Source: a virus. From it: a DNA stretch of 64,000 bases. Positions 1 through 64,000 of this stretch are shown here, one piece after another (position 1 is the first letter of the stretch; each line of letters starts with the position of its first letter). Under the pieces are notes generated by a model. That model saw nothing but the letters and a program-made list of their open reading frames with translations, was not told the DNA's origin and ran no database searches. The stretch covers positions 64,514 through 128,513 of the IMG/VR virus record IMGVR_UViG_3300031578_000005; one strand, 5' to 3'. The translations under genes were made by a program, and so were the position numbers.

Positions 1-2
1 AA

Positions 3-620
3 TGTGAACATGGGCATAAATGGAAAGCATCTCCAAATCAAATTAAATCAAATAAAACTTGGTGTCCAATATGTTTTAAGAATAAAACTATGAAAACTAT
101 TGAAGACGCTCACAATCTTGCAAAATTAAGAGAAGGTGAATGCTTAAGCAATAAATATATTAATGTTTTTCATAATCTAAAATGGAAATGTAATAAAGGG
201 CATGAGTGGAAGGCTGCATTTCATAATGTTGAGTCAGGTAATTGGTGTCCTATATGCAGAGAGTCTCGTGGCGAAAATAAAATTGCAACATTTTTAAGAA
301 AAAATAATATTCAATTTGAAAGACAAAAAACATTTGAAGAATGTAAAAACATTAGAAAATTACCATTTGATTTTTATTTGCCGAAATATAATATTTTGAT
401 TGAATTCGATGGTGAACAGCATTTTAATCCCAATTGTTATCATAATAAAAAATATGAGTTTTCGAAAATTAAAAATAATGACAATACTAAAACTAATTTT
501 TGTACTAGGAATAATATAATTTTAATTAGAATAAAATATGATGAAAAAAATATAGATAATTTTTTGTCAGAAAAATTTATTACTAATTTTATTGATGATG
601 ACGATAAAAATCAAAAATAA
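3..620 (+). CDS. Zinc-ribbon repeat + PD-(D/E)XK/Vsr-like (DUF2726/DUF559-like) putative homing endonuclease; 5' end truncated by window
   Basis: Frame open from nt 3 (CEHGHKW..WCPIC). Repeated C-x-x-GHxW...WCPxC units and C-terminal LPFDFYLP..LIEFDGEQHF motif. Confidence 0.75.
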   Translation, partial: CEHGHKWKASPNQIKSNKTWCPICFKNKTMKTIEDAHNLAKLREGECLSNKYINVFHNLKWKCNKGHEWKAAFHNVESGNWCPICRESRGENKIATFLRKNNIQFERQKTFEECKNIRKLPFDFYLPKYNILIEFDGEQHFNPNCYHNKKYEFSKIKNNDNTKTNFCTRNNIILIRIKYDEKNIDNFLSEKFITNFIDDDDKNQK

Positions 621-641
621 CTACAACTTATTTTATAATTA

Positions 642-669
642 AAGGGATGCCACATGACATCCCTTTTTT
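642..669 (+). terminator. Intrinsic terminator
   Basis: aagggatg-loop-catccctt followed by T-run. Confidence 0.6.
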
Positions 670-811
670 GTTAATTCTTTATTAACTAAACAGTTAAAAA
701 AAACGAAAAAATTATTTTAAAATTATATACAAAATTTCTTTAATGTCTTGTATTTATTGAAACTAATCAATAAGTTTGTAAAAATAATTTTTATAAAAAT
801 TAATAAAAAAA

Positions 812-3442
812 ATGAATGAAAAAAATCAAAAAAGTTATTCTTTAAATGAAATAAGAAAAGCAACGTTAGAATATTTTAACGGAGATGATTTAGCTACTGA
901 TGTATGGATAAAAAAATATTGTTTAAAGGATGATAAAAATTATTATGAATTAACTCCCGATGATATGCATCGAAGACTTGCCAAAGAAATTGCAAGAATA
1001 GAACAAAAATACAAAAATCCTCTTACCGAAGAAGAAATCTACGCAACACTTAGGAATTTTAAACGAATCGTACCACAAGGATCGCCAATGTCAGGTATTG
1101 GAAATGATTTTCAGGTAGTTTCACTAGGAAATTGCTTTGTTATTGGCTATAAAGCCGATTCTTATGGTGCCATTATGAAAGTCGATGAAGAACAAGCACA
1201 ATTAATGAAAAGAAGAGGTGGTGTTGGACATGATTTATCATATATTCGTCCAGCGGGCACCCCAGTAAAAAATAGCGCAATAACAAGCACAGGTATTGTT
1301 CCTTTTATGGAAAGATATTCAAATACGACAAAAGAAGTGGCACAGGATGGTCGTCGTGGTGCATTGATGTTGTCAATCTCAATAAATCACCCGGATTCTG
1401 AAGCATTTATTGATGCAAAAATGACCCAAGGAAAAATTACTGGAGCAAATATTTCGGTAAAAATTCACGATGATTTTATGAGAGCAGTTTTAACCGAGCA
1501 AGATTATTATCAAACATTTCCAATTAATTATGATATTTCTAGTTATACTGACCGGTCAAATCATCAATATAATGTACTAGAAGAACATGTATTTGGCGAC
1601 GATATTGTTTATATAAAACGTATTGATGCCAAAAAACTCTGGAATAAAATTATACACAACGCTTGGAAATCGGCAGAACCGGGAATATTATTTTGGGACA
1701 CATTAACCACAGAATCAGTACCATCTTGCTATGGTGTTGAGTTTGAGGAAGTTAGCACAAATCCTTGTGGCGAGCTTCCATTAACACCATATGATAGTTG
1801 TCGATTATTAGCAATAAATTTATTTGGATACGTTATAAATCCATTTACTCCCGAAGCCAGTTTTAATTGGGGTTTATTTAAAGCGGATGCAGTAATTGCC
1901 CAACGTTATATGGATGATATAATTGATTTAGAACTGGAAAAAATTGATAAAATCTTAGAAAAAATCGAGAATGATTCAGAATCAAATGAAATTAAAACCG
2001 TTGAGAAAAACTTGTGGTTAAAGTTTAAAGAAAAGGCCATTCAAGGTCGTCGTACCGGTCTAGGAATAACGGCAGAAGGTGATATGCTTGCTGCATTAGG
2101 ACTTAGATATGGAACAGATGAGGCAACTAACTTCGCAGAAGAAGTACATTTGCAATTAAAATTATGCGCTTATCGATCATCAGTTATATTAGCCAAAGAA
2201 CGTGGTGCATTTCCAATTTATAGTTCAACAAATGAATTAAATAATCCATTTATCAAAAGAATTGCTGAAGAAGATTTGGAACTATATCAAAGCATGATTA
2301 TTTATGGCCGTAGAAATATTGCTTTACTAACAATTGCTCCGACTGGAACTGTGAGCCTTATGACGCAAACAACTTCAGGAATTGAATCGGTTTTCTTACC
2401 CGTTTATAAACGTAGACGTAAAATTAATTCACAAGAGAAAAATATTAAAATTGACTACGTTGATGATGAAGGTATTGCTTGGCAAGAATATGCAGTATTT
2501 CATCATAAATTTGAAATGTGGCTAGAAATAAATGGATATGACGTTAATGTTGTTAAATCTATGACAGATGAGCAACTAAATGAGATTATAAAAAAATCTC
2601 CATACTATAAAGCAGCATCAAATGATGTTGATTGGATTAAAAAGGTCGAAATGCAAGGCAAAATTCAAAAACATATTGATCATTCAATTTCAGTTACAGT
2701 TAATTTACCTAAAGACGTTAGTGAAGAAATTGTCTCCAATGTTTATGAAACTGGATGGAAAAGTAAATGTAAAGGAATTACAGTTTATCGTGATGGTAGC
2801 CGTTCAGGAATATTAATTTCAGATAATGATAAAAAAGAAAAAGAAAAAATGGATGCATTACATGATATTCATGCACCAAAACGTCCAAAAAGATTAAAAG
2901 CGGAAATTCATCGTTTTCAAAATAATTTGGAAAAATGGATTGCCGTTGTTGGGATTAAAGATGGAAGACCTTATGAAATATTTACTGGTGTAAATGCTAA
3001 TGGATTAACTAATTTACCAACTAATATTAAAGAATGCGAAGTAGTAAAAAATATAATCGAGACCGATGATTTAAATGAAAAGGGCGATAAAATTAAAATC
3101 AAAAGATATGATATTGAATATATTGATAGTGATGGTATAAAGCAAATTCATACTGGTTTAAATCATGCATTCAATCCTGAATTTTGGAATTACGCTAAAT
3201 TAATATCTGGAATTTTGAGACATGGTATGCCTATAGTATATGCCTATGAATTGGTTGATTCACTTAATTTTAAAGAAGACTATATTAATACATGGAAAAA
3301 TGGTGTTGCACGTGTTATTAAAAAGTTCATTAAAGAAGGTGAAAAAACAAAAGGTAAATGCCCTGAGTGTGGTGGTGAAGATTTTGAATTTAAAGAAGGG
3401 TGTTTATTATGTCAAAAATGCGGGTGGTCAAAATGTTCCTAA
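812..3442 (+). CDS. nrdJ: Adenosylcobalamin-dependent (class II) ribonucleotide reductase with C-terminal TSCPD-like and zinc-ribbon domains
   Basis: TNPCGELPL catalytic motif, NCFV, GLGITAEGDML, TIAPTGT, KGITVYRDGSR, terminal CPECG..EGC..C..CGWSKC. Confidence 0.9.
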   Translation: MNEKNQKSYSLNEIRKATLEYFNGDDLATDVWIKKYCLKDDKNYYELTPDDMHRRLAKEIARIEQKYKNPLTEEEIYATLRNFKRIVPQGSPMSGIGNDFQVVSLGNCFVIGYKADSYGAIMKVDEEQAQLMKRRGGVGHDLSYIRPAGTPVKNSAITSTGIVPFMERYSNTTKEVAQDGRRGALMLSISINHPDSEAFIDAKMTQGKITGANISVKIHDDFMRAVLTEQDYYQTFPINYDISSYTDRSNHQYNVLEEHVFGDDIVYIKRIDAKKLWNKIIHNAWKSAEPGILFWDTLTTESVPSCYGVEFEEVSTNPCGELPLTPYDSCRLLAINLFGYVINPFTPEASFNWGLFKADAVIAQRYMDDIIDLELEKIDKILEKIENDSESNEIKTVEKNLWLKFKEKAIQGRRTGLGITAEGDMLAALGLRYGTDEATNFAEEVHLQLKLCAYRSSVILAKERGAFPIYSSTNELNNPFIKRIAEEDLELYQSMIIYGRRNIALLTIAPTGTVSLMTQTTSGIESVFLPVYKRRRKINSQEKNIKIDYVDDEGIAWQEYAVFHHKFEMWLEINGYDVNVVKSMTDEQLNEIIKKSPYYKAASNDVDWIKKVEMQGKIQKHIDHSISVTVNLPKDVSEEIVSNVYETGWKSKCKGITVYRDGSRSGILISDNDKKEKEKMDALHDIHAPKRPKRLKAEIHRFQNNLEKWIAVVGIKDGRPYEIFTGVNANGLTNLPTNIKECEVVKNIIETDDLNEKGDKIKIKRYDIEYIDSDGIKQIHTGLNHAFNPEFWNYAKLISGILRHGMPIVYAYELVDSLNFKEDYINTWKNGVARVIKKFIKEGEKTKGKCPECGGEDFEFKEGCLLCQKCGWSKCS

Positions 3443-3462
3443 TTTAATTCACATTTAATATT

Positions 3463-3499
3463 AAAAACTCTTGGAGATGTCCGGGAGTTTTTTATTTTT
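3463..3499. terminator. Probable terminator between convergent genes
   Basis: aaaactcttgga-gatg-tccgggagtttt hairpin plus T-run. Confidence 0.55.
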
Positions 3500-3670
3500 A
3501 CCTGAAATTTTATTGTAAATTAAATACTGAAATATGAAAGACTGGTTTGAAAGTAAAGGTCTTAAGGTTTTGACATACCAAACAGACACAATCGAAAAAG
3601 TTAATGAAAGTTTAAAATATGGGTAAGTATAGAGTAAAGATAACAGTAGCAGTTGACCCAAAAACTCAAG

Positions 3671-4594
3671 TTAATTAATTAATCCATTATTAAGTTCATT
3701 AACAATATTTTGTTTATAATTTATACGCATTAATTTAATATTGTTTTCAATACAAAACTTATTTTTAATTTCATCATGTTTTTGAATTAATATTAAATTG
3801 TCCACGCCCCCCCAAATCTTTTTAGGTATGAAATGTTGACTACCATCAAATTCAATACATATGTTATATTCGGGTAAATAAAAATCGAAAGGTAATGATC
3901 TATTATCTTTACATTCATCGAATCTCATTTGTTCTACAAAATTAATATTTTTTTCATTTAAATATTTAATTATAGTTAATTCACCCTTAGATTTTCTACA
4001 ATTAGGACAACCACTGTTATTATGAATAAAATTACGGTAGACTGGATTCCATGTAAAATTACAATGAATACACTTAACATTCAACCTAACCTTTGCTCCA
4101 GAATACGAGCCACCAATAAAACCATTAAATTTATATTTTTTTTCACTACATATTTTATTAATAACATTAATTGCCGATTCTTCTGACCTCATTAAGGTAT
4201 TACCACATACTGGACAACCACTATTTTTAATAACGAAATTATTATAGTTTGGTTGCCAAATATGTCCGTCTTTTAAACATTTAACATTAAATTTAGATTT
4301 TGTATTAATTTTTTCATTATTGAAACCAATAAATTCAAAATTTTTATCTGAACAAATTTTAATAATATCTGATTTAATTACATCCTTTGTTTTCTTTATT
4401 GTATTAGAGCATTTGGGGCATCCTGTTTTTTTTGAAATAAATGAAACATATGTGGGTTGCCAGATATGTAAATCTTTATTACATTGTAACATTAATTTAC
4501 TTTTATTATTTTTATAGGTATTATTAACAAAACCTAAAAATGTGTAATTCATTTCCTCACACCTATCATTTATTTTATTTATTATATTATCCAT
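3671..4594 (-). CDS. Zinc-ribbon repeat + PD-(D/E)XK/Vsr-like putative homing endonuclease
   Basis: Three C...HIWQP...GCPxC-type repeats and LPFDFYLPEYNICIEFDGSQHF; paralog of 3..620. Confidence 0.75.
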   Translation of the reverse strand: MDNIINKINDRCEEMNYTFLGFVNNTYKNNKSKLMLQCNKDLHIWQPTYVSFISKKTGCPKCSNTIKKTKDVIKSDIIKICSDKNFEFIGFNNEKINTKSKFNVKCLKDGHIWQPNYNNFVIKNSGCPVCGNTLMRSEESAINVINKICSEKKYKFNGFIGGSYSGAKVRLNVKCIHCNFTWNPVYRNFIHNNSGCPNCRKSKGELTIIKYLNEKNINFVEQMRFDECKDNRSLPFDFYLPEYNICIEFDGSQHFIPKKIWGGVDNLILIQKHDEIKNKFCIENNIKLMRINYKQNIVNELNNGLIN

Positions 4595-4841
4595 TTTTTA
4601 TTAATATTTTATTTTCAACATCCATTTTCATTAAATATTTAATTCTTGTTGATATTTTCATTTGCATTTCAGATGCTTTTTTAGAAAAACTATTTTTTAA
4701 TTCATCATCAATTTTAATTAATATTGTTTTTGTTTGCCGATTCATAATAATCATTTTTTATAAATACTAAAAATATTTTGAAAAGTATATACTTTATAAT
4801 AAATAAATATATATATTTGCTAATATATTAATTATAAATTT

Positions 4842-7106
4842 ATGCTAATGAAAAAACATGTAAAATTTGATGAGAATTTTAATCTCATTGCTCAGGAAAT
4901 TAACAGTAAGACAACTATTGAAGTAGTTAAGAGTGTGAACCACATCATCATTATTGATGTTAGTGGGTCGATGTCATGGGATTTACCTGAAATTAGAAAA
5001 AATCTAAAAAACAAAATTTCTAATTTAATTAAAGGTGAAGATGACACAATTTCAATTATTTGGTTTTCGGGTAGAAATGATGCTGGTATTTTAAAAGAAG
5101 AGATTCATGTGAACTCACTTAAACAGCTTAACGACTTAAATGATGCGATTGATAAATATTTAAAACCAGTTGGTTTAACTGCATTTACTAAACCATTAGA
5201 ACTTGCTAATGATATTATTGAACGTATTAGTAAAAATAATCAAGATGGATTGTTTTCGTTAATTTTTATGACTGATGGTTATTCTAATAACGACATTTCA
5301 TGGAATAACGTTAGAAACGCAGTAAAAGAAATATCACCTAAACTATCATCATCATTAGTTGTAGAATATGGGCATTATTGCGATACAAGAAAACTCATTG
5401 AAATTAGTGAACTTTTAGGGGGGGAGAAAATTGATTGCACTGGGTTTGAGGAATATGACATAGTAATTGCTAAGGGATTCACAAAAAAATTAAGTGGTGG
5501 TAAAAAGGTTGTTGTTGAAATAACCGATAAGCATCTATTTGATTTTGCATTTTCAATTGATAATGATGGTAGTGTTTTGGTATATAATATCACAGACAAT
5601 AAGATTATGGTTGGTGATAATGTTAATGAAATACATTTTTTCAGTGATAATGCTATTGGTGATGAAAATAATCATCAACACACAGCTTTATATGCAGCAA
5701 TTTACTTACTTTCCGAACGATTCATGTCTGATGAAGCTGAAAAGGTATTTTACTCATTAGGTGATAATCATTATTATAAAATGTTATCCAATGCATTTGG
5801 AAAACAAAAGCTCAATGAATTTAAAACAGCAATTAAAGAATGTGTTGCTGATGTATCAAAAAGATTTCCAGATGGTATTGCTAAAATTCAACCAGTTAGT
5901 GATAATGCTTATTGTTTAATGAATCTTATTGAAGATTTGGGTAATATCGACAATTGTTTATTTTATCCTAATCATCCTGATTTTACTTATAATCGAATTG
6001 GTAGGAAAAAAATTGCTGTTGGCTCAACACTAACGGATGCAGATAAACAAAGACTTAATGAAGCCAAAAATATTGATGAGGCTTCGACCATACTTAAAGA
6101 ACTCGAAGAAAAGAAAGTCGATATTAAATTCATTAACTCCAATCCAGATAGAGGTTATTCATTAACTGATTTGGTTTGGAACGATTCTCGTTCCAATCTA
6201 AGTGTTCGAATTTATATTGAAGGTGAAGCAATTTTACCAAAAAATAATTTCAATATTGAAAAGGTTGCTTCATTCAAATATAATACATTTACTTTAATTA
6301 AAGATGGTATCGTAAATGTTGAAAAACTACCAGTAAATTATTCATTGGAATTAATTTCTTTATTAAAGGCAAATGGTGTTAAATATGAGATTTATACAGC
6401 AAAGGATAACTTTGACAATACCGTTGTTATTGATCTTTCAAGTCTGCCTATCATTAACAGAGGCATGGTAAAGTCAATTTCAGCAAATGATTTGGCAAAT
6501 AAGGAATGGAACTTAATTAAATTACAGGGGGATAAAAAGGTATATGATTATTACAAAAAATCGTTATTTCCTAAAACAAGTAAATCTTTTACTGAATTAC
6601 TTGGTCAAGAAGCTGCTGATTGGTTAAAGGAAATAGGAATTACCGATTTTAATGGGTTTGCACCCAAAGTAACTTCCGCAGAAGCTACTGATTTTTATAT
6701 GTCAGTTAATCTCACAACAAAAATCAAGGGATTGTCGAGTCTACCAAAAGTAGAAGATGTTGTAGCTAAAATTAAGGACAAAAAGCCATTAAAATTAAAT
6801 GAATGGATTATGTCTGATGCAATCATTAAATATAATTCTCAATTGGAATCTGATATGTATAAATCACTTTCAGCAGAACAACAATTGGGCGTATTAAAAA
6901 CATATTTGGAAACTAAATCTGCTATGCTTAATAAAAAACGAAGAAAAGTTTTGCAGGAGATTGCAGAAATTAAATTCGCTTTGATTCTCAGCAAACGAAA
7001 TTTTATTGAATTTAAAACGTTTGATGAAAACACACTCAACATTAAATTAGATGATCAGGAGCTAACATTTACTTTCGAATTTAGTGAAAAAGAAGAAAAG
7101 ATATAA
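4842..7106 (+). CDS. von Willebrand factor A (VWA) domain protein
   Basis: MIDAS DVSGSM, GLTAF and FMTDG motifs in N-terminal part; upstream TATATTTG Bacteroidota-type promoter. Confidence 0.75.
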   Translation: MLMKKHVKFDENFNLIAQEINSKTTIEVVKSVNHIIIIDVSGSMSWDLPEIRKNLKNKISNLIKGEDDTISIIWFSGRNDAGILKEEIHVNSLKQLNDLNDAIDKYLKPVGLTAFTKPLELANDIIERISKNNQDGLFSLIFMTDGYSNNDISWNNVRNAVKEISPKLSSSLVVEYGHYCDTRKLIEISELLGGEKIDCTGFEEYDIVIAKGFTKKLSGGKKVVVEITDKHLFDFAFSIDNDGSVLVYNITDNKIMVGDNVNEIHFFSDNAIGDENNHQHTALYAAIYLLSERFMSDEAEKVFYSLGDNHYYKMLSNAFGKQKLNEFKTAIKECVADVSKRFPDGIAKIQPVSDNAYCLMNLIEDLGNIDNCLFYPNHPDFTYNRIGRKKIAVGSTLTDADKQRLNEAKNIDEASTILKELEEKKVDIKFINSNPDRGYSLTDLVWNDSRSNLSVRIYIEGEAILPKNNFNIEKVASFKYNTFTLIKDGIVNVEKLPVNYSLELISLLKANGVKYEIYTAKDNFDNTVVIDLSSLPIINRGMVKSISANDLANKEWNLIKLQGDKKVYDYYKKSLFPKTSKSFTELLGQEAADWLKEIGITDFNGFAPKVTSAEATDFYMSVNLTTKIKGLSSLPKVEDVVAKIKDKKPLKLNEWIMSDAIIKYNSQLESDMYKSLSAEQQLGVLKTYLETKSAMLNKKRRKVLQEIAEIKFALILSKRNFIEFKTFDENTLNIKLDDQELTFTFEFSEKEEKI

Positions 7107-7125
7107 TTTGCATTAACATTACAAT

Positions 7126-7160
7126 TAAAATCCTCAAATATAATTATTTGAGGATTTTTT
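7126..7160 (+). terminator. Intrinsic terminator
   Basis: aaaatcctcaaata...tatttgaggatttt + T-run. Confidence 0.65.
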
Positions 7161-7443
7161 ATTTTAAGATGTGATGATGTTAGCTTAACATATGTCATAT
7201 ATTATTCAAGTAATTAGATATAAACAAATATATATGATACATTTATTGTTGCAAACATTTACAGTTATAGTTATATTTAGCACAACCATTAATATTTGTC
7301 TGGTTAATGGTTGTGCTATTAAACTTAATGCTAATTTAGTCTTCTATGAAGAAAAAGATTCAATAATATTTAATCGTAATATATTGACAACCAGAGTAAA
7401 TTAATTATTATTATAAAATAATTTAAAAAAAGTTTGCAGATAT

Positions 7444-7472
7444 TGTAACATTTACTAACTTTGTTACGTATT
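7444..7472 (+). promoter_or_regulatory. ECF-type promoter at head of tRNA region
   Basis: TGTAAC-17nt-CGTATT, same motif as the 29-58 kb array. Confidence 0.6.
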
Positions 7473-7506
7473 TAGATGAAACGAATTAAGAAAATTGAAT
7501 AATTTT

Positions 7507-7632
7507 ATGAAAACATTAACGATAAATATAAACATTTCTACATCGACATCAAGTCGCATTGGAGACTCTATATTCTGTTCAAATTTTAATGGCAGAATTG
7601 GAAACATTTTATCGGGTTTTAGTTTTTATTAA
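7507..7632 (+). CDS. 41-aa putative leader peptide (attenuator)
   Basis: MKTLTININISTSTSSRIGDSIFCSNFNGRIGNILSGFSFY*. Its 3' end (tcgggtttt) is complementary to the 5' arm of the downstream terminator. Confidence 0.55.
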   Translation: MKTLTININISTSTSSRIGDSIFCSNFNGRIGNILSGFSFY

Positions 7633-7655
7633 ATATAAAAGCACTAAATAAATTC

Positions 7656-7687
7656 AAAACCCGAATTCAAAAGATTCGGGTTTTTTT
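7656..7687 (+). terminator. Attenuator-type intrinsic terminator
   Basis: aaaacccgaat-tcaaaag-attcgggtttttt. Confidence 0.7.
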
Positions 7688-7828
7688 GTGATTATAATTT
7701 AAATGTGAATTGAAAAATTCACAAAGTTCATTGACATACTGGTTTTTGGTAATCAAATAAAACTACCTGCTCGTGGTGATTACCGCACAATTAATTAATA
7801 TTAATTGACTAAATGTTTTATGTTATAT

Positions 7829-7917
7829 ATCGGAATGCTTGAGTGGTTTAAAAGCGTGGTCTGCAAAACCAATGGTAATCAATGAATTACACGTGAGTTC
7901 GAATCTCATTTCCGATT
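7829..7917 (+). tRNA. tRNA-Cys(GCA) with long variable arm
   Basis: Acceptor atcggaa/ttccgat, anticodon loop ctGCAaa, T-loop ttcgaat, U73. Confidence 0.75.
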
Positions 7918-7962
7918 CAAAGTTAATTTAAGTTTAAACTATTTATGTAAAATGTTATTAAC

Positions 7963-8571
7963 ATGATACCAATATTATATACAAAAAGAATTAAATCATT
8001 AATTAAAGAGGAATTAAATAGGCTTATTGTTGAAGTTTTTGAAGGTGAATTGAATACAAATTATCAAGAACTATCACAAAAATATGATACATATAATGTA
8101 ATTACATATAGGTTTGAAACCAATTCAAAAACCTCATATGATTTGGAATTTATTTTTAATTATGTTTTAGGTAATGAAAAAATGTCTGATGGTTCAGAAC
8201 TATATACACACATATTAAACATGAAACGTACTGATTACATGGAAAGTATTGATATTGGATTTACATTAAGTGATAGAATCAATAATTTTGGTTTAGATTC
8301 TATCGAAGCTAATGAATTTACAAAGAATTCAAATAAGAACGAACCAATCGAATTAATGGGTCGTATTAGCTATTTAATTAAAATGTTTATAAATTCTAAT
8401 GAGAATATCAATATTTTTATTGTCGGTAAAAATACTGATAGGAGTAAATTAAAAATTTACAGAACAATATTTAAAAATATCTTTAGCAATAATTTCATCC
8501 TTTTAGAAGGTGAGCATCATGGCTATAATGATGGTGCTTTATATTTCATAAAGAAAACAATATTGACTTAA
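7963..8571 (+). CDS. Hypothetical phage protein (N-terminal LIKEELNRLIVE motif)
   Basis: 202-aa ORF preceded by TATTTAT motif. Confidence 0.6.
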   Translation: MIPILYTKRIKSLIKEELNRLIVEVFEGELNTNYQELSQKYDTYNVITYRFETNSKTSYDLEFIFNYVLGNEKMSDGSELYTHILNMKRTDYMESIDIGFTLSDRINNFGLDSIEANEFTKNSNKNEPIELMGRISYLIKMFINSNENINIFIVGKNTDRSKLKIYRTIFKNIFSNNFILLEGEHHGYNDGALYFIKKTILT

Positions 8572-8743
8572 AATATTAAAGTCTGTGTTTTGCATATATT
8601 GCTATAATATGTAGATTATTGCAAAACATAAACAGTTATTAATATGCTAGTGTTGCTTTAATGGTTTCATATTTAAATTTTATTATAAAAACTCGAAAAT
8701 TTAATTTCGAATCATTATTTGTGCACAAAAATAAAAACTATTT

Positions 8744-8816
8744 GGACATATAGCTACAATGGTAGAGCGTCATCCTGTTAAGTTGAAAGGTCTTGGTTCG
8801 AATCCAAGTATGTCCT
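8744..8816 (+). tRNA. tRNA-Asn(GTT)
   Basis: ggacata/tatgtcc acceptor, loop ctGTTaa, ttcgaat T-loop. Confidence 0.75.
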
Positions 8817-8826
8817 CATTTTAATT

Positions 8827-8900
8827 ATCCGTGTATATCAATTGGTTAGATGAACACCCTGATAAGGTGTGGGTTGGTGGTTCAAGTCCACCCTCGGATA
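8827..8900 (+). tRNA. tRNA-Ile(GAT)
   Basis: acacc-ctGATaa-ggtgt anticodon arm, ggtgg-ttcaagt-ccacc T-arm. Confidence 0.8.
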
Positions 8901-8915
8901 CAAAATAAAAATAAT

Positions 8916-8989
8916 GCAGGTAACGCATAAATGATGGTGCACCAGTTTACCAAACTGGAATAGAGTCGGTTTGATTCCGATTACCTGCT
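8916..8989 (+). tRNA. tRNA-Gly(ACC), rare A34 anticodon
   Basis: gcaggta/tacctgc acceptor, ccagt-ttACCaa-actgg, U73. Confidence 0.7.
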
Positions 8990-9052
8990 CATTTACAATT
9001 AGTTGAAAATACATTTAGAATGTATTAAAATGAGTTTTGGCTCATTAACATT

Positions 9053-9157
9053 TTATCGTTGACGGAGTGGATTAACGTTGATACGATACTAAAGTCTGAG
9101 AGTGATAGTACGTTATCAATACTCAAGGACTCATGGGTTCGAATCCTGTACGATAAT
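9053..9157 (+). ncRNA. tRNA-like RNA with elongated anticodon arm (isotype undetermined)
   Basis: ttatcgt/acgataa acceptor, D-loop with GG, atggg-ttcgaat-cctgt T-arm, ~40-nt hairpin in place of anticodon arm. Confidence 0.5.
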
Positions 9158-9163
9158 TATTAC

Positions 9164-9256
9164 GGTAGAGTACTCAAATTGGTAAAGAGGTTTGTCCTGA
9201 AAACAAATAGGTCGTGTGATGAGCATGATGCGTGGGTTCGAACCCCACTTCTACCT
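9164..9256 (+). tRNA. tRNA-Ser(TGA)
   Basis: tttgt-ccTGAaa-acaaa, long variable arm, gtggg-ttcgaac-cccac. Confidence 0.8.
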
Positions 9257-9268
9257 CAAACAATTTAA

Positions 9269-9497
9269 CCTGCAAGTTATTTTGTTTCTCATACAATACT
9301 ATAAACAAGTTGTTATTGCAGTAATGAATTGATGTAAAGTATGTGTAAATTTTGGGTTGCATAAGAGGCTTTATTTTAATGTTCTGTGGATTGTTGTATT
9401 ATACCCGTGGTTGGCAACTCGGAAAATAAGAAAACATTTGAGAGACATTATTATACTTGTAAAATGGTATTGAATAAGTGAGTAGGAGGCTCACCCC
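9269..9497 (+). ncRNA. Candidate structured ncRNA between tRNAs
   Basis: No credible ORF. Long-range complementarity tgcaagt/acttgta and tgtttctc/gagagaca; terminal gtgag..ctcac hairpin. Confidence 0.3.
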
Positions 9498-9521
9498 AAA
9501 ATTTTTAATTTATTATTAAAT

Positions 9522-9596
9522 AGAGATGTAGCTGAGTAGGTTTAGCACCAGTTTGAAGGTCTGGGATTAACGTGGGTTCGATTCCCACCGTCTCTA
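9522..9596 (+). tRNA. tRNA-Phe(GAA)
   Basis: agagatg/cgtctct acceptor, loop ttGAAgg, gtggg-ttcgatt-cccac. Confidence 0.7.
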
Positions 9597-9711
9597 CACA
9601 AGGTCTTATGAATGTTATTAATTAAACATATTATATTGTTACAATTATATATTACATTATTTTTATGAATTATTTAGTATTTATATTAAATTCGTCTATA
9701 AGACATGAATT

Positions 9712-10941
9712 ATGCAATTAGTTGAACAACATATTATCAATCGTAATCATATATTCTATAATGAATGTGATTCGTTATGTTTTAAAACTAAAAATCTATA
9801 TAATTCATGTTTATATGTCATACGTCAGGCATATATCAATGATAAGGTTAATTTATTATATGATTTACACTCATTAATGAAAGATACTGAACAGTATAAA
9901 GAACTACCCGCTAAAGTGTCTTCCACAGTGTTGTTAATGATTCAAAAGAATTTCAAATCTTATTTCAAATCAAATGCAGAATTTTATAAAAATTCATCTA
10001 AATTTAAAGATAGACCTAAATTACCCAATTATTTGGATAAAATAAATGGTAGATATTTTGCTTCATATACAAATCAAGCCATATCAAAAAAAGTGTTTAA
10101 TAAATCACATAAAATATTATTATCTAAAACCAACATCGAGTTAACAACCAAAATAGTTGATTTTAATATCATCGATTGTGTTAGAATTGTACCGAGATTA
10201 GACCACTATGTTATTGAAATAGTATATACCATTCCAGATAAACCTAAATTACCTAACAATAATAAATATTTATCTATTGATTTTGGTGTTAATAATTTAG
10301 CAACAATAACGTCAAATGTTAAAGATGTTAAACCTATTATTATTAATGGTAGACCATTAAAATCAATTAATCAATATTATAACAAAAAACTGGCACACTA
10401 TAAATCTAAATTAGAATTGATTAATAAAAAGAAACATAGCAATAGGACAAGGAAATTGACTAACAAAAGAAAAAATAAAGTTGATTATTATTTACATAAA
10501 GCAAGTAAGACAATTGTTAGTTTAACAAAAAACAATAATATTAACACCATAATAATAGGTAAGAACGATAATTGGAAACAAGGTATCAACATGACAAAGG
10601 CTAATAATCAAAACTTTGTTAATATACCACATAGTAGATTTATAGATATGATTATTTATAAATGCGAAATAGAAGGAATCAATGTTATACTACAAGAAGA
10701 AAGTTACACAAGTAAAGCATCTTTTTTAAACTTAGATAATATACCTATTTATGGTGATAATCAAAAAAAGCATTTCAGTGGTTATCGTTATAACAGGGGT
10801 TTATATAAAATAAGAGGAAGAAAAGAATTTATTAATGCAGATGTGAATGGTAGTTATAACATATTAAGAAAAGCAATCCCAAAAGCATTTGCTGATGGGA
10901 TAGAGGGTATAGGAGTATATCCAATTAAACTTATGATTTAA
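9712..10941 (+). mobile_element. tnpB: IS200/IS605-family TnpB (RNA-guided nuclease); no tnpA seen (IS1341-like)
   Basis: RuvC motifs SIDFGVNNLA, QEESYTSK and INADVNGSYNI; OrfB-like N-terminus. Confidence 0.85.
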
Positions 10942-11017
10942 TGAAAAAATAATATTTTATATTATTTTAAACTCTGAGGGAGTCCTTTAAAGATATAAAT
11001 AACCTGTCCCTCTCCAT

Positions 11018-11090
11018 GCAGCATTGGTGTTTAACGATAGCATATGACTCTTCCAAAGTCGAGGTTTCGGTTTGAATCCGAAATGCTGCT
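11018..11090 (+). tRNA. tRNA-Gly(TCC)
   Basis: gcagcat/atgctgc, gact-ctTCCaa-agtc, U73. Confidence 0.8.
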
Positions 11091-11103
11091 CTCTTATTGA
11101 TAT

Positions 11104-11177
11104 TGTGGTGTAGCATGATTGGTTTATGCATCTGTCTTATACACAGGAGATTAAGGGTTCAAGTCCCTTCACCACAA
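11104..11177 (+). tRNA. tRNA-Ile(TAT)
   Basis: tgtggtg/caccaca, ctgt-ctTATac-acag, aaggg-ttcaagt-ccctt. Confidence 0.7.
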
Positions 11178-11278
11178 CAAAAAGGTTGGAAATACGAAAA
11201 TCAAAGCAGTAACTTTGAGAAGTAAATATTATACCTTCTATGAAAAATGAATTTTACTGATGAAATTTAGTAGTAGTT

Positions 11279-11350
11279 GTTTTATTAGCATAGCGGATAG
11301 TGCGTCTTGCGTTGAGCGAGAAGAGCTTGGTTCGAATCCAAGATAAGATC
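11279..11350 (+). tRNA. tRNA-Gln(TTG), atypical
   Basis: tcttg-cgTTGag-cgaga, cttgg-ttcgaat-ccaag; weak acceptor stem, G33. Confidence 0.5.
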
Positions 11351-11418
11351 AAAATTCCTCAATGGAAAGTAGATTTGTTTGTTACGATATTATAACTATC
11401 TTTACAAAAAAAATGATT

Positions 11419-12313
11419 ATGAAAAGAATTATGTTTTTAACATTTATTTTATTATCAACAATAGCATTTTCGGCAACATATTCTTCAATCACCTCTGGTG
11501 ATTGGAATATTGTTGGAACATGGAATAATAGCATACCAGTTGATGCAAATAATAACATTGTAACAATTAGCGCAGGACATACTGTAACTGCAACTAATTT
11601 AATTTTTAATAACAGATTTACAATTAATATTGAATCTAGTGCTACATTAATAATTTATGCAAATCCTGTTGATGGAGATGCAATAACAGTTAAAAATAAT
11701 TTAACATTAAATATTGCTGATGGTGGATTAATAATTATTAGCGGTAATTTCAAAGTTAACTGTTGATGGAACATTAACAATTGATGGAGATTTATCTGCG
11801 GGAAATGGTTCGGTATTATTAGGAACTGGAAACGTTACTGTTACAGGAACTGTAACCGGGCCATCAGGATTTGTAACTGATTCACAATTGCCTGTTGAAT
11901 TATTATATTTTAACGCATATTATCAAGATGATGCTGTCGTAATTAATTGGGCAACAGCAAGTGAAACTAATAACGATTATTTTGCTATTGAATATTCAGC
12001 TAATGCTCAAAATTGGTATTTTCTAACAAAAATAAATGGTGCTGGTAATTCTAAAATCAAAATTGATTATACCTATAAGTATAATGCCAATAATGATAAT
12101 TATTACAGGCTTACACAGGTTGATTATAACGGCAAATCAGAAATCTTTACATCTGATATTGTGTATGTTAGCACGCATTATCTAAACAAAAACATTAACT
12201 ATGATATCTATGATATTAATGGTAGATATTTAGGAAATAAAGCAATTAAAAATTTACAGCATGGTATATTTTTAATTAAAAACGACAATGAATTTAAGAA
12301 AATAATTCATTAA
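11419..12313 (+). pseudogene. Frameshifted secreted protein with T9SS-cargo-like C-terminus
   Basis: Signal peptide MKRIMFLTFILLSTIAFSA and SITSGDWN..TW. Frame changes near 11750 and then runs open into LPVELLYF..W.TASETNNDYF..YYRLTQVDYNG..IYDINGR. Confidence 0.7.
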
Positions 12314-12320
12314 TTGTAAT

Positions 12321-12405
12321 GCCGATGTCGCATAGTTGGTCAATTGCGCCACACTTGTAATGTGGAATCGTAAGAATGTCGTGGGTTCGAATCCTACCAT
12401 CGGCT
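12321..12405 (+). tRNA. tRNA-Thr(TGT), enlarged variable region
   Basis: gccgatg/catcggc, ccaca-ctTGTaa-tgtgg. Confidence 0.8.
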
Positions 12406-12434
12406 CTCACTTTAACATAATAAATAACTGAAAT

Positions 12435-12836
12435 ATGAGTTTACAATCAAAAATTAGGACTGACATGGTAGCTGCCATGAAATCCAGAGATACTGAAACA
12501 TTGTCATTATTAAGAGTTGCTGCTGGAGAATTTGGAAGGAAAATGAATAACGGCATTGAGCTTCCTGATAACCAAGTAATTGCAATTCTTAGAAAGATGT
12601 GTGAAAATGCTGTTGAAATGGGAAATTTTGGTGAAGTTGAGATTCTCAATAGATACATCCCCAAAATGCTTGATAAAGACCAAACAAAGGATATTATCGT
12701 AGATATTGTCAATAAGAATGGTTTTTCTGGAATTAAGGATTTGGGTAAGATCATGAGTGAATTAAAAAAGATATCTATGGCATCACAAGTTAATGGCAAA
12801 TTAGCGAGTGATATTGCCAAACAAATTTTGCAATAG
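12435..12836 (+). CDS. GatB/YqeY domain protein
   Basis: MSLQSKIRTDMVAAMKSRD..LSLLR; EVEILNRYIPKML; KDLGKIM. Confidence 0.8.
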   Translation: MSLQSKIRTDMVAAMKSRDTETLSLLRVAAGEFGRKMNNGIELPDNQVIAILRKMCENAVEMGNFGEVEILNRYIPKMLDKDQTKDIIVDIVNKNGFSGIKDLGKIMSELKKISMASQVNGKLASDIAKQILQ

Positions 12837-12853
12837 TATTTATAAACAGGAGA

Positions 12854-13146
12854 GTAAAACCAATTCATCGCTTTAGCGTGGATGGGATGTAAGCGACAAA
12901 CGTAAGTTTAACCCTGATTTACAGTATTTTACAGAAAAATTAAAAAACTTTAAAGTGAAAGCAACTTTTTGTATATTTATACGTATTTAATAATATATGC
13001 TAAAGTCATTTAAATATTAAGAACTTTGCGTTAAGAAATAATGTATCTGGGACGGATACTAAAACTCGGAACGAACTGCCTACATTAGTAGGAGTGTTGA
13101 CTTCCGAAGTCCAACCCATCAGTTTTGCTGTGGGTGGGTAGTTCAC
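12854..13146 (+). mobile_element. Internally deleted IS605/tnpB mini-element retaining both ends
   Basis: Left-end hairpin caattcatcgctttagcgtggatggg. ATG at 12997 gives MLKSFKY (TnpB N-terminus), joined to NIKNFALRNNVSG..LVGVLTSEVQPISFAVGG* (TnpB C-terminus). Right end ccaacccatcagttttgctgtgggtgggtagttcac. Confidence 0.7.
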
Positions 13147-13182
13147 AAGTAAATAACATTATTAATTATACAAACATGAAAA

Positions 13183-13416
13183 GTGATGAGGGTCCTAAGC
13201 AGAGAAAAAACAGCAACATTGTTCTTATTTTTAGGAACATTTTTCAACCCTTTGGGTTACGATGCCCTTTTAAAATGGCTAATGGATACGACAGGGAGTT
13301 ATTGGTTTTCAATTTCTATTTTTTACCTGTTATCTCTATCATGCTTTATCTCATACTTTGCCTTGGCTAAGATAAATCCATTTAAATTAATAAAAATTAG
13401 AAAAAATAAGAAATAA
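13183..13416 (+). CDS. Small membrane protein
   Basis: Two hydrophobic segments. Confidence 0.5.
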   Translation: MMRVLSREKTATLFLFLGTFFNPLGYDALLKWLMDTTGSYWFSISIFYLLSLSCFISYFALAKINPFKLIKIRKNKK

Positions 13417-13469
13417 TTAGTAATAGTTATTTCTTATTTTTGTAATTTGTCAGTAATAAGACATTAAAA

Positions 13470-13596
13470 CCTCGTTAGGGACTAACGAGTACACGAGTGG
13501 AGTAAAAGTAAGACTTCTAGCTCTTCAGAGCAGTAAGCAAATTGCTGTGAAACTCGAACCCCAATCCATCAGCTTTGCTGTAGGTGGGTGGTTCAC
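13470..13596 (+). mobile_element. Orphan IS605/tnpB right end (omega-RNA-like remnant)
   Basis: Ends ccaatccatcagctttgctgtaggtgggtggttcac, homologous to 13111-13146. Confidence 0.6.
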
Positions 13597-13618
13597 AAAA
13601 ATTGTTATATGAGAAAAC

Positions 13619-13692
13619 GTTCGGTTAGCATAATTGAATAATGCACGGCATTTCTAACGCTGCGACTACAGGTTTGAATCCTGTACCGAACA
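13619..13692 (+). tRNA. tRNA-Arg(TCT)
   Basis: gttcggt/accgaac, loop ttTCTaa. Confidence 0.75.
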
Positions 13693-13704
13693 CAATAAAA
13701 AATA

Positions 13705-13775
13705 TATGTGTAGATCAATTGGATTAGTGCCTCACGTTCCTAAAGTGAATATTATGAATTCGAATCTCATTAGTT
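13705..13775 (+). pseudogene. Degenerate tRNA-Arg(CCT)-like remnant
   Basis: tcac-gttCCTaaa-gtga and ttcgaat loop, but acceptor stem unpaired. Confidence 0.35.
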
Positions 13776-13820
13776 AAAACATGAATATACTATTAGCGAG
13801 TCCCGTCTCCGTCACTAAAT

Positions 13821-13892
13821 GTTCCCATAGTTTAATTGGAAAAATTTGGATTTCCTAAATCTAAGACTCAGGTTCAACTCCTGATGGGAGCA
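13821..13892 (+). tRNA. tRNA-Arg(CCT)
   Basis: gttccca/tgggagc, tggat-ttCCTaa-atcta. Confidence 0.75.
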
Positions 13893-13923
13893 CAATAAAT
13901 TTTAACAATTAAAACTTAAAAAG

Positions 13924-14199
13924 ATGAATATAATTAAAATTGAAAATGTAAAACAAATAACGGGGTTTCAAAATCGACTTGAGATCAAATCTGATTATAA
14001 GTATTCTTCAGAAAATTCGATAATGGCTATCTTAAGTGATGATGATATTAATAATGATAATTGCTTAGTTAAATTAAGAGGATATGTTATCAACATATTA
14101 TTATTACCAAAAAGATATAAATATACTTTTAATGAAACTAAAACTGGTGAACTAATTGCAATACAATTAAGTAAAAATTGTGTTATTAGTTATTATTAA
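13924..14199 (+). CDS. Hypothetical protein
   Basis: 91-aa ORF between tRNAs. Confidence 0.5.
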   Translation: MNIIKIENVKQITGFQNRLEIKSDYKYSSENSIMAILSDDDINNDNCLVKLRGYVINILLLPKRYKYTFNETKTGELIAIQLSKNCVISYY

Positions 14200-14202
14200 C
14201 AT

Positions 14203-14274
14203 GTCCCCATAGTTTAATTGAAAAAATGAAAGTCTTCGAAACTTAGGATATCGGTTTGACTCCGGTTGGGGATA
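14203..14274 (+). tRNA. tRNA-Arg(TCG)
   Basis: gtcccca/tggggat, aagt-ctTCGaa-actt. Confidence 0.7.
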
Positions 14275-14332
14275 CGAAATATAAACGTCTCTATGGTGTA
14301 ATTGAATAGTACAATTTTACGAAAATAAATAT

Positions 14333-14408
14333 GTGCCTGTATCGCACTTCGCTACGAACGAAGAGAAGCGTAATTGGATACATGTGGGTTCGAGTCCCAT
14401 CGGGCATT
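14333..14408 (+). tRNA. Atypical tRNA-Arg(ACG) with D-loop-like segment placed after the anticodon arm
   Basis: gtgcctg/cgggcat acceptor, cttcg-ctACGaa-cgaag, then gtaattggatac, then gtggg-ttcgagt-cccat. Confidence 0.6.
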
Positions 14409-14480
14409 CAAAAATAATTAATGTTATTTTGTAACAATATCAGATTATTTTCGTAAAATTGTATAAATAAAAATTATATT

Positions 14481-15365
14481 ATGATATCAAGAAGAGGTGG
14501 TTTAAAAGAACTGGCAATTTTCGATAATTTCGAAATTGATCGTAAGTTGCCAAAATATGCAAAAGATGATGCATCGGGTAAAAAAAGTAATAGCAATTTT
14601 ATTAATTTTAATAATACCGGTGACTCAGAATCTGATGAAGGTGGTGTATGGCTGACAACGCAAACTACGAGTGGTAATGTTTCGATGAAACAACCATTTG
14701 GCGGTAACAGTTTTAGAAACAAATTAGTTAATTGGTTATTAAGAAAACCAAAAGTAATTGTGCCTGTTGCTAAAATTGGCGTAATTGAATTTTTCACCAA
14801 TTTATCTAAATCATATACGGAATTAACACCAATTGCTGATATTGCTACACATTATAAAAATGCGTTGCTTCAAGCAAATAATATGGGACAAACTGCATTG
14901 GTTGAAAAGCTCAAGAACCTTATTGATGTAGTGAGAGGTGAAGCACATTTAATTCAAATGAATTTAAGAAAATATGTTACAGAAAAACAAGTAATTGATT
15001 TTTATGAACTTGTTGGTGAAGATAAGAATTTAAAACTGACATGGATTAAGAATTTTGGTAGAATTATTCCAGATGAGGTTTATGAGATCAAAAAAAATGT
15101 TGATGAAAGAAATGTTTTTGATAATTACGTTATTCTTCACTATGATCCGGAAAATAATGGTGAAGCTTTAACTAAAGCAGAAATTGAAAAGAAAAAAGAC
15201 CCGATATTATTTGGTGTAATAAAAAACAGTAAAAAACTTTATTATGTTGCTGACTGGAAAGATGATTATTGCGAATTAACATTAGAAGAAATGTTTACAA
15301 AACTAGGTGATAAGGTGTTGAAGATTAATAATAAAAACGTTAAAACATTTATTGATAAAGTATGA
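14481..15365 (+). CDS. Conserved hypothetical phage protein
   Basis: 294 aa with KDPILFG..LYYVADW motif; ECF-type promoter at 14430. Confidence 0.7.
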   Translation: MISRRGGLKELAIFDNFEIDRKLPKYAKDDASGKKSNSNFINFNNTGDSESDEGGVWLTTQTTSGNVSMKQPFGGNSFRNKLVNWLLRKPKVIVPVAKIGVIEFFTNLSKSYTELTPIADIATHYKNALLQANNMGQTALVEKLKNLIDVVRGEAHLIQMNLRKYVTEKQVIDFYELVGEDKNLKLTWIKNFGRIIPDEVYEIKKNVDERNVFDNYVILHYDPENNGEALTKAEIEKKKDPILFGVIKNSKKLYYVADWKDDYCELTLEEMFTKLGDKVLKINNKNVKTFIDKV

Positions 15366-15718
15366 ATACAACAGTAACTAAATTAGCAAATAATATTTCA
15401 AAGTTAACGACAGAAGAAATTGATGAATTAAATACCGTGCTTATAAATATGGGAATCGCATCAAATATTTATAAGTATTCAAATGGAATTATTAATAATT
15501 CTCAATCAACGGCATATAATGTTTATCTCACAAGTGCTGGTGATAAAAAAATACTTATGGTCAAAACGCTTAAAGAATTATTTGGTATTGGACTTAGAGA
15601 AGCTAAGGATATTATTGATAGTATACCTTGTCTTTTAGCTGAAGATGTTTCAATTGACATTGCTGAAGCATATAAAAATGATATCGAAAGTATTGGTGGT
15701 AAGATTGAAATAAAATAA
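15362..15718 (+). CDS. rplL: Ribosomal protein bL12 (L7/L12) homologue
   Basis: C-terminal VYLTSAGDKKILMVKTLKELFGIGLREAKDIID..GGKIEIK matches the L7/L12 CTD. Confidence 0.8.
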   Translation: MNTTVTKLANNISKLTTEEIDELNTVLINMGIASNIYKYSNGIINNSQSTAYNVYLTSAGDKKILMVKTLKELFGIGLREAKDIIDSIPCLLAEDVSIDIAEAYKNDIESIGGKIEIK

Positions 15719-15724
15719 TATATA

Positions 15725-16069
15725 ATGAAAAAATATTTATTTGTTGGTGAAAAACGCTCAAATACTGCAATTCGAATGAATGTGACATGGATAGATAAAA
15801 AATTAAGTGCAGGACATTTATCAAAAGCGGTTGAAAATATTGGGATTAATTGGGATGAATGTGCATTCAAAAACGTATTTGAAGACAATATCGAGGATAT
15901 TGCATCTTTTGATGGTATTATTATTGCAATGGGCAGAAAGGTTGAGAAAGAACTTAAAAAATATCAAATTAAACATGAATTTATATTTCATCCCGCAACG
16001 CGTGGCGAAGTTAGAAACATTGAAAAATATAAACAACATGTCAAAGATAGAATAGGGCATATCGTATGA
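15725..16069 (+). CDS. Hypothetical protein (possible uracil-DNA-glycosylase-like fold)
   Basis: LFVGE, IIAMGR and HPA motifs. Confidence 0.45.
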   Translation: MKKYLFVGEKRSNTAIRMNVTWIDKKLSAGHLSKAVENIGINWDECAFKNVFEDNIEDIASFDGIIIAMGRKVEKELKKYQIKHEFIFHPATRGEVRNIEKYKQHVKDRIGHIV

Positions 16070-16088
16070 CTATTTCACACTCTAATAT

Positions 16089-16179
16089 GGAAGATTGCCA
16101 GAGCTGGTTGATTGGGACACCCCGCTAAGGTGTTGTACAACTTAGACTTGTACCGTGGGTTCGAATCCCACATCTTCCT
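16089..16179 (+). tRNA. tRNA-Ser(GCT)
   Basis: ggaagat/atcttcc, acacc-ccGCTaa-ggtgt, long variable arm. Confidence 0.85.
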
Positions 16180-16284
16180 CTTGGTTGTTTTTGTACTCTC
16201 ATTGTTTTTATGGAAAAGCACAATTATGGAAATTATGCTGAATATTTTACTAAGCATTTTAGTATTTATTACCAAACAAAATGT

Positions 16285-16458
16285 ATGTGGGAATATGATA
16301 GAGTCGTAATTAAATTCAAACAAAATGATGAATTACTTGAAAGAATTAATCATTTGGGTGCTAATGGGTGGGAAATTATAAGTTATATTGAAAATACACC
16401 AAAAAAATTTAGTGATTCTTGGGAAAGTACTATACTTATAAAAAGAAAATTAAAATAA
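16285..16458 (+). CDS. Small hypothetical protein (DUF4177-like)
   Basis: MWEY..INHLGANGWEI..LIKR; TATTTAT motif upstream. Confidence 0.5.
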   Translation: MWEYDRVVIKFKQNDELLERINHLGANGWEIISYIENTPKKFSDSWESTILIKRKLK

Positions 16459-16465
16459 AACCAGT

Positions 16466-16876
16466 ATGAAACTATTAGATGAAATTAAAGACATAATAAA
16501 CCAGTATAACTTAACTCCATTAATTTTACCCGATGGTTATAAAAATGTGTATCAATACATCAATGATAATCCCAAAGCATTGGATGAATTTAAATCAGAA
16601 ATTTCCGATTCAGAATTATATTTAAAATATAAAAAATATATTCCTAAAGGTTGGTATGGTTTTGATATTGGTCAACCAATAATATCGTCATGGTCAGTAA
16701 TTATTGATAAGATATTAGAAATTTGTGTAATAAACGATAATGATTTTGAGATTCATCAAATCAAACTAAAATTTGGCGGAATTCGATTTTATGTTCAAAG
16801 TAATGCAATTGAAGATATTTTCGAAATTGATGATTATATTGAAAATAATTTATATGATGAAGCATTAATTTATTAA
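16466..16876 (+). CDS. Hypothetical phage protein
   Basis: QIKLKFGGIRFY motif. Confidence 0.6.
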   Translation: MKLLDEIKDIINQYNLTPLILPDGYKNVYQYINDNPKALDEFKSEISDSELYLKYKKYIPKGWYGFDIGQPIISSWSVIIDKILEICVINDNDFEIHQIKLKFGGIRFYVQSNAIEDIFEIDDYIENNLYDEALIY

Positions 16877-16885
16877 CATATTACA

Positions 16886-17491
16886 ATGAATATTATATCC
16901 GAAATAATTAAAGAAGAATTTTCGAAATTATTTGAGAACGAAATCATTCCCCCAGACATCCCCAATACAATGAATTTTTGGCATGGTGGTAATCTTGACG
17001 ATTACAATGATATTATCTCACAAAAGAATGGAAGATATGAATATGGTGCGGGATTATATGCCACAACACATTATGATACAGCAAAAAAATACTCAAAAGG
17101 TAGCAGAAAGTTGTATTTAATTACAATTGAAAACGGTGTCGATATCAACAAAGCCCAATTAAATATTGAAGATGTTAAAATTTTTATTAATACGTATTTA
17201 ATTGGTGGCATGAGAAAAATAATATGGAATAGATATCAACCATACATAAAAGATGATGTAATTAATGCTGGTATTTTTAATAATGTCATTTTAAATGAAA
17301 AAGCAATCAAATCAACAAATACAAGATATTTACGAGAATTTTATGTCAATAATGGTATTGATTATGAGATAATTAATAATGCCTATGGTTGGGGGGAAAA
17401 AATGATGGTATTATATAATATGAAAAAAATTATTAATGTCATCACAATTAAACCAACAGATAAAATCACTAAATATGATTTGTTAAAATAA
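16886..17491 (+). CDS. Putative ADP-ribosyltransferase-fold protein with N-terminal IIKEE motif
   Basis: FWHGG..YGAGLYAT..A..Y..LY pattern. Confidence 0.45.
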   Translation: MNIISEIIKEEFSKLFENEIIPPDIPNTMNFWHGGNLDDYNDIISQKNGRYEYGAGLYATTHYDTAKKYSKGSRKLYLITIENGVDINKAQLNIEDVKIFINTYLIGGMRKIIWNRYQPYIKDDVINAGIFNNVILNEKAIKSTNTRYLREFYVNNGIDYEIINNAYGWGEKMMVLYNMKKIINVITIKPTDKITKYDLLK

Positions 17492-17679
17492 ATTATTGAT
17501 ATATTGAAAAACTATTAATATAGTAAAAACACATTACGAATTAGAGTGGTCTATCTCACCAGTCTCATAAGCTGGACTACCCATAAGGTAACCGTCCGGG
17601 ATTCTGGCTAAATCCAATTAACGACAAAAACGTTAATGCTATTGTTATTGCTATGTTTTTCATACTTAAATAACTTAAA

Positions 17680-17925
17680 TTAAATTATTATTTCAGCTTC
17701 ATCCTTAAATTGTAATTTGGATATGTCTGTAATAACGTTTCCCTTGCCATCAAGCGTAGCTACCTGAACATTTTTAATAGGAATATTGTCCACAACCGAA
17801 GCCGGAAATACCCAACTACTACTGACTAATTCAGGAATGGGTCTAAACACGTTTAGGATAGTCTTAAGTAAACCCCCTGAACGCTTTCCCAAATTACCTA
17901 ATTTGCCAAATTGTATAAACTGCAT
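17680..17925 (-). CDS. Hypothetical protein
   Basis: ORF in operon with 17935..18258. Confidence 0.5.
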   Translation of the reverse strand: MQFIQFGKLGNLGKRSGGLLKTILNVFRPIPELVSSSWVFPASVVDNIPIKNVQVATLDGKGNVITDISKLQFKDEAEIII

Positions 17926-17934
17926 ATTTTTATT

Positions 17935-18258
17935 CTATAGCATTGGTATTATATTTAATGTCACTGATCCAATCACAGCAATTTGATTACCGGCAGGTAA
18001 ACTTAAATATGTTTCAACATCGCCAAGTAATCTAGCACCAGTATTTGTTGTAACTACGGGGTTACCACCAATTTTTATATAACAATCATCAGTAGGTAAT
18101 AATCTAATAATTTTGCTTGTAGTGTATCCCGAAAATTGTACGGAGGTACCAGTACTGGTTAAATTATATACATTATTTGTATCCCAAGAGCCTACTTGAA
18201 ATTCCCTATTATTTCCATCATATGGAACATATGAATTAACTTCATTTTCTTTTAACAT
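17935..18258 (-). CDS. Hypothetical (possibly virion) protein
   Basis: Beta-rich ORF; TATTTAT motif upstream on minus strand. Confidence 0.55.
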   Translation of the reverse strand: MLKENEVNSYVPYDGNNREFQVGSWDTNNVYNLTSTGTSVQFSGYTTSKIIRLLPTDDCYIKIGGNPVVTTNTGARLLGDVETYLSLPAGNQIAVIGSVTLNIIPML

Positions 18259-18377
18259 TCTGTGTAAATTTTATATAATATCATATATAAATACAAACTA
18301 AATATGATTTGTTAAAATAAATTATTGATATTATTGTAACATTGATAATTTATTTACGTATAACAAATAAAAATAAA

Positions 18378-18677
18378 ATGAGAAGTACTGAACTAAAAGT
18401 TGAAATCACTGAATTATTCATGGCAAAAGCAGATTTTGACAGGCGATTTTACGGAACCGTAAAAAGGGAAATTGATGAAGATGGTAATACAATTCTTTAT
18501 GGTAAAATTTTAGTGAAAAATGATATCCATAATGGATATATATACGGCACAGCAGTGGATAATTATGAATTATCAAAAAACTTGGATAAGCTAGTTAAGA
18601 TGATTCTTGATGAAAATCTTCATGATAACAAAAGTGTTGTCATTAACGGAAAAATGTTTGAATATAATCTGAATTAA
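18378..18677 (+). CDS. Hypothetical protein
   Basis: ORF after ECF-type promoter at 18335. Confidence 0.6.
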   Translation: MRSTELKVEITELFMAKADFDRRFYGTVKREIDEDGNTILYGKILVKNDIHNGYIYGTAVDNYELSKNLDKLVKMILDENLHDNKSVVINGKMFEYNLN

Positions 18678-18702
18678 GAACAAATAGTAAACCATAGAAA
18701 TT

Positions 18703-18912
18703 ATGAATAAATCGAAAACATTTAAAGTAGCACAAGGCAATGAAATTTTACCGTGTGTTATCAGCCATAATTCTGAAATAGTGGTATGTGGTTGTGGTTG
18801 GAAAGGACATGAAACTGAGTTAAAAACAAAAAAAGTAACTATAATAGCAAACTGCCCCGAAGATATTGAAGTATGTCCCAAATGTGAAAGCGAATGGTTG
18901 ACATTCTACTAA
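18703..18912 (+). CDS. Small zinc-finger protein
   Basis: CGCGWKG...CPKC. Confidence 0.55.
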   Translation: MNKSKTFKVAQGNEILPCVISHNSEIVVCGCGWKGHETELKTKKVTIIANCPEDIEVCPKCESEWLTFY

Positions 18913-19137
18913 TTATGGTTGTTAACTGTACGCAGGTTTGATTAGTTGCATGAAAACGGCAAAAGATTAAATTGAAATACTGATGATAAGTTGAGTTTAA
19001 AACTTTTTTAGAAGCAGGAAAAAGAAATTAACTAAGTCTATTGTTATAAATTAATTGAATTAATATTATTTTTCTTGCAATTAATTAAAATTAGTATTAG
19101 TTTTACGGAAAATAATTACAATACAATAAATAACAAT

Positions 19138-19383
19138 ATGGGAGAAAATATCGAATTACAAGATGTAGAAGTAATTGAAAATTCACTAGATACCGTAGAT
19201 ACTGTGCCAGTAGAACTTTCAGAAGAAGAAAAACAATTGATTGAACGCAAACAACGTATTCAAGAAATAATCACAGCTAAAAATATTAGCAAACCCAAAA
19301 AGCATTATGGTGTTAAATATAAAAAAGAACGTCAGAAAAAAAATAAACAAACAAAAAAATCACGTAGAGCAAATCGTAAATAA
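19138..19383 (+). CDS. Hypothetical protein with basic C-terminus
   Basis: ORF. Confidence 0.5.
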   Translation: MGENIELQDVEVIENSLDTVDTVPVELSEEEKQLIERKQRIQEIITAKNISKPKKHYGVKYKKERQKKNKQTKKSRRANRK

Positions 19384-19384
19384 T

Positions 19385-19732
19385 ATGGGACAATCACCAT
19401 ACTCAGAAACCGATTTGAATAACTATGTATACGTAGTACCAAATAGTCATTTTTGGACTGATTTGAATCAATTAACCAATGCTTTAGAGATTGATCCGCC
19501 ATCTAAAGAATATATATTAATTGGACTTGATAATACCATTAAAAACGGATATGATATTCAGTTAATTAATTCTGATATAAAACATGATACACCAGTAGTT
19601 AAATCAGTTAATGATATTATTAATTACATTAATGATGATAAGACCTATAGCAATAATATTCTATTCTTAATGCTTAACTATATGATACATTTTGGATATA
19701 ATCTAGTTAAAACCACTGCAAATGAATATTGA
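19385..19732 (+). CDS. Hypothetical protein
   Basis: ORF in operon. Confidence 0.55.
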   Translation: MGQSPYSETDLNNYVYVVPNSHFWTDLNQLTNALEIDPPSKEYILIGLDNTIKNGYDIQLINSDIKHDTPVVKSVNDIINYINDDKTYSNNILFLMLNYMIHFGYNLVKTTANEY

Positions 19733-20078
19733 TCTTAATAGTACGTATTGGGATAGACTAAAGGGTTATGTCACAAAACTACGGGTAGATGCCCGTTGGG
19801 TATTACGTGATAATATCACCAATAAATCATATGGATCATTAAGAATTGTTTCACATCCAGATTTGCCACCCGGACATTTACGTGCATTTTTTACATATGT
19901 GGTGACAATAACCCCTAAGACTAGGGAGGAAAAGATTCAAACAATTGAAGATTATCAAATGGAAATTACTGAACTTGAAGTTTATTCAATTGAAGATAGC
20001 ATTAACACTGAAAATAAAACATATGAAGCACCATATAAAGAACTTGAAGAAATGTTTGGTGTAAAAGTATTTGAATAA
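19722..20078 (+). CDS. Hypothetical protein
   Basis: ORF in operon. Confidence 0.6.
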   Translation: MNIDLNSTYWDRLKGYVTKLRVDARWVLRDNITNKSYGSLRIVSHPDLPPGHLRAFFTYVVTITPKTREEKIQTIEDYQMEITELEVYSIEDSINTENKTYEAPYKELEEMFGVKVFE

Positions 20079-20089
20079 TAGCATACCAA

Positions 20090-21127
20090 ATGAAAAAGAA
20101 ATATAAATTATTAATTATTGGTCACATGCGACATGGTAAAGATACTGTTGCGGGAATGATTGAAGAATTTACGGGAATGTCATTTAAAAGCTCATCAGAA
20201 ATGGCAGCTGAGATTTTTATTTATGACAAACTAAAGGATGAATATGGATATTCAACATTTATTGAATGTTTTGAAGACCGCATGGCTCATCGTGCGGAAT
20301 GGCATGATTTAATTTGTGAATATAATATGCCTGATAAAGCAAGGTTAGCAAAAGAAATATTGGAATATAATGACATGTATGTTGGAATGCGGAGTCAAGA
20401 TGAGATACAGAAGTGTATTGATGATAAAGTCTTCGATATGATTATTGGTGTTTATGATGAAAATAAACCATTAGAACCGAAAGATTCATTTAACATCGAT
20501 TTATTTTCATCAAGTGATATTATCATACCAACAGGTGATTTGAATTTGGTAAAATTAAAAGTAAAAAAAATCTGTGATCTTTTATTAAACCAAGACTCAG
20601 ATAGACCCAAAAAATTTCTTAAATTTCCAAAAATTGGCTTAGACGTTGATGGTGTATTAGCTGATTTTACCGGTGCTTGGGCTAATTTATATTCAGATGT
20701 TAATGCCACACCAAGTTCATGGTATTTTGATAGGAAAATTGTTGAAAGATTTGAAGCAATGAGAGAAAATAATACTTTAGATGATTTTTATTTAAACATT
20801 GAGCCATTAATAGGGGAAAGCGAATTACCATTTGAACCACATTGTTACATCACCTCAAGACCCGTTTCGAAAGAAATTACTGAGGCATGGTTAGATAAGC
20901 ATAATTTTCCACGTAAACCCGTAATTAGTTTGGATATTAAAACCAGTAAAGTCGATGCTGCAAAAAAAGCTGGTGTTGAAATATTTATTGATGATTCATT
21001 TGAAAATTTTGTTGATTTAAATAATAACAATATTTTCACCTATCTATTTACAGCACCTTGGAATATAAAATATGATGTTGGACATATGAGGCTTAATTCA
21101 TTAAAAGACATGTCATTATTAAAATAA
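20090..21127 (+). CDS. Fusion: dNMP-kinase-like P-loop domain + HAD 5'(3')-deoxyribonucleotidase-like domain
   Basis: IIGHMRHGKDTVA at N-terminus; GLDVDGVLADF, ITSR, FIDD and APWN in C-terminal half. Confidence 0.7.
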   Translation: MKKKYKLLIIGHMRHGKDTVAGMIEEFTGMSFKSSSEMAAEIFIYDKLKDEYGYSTFIECFEDRMAHRAEWHDLICEYNMPDKARLAKEILEYNDMYVGMRSQDEIQKCIDDKVFDMIIGVYDENKPLEPKDSFNIDLFSSSDIIIPTGDLNLVKLKVKKICDLLLNQDSDRPKKFLKFPKIGLDVDGVLADFTGAWANLYSDVNATPSSWYFDRKIVERFEAMRENNTLDDFYLNIEPLIGESELPFEPHCYITSRPVSKEITEAWLDKHNFPRKPVISLDIKTSKVDAAKKAGVEIFIDDSFENFVDLNNNNIFTYLFTAPWNIKYDVGHMRLNSLKDMSLLK

Positions 21128-21218
21128 TAATAACGTAAAATTAGTTGAAATATTAAACTAAACGGTCATCTCATAGTATTTATGTTTGATTTAAAACATT
21201 AACATTAACTAAAAAAAT

Positions 21219-21686
21219 ATGAGTAATATTGTAGCTGATATCGTCGAGAGCGTTGAGATAAAACCAAATAAAACAAAGAGCATTTTAAAATGGATTATCA
21301 GTATTTCAGTCACACTGATTAGCTTAGCATTTGTTTTTGGCGAAATTAAAGCAAATTATTTAAATAAGTTAAATAATATTGAAATCACAACCAAAAAGAA
21401 TACTGAATCTGTAGTTGAATTAAAACATGAAATGAATATTAACGTTAATAAACTCAATAATAGAATTAATAAAGTTTATGATGATGGATATGAGATTTTT
21501 GTTGATTTTCAAGAATACAATCAAAGACAACTTGAGTTATTTATTGATTACGGTGCAAGTAATAAAGAAATATTAAAAAAGGTATTACAAATAAGTATTA
21601 CAGAAAAAAATAAGGAAGTAAGAACTATCATGGAAAAAGCAAAAAACTATGATAAAGATACTCTCAATAATACAATAAAACATTAA
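21219..21686 (+). CDS. Membrane-anchored coiled-coil protein
   Basis: Single TM helix; TATTTAT motif upstream. Confidence 0.55.
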   Translation: MSNIVADIVESVEIKPNKTKSILKWIISISVTLISLAFVFGEIKANYLNKLNNIEITTKKNTESVVELKHEMNINVNKLNNRINKVYDDGYEIFVDFQEYNQRQLELFIDYGASNKEILKKVLQISITEKNKEVRTIMEKAKNYDKDTLNNTIKH

Positions 21687-21688
21687 CG

Positions 21689-22003
21689 ATGAAAGTACTT
21701 GCAATGAATTATAATAAAAATGAATTTATTAAATTTCTCACGAAATTAAATTGTGATGACGCAATAATAAATAAGTTCATAGAACTACCTGAATTGGTTA
21801 AGCGTAATGGCAATACGTATGAGATATACATAAACACAACATGGTATAATATTGATAGACCATACTATAATTTTGAACTAAATTACTATTCAGAATATCT
21901 AAATGAGTTTTTATTTAATACAAAAATTTTAAATAAAGTCGAATTAAGCATTAATAACTTATTATATGAATTAACTAATGCTAAATTAATAACCAGAAAA
22001 TAA
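21689..22003 (+). CDS. Hypothetical protein
   Basis: ORF. Confidence 0.55.
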   Translation: MKVLAMNYNKNEFIKFLTKLNCDDAIINKFIELPELVKRNGNTYEIYINTTWYNIDRPYYNFELNYYSEYLNEFLFNTKILNKVELSINNLLYELTNAKLITRK

Positions 22004-22662
22004 TGAAAATTACAATCGCAATAATTTCAGATACACATAATAAGCACAAACAATTAAATTTACCTGATGCTGACGTTATTATTCATTGTGGTGACTTTAC
22101 TTCTGTTGGTAAAGAACATGAGATTCGTAATTTTTTTAAATGGTATTCTAAGTTAGAACAATATAAACATAAAATAGTTATTGCCGGAAATCATGATTGG
22201 TTATTTGAAACCAATAGTTTATTAGCAAAAAGTTTGGTGCCCAAAAATGTGATTTATCTTGAAGATTCTGGTGTTGAAATCGAAGGAATTAAATTCTATG
22301 GTACTCCTGTTCAAAGACCATTCAATAATTGGGCATTTAATCGTCCAGAAGAAAAACTTGAAAAACATTGGCAAGCAATTCCAGATAATATCGATGTATT
22401 AATTACACACAGCCCACCATACTCAATTATGGATTTAAGCATATATAATGGAGATTGCTGTGGCTCACCGAGTTTATATAATGAGGTTGTAGAACGCATT
22501 AAACCATTAGTTCATTTAATGGGACATATCCATGATGGCTATGGCGTTAAGATTATTAATGGTGTTGTTTTTATCAATGCCTCAAATCTTGATGAAAGTT
22601 ATAATTGTGTAAATAAACCAATATTAATTGAATTGATTAATGGTAAAGTAAATATTCTTTAA
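22003..22662 (+). CDS. Calcineurin-like metallophosphoesterase
   Basis: ISDTH, HCGD, AGNHD, THSPP and GHIH motifs. Confidence 0.9.
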   Translation: MKITIAIISDTHNKHKQLNLPDADVIIHCGDFTSVGKEHEIRNFFKWYSKLEQYKHKIVIAGNHDWLFETNSLLAKSLVPKNVIYLEDSGVEIEGIKFYGTPVQRPFNNWAFNRPEEKLEKHWQAIPDNIDVLITHSPPYSIMDLSIYNGDCCGSPSLYNEVVERIKPLVHLMGHIHDGYGVKIINGVVFINASNLDESYNCVNKPILIELINGKVNIL

Positions 22663-22672
22663 ATCATATAAT

Positions 22673-23524
22673 ATGAAAAACAAATTACAACAACATATAA
22701 AACACATTAAAACGATGTTTTATACTCTCATTGGGTGCAAGTTGAAGAGGAAAGATAGTACTAACTATATTAGGCATTACGAATATCAATTAAGATATAT
22801 TGAAGATGGTTTTCATAAACAACTATTTGATCAAATTATGACATATATTGTAGCTGGAAGATTTAAAGAGAAAACATTTCTAATGACTGATTGTGTTGGA
22901 ACACCACCAAATGGTGAACATATGTTTTGTAATAAGTTGATTAGATTAAAAAGCACCGTAAATGAAACATACTCAACGATAACCGGATATGATACATTTC
23001 AAGTTGCAATTAATTTGTTTGATAGAAAATGTTTTGAAAATGATATAATATTTGATGTTGAGAATGAAAATCATATTAATGAAATATTGGAAATATATGG
23101 ATTACTAAAAAATAATTCAGATTACAATAAGGGGGTTGACATTGAAAAAGATTTTCTTCATAGTGGGTTATTTTTTATTGAAAAGGGTAAAATTTGTTAT
23201 TATATCATTAAAAAGGATGATAATGATAAAATGTTTATACGTGATAAAAAATATGTCGAAAACAATAGTGTATTTAATGATTATTTATTTTTATCATTCG
23301 ATATTACAGATGCAAAATATGACAATACCAATGAGATAATCGAATATTGTAAAAACTCAATAAGAAAACATTATAAACTAAAAGAAGATACGAAACATCT
23401 TGATTTAAAAGATAGGTTTTCGTTTATAATATTCGATGATGATAATAAAATAAAGAACTTACCTTATTTAAATAACATTGATTTTGTATTATCTGAAATT
23501 GGTTGTAAATATGAAGATATTTAA
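22673..23524 (+). CDS. Hypothetical protein carried in attC-like cassette (true start may be downstream)
   Basis: 283-aa ORF bounded by attC-like sites. Confidence 0.55.
   Translation: MKNKLQQHIKHIKTMFYTLIGCKLKRKDSTNYIRHYEYQLRYIEDGFHKQLFDQIMTYIVAGRFKEKTFLMTDCVGTPPNGEHMFCNKLIRLKSTVNETYSTITGYDTFQVAINLFDRKCFENDIIFDVENENHINEILEIYGLLKNNSDYNKGVDIEKDFLHSGLFFIEKGKICYYIIKKDDNDKMFIRDKKYVENNSVFNDYLFLSFDITDAKYDNTNEIIEYCKNSIRKHYKLKEDTKHLDLKDRFSFIIFDDDNKIKNLPYLNNIDFVLSEIGCKYEDI
22682..22738. repeat. Short attC-like site
   Basis: AAATTACAAC-aac-a-tataaaaca..tgttttata-ctctc-ATTGGGTGC. Confidence 0.6.
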
Positions 23525-23539
23525 GGATAATAACAACCA

Positions 23540-23675
23540 GCACCCAACACCGTGTATAGTGCATTTGGTGGGTATAGGTTATTTGTAATACATCACATTT
23601 AATTAACATTATAATGACTTGATAATTAGGTGCAATAAAAACCAAACGCCACCATACACGTCAACGTTGTAATTT
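23540..23675. repeat. attC-like site
   Basis: GCACCCAAC-acc-gtgtatagtgcatttggt...accaaacgccaccatacac-gtcaac-GTTGTAATTT. Confidence 0.7.
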
Positions 23676-23733
23676 ATTTAAATCACAATATAAATGATAA
23701 ACATTTTATGAATAAAAATAATTAAAAATTAAT

Positions 23734-24768
23734 ATGAAAGATTTGAAACCAAAATTCGATTTTAATGATATATCATTAGTACCTGCGATATTATCCAATA
23801 TCATTTCAAGAAATGAGATAAATATTTTTGACATTAACAATAAATTACCAATATTTGTGTCACCAATGGATACAGTCGTTGATGATGGTAATTATAAAAC
23901 ATTCATTGATTTAGGCATGTATGTTTGTATGCCAAGAAATTATAGCGAATCAAATAAAAAATATGAAGATGAATGCTTCATTTCTTATGGTCTTGATGAT
24001 ATTGAATCAATCATAAATAACGGCGAAGAACTACCAAAAAGGGTATTAATCGATGTTGCTAATGCACATTCAATCAGGGTATATGAAGTATCAAAAAAGA
24101 TTAAAGAAAATTATAATATTGAATTAATGGTTGGTAATATTGCCAATCCAGAAACATATATTAAATATGCAAAAATTGGTGTCGATTATATTCGCTGTGG
24201 AATTGGTGCGGGGCAAAGCTGCACAACTTCAGCAAATAGCTCCATACATTATCCAATTGCTTCATTAATACATGAAATATCAAAAATAAAAAAAGAATTA
24301 AAATTTAAAAACGCACCAAAGATTATTGCTGATGGTGGATTTAAAAACTATGATGATGTAATTAAGGCAATTGGAATTGGTGCTGATGGCGTGATGTTGG
24401 GCAGTATTATAAATAAATCTATTGAGTCTTGTGGTGATAATTTTATAGTAAAAAATAATGAATATATTAAGATTGATAATGACGATGCAATAAAATTATA
24501 TGGAGAAGGAATAACAATTTTTAAAAGATTTAGAGGCATGAGTACAAAAGAAGTCCAAATAAAATGGGGGAAAAAAGAGTTGCGCACATCCGAAGGAATT
24601 GTTAAATTTAACAAAGTCGAATATTCGATATCGGGATGGATTGATAATTTTAAGGATTATTTAAAATCATGCATGTCATATCAAAATAAACTAAATATTT
24701 CTGAATTTATTGGTAATTCTGATTTTATCTTTATAACAAAAAATGCATATGACAGATTCAATAAATAA
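23734..24768 (+). CDS. IMP dehydrogenase/GMP reductase family protein
   Basis: FDFNDI, SPMDTV, IDVAN, GNIA, GIGAGQSCTT (catalytic Cys), IADGG, VMLGS, FRGMS, SEG. Confidence 0.85.
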   Translation: MKDLKPKFDFNDISLVPAILSNIISRNEINIFDINNKLPIFVSPMDTVVDDGNYKTFIDLGMYVCMPRNYSESNKKYEDECFISYGLDDIESIINNGEELPKRVLIDVANAHSIRVYEVSKKIKENYNIELMVGNIANPETYIKYAKIGVDYIRCGIGAGQSCTTSANSSIHYPIASLIHEISKIKKELKFKNAPKIIADGGFKNYDDVIKAIGIGADGVMLGSIINKSIESCGDNFIVKNNEYIKIDNDDAIKLYGEGITIFKRFRGMSTKEVQIKWGKKELRTSEGIVKFNKVEYSISGWIDNFKDYLKSCMSYQNKLNISEFIGNSDFIFITKNAYDRFNK

Positions 24769-25168
24769 AACAGATAATCTAGCAGAAATCATCAGTAGTT
24801 TATCTACCAATGAGATTAATAACTTATATGGTAAATATTCAGATGTTCTGGAACTCTATGTAATTAGAAATCGTGAACAGTTGCCATATCTAGCATATGC
24901 AATTGATACGGCATATAATTATATCAAAGAAAATCATGGCGATTTAGATAAGGACTGGAAAACAATGACAGTTCTGGTAATAACGAAACTATTAATTGAT
25001 GGTAATATTAATAGCGTAAATGATGTGACAAAATTAATTGATGATTTCATCAAGTACCATAATCAAAATTATGAAAAATATGTTAATGACTTGATTATTT
25101 TTGATGATATTGATAATTATTTAAGATTCACACATAAATTCACGGGGAAAAACATCAATAATAAATAG
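24743..25168 (+). CDS. Hypothetical protein
   Basis: ORF. Confidence 0.5.
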   Translation: MHMTDSINKTDNLAEIISSLSTNEINNLYGKYSDVLELYVIRNREQLPYLAYAIDTAYNYIKENHGDLDKDWKTMTVLVITKLLIDGNINSVNDVTKLIDDFIKYHNQNYEKYVNDLIIFDDIDNYLRFTHKFTGKNINNK

Positions 25169-25175
25169 AGTATTT

Positions 25176-25406
25176 ATGAACAAAGACGACATTATGGAAA
25201 GATCAATTAAATACCGGAGATTTGAAGAATTCTTAAATACTGCTTCAAATACATCAGATGAATCATCATTACAAATTTTTCTTGATAAATTAGTTACTGA
25301 GGGTTGGAACATTATTTATTATAACGAAGAAAAAACCGACCCGAATCATAAGGACGAATTACATGTTGTTATTTTAGCAAACAAACGACAAAATAGCATT
25401 ATATGA
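25176..25406 (+). CDS. Hypothetical protein
   Basis: ORF in operon. Confidence 0.5.
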   Translation: MNKDDIMERSIKYRRFEEFLNTASNTSDESSLQIFLDKLVTEGWNIIYYNEEKTDPNHKDELHVVILANKRQNSII

Positions 25407-25573
25407 GCAAAGATTCTGGATATTTAGTTGAAACTAAAACAGGCAAAAATGGTAGAACATACCATCGTGAGAACTTAATCGATAAAAAAATAATTGTCCA
25501 CGTTATTGATGATAACAACCTGAAAATATTATGCGATCCCCAAACAATAAAAATTACTGGATATATTGATTAA
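25403..25573 (+). CDS. Small hypothetical protein (not in ORF track)
   Basis: MSKDSGYLVETKTGKNGRTYH...ITGYID*; overlaps upstream stop (ATGA). Confidence 0.5.
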   Translation: MSKDSGYLVETKTGKNGRTYHRENLIDKKIIVHVIDDNNLKILCDPQTIKITGYID

Positions 25574-25578
25574 AAGCT

Positions 25579-25992
25579 ATGATTATGGAAAATATTAAAT
25601 TAATACCAAAACACACTTATCTATTTAAAATTAGATCATCAAATAATTTAAGTGCCGGAACAATACTTGCAATTACAAATACTGCATGCTATATCAAATG
25701 GAATAATGGTAGTAATAATACATATATATGGTATGAGAAGGAATATGTTGATATATACATGAGCATTATTGAAGACATTACAGAATTTGATGATGTTGTT
25801 AATACCAAACGGGTATTGAATGATGTTGTTAATACCAAACGGGTATTGAATGATGCCGTAACACCAATAAAATATATTCCATGCAGGAAATGTAACGGTA
25901 CTGGTAAAATCCTTGATGACGGATCAAGTACTGGTGATAGTGTTTGCAATATCTGTTGGGGAGCAAAGATCACCGTTATTGGTGGAGATTAA
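25579..25992 (+). CDS. Hypothetical protein with DnaJ-like zinc finger
   Basis: CRKCNGTG...CNICWG. Confidence 0.55.
   Translation: MIMENIKLIPKHTYLFKIRSSNNLSAGTILAITNTACYIKWNNGSNNTYIWYEKEYVDIYMSIIEDITEFDDVVNTKRVLNDVVNTKRVLNDAVTPIKYIPCRKCNGTGKILDDGSSTGDSVCNICWGAKITVIGGD
25791..25855 (+). repeat. In-frame 30-bp tandem duplication
   Basis: tgatgttgttaataccaaacgggtattgaa x2 (DVVNTKRVLN x2). Confidence 0.9.
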
Positions 25993-26296
25993 TTGTGATT
26001 TCAAATATACGTTGATCAATATAATGGTTTGACTCGACTATTTTAACATCGAATTTATTGTCGATATCGAAAAACATCAAACCAATGTCATCAGGTAAAT
26101 TATCTGGATATTTTACGGCAATTTCAAAATAAATTTGATGGGCATTAACATAATTTATTTGAACGATAAAATCAAAATTTTCCTTCAATAATTCTAAGCC
26201 GGATAATAACTTCGAGTTTAATTTAATAAGTTCTGCATTTACTTTTAATGCTTTAGCCGAATTTATTATTGTGATGTTCTCATAAATGTCATACAT
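25976..26296 (-). CDS. Hypothetical protein
   Basis: ORF. Confidence 0.5.
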   Translation of the reverse strand: MYDIYENITIINSAKALKVNAELIKLNSKLLSGLELLKENFDFIVQINYVNAHQIYFEIAVKYPDNLPDDIGLMFFDIDNKFDVKIVESNHYIDQRIFEITINLHQ

Positions 26297-26397
26297 AAGT
26301 CTGTAATTTTACAGAAGTAAATTTAATCAAAATTACTTTAAAATGCAATAGTATTTATAAATAAATAAATAGATTTTATCACGTTAATTATAAACAC

Positions 26398-27303
26398 ATG
26401 AATAATTATTATCAGATATTAATTATGAATAGTGGCAACATCATTCATAATGCTTTTGCGACATCACATAAAGACTTAATCAATAAGTATTTGGCCAATT
26501 CAGATGTTCAAAATAAAACATATTTTAAAGCAACATTTACACCCAGAGAAAATTCCAGACTAGATGATGTAGATAATTACCAATTGATTATAAATGAAAA
26601 TTATGTTCCCGAATGGTTTCATGGTGAATTGGCAGAAAATATCGTCATTGACTTAAAAATAATAATCACTTCAATGATAATCAGAAGCTATAAACGGCTA
26701 TTATTAAATGAGGGTGCAATACTAATTGGTAATGCAATAATTGATGACGTTAAGAATTCAATTGTTTTTGGAATGTATGATAACGCCAAAATAAAAACAC
26801 TGGATGATACTTCAAGAATTATATTAATGACAGGTAGTGCTGGTGTAGATGTTATGACTGATGTTACAATTATTGATGAAATGCGTGAAGGTGCAAGCGT
26901 CAGGCAAATGCTGGGCTATAGTAAGATATTATCAATGTTCGAACAAACACGTGTTAATTCAATTAATGACTACGCCAGAATTGGTATATTAAAAGGAAGT
27001 TCAAAAATAAATGAAATGCATGATGATTCAAAAGCCGATAGACTTAAACACATCTCATCAATAACTGAAATGCATGGTCACGCAGTTATTGAGGAAATGT
27101 GGGATTGGTCAGTTGTTGAGAAAATGTTCGATCAATCAAAAATTAATTACATGGACGAAGATACTAAGGTCTTGGAAATGTATGGTGAATCAACCATTAA
27201 TGAAATGCATGGAAATGCTGTTGTTGAGAGATTATGCGAAAATTCATTGGTGAGAAAATTATATAATGCCGCACAAATACTAAGAAATGAACTTGAAGGA
27301 TAA
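26398..27303 (+). CDS. Repeat protein (9-aa IxEMxxxS repeats, probable beta-solenoid)
   Basis: INEMHDDS, ITEMHGHA, IEEMWDWS, VLEMYGES repeats. Confidence 0.6.
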   Translation: MNNYYQILIMNSGNIIHNAFATSHKDLINKYLANSDVQNKTYFKATFTPRENSRLDDVDNYQLIINENYVPEWFHGELAENIVIDLKIIITSMIIRSYKRLLLNEGAILIGNAIIDDVKNSIVFGMYDNAKIKTLDDTSRIILMTGSAGVDVMTDVTIIDEMREGASVRQMLGYSKILSMFEQTRVNSINDYARIGILKGSSKINEMHDDSKADRLKHISSITEMHGHAVIEEMWDWSVVEKMFDQSKINYMDEDTKVLEMYGESTINEMHGNAVVERLCENSLVRKLYNAAQILRNELEG

Positions 27304-27304
27304 T

Positions 27305-27637
27305 ATGTTGAAAAAATTAGTAATTATAATGTTGATGTTAATCAGTATGAACGCATCTGCTAAACATTATCGGATATATAATTATAATGGCAGTAAATGT
27401 GAGATGATTAGTTATAATGACAATCTCGAATTAGATGGTACCTGCAAAACATGGAATAATAACGTCTTAATCAGCATCAGTCACTATAAAAACGGCATCA
27501 AAACCCGGACGTGGAAAGTCTATTATCGCAATGGCGGTTTAGAATATAAAATTAAATACAGAAATGGTGTAAAGACTGGCACGTGGAAACATTATGACGA
27601 ACATGGTGTTGTTATTGAAGAAAAACAATATCAGTAA
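27305..27637 (+). CDS. Secreted MORN-variant repeat protein (YwqK-like)
   Basis: Signal peptide; YKNGIKTRTWKVYYRNG / YRNGVKTGTWKHYDEHG repeats. Confidence 0.7.
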   Translation: MLKKLVIIMLMLISMNASAKHYRIYNYNGSKCEMISYNDNLELDGTCKTWNNNVLISISHYKNGIKTRTWKVYYRNGGLEYKIKYRNGVKTGTWKHYDEHGVVIEEKQYQ

Positions 27638-27711
27638 TTGCTATAAACATAACGTAATTTTAAGCTATGGAGAAAAACACAGACAGTACATATAAATGCA
27701 TCTGTTAAAAC

Positions 27712-27910
27712 TCCAAAAAATTTCCAGAATTTTTTGATGGCCAGAATTTTTGCTAATTACTTATAGCATAAGGATTTTCGGAATTTTTGAAAATTTTTTC
27801 TGGGAAAATTTTTGCAGTCTTTATGTGAGGCTACAAGTGTAGCACCCCGGCCCCCTCAGAGGGGGGGTCTAACGGGGGGGTGTAAGGGGGGGATACGTAG
27901 GGGGTGGGGT
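27712..27910. other. Phased A/T-tract + G-tract element (candidate genome end, packaging site or origin)
   Basis: Repeated (g)aattttt tracts at 27712-27815, then G7-N6-G7-N5-G7-N7-G5-T-G4 at 27861-27909. Confidence 0.5.
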
Positions 27911-28006
27911 GTATATATGTTAAAACCATATAAGACTTAAATAAACCCAGCAAATTCGAAAGATAATATAAAAGTAATACATCACACCCATTTAGGATAG
28001 GAATTA

Positions 28007-28036
28007 AAAAACAGGGCTAAAACTGGCCCTGTTTTG
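28007..28036 (-). terminator. Terminator of 28056..28622
   Basis: aaaacagggc..gccctgtttt with flanking A-run. Confidence 0.6.
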
Positions 28037-28055
28037 GTTGGTGTTTTAGTGGATG

Positions 28056-28622
28056 TTATTTAACACGTTCGAGGGTTTCACCATTGATTTTAATTTCGTC
28101 GAGGTTTCCAACGAGGAAATCCCTGAATTTATCTGATCGAAGATCGAGGTGTTTTTTTATTGCTGATTTGGCAAGCGTTTTGTCTGAACTTTTTACGGTT
28201 TTATATTGGCCTTTTACCAGAACTTTTTTACTAATGCTTTGACCGAAAATATGAACCTGCATAGTATCTTTATGCAAACGTATTGCAGGGGTTAAATTAA
28301 TATAAGCATCAATTTGTCCCTTGCTTTGGTTGCTATGATCTTCAATATCAGCTGATAGGTTTTTTTCTGCTGATGCAAGCAATTCCTGTAGTGCTTGTTT
28401 GCAAATATCCACGGCAATACCAGAACTGGCAGAAATATTTAACAAGTCATTGTCATTGCAGGCTTTCAATCGTTGCAGATCGGTTTCTTTTGCATTTTTA
28501 ACGCTGATGTTAACATTTACAACATAGTTTGCGATCTCCATCGTTGATTTGCTTTCATAACCATTAATGGCAATGAATGAACTACCTTTTAAGTTTTGAA
28601 ATTTGTCGAAAAATGCTTTCAT
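28056..28622 (-). CDS. Hypothetical phage protein, divergent from ECF sigma gene
   Basis: 188-aa ORF; ECF-type promoter on minus strand at 28651-28678. Confidence 0.7.
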   Translation of the reverse strand: MKAFFDKFQNLKGSSFIAINGYESKSTMEIANYVVNVNISVKNAKETDLQRLKACNDNDLLNISASSGIAVDICKQALQELLASAEKNLSADIEDHSNQSKGQIDAYINLTPAIRLHKDTMQVHIFGQSISKKVLVKGQYKTVKSSDKTLAKSAIKKHLDLRSDKFRDFLVGNLDEIKINGETLERVK

Positions 28623-28826
28623 AATATCGATGTTTTGGTTTATATGTACTAATACGGTTTTTACTGGAAAAGGTTACAAAATAACTAGTTTTTTTCTGAT
28701 AAAACCAGATTATTTTTATCTTTGCCCGATATTTACTGCCATTATATATATATTGAAATTATCTGCACTCATAACTATTTGATTTACAGCGATGTTACAA
28801 ATTAATTAAAAATAATCTAATAAAAA

Positions 28827-28854
28827 TGCAACCTTTTTTGTAACATATCGTACA
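28827..28854 (+). promoter_or_regulatory. Putative autoregulatory ECF promoter
   Basis: TGCAAC-16nt-CGTACA directly upstream of sigma gene. Confidence 0.55.
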
Positions 28855-28904
28855 CAGGGATATAAAACAAAACAAACACAGTACTAACAATAAATTTTGA
28901 CAAG

Positions 28905-29597
28905 ATGAAAGCAAATGTAAATAACAAAAAAAATCAGAGTAGGTACAACAAGTCTGAAATTTTGAAACGGGCATGGAAAATTTTCAAGTCAGAAAACAAT
29001 GATAAGAACTTTGGTGATTGCTTGCGTGAAAGTTGGAGTATTGCCAAAAATGGTAATAACGTATCTACTTTTGAGGAGATATATAAAAAGTATAATAAAC
29101 AACTATACTATTTTATACTGGCAATGATAAAAAACGAAGACAGTGCCAAAGAAATTCTGCAAGATGTTTTCATGAGGTTAGACCGGCATTTTGAGGAGTA
29201 TGATGTATATAAGGCAAAAATTTCGACATGGTTACATACAATAGCGAAGAATCTTGTAATTGACTATATAAGAAAAGAAAAACAAACCCGTAACACCGTT
29301 AATGTGAGTGATTACGTAGATAGTGAAGGCAACGAATTTTTTATTGTTCCTGATAGCAGTAAAAGTTCGGGTTTAGTTGAGAATAAAGAGATCAGCGTAA
29401 AAATCGAATTAGCATTTGCAAATTTAAGTCCTAAACTCAAAAAAATCGCTGAATTGTATTTTATTGAGGAAAAACAATATCTGGAAATTTCAGATATTTT
29501 AAATATGCCAATGGGATCGGTAAAAGGTTATATTAATCGCATACGCTTGCAATTACAAACTGAATTAAAACAAGTCTACCAAACCATTGATCAATAG
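28905..29597 (+). CDS. ECF-type RNA polymerase sigma-70 factor with N-terminal extension
   Basis: Region 2 (FEEIYKKY..LY..AKEILQDVF..ISTWLHTIAKNLVIDYIRK) and region 4 (LSPK..YLEISDILNMPMGSVKGYINR). Confidence 0.9.
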   Translation: MKANVNNKKNQSRYNKSEILKRAWKIFKSENNDKNFGDCLRESWSIAKNGNNVSTFEEIYKKYNKQLYYFILAMIKNEDSAKEILQDVFMRLDRHFEEYDVYKAKISTWLHTIAKNLVIDYIRKEKQTRNTVNVSDYVDSEGNEFFIVPDSSKSSGLVENKEISVKIELAFANLSPKLKKIAELYFIEEKQYLEISDILNMPMGSVKGYINRIRLQLQTELKQVYQTIDQ

Positions 29598-29733
29598 GAC
29601 AATGTTCAGAACTGGTCGCAAATTGCAACCAGTTCATTTAATAAATACGGTTGTTATAAATGTAACTATTTTTAAATAAAAACGTATAAGTACATATACA
29701 ATGTTCAGAGTATAAACCTAAAATTATAAAGCA

Positions 29734-30060
29734 ATGACAATTAATTTAATAACACAATATGAATATGATTTATTAAAATCTATTCAAAAGGATTATCCAA
29801 TACTTACATTCCAAAATAATGGGTATGAATATATCAATAAAAATATGTTTTCTGAAATGGATAAAATTGCATTTGATAATATACATAACATATTAGCAAA
29901 GGCCATTGTTGGGTTTGTTAGGTTTGATAATTTTAAGTTGTCAAAGAAGGGTGAAATTAGAATACGTTTTCAATATTATTGGGATGAAAGATTTGCCGGT
30001 GTTGGTTATCTTGACTTAATTACTCTTTTAAATGGGTTTGAAGAAAATGAGTTGTGTTAA
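29734..30060 (+). CDS. Hypothetical early protein
   Basis: ORF with own ECF promoter and aaagcaATG start context. Confidence 0.65.
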   Translation: MTINLITQYEYDLLKSIQKDYPILTFQNNGYEYINKNMFSEMDKIAFDNIHNILAKAIVGFVRFDNFKLSKKGEIRIRFQYYWDERFAGVGYLDLITLLNGFEENELC

Positions 30061-30120
30061 TTGTAACCTTTTCAGGTCAATTTACGTATAAGTATATATA
30101 ACCAATTAAATCATAAAGCA

Positions 30121-30378
30121 ATGGCAACAACTAAAGCAAAACCAGCAGTAAGAAACTTATCAGTAATTTGTAGTGAGATTCGTAAAGATTGGGGATCAAA
30201 AATGTATTTTGGTGCCGTACCTTATTTTCAGGCAATGCAATGTTTGAATAGTGTCAATGACAATTACGGCATGGACAGCGGTAAAAGTATTGTGCTGTAT
30301 TTTTTAAGCAATGCCGGAATGTGGCGGGGTGATGTAGCCAAAAGAATTAAATTGGAATTGAAAGCATTGTGTAAATAG
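30121..30378 (+). CDS. Hypothetical early protein
   Basis: YFGAVPY..AM..YFLSNA..WRG; own promoter and terminator. Confidence 0.7.
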   Translation: MATTKAKPAVRNLSVICSEIRKDWGSKMYFGAVPYFQAMQCLNSVNDNYGMDSGKSIVLYFLSNAGMWRGDVAKRIKLELKALCK

Positions 30379-30500
30379 CTTTATTCCTAAAAAAAAACCC
30401 TTATGTTATTGTAAGGGTTTTTTTGTTTTAATCCGTAACCTTTTCAAGTCAATGTACGTATAGATATTATGACAATATACTAACATAAAAACGCAAAGCA

Positions 30501-30761
30501 ATGGATATTAATCTTGACCTAATAACAACGAAAAACTATCCCAATTCTACAATATTAGGAATTAACGAAACATTTTACCCAAATGAGGGCTGGGTTAATA
30601 AAGGTAATAGTATCGTTCTTAATCAACCAATTGATGTGTTAAAAACAATTATTAAATTAAGAATTGCCAACGGTGCAACAAATTTCAATTTTATTGTTAA
30701 GGATGAGTTTGATCAGATTCGTTATCCCGATTATTCGGCAAAGGAATTAATTGTTGCGTAA
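30501..30761 (+). CDS. Hypothetical early protein
   Basis: ORF with own promoter. Confidence 0.65.
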   Translation: MDINLDLITTKNYPNSTILGINETFYPNEGWVNKGNSIVLNQPIDVLKTIIKLRIANGATNFNFIVKDEFDQIRYPDYSAKELIVA

Positions 30762-30821
30762 TCCGTAACCTTTTCAGGTCAATGTACGTATATGTACATA
30801 TAAACCAAAAACATTAAAGCA

Positions 30822-31115
30822 ATGACAACTACTAATAATATCAGAACGTTTTACTTTAATACAGGTGTTAATCCCGCTAATGTACATAACCCCGAATTTC
30901 CTTATGAATATCATAAGAGGGTTGGCAATGTTATCCGTAACGGTGTTTTACAGATACCATTCGATTGTGAGAATGTACCTGAAAATGCCACATTCAAATT
31001 TTTGACCAGTAATCCCGAATTGGATGAAGCAAAAAACCCTGAAATTATTGTACGTAAAGTTTTAAATTCGTCTATGGCTAGTGAATATGCTTACTTTATT
31101 GTGCCATCACTGTAA
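30822..31115 (+). CDS. Hypothetical early protein
   Basis: Stop codon is the TAA of the next promoter. Confidence 0.65.
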   Translation: MTTTNNIRTFYFNTGVNPANVHNPEFPYEYHKRVGNVIRNGVLQIPFDCENVPENATFKFLTSNPELDEAKNPEIIVRKVLNSSMASEYAYFIVPSL

Positions 31116-31169
31116 CCTTTTCTGGTCAATGTACGTATAGATATCATAAACCAATTAAAACATCAGGCA

Positions 31170-31517
31170 ATGACAACAATTAGAAAAACGTCAGAAAAAG
31201 CAACATATTTAGAGGGTAATTTTTATTTACGTGATGAGAAAATTAATTGGGCACACCCAATTAATTTTCCAACAATTTTCGTTGCATATGGAGCAGCAAT
31301 AAAAAGTGGTAATTGGCAGAAATGTACAAGTATTAATACACCTCAATACGTTATTGATAATTATTTTAACAAACAATCAAGAGTATTAAGTGGTTTGTGG
31401 AAATATTGTTTTGAACTTGAAAAAATAACATGGAAACAAGTAAATGAAAATAAAGACCAAGTACTACAACTCATTAATTTGGCAAACAATGAGTTATTAA
31501 AATTGAAACCATTGTAA
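31170..31517 (+). CDS. Hypothetical early protein
   Basis: Stop codon is the TAA of the next promoter. Confidence 0.65.
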   Translation: MTTIRKTSEKATYLEGNFYLRDEKINWAHPINFPTIFVAYGAAIKSGNWQKCTSINTPQYVIDNYFNKQSRVLSGLWKYCFELEKITWKQVNENKDQVLQLINLANNELLKLKPL

Positions 31518-31571
31518 CTTTTTCAGGTCAATGTACGTATAATAATTATAAACAAATTAAAACATCAGGCA

Positions 31572-31784
31572 ATGAAATCAGAATTTGAATTAAGGGATAA
31601 TCAATATCTGCCAAATGGTTTAGGTAAACCCGCTGAAACTTATTACTATATTGTTAATGATAAGGGTCAGATAATCAATAAGAAAACGTTAAAACCATAT
31701 CGGGGCAAACAAATGGATAATTATGCCTTTAAAAACATTGCAGTTGCACAGGCATTTTTAAAAATAATTAATAACACCCTGTAA
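31572..31784 (+). CDS. Hypothetical early protein
   Basis: Stop codon is the TAA of the next promoter. Confidence 0.65.
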   Translation: MKSEFELRDNQYLPNGLGKPAETYYYIVNDKGQIINKKTLKPYRGKQMDNYAFKNIAVAQAFLKIINNTL

Positions 31785-31835
31785 CCTTTTCTGGTCAATG
31801 TACGTATAATAATTACACCAAAACATCAAAGCAAA

Positions 31836-32117
31836 ATGAAAACGATTCAAGATTATGTAAATGAGATTAAAATTGCTAGTGATGCAGATTGGAAACGTAA
31901 TGGTTACATATTACCTCCACCTGAATTTTCAATTGAACAAGGCAAAAAATATTCAAGAATTGTCAGAACCTCACTGGGTTCGAATAGCGTTCATTGTTTT
32001 GTAGATGCAGAAGGAAACATCTATAAAGCATCGAGTTGGAAAGTACCAGCTAAGGGAATAAGAGGAAACATAAATAACGATAAAAAACCTTTACTTGGTA
32101 GAGATTATTACCGATAA
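31836..32117 (+). CDS. Conserved hypothetical phage protein
   Basis: GKKY.RI..SVHCFVD..GNIYKASSWK.PAKG.RGNI. Confidence 0.7.
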   Translation: MKTIQDYVNEIKIASDADWKRNGYILPPPEFSIEQGKKYSRIVRTSLGSNSVHCFVDAEGNIYKASSWKVPAKGIRGNINNDKKPLLGRDYYR

Positions 32118-32172
32118 GATTCTTTTACATAACAATTACGGCAATGTACGTATAAATCTAAAAATTACGACA

Positions 32173-32388
32173 ATGATAAATGAAAATTTCATGATAACAT
32201 TTAAGTGTTTGTATTTATTAATATTAAATACTGGTGGTGATTTTGAAGAACTGTTTGATCCGATGTTAGAATCAGCGTCATTTGATTTTGATAATGGCAA
32301 TATCGAACAAGCGCAAAAGAAACTTAAATTTGTGCAAGAATCAATTATTAAGGTATTGGAAGAAAGTTTTGATGGTCAATTGAATTAA
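32173..32388 (+). CDS. Hypothetical protein
   Basis: ORF. Confidence 0.55.
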   Translation: MINENFMITFKCLYLLILNTGGDFEELFDPMLESASFDFDNGNIEQAQKKLKFVQESIIKVLEESFDGQLN

Positions 32389-32446
32389 ATCCTAACCTTT
32401 TCTGGCTAATGTACGTATAAGTATTATAAACCAAAACATCAAGACA

Positions 32447-32806
32447 ATGACAGCAATTATTAAATTTGAAGCAAAAGTTACTCCCGAACAAATGTCAGAC
32501 CTGATGGTAACAGCATTAGAGGGTGGAATTAACTACTGGTGTGGTAAGGTCAAGAAATTAGATGAACCATTGGATGATGATGAATATCTTTCTGATGTAA
32601 TTGGCAGAGGTGGTAGACTAAAACTCTATGATGCCGAATCGGATGACACATGGATACTTGATCAGGAAATGTTTTTAAAGGGGTTGAAAATGTACATGAT
32701 TAAAAATGGTTATTTATCTGTTGAAGACCTGATCGATGGTCATGATGCTGAAACTGCTGATTGTATTATTCAATATGCGATATTTGACGAAATTACGTTT
32801 GGTTAG
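32447..32806 (+). CDS. Acidic hypothetical phage protein
   Basis: ALEGGINYW..DAETADCIIQYAIFDEITFG. Confidence 0.7.
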   Translation: MTAIIKFEAKVTPEQMSDLMVTALEGGINYWCGKVKKLDEPLDDDEYLSDVIGRGGRLKLYDAESDDTWILDQEMFLKGLKMYMIKNGYLSVEDLIDGHDAETADCIIQYAIFDEITFG

Positions 32807-32909
32807 TTGGTTTGCTTTCAAAAACCCGTGTATGCTTTCACGGGTTTTTTTTTGTTTTAATCTGTAACAATTTTAGTTAAAATCCGTATAATAATCAAAA
32901 TTTAAAGTC

Positions 32910-33113
32910 ATGAAAGAAAATTTTACAAGACAAGAAGTTATTAATATCTTAGTGTCCACATTATTATTTTCGGGAGCGAATAATAATCAGGGTTTAGCTA
33001 AAATATCAGGTAAAAACTTTGGCGAACAAGCTGAAACGATTATCAATGCCAATGAAAAATATTATGATACGGGTAAGTCAATAATTTCTGTTGTTGCTGA
33101 ATTTACTAAGTAG
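32910..33113 (+). CDS. Hypothetical protein
   Basis: ORF with own promoter. Confidence 0.55.
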   Translation: MKENFTRQEVINILVSTLLFSGANNNQGLAKISGKNFGEQAETIINANEKYYDTGKSIISVVAEFTK

Positions 33114-33175
33114 TTTTGTAACCTTTTCAGGTCAATGTACGTATAGATATTATAAACAAATTAAAACCTGTTATT

Positions 33176-33376
33176 ATGATTTGTGAATTAGTAACAACCA
33201 AAGTAATTACGGTCATTGAGTTTAATAAATATCAAAGACTGGATAAGACCGGTTTAAATCCTGCTGGTGTTCATAATACCTATTCAGGTGGTTATTGGAA
33301 TGTTTTTAATTACGATAAGAACTTAATTGAGTTCTTGGATAATAATAATATCCTGTATTCAGTCAATGAAGTGTAA
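33176..33376 (+). CDS. Hypothetical protein
   Basis: Stop within next promoter. Confidence 0.55.
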   Translation: MICELVTTKVITVIEFNKYQRLDKTGLNPAGVHNTYSGGYWNVFNYDKNLIEFLDNNNILYSVNEV

Positions 33377-33429
33377 CAACTTCAGGTCAATGTACGTATA
33401 AGAATTATAAACCAATTAAATCAATTACA

Positions 33430-33764
33430 ATGAAAATCTTAACGGTCAAAATTTTAAAAGCATTTGAAAAGCAAGGTTATTGTGGTGATAAAAAACTGAG
33501 GAAATAAAAATTGTCATGAAACCTTTTAATCCCACTGGTGCAGGAACGTGGTACTTATATGAAAAAGACGGCGATGATATTTACTGGGGATTTGTAAATC
33601 TGGGTGATTCCGAAATGGCCGAATGTGGCACTGTATCAATGCAAGAATTAATGGCTTATCGTGGCAGGTTTGGTTTGGGTATTGAAAGAGATATGAGTTT
33701 TGAGCCATTATCAATGAGTTTGAAAGAAGTGATTGAAACCATTAAAAGTGGTGGTCACGTGTGA
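33430..33764 (+). pseudogene. DUF2958-like protein, frameshifted near 33495
   Basis: MKILTVKILKAFEKQG.. stops early; second frame has FNPTGAGTWYLYE..FVNLG..ECGTVS..EL..GLGIERD. Confidence 0.6.
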
Positions 33765-33942
33765 AAATATTTGCAGTCAATGTTTTGTTTTAATCTTGTC
33801 AGCCCGTTGTATTGTTTAACCAGAACGACAACGGGTTTTTTAATTTTATTCGAATTAGAGTAGTTACACTACTTGTTTTGTAACATTTTCCGATAAAACC
33901 CGTATAATAATCATAAGCAATGTACAACTAATAACTAAAGCA

Positions 33943-34293
33943 ATGACAACCTTAAAGCAAGTTAAACCCAGAATTATTGTCTATGATAATGAAGGTGATT
34001 CATTTGATAGATACACAATCATTGATACTAAAAATGGTGATATGTATGGTGCAAGTGACCAACCTTTTGCCCCACAAGGTTTCGGACAATATTGTGGTAA
34101 CTTGGTTGATTCATATATGACACAAACTTATGGTGCTTGTTATGCCAAACGTACACCAACACAAGTTAAATCCATAATGCAAGAGCAAATTAATATTGCC
34201 GATGGTGATGTAAAATGGTTAGGTAAAAGGATTAAAGACAATAACGATTTGCCGGAAGGTGTTCAAAAATATATTAAACAAATATTGGAATAG
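33943..34293 (+). CDS. Hypothetical protein
   Basis: YDNEGDSFDRYTI..PFAPQGFGQ. Confidence 0.65.
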   Translation: MTTLKQVKPRIIVYDNEGDSFDRYTIIDTKNGDMYGASDQPFAPQGFGQYCGNLVDSYMTQTYGACYAKRTPTQVKSIMQEQINIADGDVKWLGKRIKDNNDLPEGVQKYIKQILE

Positions 34294-34380
34294 TTTTAAA
34301 TTAAAAACCCCCGTAACTATTTGCAGGGTTTTTCGTATAATGTACAACGTGTTAATGTACTAAACTAAAACATTAAAGCA

Positions 34381-34728
34381 ATGACAAACATAGAGCTTAA
34401 AAACAAATTGATTGAGTTGTTTCCTGAATACAAATTTACCTGTGATGAAAAGGAATTTGATTGTATTCATGGTGTAATGGAATTGAAACCAAGAACGTTC
34501 AGAGATGGTAAAAAGAATTTAGTTAAAACTCGAAATAGGATTATCTTTGTTAGTTCTGAAATGTATCCTAATACCAATAGGAATTTCAGATATGCCTTAA
34601 ATTATACCACATCACAAATTAGAATGTATCGTCATAAAAATTGGTCAGACAATGAATATAAGAAAGCATTTGCCAGTGGTAAGACCGATGAAATTTTGTT
34701 AGGTGAAATAAAAATGCTATTTAACTAA
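34381..34728 (+). CDS. Hypothetical protein
   Basis: ORF with own promoter. Confidence 0.6.
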   Translation: MTNIELKNKLIELFPEYKFTCDEKEFDCIHGVMELKPRTFRDGKKNLVKTRNRIIFVSSEMYPNTNRNFRYALNYTTSQIRMYRHKNWSDNEYKKAFASGKTDEILLGEIKMLFN

Positions 34729-34755
34729 AACTGTTAAAAGGGAAAGGGTTTGATT

Positions 34756-34998
34756 ATGAACAAAATCTATACAATCGAATATAAGGGCGAAAGCATGATC
34801 GGCACATCATTTTTTGTCGTTGTTGTTGTCGCTGCATCTGGTGATATTGCAAGAGAATATGTTAAAAATAAGATTGGTATTGATGCCGAACCTACGTGCC
34901 TAGTGAATGCAACGTACCCGACAATTTATGTACGTGATGGAAGTGTACCTGAACGAATACAAGCAAAAATACTTTATAATGGCAATTGTCATTATTAA
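34756..34998 (+). CDS. Hypothetical protein
   Basis: ORF. Confidence 0.5.
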   Translation: MNKIYTIEYKGESMIGTSFFVVVVVAASGDIAREYVKNKIGIDAEPTCLVNATYPTIYVRDGSVPERIQAKILYNGNCHY

Positions 34999-35083
34999 TA
35001 AAAAATCACATAACATTTTCAATTAATTTCCGTATAATAATAATCATAAGCAATATACTAACTAAAACCAAAAACATCAGGTA

Positions 35084-35290
35084 ATGAAAGCAAAAAATTT
35101 AACAATTCATCAAAAAATAAATTACCGTTCATATTTTAGAATGGTAGAAGAAGACTCTTTCTTTATGAGGGCAAATAGAATATATAGGTCTTTTATGTAT
35201 TCAACAAGTTGTGTATTTGATTTAAACATTCCTTATCATAAAGAATTATGCCTGCCTTTGAATCATGGGTTAGCCAGAAATGCAAGATAA
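35084..35290 (+). CDS. Hypothetical protein
   Basis: ORF with own promoter. Confidence 0.5.
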   Translation: MKAKNLTIHQKINYRSYFRMVEEDSFFMRANRIYRSFMYSTSCVFDLNIPYHKELCLPLNHGLARNAR

Positions 35291-35606
35291 ATATCAATAC
35301 GAGTTAAAATAATAATCTAAAACTACTATCATGAATGAAGTTAAGGTTAATGGCAGCACTTACTATGCCGATGTAAGGAATAGAATTCTTTATGAAGACC
35401 GGGAAAAAACCAAAGGGACTCCCTTTTCATTCCTAACAAAAAATGAACTGGAACAAGTTGAAAGAGAATTAAGATTCCCTCGAACAAAAAAAGTTGATAA
35501 GGACTAAATAAACATGTTTTAATTAAAAACCCTTGTAACATCTACAGGGGTTTTTACGTATAATAACTATAAGCAATTATAATATTAACTTAAAATACTT
35601 AAAGCA

Positions 35607-35849
35607 ATGAAACGAAAAATTTATTATGTTGTTGAGAAGGAACTTAATAACATAGATGGAAATGAAGAAGCTACTGGGTTTAAAACCATTAGCTTGTATG
35701 GGATTGTAACTGATTTTGCAAAAACTGATTTAATATCGGTAGGTGTAATCAATGATGTTTCTAATGCTGATAAGTCAACCGATGTAATTCAAGACTATTT
35801 GAATGATAATGGCATGGGTGATGAAGAATTTGAATTTAAACAATTATAA
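35607..35849 (+). CDS. Acidic hypothetical protein
   Basis: ORF with own promoter. Confidence 0.6.
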   Translation: MKRKIYYVVEKELNNIDGNEEATGFKTISLYGIVTDFAKTDLISVGVINDVSNADKSTDVIQDYLNDNGMGDEEFEFKQL

Positions 35850-35927
35850 CTGATTTAAATTAAAAACCCTGTAACTTTCACAGGGGTTTTTACGTATAAT
35901 AATCATGAACAAATTAATTTTAACGTT

Positions 35928-36152
35928 ATGACAATTACAGTATTTGTTGAACCTAAATCATTAACAATTTTTTTAGAGGTAACTAAAATATTAAAAGATT
36001 TAACAATTAATAATACTTATATTTTTAATCCCTCTGATTTAGTCTTTACTGAAGCAATGATCTCAAATTGGATTTGGATTAACATGGAGATTGAAGAATA
36101 TTTGAAGTTGAAATATTGCATTGGTAAATTAGTTTTGAATCGATCTAAATAA
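35928..36152 (+). CDS. Hypothetical protein
   Basis: ORF with own promoter. Confidence 0.55.
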   Translation: MTITVFVEPKSLTIFLEVTKILKDLTINNTYIFNPSDLVFTEAMISNWIWINMEIEEYLKLKYCIGKLVLNRSK

Positions 36153-36199
36153 GTATTAAACCCTTGTAACATCTACAGGGGTTTTTACGTATAATAACT

Positions 36200-36290
36200 A
36201 TATTGCAAGGGTTGGTGGCCACAAGCTATCGAGAGAGTGGACTCCAAAGCACCTGATATTCTAATTATTTAGACTCAAAGTAAATAAGGC
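36200..36290 (+). ncRNA. Candidate small RNA, copy 1
   Basis: ORF-less unit behind ECF promoter; homologous to 42550-42635. Confidence 0.5.
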
Positions 36291-36364
36291 TTTTAAACAA
36301 AAACTTCTGTAACATTTTTAAATAGAAATCGTATAATGGCTATAAACAAATTAAAACAATTACT

Positions 36365-37297
36365 ATGGAAACCAAAGCAAAAACAGAAAAACAGATTGAA
36401 AGGGACTTACAAAGGGCCGAAGTTAATAAGAGAAGATCAAATGCAAGTCCTAAGACAGTCAGCTTAAATGAGCTGTTATTCCCTGTTGATCTTACTGATG
36501 AAGAATTACCATCTAATTCTGAGTATAGTCGTAGGGTTATTGGTATTATTGGTGGTTCAGACTTTTTATTGAATCAGTGTTCACCCCGTTATGAACTGGT
36601 TAAGAACGTCGATATCTTTCCTGAAATTGAAAAGGTATTAAATGCCAATTCCATCATTTTTACACCTGAGTATAAACATGTTGAACATGTAAAATTCTTT
36701 GCTGATTATCAACTCACTGATCCGGCTTTATCACATAGGATTATTGATAGCAACGATATTATTCAACCGATGTTAAGGGTTCAACATTCATATAATGGCT
36801 TGACCAAATACAGAATTGTTTTTGGTTATTTCCGTTTGGTTTGTAGCAATGGTTTGGTTATTCCCGTTAAGGAAATGGCAGAATATAATCTGGTTATTGT
36901 CGGTAAACACACCGAAAGCATTTTGCATTCATTTTCAAAATTGAATGAAATGTTAACAAACTTCTTCACCAACAAAAAAATTACTGCTGAAATTTTGTCA
37001 AAGTATGATGGCCTTGGTGGTCGCATGGTTGTAAAACCACAAGATCGCATTTTGGAGGTTTTAAAGGCCACGGGTATAAATGCTGTTGATAATTCAAAGT
37101 TCAATACCGTTGATAATATCATGGGTAGAATTAACGTTGAATTGAATCAAAATCTGGGTTATAAAGTCGTTAATGACTGGTTGGTTTACAATGGTATTAA
37201 CCAATACATAAATGACAATTCAGTTAACATCGCATCACCGGATAAACGTTCAGAAACCGATTCAAAAGTATTTGAGTACATGCTGGAATATGCATAG
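36365..37297 (+). CDS. DUF932/DUF945-family protein
   Basis: SPRYELVKN..; VQHSYNG..GYFRLVCSNGL. Confidence 0.75.
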   Translation: METKAKTEKQIERDLQRAEVNKRRSNASPKTVSLNELLFPVDLTDEELPSNSEYSRRVIGIIGGSDFLLNQCSPRYELVKNVDIFPEIEKVLNANSIIFTPEYKHVEHVKFFADYQLTDPALSHRIIDSNDIIQPMLRVQHSYNGLTKYRIVFGYFRLVCSNGLVIPVKEMAEYNLVIVGKHTESILHSFSKLNEMLTNFFTNKKITAEILSKYDGLGGRMVVKPQDRILEVLKATGINAVDNSKFNTVDNIMGRINVELNQNLGYKVVNDWLVYNGINQYINDNSVNIASPDKRSETDSKVFEYMLEYA

Positions 37298-37399
37298 GTC
37301 AATGTACAATAATTGAGGTAGTATATAATGTACTACCTCTTTTGTAACATTTTCTGATAAAAATCCGTATAAGTACATATAAACCAAAACATCAAAGCA

Positions 37400-37780
37400 A
37401 TGAAAAAATCACTGGAATTATTAAGGAAGGGTTTTCAATCATCATCGGGTTTAACACCTGAGTTTGTACAGTTTTTCAGAACTTTCAAAAGTGAGTTCAC
37501 CAAAGAATTAAAAAGTATTGGTGCAACGGCAATTGTTTTCAGCCGTGGTCATTTTTACTTGTCGGGTTTTTTCACTGTTGACGATCAGATATGGTATTTT
37601 AGCCTTAGCGATGTACGTGGCATGGATTATAGTTTAGTCCATAATCCCGATAGTTGTATGAGTAAATTACTGTATCGTACAGCAACGTCTTATAAGGATT
37701 ATACTGGTGGTCAAAACAGATATGCAGTTATTAAAAAGGGCATGGCCGAAAATATGTGCTGGTCATTCAAGGCCATATAA
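37400..37780 (+). CDS. Hypothetical protein
   Basis: GHFYLSGFF..YFSLSDVR..LLYRTA..KDYTGGQN. Confidence 0.7.
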   Translation: MKKSLELLRKGFQSSSGLTPEFVQFFRTFKSEFTKELKSIGATAIVFSRGHFYLSGFFTVDDQIWYFSLSDVRGMDYSLVHNPDSCMSKLLYRTATSYKDYTGGQNRYAVIKKGMAENMCWSFKAI

Positions 37781-37866
37781 TTTTAATTAAAAATATTTAA
37801 AATTCCCTGTAACAATTACGGGGGTTTTTTCGTATAAGTACATATAAACCAATTAAATCTATTGCA

Positions 37867-38241
37867 ATGACAGCTATAATAAAAGAAAAAGTTTTAGAGG
37901 GCAATAAACTCATTGCTGAATTTATGAGCCTAAAAGCTATGGAAGTGGCCAAAGGAATGCTAGATATAAAATACGAACATAACTTTACAACACATGGATT
38001 CAAAGAGCAAACCCACGAAGGATGCTTATTATTTCATTCATCTTGGGATTGGCTTATGCCAGTTATAAACAAAGCAATTGATTATGGTTTTCATTATCAA
38101 TTAGCTAATGGTGAGATAACTTGCTGGGCTGATGGTATGTATAAATATTATGCACCATATACGTCAGACAATGAAATATTAACAAATTGTTGGGTTGCAG
38201 TAGTAGAATTTATTAAATGGTATAATAACAATAAATATTAA
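37867..38241 (+). CDS. Hypothetical protein
   Basis: NKLIAEFM..FHSSWDWLMPV..AVVEFIKWYN. Confidence 0.7.
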   Translation: MTAIIKEKVLEGNKLIAEFMSLKAMEVAKGMLDIKYEHNFTTHGFKEQTHEGCLLFHSSWDWLMPVINKAIDYGFHYQLANGEITCWADGMYKYYAPYTSDNEILTNCWVAVVEFIKWYNNNKY

Positions 38242-38429
38242 AACAATGATTTATATTTTAACTATTGTTGGTGTTATAGTCGGAATCAATCTGATATTGT
38301 TCGGATATGTTCTATGAAAATTGTACAAATGGTCAAAGGATATTCATCCTAAAGATCAAAATGATGAAGTGTAACATCTACTGATAATGTTCGTATAACA
38401 ACTATAAAAAACAATTAAATTTTACGATA

Positions 38430-39200
38430 ATGAAAATTTCAACATTAAAAATATTACTAAAATATTGCACTAAAGATCAGATTAGAAATGCTGATTTTAG
38501 TGGTGCTAATTTTAGTCGTGCTGATTTTAGTGGTGCTGATTTTAGACATGCTAATTTTAGTGGTGCTGATTTTGGTTATGCTAATTTTAGAGATGCTAAT
38601 TTTAGACATGCTGATTTTAGTGGTGCTGATTTTGGTTATGCTGATTTTAGAGATGCTGATTTTAGACATGCTGATTTTAGTGGTGCTGATTTTAGTGGTG
38701 CTAATTTTAGTTATGCTAATTTTAGAGATGCTAATTTTGGTTATGCTAATTTTAGTTATGCTAATTTTGGTTATGCTAATTTTAGAGATGCTAATTTTGG
38801 TTATGCTAATTTTAGTGGTGCTGATTTTAGTCGTGCTGATTTTAGTATAATAATTAATGAAAATACTTTTGGTTTAACAATTAATTGTCCTTTAGAAGGA
38901 TCATTTATTGGATATAAGAAAACCGGTGGCTATATCATTGTACTTGAAATATGTAGTGATTCAAAAAGAAGTTCAGCCACTACATATAAATGTCGTGCAT
39001 CAAAAACTAAAACAATAAGAATTGAAAATATTGATAAAACAATTGCTGATATTACGAAGATTTCTAGTGGTTATGATTCAAATTTTATTTATGAAATTGG
39101 TAAAATAAATGAAGTTAATAATTTTGATGATAATCGTTGGAATGAATGCTCAACAGGAATACATTTTTTCATGTCACGTCAAATGGCAGTTAATTATTAA
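38430..39200 (+). CDS. Pentapeptide-repeat protein with DUF5758-like C-terminus
   Basis: ~23 A(D/N)F(S/R/G)x repeats (15-bp DNA repeat, 38488-38845), then GSFIGYKK..KCRA..ECSTGIHFF. Confidence 0.85.
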   Translation: MKISTLKILLKYCTKDQIRNADFSGANFSRADFSGADFRHANFSGADFGYANFRDANFRHADFSGADFGYADFRDADFRHADFSGADFSGANFSYANFRDANFGYANFSYANFGYANFRDANFGYANFSGADFSRADFSIIINENTFGLTINCPLEGSFIGYKKTGGYIIVLEICSDSKRSSATTYKCRASKTKTIRIENIDKTIADITKISSGYDSNFIYEIGKINEVNNFDDNRWNECSTGIHFFMSRQMAVNY

Positions 39201-39229
39201 CCAGTAACAACCAATTAAATTTTACGATA

Positions 39230-39481
39230 ATGAAAAGAATTCTATTGAATATATTAATCGTGGTTACGACAATACTAAATACAGTCGTACTTATTGTTGT
39301 AATAAACTTATTAAGTTGTGATAACATCTTTGAAAGTATGGTCTTTATTTCAAAATATAACTTATTTCAATACCTATGGGTTATTAGCTTATCAATAGCT
39401 ATTACAAGCATATTACTACTGTATTTATTGGCAGTTATTAATAATCGTCATCACCTGAAAAATACTGATCAAATACTGTAA
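39230..39481 (+). CDS. Small membrane protein
   Basis: Two TM segments; stop in next promoter. Confidence 0.55.
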   Translation: MKRILLNILIVVTTILNTVVLIVVINLLSCDNIFESMVFISKYNLFQYLWVISLSIAITSILLLYLLAVINNRHHLKNTDQIL

Positions 39482-39543
39482 CCTTTTCAGGTCAATGTCC
39501 GTATAGTAATTATAAGCAATGTACTAATTTAAAATTTAATGTC

Positions 39544-39945
39544 ATGCCAAATGTATTAACAACAAAAGAATATCAAGATATTGAAAATAAGTTTTCAGAT
39601 AAAATGTTCTTGACATTAACCAAAGTAAAACAATATGAACTTAAACCTTATGGCAAGTTCGTATTAAAATGGAAAATAAGAGGTCATGAAACGCCCAATC
39701 AAATTGCAATATCTGAGGTGGATTTGGATCATGGTGAAGCAATGCCAATGACAGAATCCCAAGAAAAGGCGGTTGTTAAAATGATGAAACAATTCAAAAC
39801 CGATATTTTAACTGATGGTAATAAATTTTTTACTCGAACCAATTCGGGTTTGACACCTATTTGGCATAAAAAACTATCAATGTACAAGAGTGACGAAGCA
39901 TTTAAAACTGTTGTCGATGACGGTCATTCATTTGGAAAGAAATAA
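39544..39945 (+). CDS. Hypothetical protein
   Basis: ORF with promoter and terminator. Confidence 0.6.
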   Translation: MPNVLTTKEYQDIENKFSDKMFLTLTKVKQYELKPYGKFVLKWKIRGHETPNQIAISEVDLDHGEAMPMTESQEKAVVKMMKQFKTDILTDGNKFFTRTNSGLTPIWHKKLSMYKSDEAFKTVVDDGHSFGKK

Positions 39946-40100
39946 AAATATTTATGTTTGCTTGCTTGGTTTTATTGGTTTACCCCGTGCTGATTACACG
40001 GGTTTTTTTATTTGATTAAATTAAATGCATTAATAATTAACAATGCTTGTAAATTCAAAAAATTTTAATTAATATTGTCTAACTAAAAAAATTCGTAATT

Positions 40101-40301
40101 ATGAGTAGCGATGAAGCAATTCAATTAATGGTAAGTGGTAAAAGAGTTAAACACAATTATTTTGCAGATAATGAATATATTTACATGATCGATAATAACT
40201 TATTTGATGAAGTGGGTTTGAATTTAGGCAATGTACATGAGTTCTTTGCAGTAAGACCATTAATGAAAGATTGCTGGAGTGAATGTACATATAGTAATTA
40301 A
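40101..40301 (+). CDS. Hypothetical protein
   Basis: EAIQLM..GKRVKH. Confidence 0.55.
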   Translation: MSSDEAIQLMVSGKRVKHNYFADNEYIYMIDNNLFDEVGLNLGNVHEFFAVRPLMKDCWSECTYSN

Positions 40302-40349
40302 AAACACTTTTGTAACAATAACAGGATTTTAACGTATAATAAAATAAAA

Positions 40350-40646
40350 ATGAAAAAGTTAATCAGTCAAGATAAAATTGATACTGCGGCAGATCAATAC
40401 GCTAGTGCACTTTATAATAGTTTTGACGATATCCGTGGATATAGTGTTGCTGAAACTGGTTTTCAAAATGGCTGTGAATTTGTTGAAAAAGAATTTGAAC
40501 AATTTGCAGTTGATTTTGCTGATTTTCTTAAAGATATTGTTATTGACGTAAATCCATTTGGTGACAATAAATGGGTATGTATTGATGGCACGGATAAAAG
40601 TTCTAAAGAACTATTTGATGAATTTATTAATAGCGATTCTTTGTAA
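40350..40646 (+). CDS. Hypothetical protein
   Basis: Stop in next promoter. Confidence 0.6.
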   Translation: MKKLISQDKIDTAADQYASALYNSFDDIRGYSVAETGFQNGCEFVEKEFEQFAVDFADFLKDIVIDVNPFGDNKWVCIDGTDKSSKELFDEFINSDSL

Positions 40647-40812
40647 CATTTCCTGATATCATACGTATTATTAACTGTAAGCAAGCTAAGCTTGCAAAAA
40701 CAAATGCTCTTTAAATCTTAAACTATGTTAAACATGAATAGACCAATAAGAGGTTCCCCATAAAAGATGGATATAGATAAATATGATATAATAAGATAGA
40801 TAGACGGTAATT

Positions 40813-40980
40813 AAAAATTCGTTCGGTATCTGCCCTCGGCTTTGGGAAACTGGCCAGTCCCTGCCAATATATGAATGCTTTCGGCCCTCGGAAATATTTT
40901 AATTGTCCTCAACCCACCAAGGTGATCGGACACAACCGAAAGCGCAAATAATACCATCGGGCACTCTCGAACGAAATTTT
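40813..40980 (+). ncRNA. Candidate structured ncRNA
   Basis: Nested pairings ttcgttcg/cgaacgaa, tgccc/gggca and gctttcgg/ccgaaagc; ECF promoter at 40642 and boxA-like tgctctttaa at 40705. Confidence 0.55.
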
Positions 40981-41083
40981 ATCCCTCACAGACGAATTTA
41001 AAAAATCTGTGAGGGTTTTTTATTTTGTAACATTTCCTGATAAATTTCGTATAATAACTATAAACCAATTAAATTATAAGACA

Positions 41084-41266
41084 ATGAAAAGTATAATTGT
41101 AAAGAACATAACAGTTCAATTCGATTCTGATGATGAAGGAGCTGATAAACATACAGCATTAAATATGCTTGATGAAATGAATAGTGTCTTACAGGAAAAA
41201 TTTCCAGATGCACAACCACAAATTTTTGTTAGTACAATTGTAGATGACGATATTGAAATTGCCTAA
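41084..41266 (+). CDS. Small acidic protein
   Basis: ORF with own promoter. Confidence 0.55.
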   Translation: MKSIIVKNITVQFDSDDEGADKHTALNMLDEMNSVLQEKFPDAQPQIFVSTIVDDDIEIA

Positions 41267-41613
41267 ACTAATTTTAATTAATTCCCCTGTAACAATTGCG
41301 GGGATTTTACGTATAATAACCATAACGATATATGTGATGATTAATTCTCACATGGTGTTATGCAAGTGGGCTAATGAAAAATCAGTTCTGCCCCGAAACA
41401 AAAAACTCCAAGTGGTTAGGCCACCAGAGGTTATATGATGCTTTAGGGTTTTAAGTGAAAAATATAACCAGTTGAGAATTATGCATAACGGAATGAAGCG
41501 ATGGGTGTTTAATTTAAACACCCATTTTTTATATAATAAAATTACATTATTATTTTTGTAACATCAACAGTTAAAATTCGTATAATAACTATAAACCAAT
41601 TAAAATCTGAATT

Positions 41614-41844
41614 ATGTTCGAAGCATTAAGTGATTCAATAGTAAAAGAAACTCCAAGTAAATTTCAGCAATTCTTTGGAGCAAAAGATAAAATCTATGTT
41701 ACCAAATTTCAAAGGCATTGGATCGACAATAGCTTGGTTTGGTACAATAAGAAAACTGGTAAACATATCAGTCCAGTATCAAAAACACATGAAAAAATCA
41801 ATGCCGCTGTTATTATCAGAGAAATTGCTGAAAATAAATCATAA
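41614..41844 (+). CDS. Hypothetical protein
   Basis: ORF with own promoter. Confidence 0.55.
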   Translation: MFEALSDSIVKETPSKFQQFFGAKDKIYVTKFQRHWIDNSLVWYNKKTGKHISPVSKTHEKINAAVIIREIAENKS

Positions 41845-41924
41845 TATCAACAGTTAAAAATCCCCTGTAACAACTATGGGGATTTTTACGTATAACTATC
41901 ATAAACCAATTAATACTATTTATC

Positions 41925-42143
41925 ATGACAGTTAAAGCCAGCATTGTAGTAATGAGCCATTTATCTGATGCTCAAATTGAAGTGAGTTTTGATAAGAATC
42001 AAGCCAGACAACGAATGAATTTTGTTAAATACATTATCTTACAAACAGGTGGAAACCTCACACAAGAAATTAATCCCGATGAACTTTGGGAAAGGTTTAA
42101 TCTGAAAGATGAAGTCAATCTAAGTAAGCTAAAAACCTCATAA
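41925..42143 (+). CDS. Hypothetical protein
   Basis: ORF with own promoter. Confidence 0.55.
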   Translation: MTVKASIVVMSHLSDAQIEVSFDKNQARQRMNFVKYIILQTGGNLTQEINPDELWERFNLKDEVNLSKLKTS

Positions 42144-42228
42144 CAATTACAGGGAGTTTTTGTAACATTTTTATTTAAAAAAACGTATTATTAATATAAT
42201 CTGATTATGTAATTTAAATCAATTTAAT

Positions 42229-42459
42229 ATGGCAAACTTTAAACTAGTTATTGAAATTGAACTCGATGCTGAAAATCCATTAGATGCCGCAAAAGAGTTT
42301 AAGAATTGGGTGAAAGAAGAATATGATTTTCAATCATACGTATTCTTCTTTCAAAACACTGAAACCAAAGAACTATTTTCTGTAGATTTGAGTGAAGATG
42401 ACGAAGATGCGGTTTTACCTGTTGATCTTTGCGATTATCAACCAGAGATTGAAAAATAA
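42229..42459 (+). CDS. Small acidic protein
   Basis: ORF with own promoter. Confidence 0.6.
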   Translation: MANFKLVIEIELDAENPLDAAKEFKNWVKEEYDFQSYVFFFQNTETKELFSVDLSEDDEDAVLPVDLCDYQPEIEK

Positions 42460-42549
42460 CTACATTAACAAATCTGGTGATAGGTTGTTATTATCACTAG
42501 ATTTGTTAATATTTTCGTAACATTTTTATTTAAAAAACGTATAATAACT

Positions 42550-42635
42550 ATATTGCAAGGCACGATGCTCCAAAGGTATCGGACAGTAGACTCCAAGGTG
42601 CCTTATACTTTGCTTATTTAGAACGATAATAAATA
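42550..42635 (+). ncRNA. Candidate small RNA, copy 2
   Basis: aaggcac..gtgcctt stem; shares tattgcaagg, tatcg, gactccaa and ttatttaga with 36200-36290. Confidence 0.5.
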
Positions 42636-42692
42636 ACTGATTTTCGTAACTTATTTTAAATAAAAACGTATTATAACTACAAACCGAAAATT

Positions 42693-42881
42693 ATGAGTAA
42701 TACATCACCATTAGAACAAGTACCATGCCGAATTAAATATTATCTATTGGATTGGAAAGATACTTATATGAAAGAGTATATTGAAAAATATGGTGATGTT
42801 AGTTTACATAATTTAACCAAGTTACAATTACAGGAATTATTTAATTACATCACAACCACAGATTTAAATACGTTTTTGTAA
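42693..42881 (+). CDS. Hypothetical protein
   Basis: Stop in next promoter. Confidence 0.55.
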   Translation: MSNTSPLEQVPCRIKYYLLDWKDTYMKEYIEKYGDVSLHNLTKLQLQELFNYITTTDLNTFL

Positions 42882-42932
42882 CATCAACAATTAAAATCAG
42901 TATAGTAATTATAAACCAATTAAATCGATATT

Positions 42933-43760
42933 ATGAAATTTGAAAGTATTGGCAATGCAGCAAAACAAGTGGGTGTAGCTTATTTAGGCGGGGTTAATGC
43001 CAGCGCAAAACTTGAAAAGAATTTAAAAGTTGGTCAATATACCTATGGGTTATATTTAGCACCGGCAATGACAAGTGGTTTTAATGTTTGTGAGGGTTCA
43101 ACCCCTGAATGCCGTTTAGGTTGTTTAGCCACAAGTGGCAGGGCAGGAATGGAATTACTTGCGGGCAAAGTTAAAACTCAAAATTCACGGATTAAAAAAA
43201 CCCGTTTGTTTTTTGAACAACCCGTATTTTTTATGCAGTGGTTAATTGCTGAATTGAGTTTTTATCAGGCCAAAGCAAAAAAGGATGGTTATGGTTTTTC
43301 AGCCCGTTTAAATTGCACAAGTGATATTGACTGGGCAAATGTAAGATTTCAGGGCAAAAACATCTTTGAAATATTTCCTGATGTAAATTTTTATGATTAC
43401 ACCAAAATACCTACGAAGTTTTTCAATAAACCCGAAAATTATCATTTAACATTTTCATATACAGGTAAGAATTGGGGTGTTTGTGAAAAACTCCTAAACA
43501 AAGGCAATAGTATTGCCGTTGTGTTTAATGTTAAAAATGAATTGGGATTGCCAGAAACATTTAACGGGTTCAAGGTTGTTAACGGCGATCTAACCGATTA
43601 CAGACCAAATGATGGCAAAGGTGTTATTATCGGGTTAAAATGGAAACGTATTGCAGATAAGATCAACGAAAAACAGATTTTAAATAGTTGTTTTGTGGTT
43701 AATCCTTTAACCTATGTTCAACCTAAAAAGGTCAATGTACATGAACTGGTTTTGGCTTAA
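42933..43760 (+). CDS. Gp88-family (Cys-rich, radical-SAM-like) phage protein
   Basis: LYLAPA..NVC..C..GCL..SGR; RLNCTSDI; FYDYTK; NYHLTFS; GD.TD.R. Confidence 0.7.
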   Translation: MKFESIGNAAKQVGVAYLGGVNASAKLEKNLKVGQYTYGLYLAPAMTSGFNVCEGSTPECRLGCLATSGRAGMELLAGKVKTQNSRIKKTRLFFEQPVFFMQWLIAELSFYQAKAKKDGYGFSARLNCTSDIDWANVRFQGKNIFEIFPDVNFYDYTKIPTKFFNKPENYHLTFSYTGKNWGVCEKLLNKGNSIAVVFNVKNELGLPETFNGFKVVNGDLTDYRPNDGKGVIIGLKWKRIADKINEKQILNSCFVVNPLTYVQPKKVNVHELVLA

Positions 43761-43864
43761 TGTCATTAAACCCCCCTGCTAGTATTAACAGGGGGTTTAA
43801 TCATTATATTAACTAATAACAATTTTTAATTAAAACCAATTAAATATTATTTAAACTTATTATT

Positions 43865-44083
43865 ATGACAATCTATGGATTATATATTGTAAAAAATGGT
43901 ACTGGTATAGATATTGTTAAAGACAATATCCGTGAATGCAAGGAATCTATTAAAGATTATCAACGTGATATTCACTATGCCGAAAAATTAATTGCTAAGA
44001 CAATGACAAAGATTAGAGAATGTGAAGCTAAGATTAAAGAATATCAGCAATTAACTATTGTCAATGGTAAAGTTAAGAAGTAA
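43865..44083 (+). CDS. Small coiled-coil protein
   Basis: ORF. Confidence 0.5.
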   Translation: MTIYGLYIVKNGTGIDIVKDNIRECKESIKDYQRDIHYAEKLIAKTMTKIRECEAKIKEYQQLTIVNGKVKK

Positions 44084-44150
44084 GTGTAACATCTACAAAG
44101 AATTTACGTATGAGAATGTACTGGAATTATAAACCATAAAATTTAAAGCT

Positions 44151-44450
44151 ATGTATAAAGTCAATGCACAAGAATTTATTAAGGCCAATACCATTACTGA
44201 TAAGGATAATATTCGCAAGGCATTATGTATGCCAAAGTCATTCCCTGAGAAGTTATTAACTCCTTTGGTACCTGATGGTATTGCCAAGTTCAAGGGTGAT
44301 AAGTTACCCCGGCCTTGGTCAGTTAATCAACATTTTAATGTTGGTGAAAACTATCCACTTTATTTTAGAGAAACTGAATTTGTTGTAAGTCCTGTTAATG
44401 GTCAGGGAATGAAATTAACTGAGGGTGTATGGTCAGTTAAGACCTTTTAA
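44151..44450 (+). CDS. Hypothetical protein
   Basis: ORF with own promoter. Confidence 0.55.
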   Translation: MYKVNAQEFIKANTITDKDNIRKALCMPKSFPEKLLTPLVPDGIAKFKGDKLPRPWSVNQHFNVGENYPLYFRETEFVVSPVNGQGMKLTEGVWSVKTF

Positions 44451-44477
44451 TGTACGAATTTTAAATAAAAACATATC

Positions 44478-44672
44478 ATGGGAAAAATTATTAAATGGAT
44501 TATCATCATTGTTCTTGCTGTCATATTGTACAAAGCATATAATGCCAGTCAAAAAAACGGCAGGAGTATTATCAACAATGCCGGAAAAGAAAGCAAGGCT
44601 TTGTTTGAACAATCCCAACAAAAGGCCAAGGCCATTACCGATGAATTTAAATCCGGTATGGATGAAGAATAA
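44478..44672 (+). CDS. Small single-TM protein
   Basis: N-terminal hydrophobic helix. Confidence 0.55.
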   Translation: MGKIIKWIIIIVLAVILYKAYNASQKNGRSIINNAGKESKALFEQSQQKAKAITDEFKSGMDEE

Positions 44673-44763
44673 CAACGTAGATTCCCCGATGTTATTGTAA
44701 CATCTACGGGGAATTTTACGTATGAGAATGTACATAAATAAATTTTAACTAAAAATTCATCAA

Positions 44764-45081
44764 ATGAACAATTCAGAATTAAATAATCTATCAATTTCAG
44801 AGTTAAAAGACCTAAGAAATAAAGTGACTGAAATGTTATCACTTAAAATGCAAATTGCCGGTAGAATAAATGCTGATTTTTTAAGTAAAGGAATGACCGT
44901 AAAATATGTCGGTGGAACTAATAAAATTAAGAACGAAAGATTTAAAATTCTTAAAATAAATAAAGTTAATGCTCAATGTAAAAGTTTTTCAACTGGAATT
45001 ACTTGGAACATTAAGTTAGCTAATATTGAACCATGTGAGGCATCTAATTCTGATTTATCAAGTCAAATTATTAAAAACTAA
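44764..45081 (+). CDS. Hypothetical protein
   Basis: ORF with own promoter. Confidence 0.6.
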   Translation: MNNSELNNLSISELKDLRNKVTEMLSLKMQIAGRINADFLSKGMTVKYVGGTNKIKNERFKILKINKVNAQCKSFSTGITWNIKLANIEPCEASNSDLSSQIIKN

Positions 45082-45092
45082 ATTATAATACT

Positions 45093-45254
45093 ATGGAAAA
45101 TGTTAAAAACACCGATGTTATTATCGTAGCTACCAAATATATTAAAGGTGGCAAAGAAGTTGTTAAGTATGATACATCAAATGGTAGATGTTGGGTTGAA
45201 GTTATTAAAGGCGATCTAATCACCATCAAAAAAACATTTGAGATCATCAAGTAA
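45093..45254 (+). CDS. Small hypothetical protein (not in ORF track)
   Basis: MENVKNTDVIIVATKY..FEIIK*; stop in next promoter. Confidence 0.45.
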   Translation: MENVKNTDVIIVATKYIKGGKEVVKYDTSNGRCWVEVIKGDLITIKKTFEIIK

Positions 45255-45311
45255 CATCTACAAAGATTTTACGTATGAGAATGTACATAAACTAATTTAA
45301 ATTATACAGCA

Positions 45312-45755
45312 ATGGGAAATGTTAAAAATTTTAAAAGACAACAAATCAATAAGATCGCAGGTCTATACCTTGCCGAACAAGAAGAGGGTGATTATTACGA
45401 TGCGTACTTAAAACTTATTGAAGCACGTGAAAACGGCAATGGCGATAACCCCGCAGCAAATTTTGTTGATGTATGGGAACCAATTATCTCAATTGGCGTT
45501 GATGAAATGATTGACTTGATTGAACCCGATGAAAATGATGCAATGTACGATGCACCTGAGTTCATTAATAACATGGATTGGTCAATGTTAAAGGAACAGA
45601 AAAAAACATTACTTGAGTTAATTTCATGGAATAAGATACCATTGATGAATGATAATCTAAATGGCATTGTACATCTTATTGATGCTATTCAGGATTATGC
45701 ATGTGATGAATTGGGAATGTCCGTTGATGATGTGTTTGAAATTCCAGAAGAATAA
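45312..45755 (+). CDS. Acidic hypothetical protein
   Basis: ORF with own promoter. Confidence 0.6.
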   Translation: MGNVKNFKRQQINKIAGLYLAEQEEGDYYDAYLKLIEARENGNGDNPAANFVDVWEPIISIGVDEMIDLIEPDENDAMYDAPEFINNMDWSMLKEQKKTLLELISWNKIPLMNDNLNGIVHLIDAIQDYACDELGMSVDDVFEIPEE

Positions 45756-45768
45756 TTATAAAGATATT

Positions 45769-46086
45769 ATGGAAGCAAACAACGCAATTCTTTTTTCAAA
45801 TGTTGATAAAGAAGATTACTGGGTAAGCTCTGGAATTGTTTTCAAAACAGATGCTATCAATCACTATGAAGATGCTTATAATAAATTAAAAGATAAGATC
45901 GAATCAGATGAAGTAATTAATCATGTAGTTGATAAAATGTGTTTAGATGCCGATTTATTTGATTATGACATAACATTTAAGTTTGTACGAACATATTGGA
46001 AATACGGATTATTCTTTGTGTTTGAAAATAGTGAAGGGATAATAAAAGAACATAAAATGCTTGCAGATTTTGTAAGAATATTTTAA
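45769..46086 (+). CDS. Hypothetical protein
   Basis: ORF. Confidence 0.55.
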   Translation: MEANNAILFSNVDKEDYWVSSGIVFKTDAINHYEDAYNKLKDKIESDEVINHVVDKMCLDADLFDYDITFKFVRTYWKYGLFFVFENSEGIIKEHKMLADFVRIF

Positions 46087-46172
46087 AGATATTGTACGGC
46101 AATGTACGATTGGCGGCAGATTAATAATTAATCCCTAAGTATTTATCTGAAAATGCTTGGGGATTTTTAATT

Positions 46173-46535
46173 ATGGAACTAACTAAGGCAATACTTGATG
46201 AATTCAATTCTTATTTAAAAACAATTAAATATAAAAACAAAATCAGCATATTAAAATTAGAATTTCTCACAGATGAAATTGGCGATTATATTTACTTGCT
46301 CTGTATTAAAATAAAACCCAGCCAACAACAAAAAGGCTATGGTGATGCTGTACTTGATGATATCATACAAATTGCTGATAAGTATAATGTCCGTATTAGA
46401 TTATGGGCTACCGATATTTATGGCGTTAGTCTCAAGGCATTGTACGGTTTTTATGGCAAACATGGTTTTAGCTTAATCAAAGACGAATTAGATGGACATA
46501 TGATCTATCACCCAAAAAAGATCAGAAAGCATTAA
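46173..46535 (+). CDS. GNAT-like acetyltransferase
   Basis: IKPSQQQKGYG motif A, L.GFYGKHGF; TATTTAT motif upstream. Confidence 0.6.
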   Translation: MELTKAILDEFNSYLKTIKYKNKISILKLEFLTDEIGDYIYLLCIKIKPSQQQKGYGDAVLDDIIQIADKYNVRIRLWATDIYGVSLKALYGFYGKHGFSLIKDELDGHMIYHPKKIRKH

Positions 46536-46613
46536 ATACAGATTTTAATTATTGTTTTTGTAACATCTACCGATAATATCCGTATAATAATTATTAATAT
46601 TAAATGTTTAGTT

Positions 46614-46859
46614 ATGAAAAAACTTATTTATTTACTATTTGTAATAGTATTAACGGGATGTGGTTATTCTACTCCAATATTAAATGATTCAAGAGAACCA
46701 TTTGTCGTTAGTAAAATATTACCATTTAACAAAAGTCATGTTAAATATATTGGTAATATGCAAAAATCATCACTAACCTTCACTCCAGAATCAGTAAGCA
46801 CAGCAATAATTGCTCCTGTTGGAATGTATAATATCGGAGACACGATTTCATTAAAATAA
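46614..46859 (+). CDS. Small lipoprotein
   Basis: MKKLIYLLFVIVLTG-C lipobox. Confidence 0.65.
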   Translation: MKKLIYLLFVIVLTGCGYSTPILNDSREPFVVSKILPFNKSHVKYIGNMQKSSLTFTPESVSTAIIAPVGMYNIGDTISLK

Positions 46860-46935
46860 ATTTAATAATTGCTTTTGTAACATCTACCGATAATGTCCGT
46901 ATAATACCAATATAAACCTTTAAAAATCAATTGTT

Positions 46936-47277
46936 ATGAAATTCTATCAGAACATCAATACAAACGAAATTATTGGCGTTGATAATATGCGCCAAGTAAT
47001 TTCACACCCAACAGAACAATCAATGAGAGCGGGTTTTGTTAACTATTCATATGAGGTTGTTTATGATATGATTTGCCCCAATAAAATCCTTGGTGAAGGC
47101 ATTACGTCATTTTGTATCACCAATTCTTTTTTAACTAAAAACTATAAGAGAATTAAAAGAGAAATTGCTTTAAATCGATATCCAAATTTTAATCAGTATC
47201 GACATAAACAACTATGTGATGAAGCAAGTATTAGTGGTATTGAAAAATTGGATATAATCAGAAAGCAAACATTTTAA
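46936..47277 (+). CDS. Hypothetical protein
   Basis: ORF with own promoter. Confidence 0.6.
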   Translation: MKFYQNINTNEIIGVDNMRQVISHPTEQSMRAGFVNYSYEVVYDMICPNKILGEGITSFCITNSFLTKNYKRIKREIALNRYPNFNQYRHKQLCDEASISGIEKLDIIRKQTF

Positions 47278-47291
47278 ATTAAAACAATTCA

Positions 47292-48632
47292 ATGAAAACA
47301 ATTAAAGACTTTACACCAGAAATACAATCAAAAATTCCTGAATATATTAAAAAATATACTGAGGGAATTGAAGATGGAAAACGATATAAGAATTTCAATT
47401 TAACTGATGCTGAAAATCTAATTCATTGGAATTATGAATTATGTAATTATAAAAAACCTGTTATTATTGTTGCTGAAAATCCCTTTGAATCACAAATAAT
47501 CTTTAATTATATCGTAGCAAATAAAGAACGGTTTTTGCCAATGTTGTATTTAATATATTCATTAAAAAATAACATAAAAGAAAATATTGAGAAATTTTTT
47601 GTGAAAGGTTCTCAACTAGATTCTCAACTACATTCTCAACTAGATTCTCAACTACATTCTCAACTAGGTTCTCAACTACGTTCTCAACTAGATTCTCAAC
47701 TACATTCTCAACTAGGTTCTCAACTACGTTCTCAACTACATTCTCAACTACATTCTCAACTACGTTCTCAACTACATTCTCAACTAGGTTCTCAACTACA
47801 TTCTCAACTACTTTCTCAACTAGGTTCTCAACTAGATTCTCAACTACTTTCTCAACTACGTTCTCAACTACGTTCTCAACTACTTTTTCAACTACATTCT
47901 CAATATAATAATGATTGGTTATTTACTACTAATATTTATTCCAATGTATTAATTTCGTGGTTTATGTTTATAAAAGATGAATTTAATATTGAATCAGAAA
48001 TTGGTATTAAATTAGATTCATGGAATGATTTGTATTTAAAATCAAACATTTATTCTGCAATATTTTCTGAACTAGTGTGTGTTGTAAGTAAATATCCACA
48101 AAAGATACATAGAAATACTGATGGTTTATTACATAATTTAGATGGAAATGCTGTTGAATGGAATTCAATTTCAGTTGAAACCAAATTTGATTGTTATTAT
48201 ATTAATGGTCGAAATATGCCATCATGGATTTTTGATAAATTCAAAAATAATCAATTACAAAAAGAAGATTTTTTAAATGAAGAAAATGAAGATATTAAAG
48301 CCGGGATATATGAATTGATTGAAAGTAAAGGTGAGGGCAGTATGTTGACATTTTTAAATGCTATTGAGGTAGATAGAAAAACAATACCCCATGAATATGG
48401 TGAAGAAGAATTTATATTGTACAAGACAAAAGAAAAATTCAATGAAGAAGTGGATTTAAATGGTAATTCTCCATCAGAATTGGCTTGGTTAAAAATGACA
48501 TGTCCCTCAACCGGATCAAATTATCTAATTCCTTCGGATGCAAGTTTTAATGACTGTGTTACTGCAGCAAAATATCATCGGCCAATTTTTGTACCAGAAG
48601 ATATTCCATATTATTGGAATAGTAGAAACTAA
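47292..48632 (+). CDS. DUF6745-like protein with SQLx tetrapeptide repeat tract
   Basis: ~24 x 12-bp ttctcaactaNN at 47609-47903; LHNLDG.A..W, MTCPSTG..Y motifs. Confidence 0.7.
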   Translation: MKTIKDFTPEIQSKIPEYIKKYTEGIEDGKRYKNFNLTDAENLIHWNYELCNYKKPVIIVAENPFESQIIFNYIVANKERFLPMLYLIYSLKNNIKENIEKFFVKGSQLDSQLHSQLDSQLHSQLGSQLRSQLDSQLHSQLGSQLRSQLHSQLHSQLRSQLHSQLGSQLHSQLLSQLGSQLDSQLLSQLRSQLRSQLLFQLHSQYNNDWLFTTNIYSNVLISWFMFIKDEFNIESEIGIKLDSWNDLYLKSNIYSAIFSELVCVVSKYPQKIHRNTDGLLHNLDGNAVEWNSISVETKFDCYYINGRNMPSWIFDKFKNNQLQKEDFLNEENEDIKAGIYELIESKGEGSMLTFLNAIEVDRKTIPHEYGEEEFILYKTKEKFNEEVDLNGNSPSELAWLKMTCPSTGSNYLIPSDASFNDCVTAAKYHRPIFVPEDIPYYWNSRN

Positions 48633-48706
48633 ATAAATTATTTAATTTATTTGTTTATTATAAATAATAATGTTATTATTGTATTTTAATTATTAAAAAT
48701 ATTTTT

Positions 48707-49096
48707 ATGGAAACTTTAAACTTTAACAAAGAATTCAATGGACATCAAGGTGATGTTCAAATTTATTCAATTGATGTATTACCAGTAAATGCTAAAAGAA
48801 TAAATAAAACATTTATTGCTAAATCAGAAAAGTCTGGTCATGCACATGCTATGTGTGGAGACTACGAATTATATGAATTACCTGAAAAAGATAATTTCAT
48901 TATTAAAGTCGGTACTGATGGATGTACATTAAATCATACATCAATTCAAAATTTAACATCAGAATATTGGGATAAAAACGAAGTATTAACTGTTGCTGAT
49001 CATAAACCGACCATATTAAAAACTGGTATTTATTATATTGGTATTCAAAAGAGAAAAAAACATTTCTCTAAAGTTTGGGAAAAAGTTAGGGATTAA
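48707..49096 (+). CDS. Hypothetical protein, likely partner of upstream DUF6745-like gene
   Basis: HQGDV..SE.SGHAH..LNH..DH..G.Y..V.D pattern. Confidence 0.65.
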   Translation: METLNFNKEFNGHQGDVQIYSIDVLPVNAKRINKTFIAKSEKSGHAHAMCGDYELYELPEKDNFIIKVGTDGCTLNHTSIQNLTSEYWDKNEVLTVADHKPTILKTGIYYIGIQKRKKHFSKVWEKVRD

Positions 49097-49161
49097 TAAT
49101 AACAACATAAATTTTAATTATTGCTTTTGTAACATATTCACATTGTACACGTAAAATATAT

Positions 49162-49292
49162 CAGCAGTATTCTTGAAGACAGTAATACATAAGTGCACAT
49201 AAAATTTACTGTCTTGGTTGAAGTCAGATAATAAAATTGGGGTTGCTCCTATAATAAAAATCTGATGGGGGGTCACTCCCCTCTACTGTTGC
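49162..49292 (+). ncRNA. Candidate tRNA-like structured RNA
   Basis: cagcagta/tactgttg closing stem, aagacagtaa/ttactgtctt, tcagat/atctga, terminal gggg/cccc hairpin; follows ECF promoter at 49128. Confidence 0.45.
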
Positions 49293-49374
49293 AAAATAAG
49301 ATGTTTTGTTGTTTTATCACGTGCAAAACAATTAAATGCGTTAGTATAATAGTTTGCAAGAAAAAACTAACGCT

Positions 49375-49448
49375 TGATGTGTAGCTCAGTTGGTTAGAGT
49401 ACCTGCTTAAACTGTAGGAGGTCGTGGGTTCAAGTCCCATCACATCAT
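49375..49448 (+). tRNA. tRNA with atypical anticodon loop ttAAAct (nominal Phe-AAA; undetermined)
   Basis: tgatgtg/cacatca, gctcagttggttagagt D-arm, cctgc/gtagg, gtggg-ttcaagt-cccat. Confidence 0.65.
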
Positions 49449-49519
49449 CAAGAAAATATTAATGTTCATTGTAACATTTTCACATTGTACACGTATATAT
49501 AATCGAAGTTCTTTAACAT

Positions 49520-49613
49520 GGCACTTTTTGCAAATATTGGTTTTGCAATCTATTCATGAAGGGTTAACCGAAGTATGATAGAATCAATGTGGGTTCGATT
49601 CCTGCAAGTGCTA
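49520..49613 (+). ncRNA. tRNA-like RNA with elongated anticodon arm
   Basis: ggcactt/aagtgct, tgcaaa..tttgca D-arm, gtggg-ttcgatt-cctgc T-arm; boxA-like gttctttaaca at 49508. Confidence 0.5.
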
Positions 49614-50089
49614 CGAGAAAACCAACCGTTGATTCTCCCCTGATTGGGGACACGTTGAACAGTACTTGTGTAGAGTAACACGAATAGTAAGGCTATTAAG
49701 GCAGCTTCACGAACTGCGTCCTGTTAAGATGCGTGACGGCAATGGTTACTCAGAGGTAGAACGTCCTACCATGACGACTGAGTAAAAAACTTTTCTGGTG
49801 TTTTGAAACTCATTTATGAAGAATCGAACGAACATCAGAAAAGTTTTTCTTTTTTGTAACAAATTCTAATAATGTCCGTATAGTATTTATTAATAATAAT
49901 TTAATTATGAAAAAACTTATAATGCTTTTGCCAATGATAGTAATTAAAGACTATCCCAGTTTCAAAAAAGTAATAATGGTTTTTATTTAAAAACTTGTTA
50001 ATATCATTTTTTAAATTATCTTTGTAACATCAACGGGAATATTTACGTATAATAACAATAAATTAACTTTAAATAAGAACAATATCACT

Positions 50090-51007
50090 ATGACAGCTAA
50101 TTTAAATAATACCGTAATAAAAGTTCTTAATGCCGAACATGGCAAAAAGGTCATTAAATGGTGGAAAGATCAAGGAGTTGATACATTTAATTTTAACGGA
50201 AACTCTATTGGTAGTTATTATGGACTGGTCAATAATAAATTCAATAAATTCATTTTTTGTCCACCACATGGTTCTGAAGTTATTGAACTTCCCGATGATA
50301 ACTTCACACTACCACAGTATTGGCATGTGATTGTTACAGTAGTGAATCACGATATGTTATTAAAATGGTTTAATGGACTTCATTTGCCCATTGGAAATAT
50401 CTGTGGTATGTGTAAGTCTATTAATAGTGATAATACAATTACCTATACAAAAGAACATAATCCCCGGACTTCTATTAAATCACCCAACTATGATTTTGGT
50501 ATTGAGATTACAACCGAACAATTTAAAAAATACGTCATGAATGAAAATAAAAAGATTAGTGGTTATAAACTCAAAGATAAATACAAAAACAATAAAAGCG
50601 TTTGTGGTGCTGCTTGTGATATCGAAGGATATAATTGTTTTGGAATGACAACTATTACTTCAAGAACAGCAATCATATGTACTAGTGAATATCCATACAA
50701 TGATTCTATTCAAAAACTTAAAGAAGCTGGCGTATTCGAATTATGGTTTGAACCCGTATATGAACAAGTAAAAACCCTGCCCGTTATTAATGGCTATAAC
50801 GGCAAAATCATTAATAACAGCGTTGTCGAATATGGCTGTGTTACATTTAATGTTGATGCACTTAAAACAATTTTAACTTGTAGTAAAAATTTAGGCTCTC
50901 GCACAATTACCGCAATTACACTATCATCAGGTGTGGTGATTACATTAGCCGAGATTGAACAAATTGTCGATTACATGATGATTACAACTGCTAATGTCCG
51001 TAGTTGA
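50090..51007 (+). CDS. Hypothetical multi-domain phage protein
   Basis: 305-aa ORF with own promoter. Confidence 0.65.
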   Translation: MTANLNNTVIKVLNAEHGKKVIKWWKDQGVDTFNFNGNSIGSYYGLVNNKFNKFIFCPPHGSEVIELPDDNFTLPQYWHVIVTVVNHDMLLKWFNGLHLPIGNICGMCKSINSDNTITYTKEHNPRTSIKSPNYDFGIEITTEQFKKYVMNENKKISGYKLKDKYKNNKSVCGAACDIEGYNCFGMTTITSRTAIICTSEYPYNDSIQKLKEAGVFELWFEPVYEQVKTLPVINGYNGKIINNSVVEYGCVTFNVDALKTILTCSKNLGSRTITAITLSSGVVITLAEIEQIVDYMMITTANVRS

Positions 51008-51600
51008 TATTGTACAATAGATAATGTCTTGAAAATTAACGTCAACTATCAATTGGCAATGTCCGATGGTGATTGTCCGTAGTTGATATTGTCCGTTGTC
51101 GTTTTCAACAGTAATCATTTTATAAACTTTTATAATTATTTATAAAATCGACTTTGTGAAAAAATTTAAAATGAACGTCGATGTCATGGGTGTGGGGACT
51201 ACCTTTTCCCAGTAATTATTATCGACAATCATTAAAAATTTAACTTTTATCGACATCTGCTCCAGCAACAGCGAATGTACGTTGCCGAACTCATTGATTA
51301 TCAACACCTACTGAAATGCTCTTGTATGTACCCGACATTACTATATTTATAGTCACGAGTACACATAACCAGTAGTTATAGTACTGGTGATTTTAATAAA
51401 ACCCTCATGAGTCAATGACGTCAGGGTCTGGACTGAAAAGATCGGTTTTAGTCGGTTTTAGTATGTGATTATTTTTAGTATGTGATTAATTTATAATACG
51501 TGGTTTATGATTAGTTTTAATTTATACCGATTAGTTTTAGTTTATTGTTACAGTTATTTTTAACACACTAAAGAGTTTTTAGCACGAGATCGGTTTTAGC
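50995..51600. repeat. Non-coding region with clustered short direct repeats
   Basis: tgtccgtagttgatattgt x2, tcggttttag x3, ttagtatgtgatta x2, gattagtttta x2. Confidence 0.6.
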
Positions 51601-51684
51601 AGAAGTTTTTTGTAACATCTACTGGATATTTACGTATAATGACTTAAGCAATTATTAATTACTAACACTTAAAATCTACACCGT

Positions 51685-52017
51685 ATGAACAAACACCGGC
51701 TTTATTACAACAGCGAATACAATGGATTTCATGTTCTTTATAAAATCAGCGATGGTTTGGCAACCATTAGTGGATGTTGTAATTTTATCGAAGATACCCG
51801 TACTACAATTACTAGGGCAATAGTAAATGAACAATATCTTAAAAAACTAATTGTTGTTGATGCCCTGCATTTAGAGCAACATGATTTTATCCAAATGCAC
51901 GGTAAATACGTTGATTCTCCATGTGCGCTTACGACATTAGGGGATAAATCCTATTTATTTTATCGGGATAAGCATATTATCAGATATTATTACTCCGAAC
52001 AGTTTATTACTTATTAA
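51685..52017 (+). CDS. Hypothetical protein
   Basis: ORF with own promoter. Confidence 0.55.
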   Translation: MNKHRLYYNSEYNGFHVLYKISDGLATISGCCNFIEDTRTTITRAIVNEQYLKKLIVVDALHLEQHDFIQMHGKYVDSPCALTTLGDKSYLFYRDKHIIRYYYSEQFITY

Positions 52018-52234
52018 CAACATAAAAACATCTGGCTATGACAACAACAGAAATAATACTATCATCAATCATTTGCTTATGATATTCATATCACATAAAC
52101 CAATAAAAACAATATGTGATAACGGATGGTTAGACAATCCCAAACTTGCAGCTTTATTGTGGCCACTAGGATTTTTGGCGATGTTTTTGGCAGCTATTAC
52201 TGTAGTTTTAAACATATCTTCAACAACAAATACA

Positions 52235-52847
52235 GTTATATGCAATGCTACGTTTGTGCTTCGTGTTAAGTTTCATCGTAACATTCTTTTTGTTTTATTT
52301 TCCCAACGCTCTTAAAAATTCATTAATACTTTTAGTTGTTTCAAAACCTTCACCCGTGTGAAAAAAATAGTTTTGAAGTTTTCCATTTCGAGTTATAAAC
52401 CCTTGTGATTTAACCTTTGTTGGTATTCCCATATATGGTGTTTTACCATCAACATCATCTGAATCTATAATTGTGTATTTTTCTCCATAGTTAGCACCAT
52501 TATAAAAGTCTTCTTTTCCAGAAACCTTAATATCATATTTACCCAACACATAAATAATTCCATTTACGGAATCTGGTTCAATTTCAGTGTTTTCATTTAA
52601 CTTTCCACCAAAGTTTTTCACTTGGTCAATTAATTTTCTCATTTCGTTTTCCATATATTTTATTTTACATATAAATATTCAGAATTAAATTTTCCACCAC
52701 ACAAAAATAAAACAAAAGGGTTCATCTCTCGTATCAAGTTTATTGTTAAATCCGCACAGCATATAACAACGTGTATAAAATATAGCCAATTAAGGTCTGT
52801 GGTTTATATCAAATGTTGTGTGTGGCTACGTTTCATACACGCAGCCG
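52235..52847. mobile_element. Solitary attC-like cassette, inverted relative to the 56-64 kb array
   Basis: Starts GTTATATGC (52235), ends GCATATAAC (52759-52767), then hairpin gtgtat..tagcc...ggcta..atacac and GTT (52847). Confidence 0.7.
52295..52654 (-). CDS. Cassette cargo protein with MRKLID..LNE N-terminus
   Basis: 119-aa ORF; TATTTAT motif upstream. Confidence 0.6.
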   Translation of the reverse strand: MENEMRKLIDQVKNFGGKLNENTEIEPDSVNGIIYVLGKYDIKVSGKEDFYNGANYGEKYTIIDSDDVDGKTPYMGIPTKVKSQGFITRNGKLQNYFFHTGEGFETTKSINEFLRALGK

Positions 52848-52997
52848 TTAGCATAATCAACACTGACATTAGTATGAGTTTAAGTATGGATTAAAGAACA
52901 AATATTATAATTTGATGTTTTTTGTAACATCTACAGGATTTTTACGTATAGGAATTAAATAATTAAAACAATAAATTCAATCTAAAAACTTCTGACT

Positions 52998-53420
52998 ATG
53001 TGTTTACGTACCCAACAAAAACGAGTTAAAACCGCTAAAGCAGATATTATTGTGTATAAGCATGTGATTAATAACTGCTTTAGCAATTCAATCGATTATG
53101 GTGATCACAAGCCCAAACGCCTTTATACATCTGTTAATAGTGATTATATCACTTCATATCAAAAAACTCCTGTTGAAATTGGCAAGACCTATAAGTCCAA
53201 ACTAGATAAGCCCGATGATCATGGTGATATTCATATGGATTTACATTCATTTGCTGATTTAGCTGATGCCAAGAAAGAAGCTAGGAATTGGCGTGAAGTT
53301 CTGGTTAAGTGCGTCATACCTAAAGGTGCTAGGTATTATCTGGGTGATTTTGAAGAATATAGCTCTTATGCTTCAAATCAATTACAGTACATAGAAATTA
53401 TCAGAGACTATAAAATCTGA
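52998..53420 (+). CDS. Hypothetical protein, paralog of 54800..55225
   Basis: MCL.T..AK.DIIVYK..LHSFA..VLVKCVIPKG..SNQLQY shared. Confidence 0.7.
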   Translation: MCLRTQQKRVKTAKADIIVYKHVINNCFSNSIDYGDHKPKRLYTSVNSDYITSYQKTPVEIGKTYKSKLDKPDDHGDIHMDLHSFADLADAKKEARNWREVLVKCVIPKGARYYLGDFEEYSSYASNQLQYIEIIRDYKI

Positions 53421-53473
53421 AAATTTGTAACATTTACTGATTATTTAACGTATTAATATAAAAACTTCTGATT

Positions 53474-53776
53474 ATGAGAACAGATAAAGAATTGTATAAG
53501 ATATTGTTAGACAATATTGATAAGCTCGAACATGGGTTGTGTAAATTATGTTATGTCCTAGAAAGTACTGGTGTAATGGATAATGACGAAAGTAATAGAA
53601 CAGCCGAAAATATAGCTGCACTTAGGAAGGGGTTGTTATTAAAGCTTTTATTTTTTCCAAAAAAAGAATTTGGGTGTTGGTTCTTTCCGTGGGGTTCTAA
53701 ACCAGAGAGGATAAAACTTTTAAAAGCTTTGATTTTCATAGAGAGTTTGAAGTTTTGGAAATGCTTTAAAAGATAA
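53474..53776 (+). CDS. Hypothetical protein
   Basis: ORF with own promoter; distantly similar to 58550..58903. Confidence 0.55.
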   Translation: MRTDKELYKILLDNIDKLEHGLCKLCYVLESTGVMDNDESNRTAENIAALRKGLLLKLLFFPKKEFGCWFFPWGSKPERIKLLKALIFIESLKFWKCFKR

Positions 53777-53844
53777 ATATTGTTCAATTAACCACTAATG
53801 CTAATAGACAATTGTTTATAGCCTTTGTTATAAAACATTTTATT

Positions 53845-54120
53845 ATGTATGTAAATTTAAAAGTAAGCACAAGTGAAGAGTATTTTTCACAACAAGAACG
53901 GGAAGTAGATTGGGAAGAAGATGACAGCTCAAAAGTACCAACAAAACAAGCAAACGAGATCGGAAAAATACTCGCAACGGAGATTAGTATTTTTTTATTA
54001 CGCAGAGCTACTGGTTTTTGTGGAAGTGTAGTTGACCATATGGTTAGTGCTCGTAGAGAGCTGATAAAAAAATACGAAAATGATTATGAAACTTATATAG
54101 AATACAATGACTTTTATTAA
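53845..54120 (+). CDS. Hypothetical protein in degraded attC-like cassette
   Basis: Preceded by tGTTATAAAACATTT (53827), followed by partly complementary aaatattttatag. Confidence 0.5.
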   Translation: MYVNLKVSTSEEYFSQQEREVDWEEDDSSKVPTKQANEIGKILATEISIFLLRRATGFCGSVVDHMVSARRELIKKYENDYETYIEYNDFY

Positions 54121-54204
54121 ATATTTTATAGAAGTAAGTATAAGAACCGTGCAAAATTATGTACAAAAGATAATATGAAAGATTAATTAAAAAATGAAAA
54201 AGCA

Positions 54205-54486
54205 ATGGAAATAATTTTAGATACAAAGCGAATTACTGTTAATAATATAATTACCAGAACCGAACTACTTAGGTTAGCGGGAATTACAGAAGAAATGGAA
54301 AAAAAGAGTATAGCTGCTGTTAAAAGTGCTGGAACGGGATGGGAAGTTTGGCGTAGAATAATTGGTGACGAACCTGACGAACAACTTAAAAGTGACGATG
54401 TAATTAACTTAACTGATGAAAAATATTCTAACCTATTTTATAACAGAACCTTTTTTACTGGATGTAATAATACTACAGGCGGGTAG
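54205..54486 (+). CDS. Hypothetical protein (possible ubiquitin-like fold)
   Basis: ELLRLAG..PDEQL..VINL..FFT, C-terminal TTGG. Confidence 0.45.
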   Translation: MEIILDTKRITVNNIITRTELLRLAGITEEMEKKSIAAVKSAGTGWEVWRRIIGDEPDEQLKSDDVINLTDEKYSNLFYNRTFFTGCNNTTGG

Positions 54487-54533
54487 ACATTTATCGATTT
54501 AAATGATATTATCTACTGAAATTTTAAATAATA

Positions 54534-54773
54534 ATGATAAAAACTGAATTTTATATTGCCGGTGGAAACAAAATGCAAATGAGCACAAAACTAAGTGATT
54601 GTACCAAACTTTGTGAAATTGATGGAATATTATATGATTATGACGGAAATAGGCAGATATGGGTTAAAAATGCAAATACAGATTACTTTACTGAAAGAAT
54701 CGTAATGCAAGAACAAGATAATATCAGCACAGATGGAATTGTTCGTGTGATTATATTTAGTACTGATAAATAA
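54534..54773 (+). CDS. Hypothetical protein
   Basis: ORF. Confidence 0.5.
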   Translation: MIKTEFYIAGGNKMQMSTKLSDCTKLCEIDGILYDYDGNRQIWVKNANTDYFTERIVMQEQDNISTDGIVRVIIFSTDK

Positions 54774-54799
54774 AAACTTCAAATTAAAAACTTCTGACT

Positions 54800-55225
54800 A
54801 TGTGTTTACAAACTAATTGGGAACAGGCTAAAATAGCTAAAACTGATATTATCGTATACAAGATTTTATCCTGTGTGAATAAAAAATATCTTACTCCTTA
54901 TAGGAATGCTCGTGTTGAGATCGGCAAGACCTATGAGTCTGATTTGGATGAACCTCAATTAAAGTTTTATATTGGGAATTCATTTGAACGGATAGTTAAA
55001 GTGAGTTTACATTCATTTGCAAATAAAAAATCAATAATTGCAGCCCAAACAAAAGAATCGGGAATAACATGGTTTGGCAAAAGAGTTCTGGTCAAATGCG
55101 TAATTCCTAAAGGAAGTGAATATGTTAAAGGCAAGTTTTCTTCGCTTACAGCTGATCATAATTCTTATACATCAAATCAATTACAATACCTAGAAATTAT
55201 CGGAGACTATCACAATGAGAGCTAA
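54800..55225 (+). CDS. Hypothetical protein, paralog of 52998..53420
   Basis: Shared motifs and identical aaaacttctgactATG leader. Confidence 0.7.
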   Translation: MCLQTNWEQAKIAKTDIIVYKILSCVNKKYLTPYRNARVEIGKTYESDLDEPQLKFYIGNSFERIVKVSLHSFANKKSIIAAQTKESGITWFGKRVLVKCVIPKGSEYVKGKFSSLTADHNSYTSNQLQYLEIIGDYHNES

Positions 55226-55598
55226 AGACAATATCGAATTTATTTCCACGTGGGGGTTAAAACGTGATTGGTCATATCGAGGTGAAGAATTTATTTATAT
55301 TCCCTTGACATGGAAATTGGGTGTATCAAATATTGAAGCATTAAAGATTAGGATTGCTAAATGGAGACCTAAATATAATCGTAGTAATCAAGCACTGATT
55401 TATTATGAGGTAAATACCCAAGAACAAGCCCAAGTTATTTTGAATAGTTACGTTAATTTCAACTTCAAGCATTTAGAAAAACGATTTGATGAATTATATG
55501 AACGAGATAGGGGCATGATGATGAATACGGGTGATACCTGTAAATGGTTATTGGGTATTATTCCGATATTGCGTAATGAGTTTTTGATTATAACATGA
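55215..55598 (+). CDS. Hypothetical protein
   Basis: ORF. Confidence 0.55.
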   Translation: MRAKDNIEFISTWGLKRDWSYRGEEFIYIPLTWKLGVSNIEALKIRIAKWRPKYNRSNQALIYYEVNTQEQAQVILNSYVNFNFKHLEKRFDELYERDRGMMMNTGDTCKWLLGIIPILRNEFLIIT

Positions 55599-55616
55599 TT
55601 TTTAAATAAAAACAAC

Positions 55617-56006
55617 ATGGTAAAAATAAATCGAAATGTGGGTGCAAGAGTAATTGTGAAATCAGTTCTTGTTGAGATTAATCCCAAGGTTAAAATTAGA
55701 AAGTTAAAAAATGTTCAAGGTACAATTGTCGAACGTGGTGATCATGAGCAATATTATCACACATGTAGTGGTGGATATACTTATGTTTGGAAGAATTTAA
55801 TTAAAAAGGATGTTTATAATAATTACGCCATTAAGTTAGATAATGGCGTTGTTGATATTGAAAATAATAATATTATTGTTGTTCGTGAAATTGAATTAAA
55901 ATTTTTGGATCGTTTGCCTGTTGCTGTTAAATTTATAACAAAAAAACAATATGATAATGCTTTGAAATTAATTAAACTTTATGAAAAACAACATGGTATT
56001 ATCTGA
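55617..56006 (+). CDS. Hypothetical protein
   Basis: ORF. Confidence 0.55.
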   Translation: MVKINRNVGARVIVKSVLVEINPKVKIRKLKNVQGTIVERGDHEQYYHTCSGGYTYVWKNLIKKDVYNNYAIKLDNGVVDIENNNIIVVREIELKFLDRLPVAVKFITKKQYDNALKLIKLYEKQHGII

Positions 56007-56110
56007 GCTACCAGAAAATTTGTTGGCTTAAACATAGCAGATAATTTATTTTGTAACATTTTCTGTTAATATACGTATAATGGCTAAACTTTGTGATAAA
56101 GAACGAGAAA

Positions 56111-56485
56111 ATGAAAATAAAACAATATGAATGGATTAAAAAAGAAATTGGTGTTAGGGAATTTTCTTTACCCACAGTTCCCGTATATTTTTTTGAAACA
56201 GGAATAAGACGTGCTATAAGGATAATACCAGTTTCTTTAGGTGAAGATAAAATCATCAATGCCATTGAGATTACATTTGTTTATAATTCCTCAGAATGTA
56301 AGATCGAAGTATTTAGTGTTCCTGTCACAGAAATTGAAGATATTTATCATCTTCAAGGTGAAAGGCTTCACAGATTTTTTGTAAATTGGATTGATGGGGA
56401 TTTAAATACAAGAACTAAAGAACAATTTGATGGTGATTTACAACTTGCATTAAATCAAATTATAAATCGAACATATTTTATTTAA
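56111..56485 (+). CDS. Hypothetical protein
   Basis: ORF after ECF promoter at 56052. Confidence 0.6.
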   Translation: MKIKQYEWIKKEIGVREFSLPTVPVYFFETGIRRAIRIIPVSLGEDKIINAIEITFVYNSSECKIEVFSVPVTEIEDIYHLQGERLHRFFVNWIDGDLNTRTKEQFDGDLQLALNQIINRTYFI

Positions 56486-56538
56486 ACCAGCACTAAACCG
56501 CTTATACATATTGTTAGGCATATGTGCTTTAAATTCAA

Positions 56539-56724
56539 ATGATTATGACAAAGAATGAAATTATTAAAAAACGTTATCCCTTTTTCAATGGAAAAAATAT
56601 TGAATTAGATTTAGAAGAAACAAAGGAACTTATGAATGACCTATTAGATGTAGTTATTTCAATGTATGTTCCTGATGGTAATCCTGAAATATGGTTGAAT
56701 AAAATACAAAAGTTACGTGATTAG
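56539..56724 (+). CDS. Cassette ORF, hypothetical
   Basis: Between GTT 56513 and TAAC 56743. Confidence 0.55.
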   Translation: MIMTKNEIIKKRYPFFNGKNIELDLEETKELMNDLLDVVISMYVPDGNPEIWLNKIQKLRD

Positions 56725-56807
56725 GTTTCTTGGTATTATGCTTAACTGCTAAGTATATGGTGCATTGCAATTAGATGCACTAATTTTTAAATTTTAAATA
56801 CACACAA

Positions 56808-57167
56808 ATGAAAAATAAAGGGATTAAACAACAACCCACAGAGTCAAGCAATGATTTATATACATTGTCATGCCCCGTTGATTTATTTCGTTATTTCCTG
56901 CGTAAAAACTACAAGGATATAGATATAAGTAATGAAGAGTGTGATGGCATTGGAGAAGAATTTTACGAATACCTGCGAAACTTGAATTTAACCGAAGAGC
57001 AAAAGCGAAACATATTGCCTAAAAATACATTTGACGTAATATTAAACAGCGAACACCCATTCAGAACTAATGGCTTTCCTGCCGCTTATGTTATACATTT
57101 TGCGCAATTTGTAGAGCAGCAGAAACAAAAAGCGTTGGCAGAAGGTTATGATCCAAATGGGGCATAA
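56808..57167 (+). CDS. Cassette ORF starting inside hairpin loop
   Basis: Stop codon is the TAA of core TAAC 57165. Confidence 0.6.
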   Translation: MKNKGIKQQPTESSNDLYTLSCPVDLFRYFLRKNYKDIDISNEECDGIGEEFYEYLRNLNLTEEQKRNILPKNTFDVILNSEHPFRTNGFPAAYVIHFAQFVEQQKQKALAEGYDPNGA

Positions 57168-57201
57168 CTGCTGCAAATATATATTTTAGTTAAATTTTGA
57201 T

Positions 57202-57483
57202 ATGGTACAAATTATTTTAGAACAGATAAATGAAGTAAGCAAATTTTGTGTAGGAAAAAATATTTCTTACATAAAATTTGACTATACAAAAGACTATTCA
57301 ATATTAACACAAATAGGAATAAATGGATACAATATTTATTTAGAAATATTTTTTGATGTAAAATCTGATACAGTAGAAGATGTGTGTGTTAATGTATATA
57401 AAGACAAGAAATGTAAATTTGCTTACGGAGGAACTATGAAAGATTGTTTGAAACGAATTACTGATGAAATCAAATTTAATTAA
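57202..57483 (+). CDS. Hypothetical protein wholly inside an attC-like loop
   Basis: Flanked by caaatatat..ttaaattttgat / atcaaatttaa..atatatttg arms. Confidence 0.6.
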   Translation: MVQIILEQINEVSKFCVGKNISYIKFDYTKDYSILTQIGINGYNIYLEIFFDVKSDTVEDVCVNVYKDKKCKFAYGGTMKDCLKRITDEIKFN

Positions 57484-57521
57484 ATATATTTGTTGTTATA
57501 ACATTCAGTTAATTATTGATT

Positions 57522-57737
57522 ATGAAAACATTGGAATACAGCGATTTTTTAACCAGCAGAATAGATTACTGCTTGTGTGATGATAATAAAACAAATTTAG
57601 AAAAGATTAATACTTTAAATATCTACAAAAAAAATTACGGTGATTTATTGGCTAATAATTATCTTCCATTAGATGAAGTTGAAAGGTTAAAAAATCAACT
57701 ACGAAGAATAGATGATAACATTAAGTCGTTGTCTTAG
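57522..57737 (+). CDS. Cassette ORF, hypothetical
   Basis: Between GTT 57495 and TAAC 57745. Confidence 0.55.
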   Translation: MKTLEYSDFLTSRIDYCLCDDNKTNLEKINTLNIYKKNYGDLLANNYLPLDEVERLKNQLRRIDDNIKSLS

Positions 57738-57814
57738 TTGGATGTAACGGTCGGCAATATGAAGCGGTTGTAATTAGATGCACTAATTTTTAAATAACTA
57801 AAAACGATAATAAA

Positions 57815-57997
57815 ATGAACAAACTTAAAATTAAAGAGTATGCCAACAATGCATTATATACTGTATTAGTTGCCGTGTTTTTGTGGGTGATGGTTAGTAA
57901 TACCATACAGGCTTTTAAATGCCCAAGTATGACACGCACACAACTGTTTTTACACACACCTAAATCGTTTGTGTGTGATTGGCAACATTGCAACTAA
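57815..57997 (+). CDS. Cassette ORF, small membrane protein
   Basis: Starts in loop; stop is core TAAC 57995. Confidence 0.55.
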   Translation: MNKLKIKEYANNALYTVLVAVFLWVMVSNTIQAFKCPSMTRTQLFLHTPKSFVCDWQHCN

Positions 57998-58097
57998 CGT
58001 TTTTCATATCTTAAATAATAACATCAAGTTTAATAAATGTTCTTGTAACATCTGCAAAATCTTTACGTATAAGTATTCACAATAAATCGATAAGTAT

Positions 58098-58541
58098 ATG
58101 AAAAATTTAGAATTTAAAGGATTTGATGGACACTTGATATTATTATGTAAAAGTCATTATAAACTCACCGAAAGCTTTATCGAGAGTTTAAAAATGATCT
58201 GGGCAATAAGATGTGGATATCCTTATGATAAAAACGATAATTCATCTATAAGATATATTTTAGATGGATTATATAAGATTCTTGAACCTACAATTGAAAA
58301 TCCTCAACAATTTCAAGAAAAATTACATGAGAGTTTAATTTCGTGTATTTATGACCTCAATACATTGGAGAAGTTAGTACTTTTCTATCGTGATGAAATA
58401 TCCATGCTTCAAGTGCGTGAAAAATCCGCTAATGGTAAATGGACGACCTTAATTAAATTACCCCAGCCCCAAAAAAGATTATTTAATAGAATATTAACGG
58501 GTAATGGTAGATATGATGATTACAAATTAATTCAAAAATAA
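58098..58541 (+). CDS. Hypothetical protein
   Basis: ORF after ECF promoter at 58043. Confidence 0.6.
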   Translation: MKNLEFKGFDGHLILLCKSHYKLTESFIESLKMIWAIRCGYPYDKNDNSSIRYILDGLYKILEPTIENPQQFQEKLHESLISCIYDLNTLEKLVLFYRDEISMLQVREKSANGKWTTLIKLPQPQKRLFNRILTGNGRYDDYKLIQK

Positions 58542-58549
58542 CCGTAAAT

Positions 58550-58903
58550 ATGGAAACAAGAACAACACATGAATTGCTTACGATCTTAAGAGATAATGCT
58601 AAGGTTGATCAAACAGGATTGATAATTCGAGCAGGACTTTGCTATGAAGTTGGCCCCCTGAATACTAAAGAACTAATTAATGATGATGAATATTCATTGT
58701 TACGTCATTATATTAAGGTTAATATGCCCAAATATACAATTCCTGTTGATACTAAAATTATTGACTATGACGATAATTTCAACATAATCGATCATTACGA
58801 TGATTTTAGTCAAACTGGTTTTGGTTGGCTACCAACATCATGGAAACCTAGATTGAGGTGGTTAAATAAACACATTAAGTTAACTTTAAAAAATGCCGTT
58901 TAA
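58550..58903 (+). CDS. Hypothetical protein
   Basis: RT..ELL.IL..GLC..W..PRL.WL. Confidence 0.6.
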   Translation: METRTTHELLTILRDNAKVDQTGLIIRAGLCYEVGPLNTKELINDDEYSLLRHYIKVNMPKYTIPVDTKIIDYDDNFNIIDHYDDFSQTGFGWLPTSWKPRLRWLNKHIKLTLKNAV

Positions 58904-58933
58904 TTGTTTGTAATAACAGGTTAATTAAAAAAT

Positions 58934-59107
58934 ATGAAAAAATTATTAAAATTAATAGAAAAGTACGAAGAAAAAAGCGGAAGGACTTGTGTCGAAATCC
59001 GAATTTTTTCAGATGGTAGTGGAACAGTAACTGAGTGGGACTTTGAACTTTTTTCTTTTAATAATTTAGAAGAACTGAACAAATGGTTGGTAGGTTGTTC
59101 TATTTAA
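58934..59107 (+). CDS. Small hypothetical protein (not in ORF track)
   Basis: MKKLLKLIEKYEEKSGRTCVEIRIFSDGSG... Confidence 0.45.
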   Translation: MKKLLKLIEKYEEKSGRTCVEIRIFSDGSGTVTEWDFELFSFNNLEELNKWLVGCSI

Positions 59108-59118
59108 AACATGATAAA

Positions 59119-59370
59119 ATGAATTGGAATAACGGAACATTACAGACACCACAATTGAGAATACAAATTACAAACTCTCATATCCAAGCAAAAGGGATTT
59201 GGGTTATGCATGTAAGAGAATTTAACTGGAACACAAAACAAATTGGCGTACCAAATGAAGCTACCGAAGAAGAAGCCCAAATTGCAGCTGTTGAATTAGT
59301 GAGGAAGTATGTAAATGATATGCTGACTGCTTTAAATGGCTTACTTGAAAGAAACCAAAAAGACTGTTAA
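59119..59370 (+). CDS. Hypothetical protein
   Basis: ORF. Confidence 0.55.
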   Translation: MNWNNGTLQTPQLRIQITNSHIQAKGIWVMHVREFNWNTKQIGVPNEATEEEAQIAAVELVRKYVNDMLTALNGLLERNQKDC

Positions 59371-59454
59371 GCAAAAAAATGGAACTCGAATAAACCCAGT
59401 GCCGAAATAACCGACACTGATAATTGATTAAAACAAATTTAAAACCTAGAAATA

Positions 59455-59796
59455 ATGAGCGATTTAAAAGTAGAAGATTTTTTTAGAAAATGGGTAGGAA
59501 CTAGACCCAATTTAAAGACAGCCTTTCATGAAGCTGGAATTGAAGCTATGGCATTTGCAGTAGCTTACCATAAAGCACTACAGAAAGCGAATGAGGCTGA
59601 AACGGGAGAAAGCAACTGCACTATATTTGGTGTTATACACTGGGCGTTTTTACCAGAACAGACACCAAGCTACGGTGATGAAATACTATTAGTTTACCCA
59701 CCAGAGCAAATGACAAAGCCGATTGTTACAATATACGATAGAAATACAGAATGGATTGATGGTTGCAAGTACGCAGTTATTACGCCTTGTGTATAA
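59455..59796 (+). CDS. Hypothetical protein reading through an attC-like right arm
   Basis: GTTATACAC at 59632 is complementary to GTGTATAAC at the stop (59789-59797). Confidence 0.55.
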   Translation: MSDLKVEDFFRKWVGTRPNLKTAFHEAGIEAMAFAVAYHKALQKANEAETGESNCTIFGVIHWAFLPEQTPSYGDEILLVYPPEQMTKPIVTIYDRNTEWIDGCKYAVITPCV

Positions 59797-59861
59797 CGGA
59801 AAGTATATGTTTTCGGTTGCGATTAAAAGCAGCTAATCATCAATTACAAATAAACTTACAA

Positions 59862-60122
59862 ATGGGAGTAAAAGGAATAAGAACGAACGAAACCGCAACT
59901 GAAATATATACAGTGTTACCAACTTTTAAAATTAATTTACTAAAATATATCAAAATGAGAAAATGGATTAATTTAATACGATTTATCAAAAAGCACCGAA
60001 GTAGAGGCATTGCTTCCTTTAGTGTAGTAACCAATAGCGATACTTTCATAATAACCACAGAAGATTGTGAACAAACAGAAGCTTCTTGGAAAGAAAATAT
60101 GCTTAGGATACCTTACAGATAG
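59862..60122 (+). CDS. Cassette ORF, hypothetical
   Basis: ATG in hairpin loop, or at downstream MRKWIN. Confidence 0.5.
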   Translation: MGVKGIRTNETATEIYTVLPTFKINLLKYIKMRKWINLIRFIKKHRSRGIASFSVVTNSDTFIITTEDCEQTEASWKENMLRIPYR

Positions 60123-60224
60123 CCGCAATGCTGGCATTAATTTTTATTGTGGGTAACGTTGAGTATTGGCGTTTGTTGCCGATTAGAAAGCACTTAATTA
60201 TCAAATTACTAAACACTTTATAAA

Positions 60225-60428
60225 ATGGAAAATACTTCAAATACCCACGAAAACGGCAATAACGCTAATACTGTGTTATGTGGCGTTATTGATAGGATAT
60301 TAACCGAAAAGAAAGTAGATAGTTGTCCCAAAATATTACCACAATGCCAATTAGGTGATGTTTGCATATTATGTGATACAATGACTAAAGATAAGCCTAA
60401 AAACTGTCTTAGACATAATGCCACATAA
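60225..60428 (+). CDS. Cassette ORF, Cys-rich, with MENTSNTHENG leader
   Basis: Starts in loop; stop is core TAAC. Confidence 0.55.
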   Translation: MENTSNTHENGNNANTVLCGVIDRILTEKKVDSCPKILPQCQLGDVCILCDTMTKDKPKNCLRHNAT

Positions 60429-60495
60429 CGTTGAGTATTGGCGTTGTTGCCGATTAGAAACCACAAAATTATTAATTTACTAAATACTTTATAAA

Positions 60496-60708
60496 ATGGA
60501 AAATACTTCAAATACCCACGAAAACGGCAATTGCGCTAACCGTGTGTTAGCGGTTGTTACTCCTGAAATGGAGCAATTCGCAAGTGAATATGGTTTATTT
60601 ATCATATCAGTAGGGCAAAAATATATCAATGCTTTATCGCCTGATTTTACGACAGAAAGCAGTATGGAAATATTTAAACGTGAGTATTGGGGTCGGAAGT
60701 GGTTTTAA
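60496..60708 (+). CDS. Cassette ORF with same MENTSNTHENG leader
   Basis: Hairpin near-identical to 60154-60278. Confidence 0.55.
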   Translation: MENTSNTHENGNCANRVLAVVTPEMEQFASEYGLFIISVGQKYINALSPDFTTESSMEIFKREYWGRKWF

Positions 60709-60822
60709 TAACCGCTAACGTTGACAATAAGAAATGTATGGGATTTAGAAGCAGTAACCTATCCACATACACCGAACTAAATTAAATTTGCATTTGTAAT
60801 TATATTTGTGTATATTTGTAGT

Positions 60823-61377
60823 ATGAAAGCATACGTTTATACACATACAAGATTAGATACCAATGAAATATTTTATGTTGGCATTGGAACACAAGACAAT
60901 TACAGGAGGGCATCAAAAACGGTAAATAGGTCTGTATTTTGGAAAAACATAATAAATAAAACTGGATGGAAAGTAGATATTGTTTTTGATAATTTAAGTT
61001 GGGATAAAGCTTGTGAAATAGAAAAAGAATTAATAATAAAATATGGGCGTAAAGATTTATGTTTAGGTAGTTTAGTTAATTTAACAGACGGAGGTGACGG
61101 AAATTCTGGAAGAAAAATATCACAAGAAACAAGACAAAAAATGTCAAATATGAAAAAAGGCGTTCCAAAATCTGATGAACATAAAAAAAATATGAGTATA
61201 GCACTAAAAAACAATAACAGTACAAAAGTGATTGATACAAATACAGGCTTTATTTATAATTCTGTACACGAAGCAGCTGAAGAAAATGGGTTAAAAAACT
61301 ATGTTTTAAGTAACTACTTAACTGGTAGAACGAAAAACAACACGACATTAAAATATTATATTGATAAAACTTGTTAA
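60823..61377 (+). CDS. GIY-YIG-like homing endonuclease with NUMOD3/NUMOD1-like DNA-binding modules
   Basis: YVYTH..FYVGIG..R; LVNLTDGGDG; SQETRQKMS..SDEHKKNMS; YNSVHEAA; upstream TAnnTTTG promoter. Confidence 0.75.
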   Translation: MKAYVYTHTRLDTNEIFYVGIGTQDNYRRASKTVNRSVFWKNIINKTGWKVDIVFDNLSWDKACEIEKELIIKYGRKDLCLGSLVNLTDGGDGNSGRKISQETRQKMSNMKKGVPKSDEHKKNMSIALKNNNSTKVIDTNTGFIYNSVHEAAEENGLKNYVLSNYLTGRTKNNTTLKYYIDKTC

Positions 61378-61505
61378 AGTTTAATTATAAAACAATTAAG
61401 GCGAAGAAGCGTAGCCTTTATGAACGCTTCATAGTACAACTGCACAATTTGGCACAAACACCCATATATTTTTTATTGTGTGTTACCACCAGTATTTTAT
61501 TCATC

Positions 61506-61673
61506 ATGGCTAAAAAAACTAATAAGAAAATTAACTGGAGTAAATGTGATAAACCTTACAAAGAGATATTTCACGGAATTTGCTTCAATTATTGCATAAA
61601 TCGAAACTGCTTAATATCGAAAGAAACGTGTGTCGCTTATCAAAAATGGGATAAGTCCGATGGGGTCTTTTAA
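61506..61673 (+). CDS. Cassette ORF, small Cys-rich
   Basis: Between GTT 61482 and TAAC 61683. Confidence 0.45.
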   Translation: MAKKTNKKINWSKCDKPYKEIFHGICFNYCINRNCLISKETCVAYQKWDKSDGVF

Positions 61674-61726
61674 TATTGGCGGTAACGGTTGCAAATATGA
61701 AACGTTACAACACAAATGATAATTAA

Positions 61727-61754
61727 TGTAACAAAAATTGAAAATTAACGTATA
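61727..61754 (+). promoter_or_regulatory. ECF-type promoter inside an attC-like loop
   Basis: TGTAAC-aaaaattgaaaattaa-CGTATA. Confidence 0.6.
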
Positions 61755-61812
61755 ATATAATTGCAACACAACAGCAATGTTTTATATTTGTTGTTATAAA
61801 CATGTAAAAATT

Positions 61813-61998
61813 ATGGAGCAGAAAAAATTAGTAGAAAAGTTGATTAAGGCATCAAATGAAATTTCTAAAAATAGAAAACCGAGTGCCAATTATATACATC
61901 TAAGTAAAGAATATATACAACAGCAAGCAGATGAACGAAAAATTTCATTTGATGACATGGTAGAAATTATTAAAAAGGAACTGATGCCTAATGAATAA
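61813..61998 (+). CDS. Cassette ORF, hypothetical
   Basis: Between GTT 61793 and TAAC 62012. Confidence 0.55.
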   Translation: MEQKKLVEKLIKASNEISKNRKPSANYIHLSKEYIQQQADERKISFDDMVEIIKKELMPNE

Positions 61999-62096
61999 TT
62001 TTTATTGTTTATAACATTGAATGTATGTGTAGTACAGCCTTGCACATATTTTCAACTTAAAACTAAACTTAATTGGCTGTATTACATATACATATT

Positions 62097-62216
62097 GTTA
62101 TAAAACGTTTATTATGATTGACAAACTACATACAGAAATTGAAAACTTCATAAATTCAGATAATGACTGGATGCGTAAAACCTATGAAGTCGATGAAGCA
62201 AATACTTATACACCTT
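62097..62216 (+). pseudogene. Truncated cassette fused to next right arm
   Basis: GTTATAAAAC start lacks a complementary end; ORF MIDKLH.. runs into cttatacacct-tGTTA. Confidence 0.45.
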
Positions 62217-62338
62217 GTTATATGCTGTGCGGAAATATACCACTAAACTTAAATCGAAGAACTAAACCTTTTTGTTTTATTTTTGTGGGAGGATTTTAAA
62301 AAATTGAATATTTATATAGAATAAAACTATTTAATAAT

Positions 62339-62887
62339 ATGGAATTAAGAAAATTTATAGCAACTACTATACGTGAATATTTGAACGAACAAGAAATTGG
62401 TGGAAGTGGGTTGATTTTATATCATGGTTCTGGTGAAGATAAACCATTTGAAAAATTCAATAACAATCAATTTTTCACGGTAAATGATTATATTGCATGT
62501 AATTATGCTGAAAATAATGGTGGCTTACTCTATAAGGTTAAAACAGATATAAGAAAAACTTTAGAACTTAAAGGTAATTATGTAAGTCTTGGTGGAAAAT
62601 CTATGAAAACTATCGAACCAGAACAATATGAGTTAGAATATAGTTTAGTGAAAAAATTATATGGTGATTCAGCTTTAGAACATTGGTTGAATCATGGATT
62701 TAATCCAAGTCCTGCACATGTTTTTAACGGTGATTATACAGCAATAATTAATTGGGCAAAAAATAATGGTTATGATTCTATTAAATTTTTTGATGAGTCA
62801 TTTGATACATTTGTTAGGGATATTACGTATATAATTTTTAATGGAAATAATATTAAAATTATTGATGTTAGTGAACCTGATTGCTAA
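62339..62887 (+). CDS. Putative ADP-ribosyltransferase-fold (ART-PolyVal-like) cassette cargo with IREYLNE N-terminus
   Basis: LYHGS..F..F..FFT..A..YA...GYDSI..YIIF..NIK. Confidence 0.6.
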   Translation: MELRKFIATTIREYLNEQEIGGSGLILYHGSGEDKPFEKFNNNQFFTVNDYIACNYAENNGGLLYKVKTDIRKTLELKGNYVSLGGKSMKTIEPEQYELEYSLVKKLYGDSALEHWLNHGFNPSPAHVFNGDYTAIINWAKNNGYDSIKFFDESFDTFVRDITYIIFNGNNIKIIDVSEPDC

Positions 62888-63051
62888 AAATAAAACAAAA
62901 AGAATGTTACGATGAAACTTAATACGAAGCAGAAACGCAGCATTGCATATAACGGACGGCAATATATGTAGTTGCCTTGCACAAAACTTTAAAATTATTA
63001 TAAACCTTAATAGGCAATTACATATATTGCTTGTTAGCAACAGTACGGATT

Positions 63052-63285
63052 ATGAAAAAAATTGATGAATATAGCGAAAAAGCTGGTGCTTTATTTTTGA
63101 TAGAACAGCACACTATCGGTAATTTACGTGATGAAGCTGATTTGAATAACGCCAAATATCACGCACAACAGACAGTAGGTTTTATTGAAGATTTATTGTT
63201 GAATATAGATGGTACGATTGAAGATAAGATTCAATTTCTATCAAAAATAAAGGAAGAAATACCTAAATTTCACGGTAAGGGTTAG
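63052..63285 (+). CDS. Cassette ORF, hypothetical
   Basis: Between GTT 63033 and TAAC 63295. Confidence 0.55.
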   Translation: MKKIDEYSEKAGALFLIEQHTIGNLRDEADLNNAKYHAQQTVGFIEDLLLNIDGTIEDKIQFLSKIKEEIPKFHGKG

Positions 63286-63360
63286 TATTGTTGCTAACGG
63301 TCAAGCGTAAGATACGTTGCGATTTAATGCACAAATTTTTAAACTTATAAAAACATTGAT

Positions 63361-63579
63361 ATGAAACAGAAAAATAACAAATTAGCACAATTTAAGCAAT
63401 GGATTTTACGCTTTGTTATAGGGCGTTATTTCTATTACTTATTCAATATATTAGTTGGATTGGTCATTGCTTTATTAACATATCCATTTAGATTAATAGG
63501 TGGTAAAATAGGGTTAAAATCTGATATATGCTCATGGCTCGATAAACACTTTCCATTGCCTGATGATAATGCCCTATAA
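63361..63579 (+). CDS. Cassette ORF, membrane protein
   Basis: Starts in loop; stop is core TAAC 63577. Confidence 0.55.
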   Translation: MKQKNNKLAQFKQWILRFVIGRYFYYLFNILVGLVIALLTYPFRLIGGKIGLKSDICSWLDKHFPLPDDNAL

Positions 63580-63638
63580 CGGTCGCAGATATACTAAGTT
63601 TTTGATTAAATAGTAATAATTTTAAATAACAGATAACG

Positions 63639-63887
63639 ATGAAAAATGAACAAAAATATTATAACTTACCAGACCAAAAATTTGGTATATCTGGTGTTAT
63701 TAGTAATTATTCATGTCCAATATGTGATTTAGGACATAAACCTAAAAAAGTTTTTTATATTCCAATAAAAGATAAGAATGGAATACCAAAAGATAAATCA
63801 CTAAGAGTAATAGAAGGTAGTGAATTACATAAAAAACTTTTGAATGGTGGTACAAAATTGCCTATGTGCTGGATTGTTGAAGAATAA
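63639..63887 (+). CDS. Cassette ORF with CPIC motif
   Basis: Starts in loop, reads through GTT 63696. Confidence 0.55.
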   Translation: MKNEQKYYNLPDQKFGISGVISNYSCPICDLGHKPKKVFYIPIKDKNGIPKDKSLRVIEGSELHKKLLNGGTKLPMCWIVEE

Positions 63888-64000
63888 TTACTTATAACGT
63901 TGAGTATAAGAAACGTAGCGTTTTGAAATACTGAACAACAATAACTTACAAATGTAAAATTGAAATAGAAACTTAATATTAACCACAGGCTCAGCTATGT

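Follow-up and report, generated by a model that had tools for sequence, protein, structure and literature searches.

A putative integron-like cassette array of a T4-like phage, with candidate gene starts in the loops of its hairpins

In the window, i.e. the whole 64,000-nt stretch of viral DNA analyzed here, cassette ORFs start inside large hairpins delimited by TAAC and GTT cores and often stop on the TAA of a TAAC core. This observation, made in an earlier note on the DNA, was confirmed: for all seven ORFs listed there (56808, 57815, 59862, 60225, 60496, 63361, 63639), the hairpin loop holds the first ATG, which is the first in-frame ATG past a stop and lies 50 to 59 nt ahead of the G of the right core, and the ORF continues through the right arm of the TAAC...GTT hairpin. 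The five listed stops (57165, 57995, 59794, 60426, 63577) each coincide with the TAA of a TAAC core, and the two MENTSNTHENG proteins, described as unrelated beyond their hairpins, can be aligned over residues 1–21 (17/21 identical) and show no alignment thereafter. We consider it probable that the region from 56.7 to 64 kb of this T4-like phage (Gp23, Gp20, T4-type terminase) is an integron-like cassette array, of a type common to Bacteroidota phages and Bacteroidota chromosomes, with TAA|C as the main exchange point and with reversed genes. The parts of this explanation seen directly are anatomy, statistics, strand bias, linkage pattern and, in relatives, recombinase adjacency; it would mean that small accessory genes of a large phage are kept in swappable units, each headed by a recombination hairpin.

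Table 1. Sites and cassette features, in window coordinates (z, folding z-score; bits and E, covariance model).
Feature	Position	Strand	Details
Long hairpin site S1	56743..56869	+	TAAC 56743-56746; right core GTC 56867-56869; loop ATG of ORF 56808-57167; stem decayed, z -0.85
Cassette ORF, 119 aa	56808..57167	+	19-codon leader before core; stop is the TAA of the TAAC at 57165
Giant-loop site	57165..57498	+	Left arm after TAAC 57165; right arm and GTTA 57484-57498; entire 93-aa ORF 57202-57483 between arms; identified by eye, no model score; arm subtype that of site 61680
Long hairpin site S3	57745..57867	+	Right arm decayed, right core ATT; loop ATG of ORF 57815-57997; 17.1 bits, E 1.5; z +1.39
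Long hairpin site S4	59794..59917	+	TAA stops ORF 59455-59796; loop ATG of ORF 59862-60122; stem recovered in ssDNA folding
Long hairpin site S5, leader MENTSNTHENG	60154..60277	+	Loop start of ORF 60225-60428; z -2.56
Long hairpin site S6	60426..60548	+	TAA stops ORF 60225-60428; loop ATG of ORF 60496-60708; twin of S5, distal right arm diverged; stem not recovered, z +1.57
Long non-coding-loop site	60716..61485	+	Interrupted by GIY-YIG homing endonuclease gene 60808-61377; next gene begins past GTTA, at 61507
Long site, non-coding loop	61680..61803	+	36.1 bits; first ATG (61777) in right arm; second ATG at 61813, after GTT
Short site	62009..62107	+	81.2 bits; z -2.50; inverted repeats I6, I12; next gene start 62114, 17 nt past G of GTT
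Short site	62947..63043	+	97.2 bits; z -4.53; inverted repeat I5; next gene start 63052, 19 nt past G of GTT
Long hairpin site S11	63292..63425	+	34.5 bits; z -2.12; I16; loop start of ORF 63361-63579
Long hairpin site S12	63574..63706	+	26.6 bits; I10; TAA stops ORF 63361-63579; loop holds ATG of ORF 63639-63887
Left part of further site	63895..64000	+	Ends with contig
Short site	52757..52853	-	70.5 bits on minus strand; then ORF 52654-52295, same strand; inverted cassette of phage type
Long site	23538..23672	-	26.6 bits, E 0.016; abuts stop of plus-strand ORF 22673-23524; bacterial (classical) gene-site orientation

Several sites have deteriorated. The right core is mutated at two of them (GTC at 56867, ATT at 57865), and upon free ssDNA folding the arm-to-arm stem was the minimum-energy structure in only four of the seven long sites of the window (59794, 60154, 63295, 63577), with z-scores ranging from -2.56 to +1.57 over the seven; those at 56743, 57745 and 60426 are decayed and no longer fold well. 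After the TAAC at 57995, no site was recognized by the covariance model; the next ATG is enclosed by a non-canonical 19-nt inverted repeat (58011-58029 / 58132-58150). Hairpin and body of S1 recur at the L022 locus behind a different upstream gene.

The loop-start pattern is general and extends beyond this phage. A covariance model built from five sites of this phage genome returned, at E up to 10, 23 matches in that genome and L005 together; across 39 other viral contigs it gave 100 at E up to 0.1. The matching was strand-specific. Among the 108 sites surveyed in this phage and the 39 contigs, with 115 nt or more counted as long, a loop ATG opens an ORF of 40 aa or more in 29 of 50–51 long sites versus 2/57 short sites, and a loop ATG with an ORF of at least 40 codons appeared in 1/51 of the reverse-complemented long sites. 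ORFs of at least 40 codons are opened by 32/59 loop ATGs versus 26.5% of all array-strand ATGs, and a gene starts 0–60 nt past GTT in 40 of the 57 short sites. Family-wide, the core TAA serves as stop in 21/103 sites, and in 25/103 the ORF ends at an in-frame stop located 12 nt upstream. In this genome, 10 consecutive site pairs show complementarity between the 10 nt that follow GTT of one site and the 10 nt that precede AAC of the next.

A site opens with TAAC, followed by some 5 unpaired bases and the first strand of a stem of about 20 bp; then come the loop, the second stem strand, about 2 unpaired bases and GTTA. It folds on the phage sense strand. With cassette exchange mainly at TAA|C, a cassette would comprise C, the hairpin, GTTA plus a specific flank, the ORF, the complementary flank and TAA. 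Genes would thus be reversed relative to classical integron cassettes, with the site forming the 5' end of the gene it belongs to and a built-in TAA stop supplied by the conserved core. In the long form (122–138 nt), the loop carries an A-rich leader and the ATG, such that the first 16–20 codons are written in loop, right arm and GTT core; in the short form (about 85–100 nt), the gene starts 17–33 nt past GTT. As the loop holds the gene's start codon, the recombination site would also be the front end of the gene. A second, rarer kind of exchange, located inside the right arm or close to or at G|TTA, may re-pair hairpins with bodies and yield in-frame proteins with exchanged N-terminal leaders. 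Exchange on folded single strands may be catalyzed by an Xer-like recombinase, and the second exchange point might reflect the less favored strand or homologous recombination.

Read as a model, the fusion idea of the earlier note instead implies that crossover takes place at G|TT, the position used by classical cassettes; loop ATG and leader would then belong to the upstream cassette, and every capture would fuse the incoming body to its neighbor's leader. Several observations fit this model. Body identity of at least 85% was combined with leader identity of at most 25% in 12/25 protein pairs, break points lie at the right core in three locus pairs (L012_10643 vs L044_1484; L005 vs L022_5643; L027_4233 vs L043_5085), and the twin hairpins at 60155 and 60427 head unrelated bodies. 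In contigs of other metagenomes, the MENTSN-type hairpin is followed by different sequence directly after GTTA, with three consensus loose ends, all open in the leader frame. As a general rule, however, this mechanism appears unlikely to us. In 22 contexts of the ORF-56808 family, a single cassette family whose pairs are not independent, 19 pairs had bodies matching at an identity of 0.80 or more; in 9/19 of these close pairs the upstream core reached 0.79 identity or more, but the downstream core, belonging to the hairpin that crossover at G|TT would tie to the body, was co-inherited in 0/19 (maximum identity 0.64, background 0.60). That the upstream hairpin travels with the gene and the downstream one does not argues for TAA|C as the main exchange point. 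Since arrays moreover end with TAAC followed by a non-hairpin motif, and not with a complete hairpin followed by GTT, the hairpin would normally be the gene's own. Long homologies likewise terminate at left-core break points, the 382 nt shared by L017 and L044 and the 233 nt shared by L011 and L026 ending 2–7 nt past AAC, and by the recombinase geometry in the related phages G004 and G019 the antisense strand corresponds to the top strand of classical integrons. The interpretation of the earlier note is thus supported in part: reassortment of leaders and bodies is real, as the 12/25 pairs demonstrate, whereas fusion of captured DNA to a neighboring cassette's leader is, as a general rule, not supported by the linkage data and the array ends. 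A single crossover point does not account for all mosaicism, exchange at the right core being present as well.

A rather improbable alternative would see in the hairpins the promoter/terminator modules of a T4-like phage, with homologous recombination between conserved arms shuffling the genes without any site-specific recombinase, much as PeSLs, terminator/promoter motifs of T4-type phages, are described to mediate modular shuffling (PMC2839356, PMC4122927). The T4-like nature of the phage is in line with this, as are site arms that are highly conserved between contigs and exchange break points on both sides of and inside hairpins. Of 15 related viral records searched, 12 yielded no tyrosine recombinase, four array-bearing phage records rated 100% complete among them, and no PF00589 recombinase was found in the present contig (39% complete). 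Homologous recombination would nevertheless leave unexplained the complementary ends specific to each cassette, the conserved array-end motif beside a recombinase, and the same fold-strand bias in bacteria despite genes on the other strand. Matches to sigma-70-type promoters showed no enrichment (46 versus 47.8 +/- 6.6 in shuffles), with the reservation that the consensus may not fit a Bacteroidota host, and the large hairpins lack T runs after them.

A tyrosine recombinase of 266–270 aa follows the arrays in G004 and G019 and is also present in G017. It is short and Xer-like, scores under the curated cut-off of every NCBIfam model, and stands in related phages behind the array-end motif, which lies directly past the last TAAC at seven distinct places and about 45–50 nt before the recombinase start in G004 and G019. 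This genome has retained the motif together with a 23-codon remnant of the recombinase N-terminus (G000, about 62378-62480). In five site-carrying Bacteroidota genomes, a canonical integron integrase was not found, and no site was found adjacent to the closest recombinase homologues.

The claim of the earlier note that gene direction is antisense to that of classical gene-attC units is borne out by bacterial contexts and by recombinase geometry: of 18 sites of this family in Bacteroidota genomes, 12 directly adjoin the stop of an opposite-strand gene, and recombinase plus array-end motif of G004 and G019 fit the classical integron geometry only when the phage sense strand is taken as the bottom strand. 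In the reverse integrons of Treponema, the integrase gene is inverted and the cassettes keep the classical gene-then-attC order. The phage arrays resemble them in that integrase and cassette genes point in the same direction (10.1101/2020.05.09.085589, as far as described there), but in the phage arrays it is the genes within the cassettes that are inverted, with transcription running towards the recombinase. Among non-Watson-Crick stem pairs of 102 sites, G:T outnumbered A:C by 372 to 41 (54 to 7 in this genome); the 18 bacterial copies gave 87 to 2. The covariance model that assigned the strands favors G:U pairs by its own scoring, but the asymmetry of the spacers and the direction of the genes independently point the same way. 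Unpaired bases in the 102 sites amounted to 344 in the left versus 25 in the right arm; in classical attC bottom strands, the extra bases are found on the opposite arm. One might argue that the hairpin acts in mRNA, as a processing site, stabilizer or translational control element with the start codon in an open loop, DNA mosaicism being incidental; the G:T-compatible strand is indeed the sense strand in phages, and the ATG is placed in an A-rich, unpaired loop. Yet in those 12/18 bacterial copies the adjacent gene runs opposite to the favored fold strand and the fold is therefore not tied to mRNA, the end complementarity of each cassette and the recombinase adjacency require another cause, and no Rfam family matched; a pure RNA element is very unlikely.

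Returning to the cassette array, the loop ATG is probably used as start. Among 31 loop-start ORFs, seven contain no other in-frame Met and in eight more the next Met lies past codon 40. Across 36 homologues of ORF 56808, leader length is nearly constant while leader sequence varies and the body is conserved, and the leaders of the window and of L022 differ by an in-frame 3-nt indel. Met positions and leader-length conservation thus support the view of the earlier note that the recombination hairpin may host the translation start. Two loop-start ORFs of related phages have, as judged by eye, apparent lipoprotein signal peptides across the junction. That loop ATGs are unused, with real starts past GTT and with composition accounting for the frame that stays open across the arm, is hardly credible against these findings and the reverse-complement control, even if 10/31 loop-start ORFs do have another in-frame Met by codon 30 (e.g., at 59956 in ORF 59862, or Met 24 in ORF 60496).

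Virulent phages, including a Polaribacter (Bacteroidota) phage, were reported in 2023 to carry CALINs, and IntI1 recombined 5/6 tested phage attC sites (PMC9892861). As described there, CALINs share with the present arrays small cassettes separated by imperfect hairpins with ...AAC / GTT... cores, complementary ends specific to each cassette and, in some arrays, a tyrosine recombinase with a distinct site at one end. Unlike in that account, the recombinase here is Xer-like and lacks the segment that marks integron integrases, conserved extrahelical bases are missing and asymmetry resides in the spacers (5 nt vs 2 nt), the consensus short site matched none of 50,697 deposited phage records, and genes are reversed, which puts each site in front of its gene, with the candidate start codon inside the site. 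A translation start carried by a recombination site has a parallel in class 1 integrons, with ORF-11 and ORF-18 of attI1 and with short ORFs located inside attC sites; as ORF-11 extends across the crossover point, its product depends on which cassette is inserted, and cassettes without their own initiation region benefit (PMC8876359). These are short coupling ORFs in attI, rarely attC, of classically oriented cassettes, whereas here, in 29 of 51 long sites, the cassette protein's own first 16–20 residues would be encoded in an attC-like loop and arm. PeSLs are similar as small conserved stem-loops between accessory genes of T4-like plastic regions that act as gene-exchange points, but are portrayed as a terminator plus a sigma-70 promoter exchanged by homologous recombination; inverted ends peculiar to each cassette, AAC/GTT cores, a recombinase or a start codon in the loop go unmentioned in the abstracts (PMC2839356, PMC4122927). 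Our literature search found no paper describing a hairpin-headed, loop-start cassette system. As to the site interrupted by the homing endonuclease gene, endonuclease-free junctions occur in other contigs, joining 60786 to 61434 (runs X1, X2, X5) or 60786 to 61446 (X3).

Genes on the 128,513-base virus record, which is rated 39% complete and has the window as its second half, specify a major capsid protein and a large terminase, both T4-type, and a Gp20 portal protein with inteins; the G+C content is 26-33%. From ~56.7 kb to the contig end, small plus-strand ORFs are arrayed with imperfect hairpins between them, at least 12 such sites lying within 56.7-64 kb, each bounded by a left core TAAC and a right core GTT(A). 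According to the earlier note, several ORFs of this array start in the hairpin loop and often stop on the core TAA, and capture of DNA would create leader fusions. The observation was confirmed: for all seven ORFs named there, the first in-frame ATG after a stop lies in the loop, 50-59 nt 5' of the right-core G, and in 5/5 named cases the stop is TAA followed by C. The interpretation is partly supported, as the site indeed appears to double as the front end of a gene, but the main exchange would take place between TAA and C of the left core, so that a hairpin would go with the gene that follows it. No PF00589 tyrosine recombinase was found in this contig, and the array fits the CALIN definition (at least two attC sites, integrase absent nearby) only if the sites are counted as attC.

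Features of the array and its surroundings (window coordinates unless stated otherwise)
Position	Feature	Observation
9712-10941	TnpB-type gene	OrfB_IS605 and Cas12f-like TNB domain
23538-23672	Site	Classical gene-then-site order
56743-56869	Site S1	Heads cassette ORF 56808-57167
56758-56782	Small terminator-like hairpin with T tail, within S1	Part of its sequence repeated in the loop of site 57745
57165-57498	Site	Complete 93-aa ORF (57202-57483) between the arms, i.e. a whole gene in the loop (read by eye)
57995	TAAC	Recognisable site behind it not found
58011-58150	Inverted repeat after the TAAC at 57995, without GTT core	19 nt, 89% complementary, 102 nt between arms; encloses ATG of ORF 58098-58541
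60716-61485	Long site	GIY-YIG homing endonuclease gene (60808-61377) inside the loop
62009	Site	81 bits with the covariance model, 19 on the opposite strand
63639	ORF	Relative not found in viral contigs
23609-29215, minus (whole record G000; 4609-10215 of its stretch L002)	Portal gene	1868-aa frame with intein splicing, LAGLIDADG and HNH endonuclease domains
~62376-62475 (G000; 5376-5475 of its stretch L004)	Array-end motif and recombinase remnant	Upstream of the window

The site family was defined with a covariance model derived from five short sites of this genome and a hand-set structure, which replaced a duplex-energy scan and our own AAC...GTT stem scan, both too noisy (the latter, at score 28, gave 29 real matches versus 10 in shuffled sequence); aligning the long sites together with the short ones in MAFFT yielded no consensus fold. 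The model is strand-specific and also recovers long sites. Viral contigs matched by a 22-letter left-arm pattern number 39 and range from 4 to 325 kb; the model detects 100 sites in them at E up to 0.1, frequently as arrays. With the sites of this genome, those of L005 and two hand-added ones (60423, 56740), the total comes to 111 unique sites. AAC and xTT occupy the model core positions in 108 of the 111, and 1921 Watson-Crick plus 372 G:T pairs were counted among 2422 aligned stem positions. Rfam returned only a chance snoRNA match and a tRNA, and a match to the consensus short site was not found in deposited phage records. When the window sites were folded as single-stranded DNA, the arm-to-arm stem was the minimum-energy fold in 4 of 7 long sites, with z-scores of -2.56 to +1.57 for the seven and of -2.50 and -4.53 for two short sites; in two sites the right core is mutated.

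Where translation would begin differs between the two site classes. An ORF of at least 40 aa has its first ATG in the loop at 29/51 long sites (115 nt or more) versus 2/57 short ones; the first ATG lies in the right arm at 4/51 versus 1/57, and 0-60 nt after GTT at 14/51 versus 40/57; with the long sites reverse-complemented, a loop-ATG ORF appeared in 1/51. The reading frame is biased across GTT: of 31 loop-start ORFs, 15 have the core G as the first base of a codon, 14 as the third and 2 as the second, the last being a phase that would often give TAG or TAA. Upstream ORFs stop exactly on the core TAA at 21 of 103 sites, and at 25 of 103 they stop 12 nt before it in the same frame. As to whether the loop ATG is used, an alternative in-frame Met is missing altogether from 7 of the 31 loop-start ORFs, and in 8 more there is none up to codon 40. 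A leader of ~16-19 residues precedes the conserved body in all 36 homologues of ORF 56808; on average, bodies are 66% identical and leaders 20%. An in-frame 3-nt indel separates the leader in the window from that of locus L022, and two loop-start ORFs in related phages resemble, by eye, lipoprotein signal peptides across the junction. These features would be indirect evidence for use of the loop ATG. The two proteins starting with MENTSNTHENG have only residues 1-21 in common (17/21 identical).

The point of exchange could be narrowed down from array ends, homology boundaries and linkage. Arrays end with TAAC followed by non-hairpin sequence, and homology between L017 and L044 extends over 382 nt, that between L011 and L026 over 233 nt, in each case ending 2-7 nt after AAC. 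The 22 contexts of the ORF-56808 family include 19 close pairs, whose bodies match at 0.80 identity or more. Co-inheritance of the downstream core was seen in 0/19 of these (maximum 0.64, background 0.60), and in 9/19 the upstream cores reached an identity of 0.79 or above. Together, the three lines of evidence indicate that the main exchange point would be between TAA and C, the hairpin travelling with the gene behind it. The remaining 10 close pairs suggest a second exchange point at or near GTT. The same is suggested by the unrelated leaders seen on 12 of 25 near-identical proteins, by three break points at the right core, and by loose ends that occur just after GTTA in other metagenomes. 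This second exchange could involve whichever strand is less favoured, or the conserved arms could recombine by homology. Joints having a short side (20-31 letters), possibly those of other phages, were left out, except for an endonuclease-free allele in which contigs from four metagenome runs join 60786 to 61434 or 61446.

In the textbook view, an integron cassette is a promoterless gene with its recombination site behind it, and questions in the field include the origin of cassettes and their route to expression. In the phage arrays, the gene comes after its own hairpin and starts within it, unlike the classical gene-then-attC order; the phage gene being turned round, the folded site would provide its 5' end, start codon and first residues, and the conserved core its stop codon. 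We consider it possible, though rather doubtful, that this amounts to a dual-use module, an integron-like site run by a Xer-type enzyme combined with a portable expression head (leader, ATG, 16-20 N-terminal codons, perhaps a promoter), with heads and bodies reassorting into in-frame chimeras. Exchange between G and TTA, together with only two usable loop phases, would allow such reassortment in frame. If so, DNA placed behind a head would be translated, providing a built-in generator of new phage genes. In the arrays, a DNA structure for recombination is at the same time constrained by coding, in a form concrete enough to be tested, and they are an instance of natural N-terminal swapping among otherwise identical proteins. 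They also bear on the trade in small genes, including DNA methylases, among phages and with their hosts, and on the annotation of phage accessory genes, as starts inside hairpins are easily mis-called.

Cassette ends and fold asymmetries speak to the nature of the sites. In this genome, the 10 bases after GTT are complementary to the 10 before the AAC of the next site (10 consecutive pairs), and the same pair of ends recurs in 15 of 22 contexts of the ORF-56808 family; such per-cassette complementarity is the mark of integron cassettes. Among stem pairs that are not Watson-Crick, G:T outnumbers A:C (372 versus 41), and unpaired bases accumulate in the left arm (344 versus 25 in the right), mostly in the spacer beside the core, indicating that one strand has been selected to fold; conserved extrahelical bases were not seen in the site alignment. 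The same site family is present in Bacteroidota genomes, including Geofilum, Natronoflexus and Algoriphagus isolates, with 87 G:T versus 2 A:C pairs. Since this fold bias persists although 12/18 bacterial copies abut the stop codon of an opposite-strand gene, the fold is not tied to mRNA, which points to single-stranded DNA. The same 12 copies agree with the expectation that the phage cassette genes lie antisense to the classical orientation, the bacterial copies having the classical arrangement and the phage genes the reverse. In a model scan of three bacterial genomes, 150 of 406-1041 candidates were scored, so that no copy number follows. One 134-nt variant, whose structured loop is G+C-rich, is near-identical across distant Bacteroidota genera (L082, L068, L067, L062, L069 and others) and is located directly after opposite-strand gene stops.

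A candidate enzyme was sought in related viruses. A tyrosine recombinase of 266-270 aa is encoded in 3 of 15 related viral records searched, and is absent from four among these 15 that are rated 100% complete. In two of the three (G004, G019) it is located after the last cassette. The array end is marked at 7 distinct places by a conserved motif that follows the last TAAC directly and, in G004 and G019, lies ~45-50 nt before the recombinase start; it would be a candidate attI-like site. In the present record the motif, at ~62378 of G000, is followed by a 23-codon remnant of a Xer-like recombinase N-terminus and then by a tRNA region; this phage seems to have lost its recombinase. The enzymes of its relatives score 138-155 bits with the integron integrase model TIGR02249 (cut-off 265), in two stretches that skip the model middle, and 177-188 bits with their best family, XerA-like NF040815 (cut-off 220). 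By these profile scores, they are Xer-like recombinases, below every curated cut-off, that lack the integron-specific segment. Among five site-bearing Bacteroidota genomes none had a TIGR02249 match over the cut-off, and no sites were found beside their closest recombinase homologues. A weak 23.2-bit match in L089 was not seen again.

Set against the classical integron, the arrays share an imperfect inverted repeat with AAC and GTT as its closing cores and the cassette-specific complementary ends, but differ in recombinases without the IntI-specific additional segment and in phage genes that are neither 5' of their attC nor co-oriented with its top strand. Elements of phages and of Bacteroidota form a large family with integron logic and a different recombinase. 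Already known are CALINs in virulent phages, including a Polaribacter phage, with sites recombined by IntI1 (PMC9892861), the presence of translation starts within attI1 and of short ORFs within attC (PMC8876359), and PeSLs that shuffle genes in T4-type phages (PMC4122927); the novel side is an integron variant in which the recombination site would also be the front end of the gene. No description of reversed cassettes with loop-start proteins, or of the recombinase family, was found in the literature searched (supplementary files and subscription papers lying outside its scope). Regarding the PeSL hallmark, a strong sigma-70-like promoter coupled to a terminator stem-loop, promoter-like matches number 46 versus 47.8 +/- 6.6 in shuffled sequence, with a consensus that is not that of a Bacteroidota host, and the large hairpins carry no T tails. 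Hairpin ends of the IS200/IS605 type, for which the window does hold a TnpB gene, were rejected, there being no common end sequence and no link of that gene to the array. A MITE or transposon was rejected as well, as the inverted ends differ per cassette and pair across the cassette, not the site.

Between a 59-nt mini-site and the recombinase of record G019 (in L097) lies a cassette for a 262-aa protein, which has, by eye, a DNA methyltransferase-like motif near its N-terminus; its body is also found behind sites in L027 and L043.
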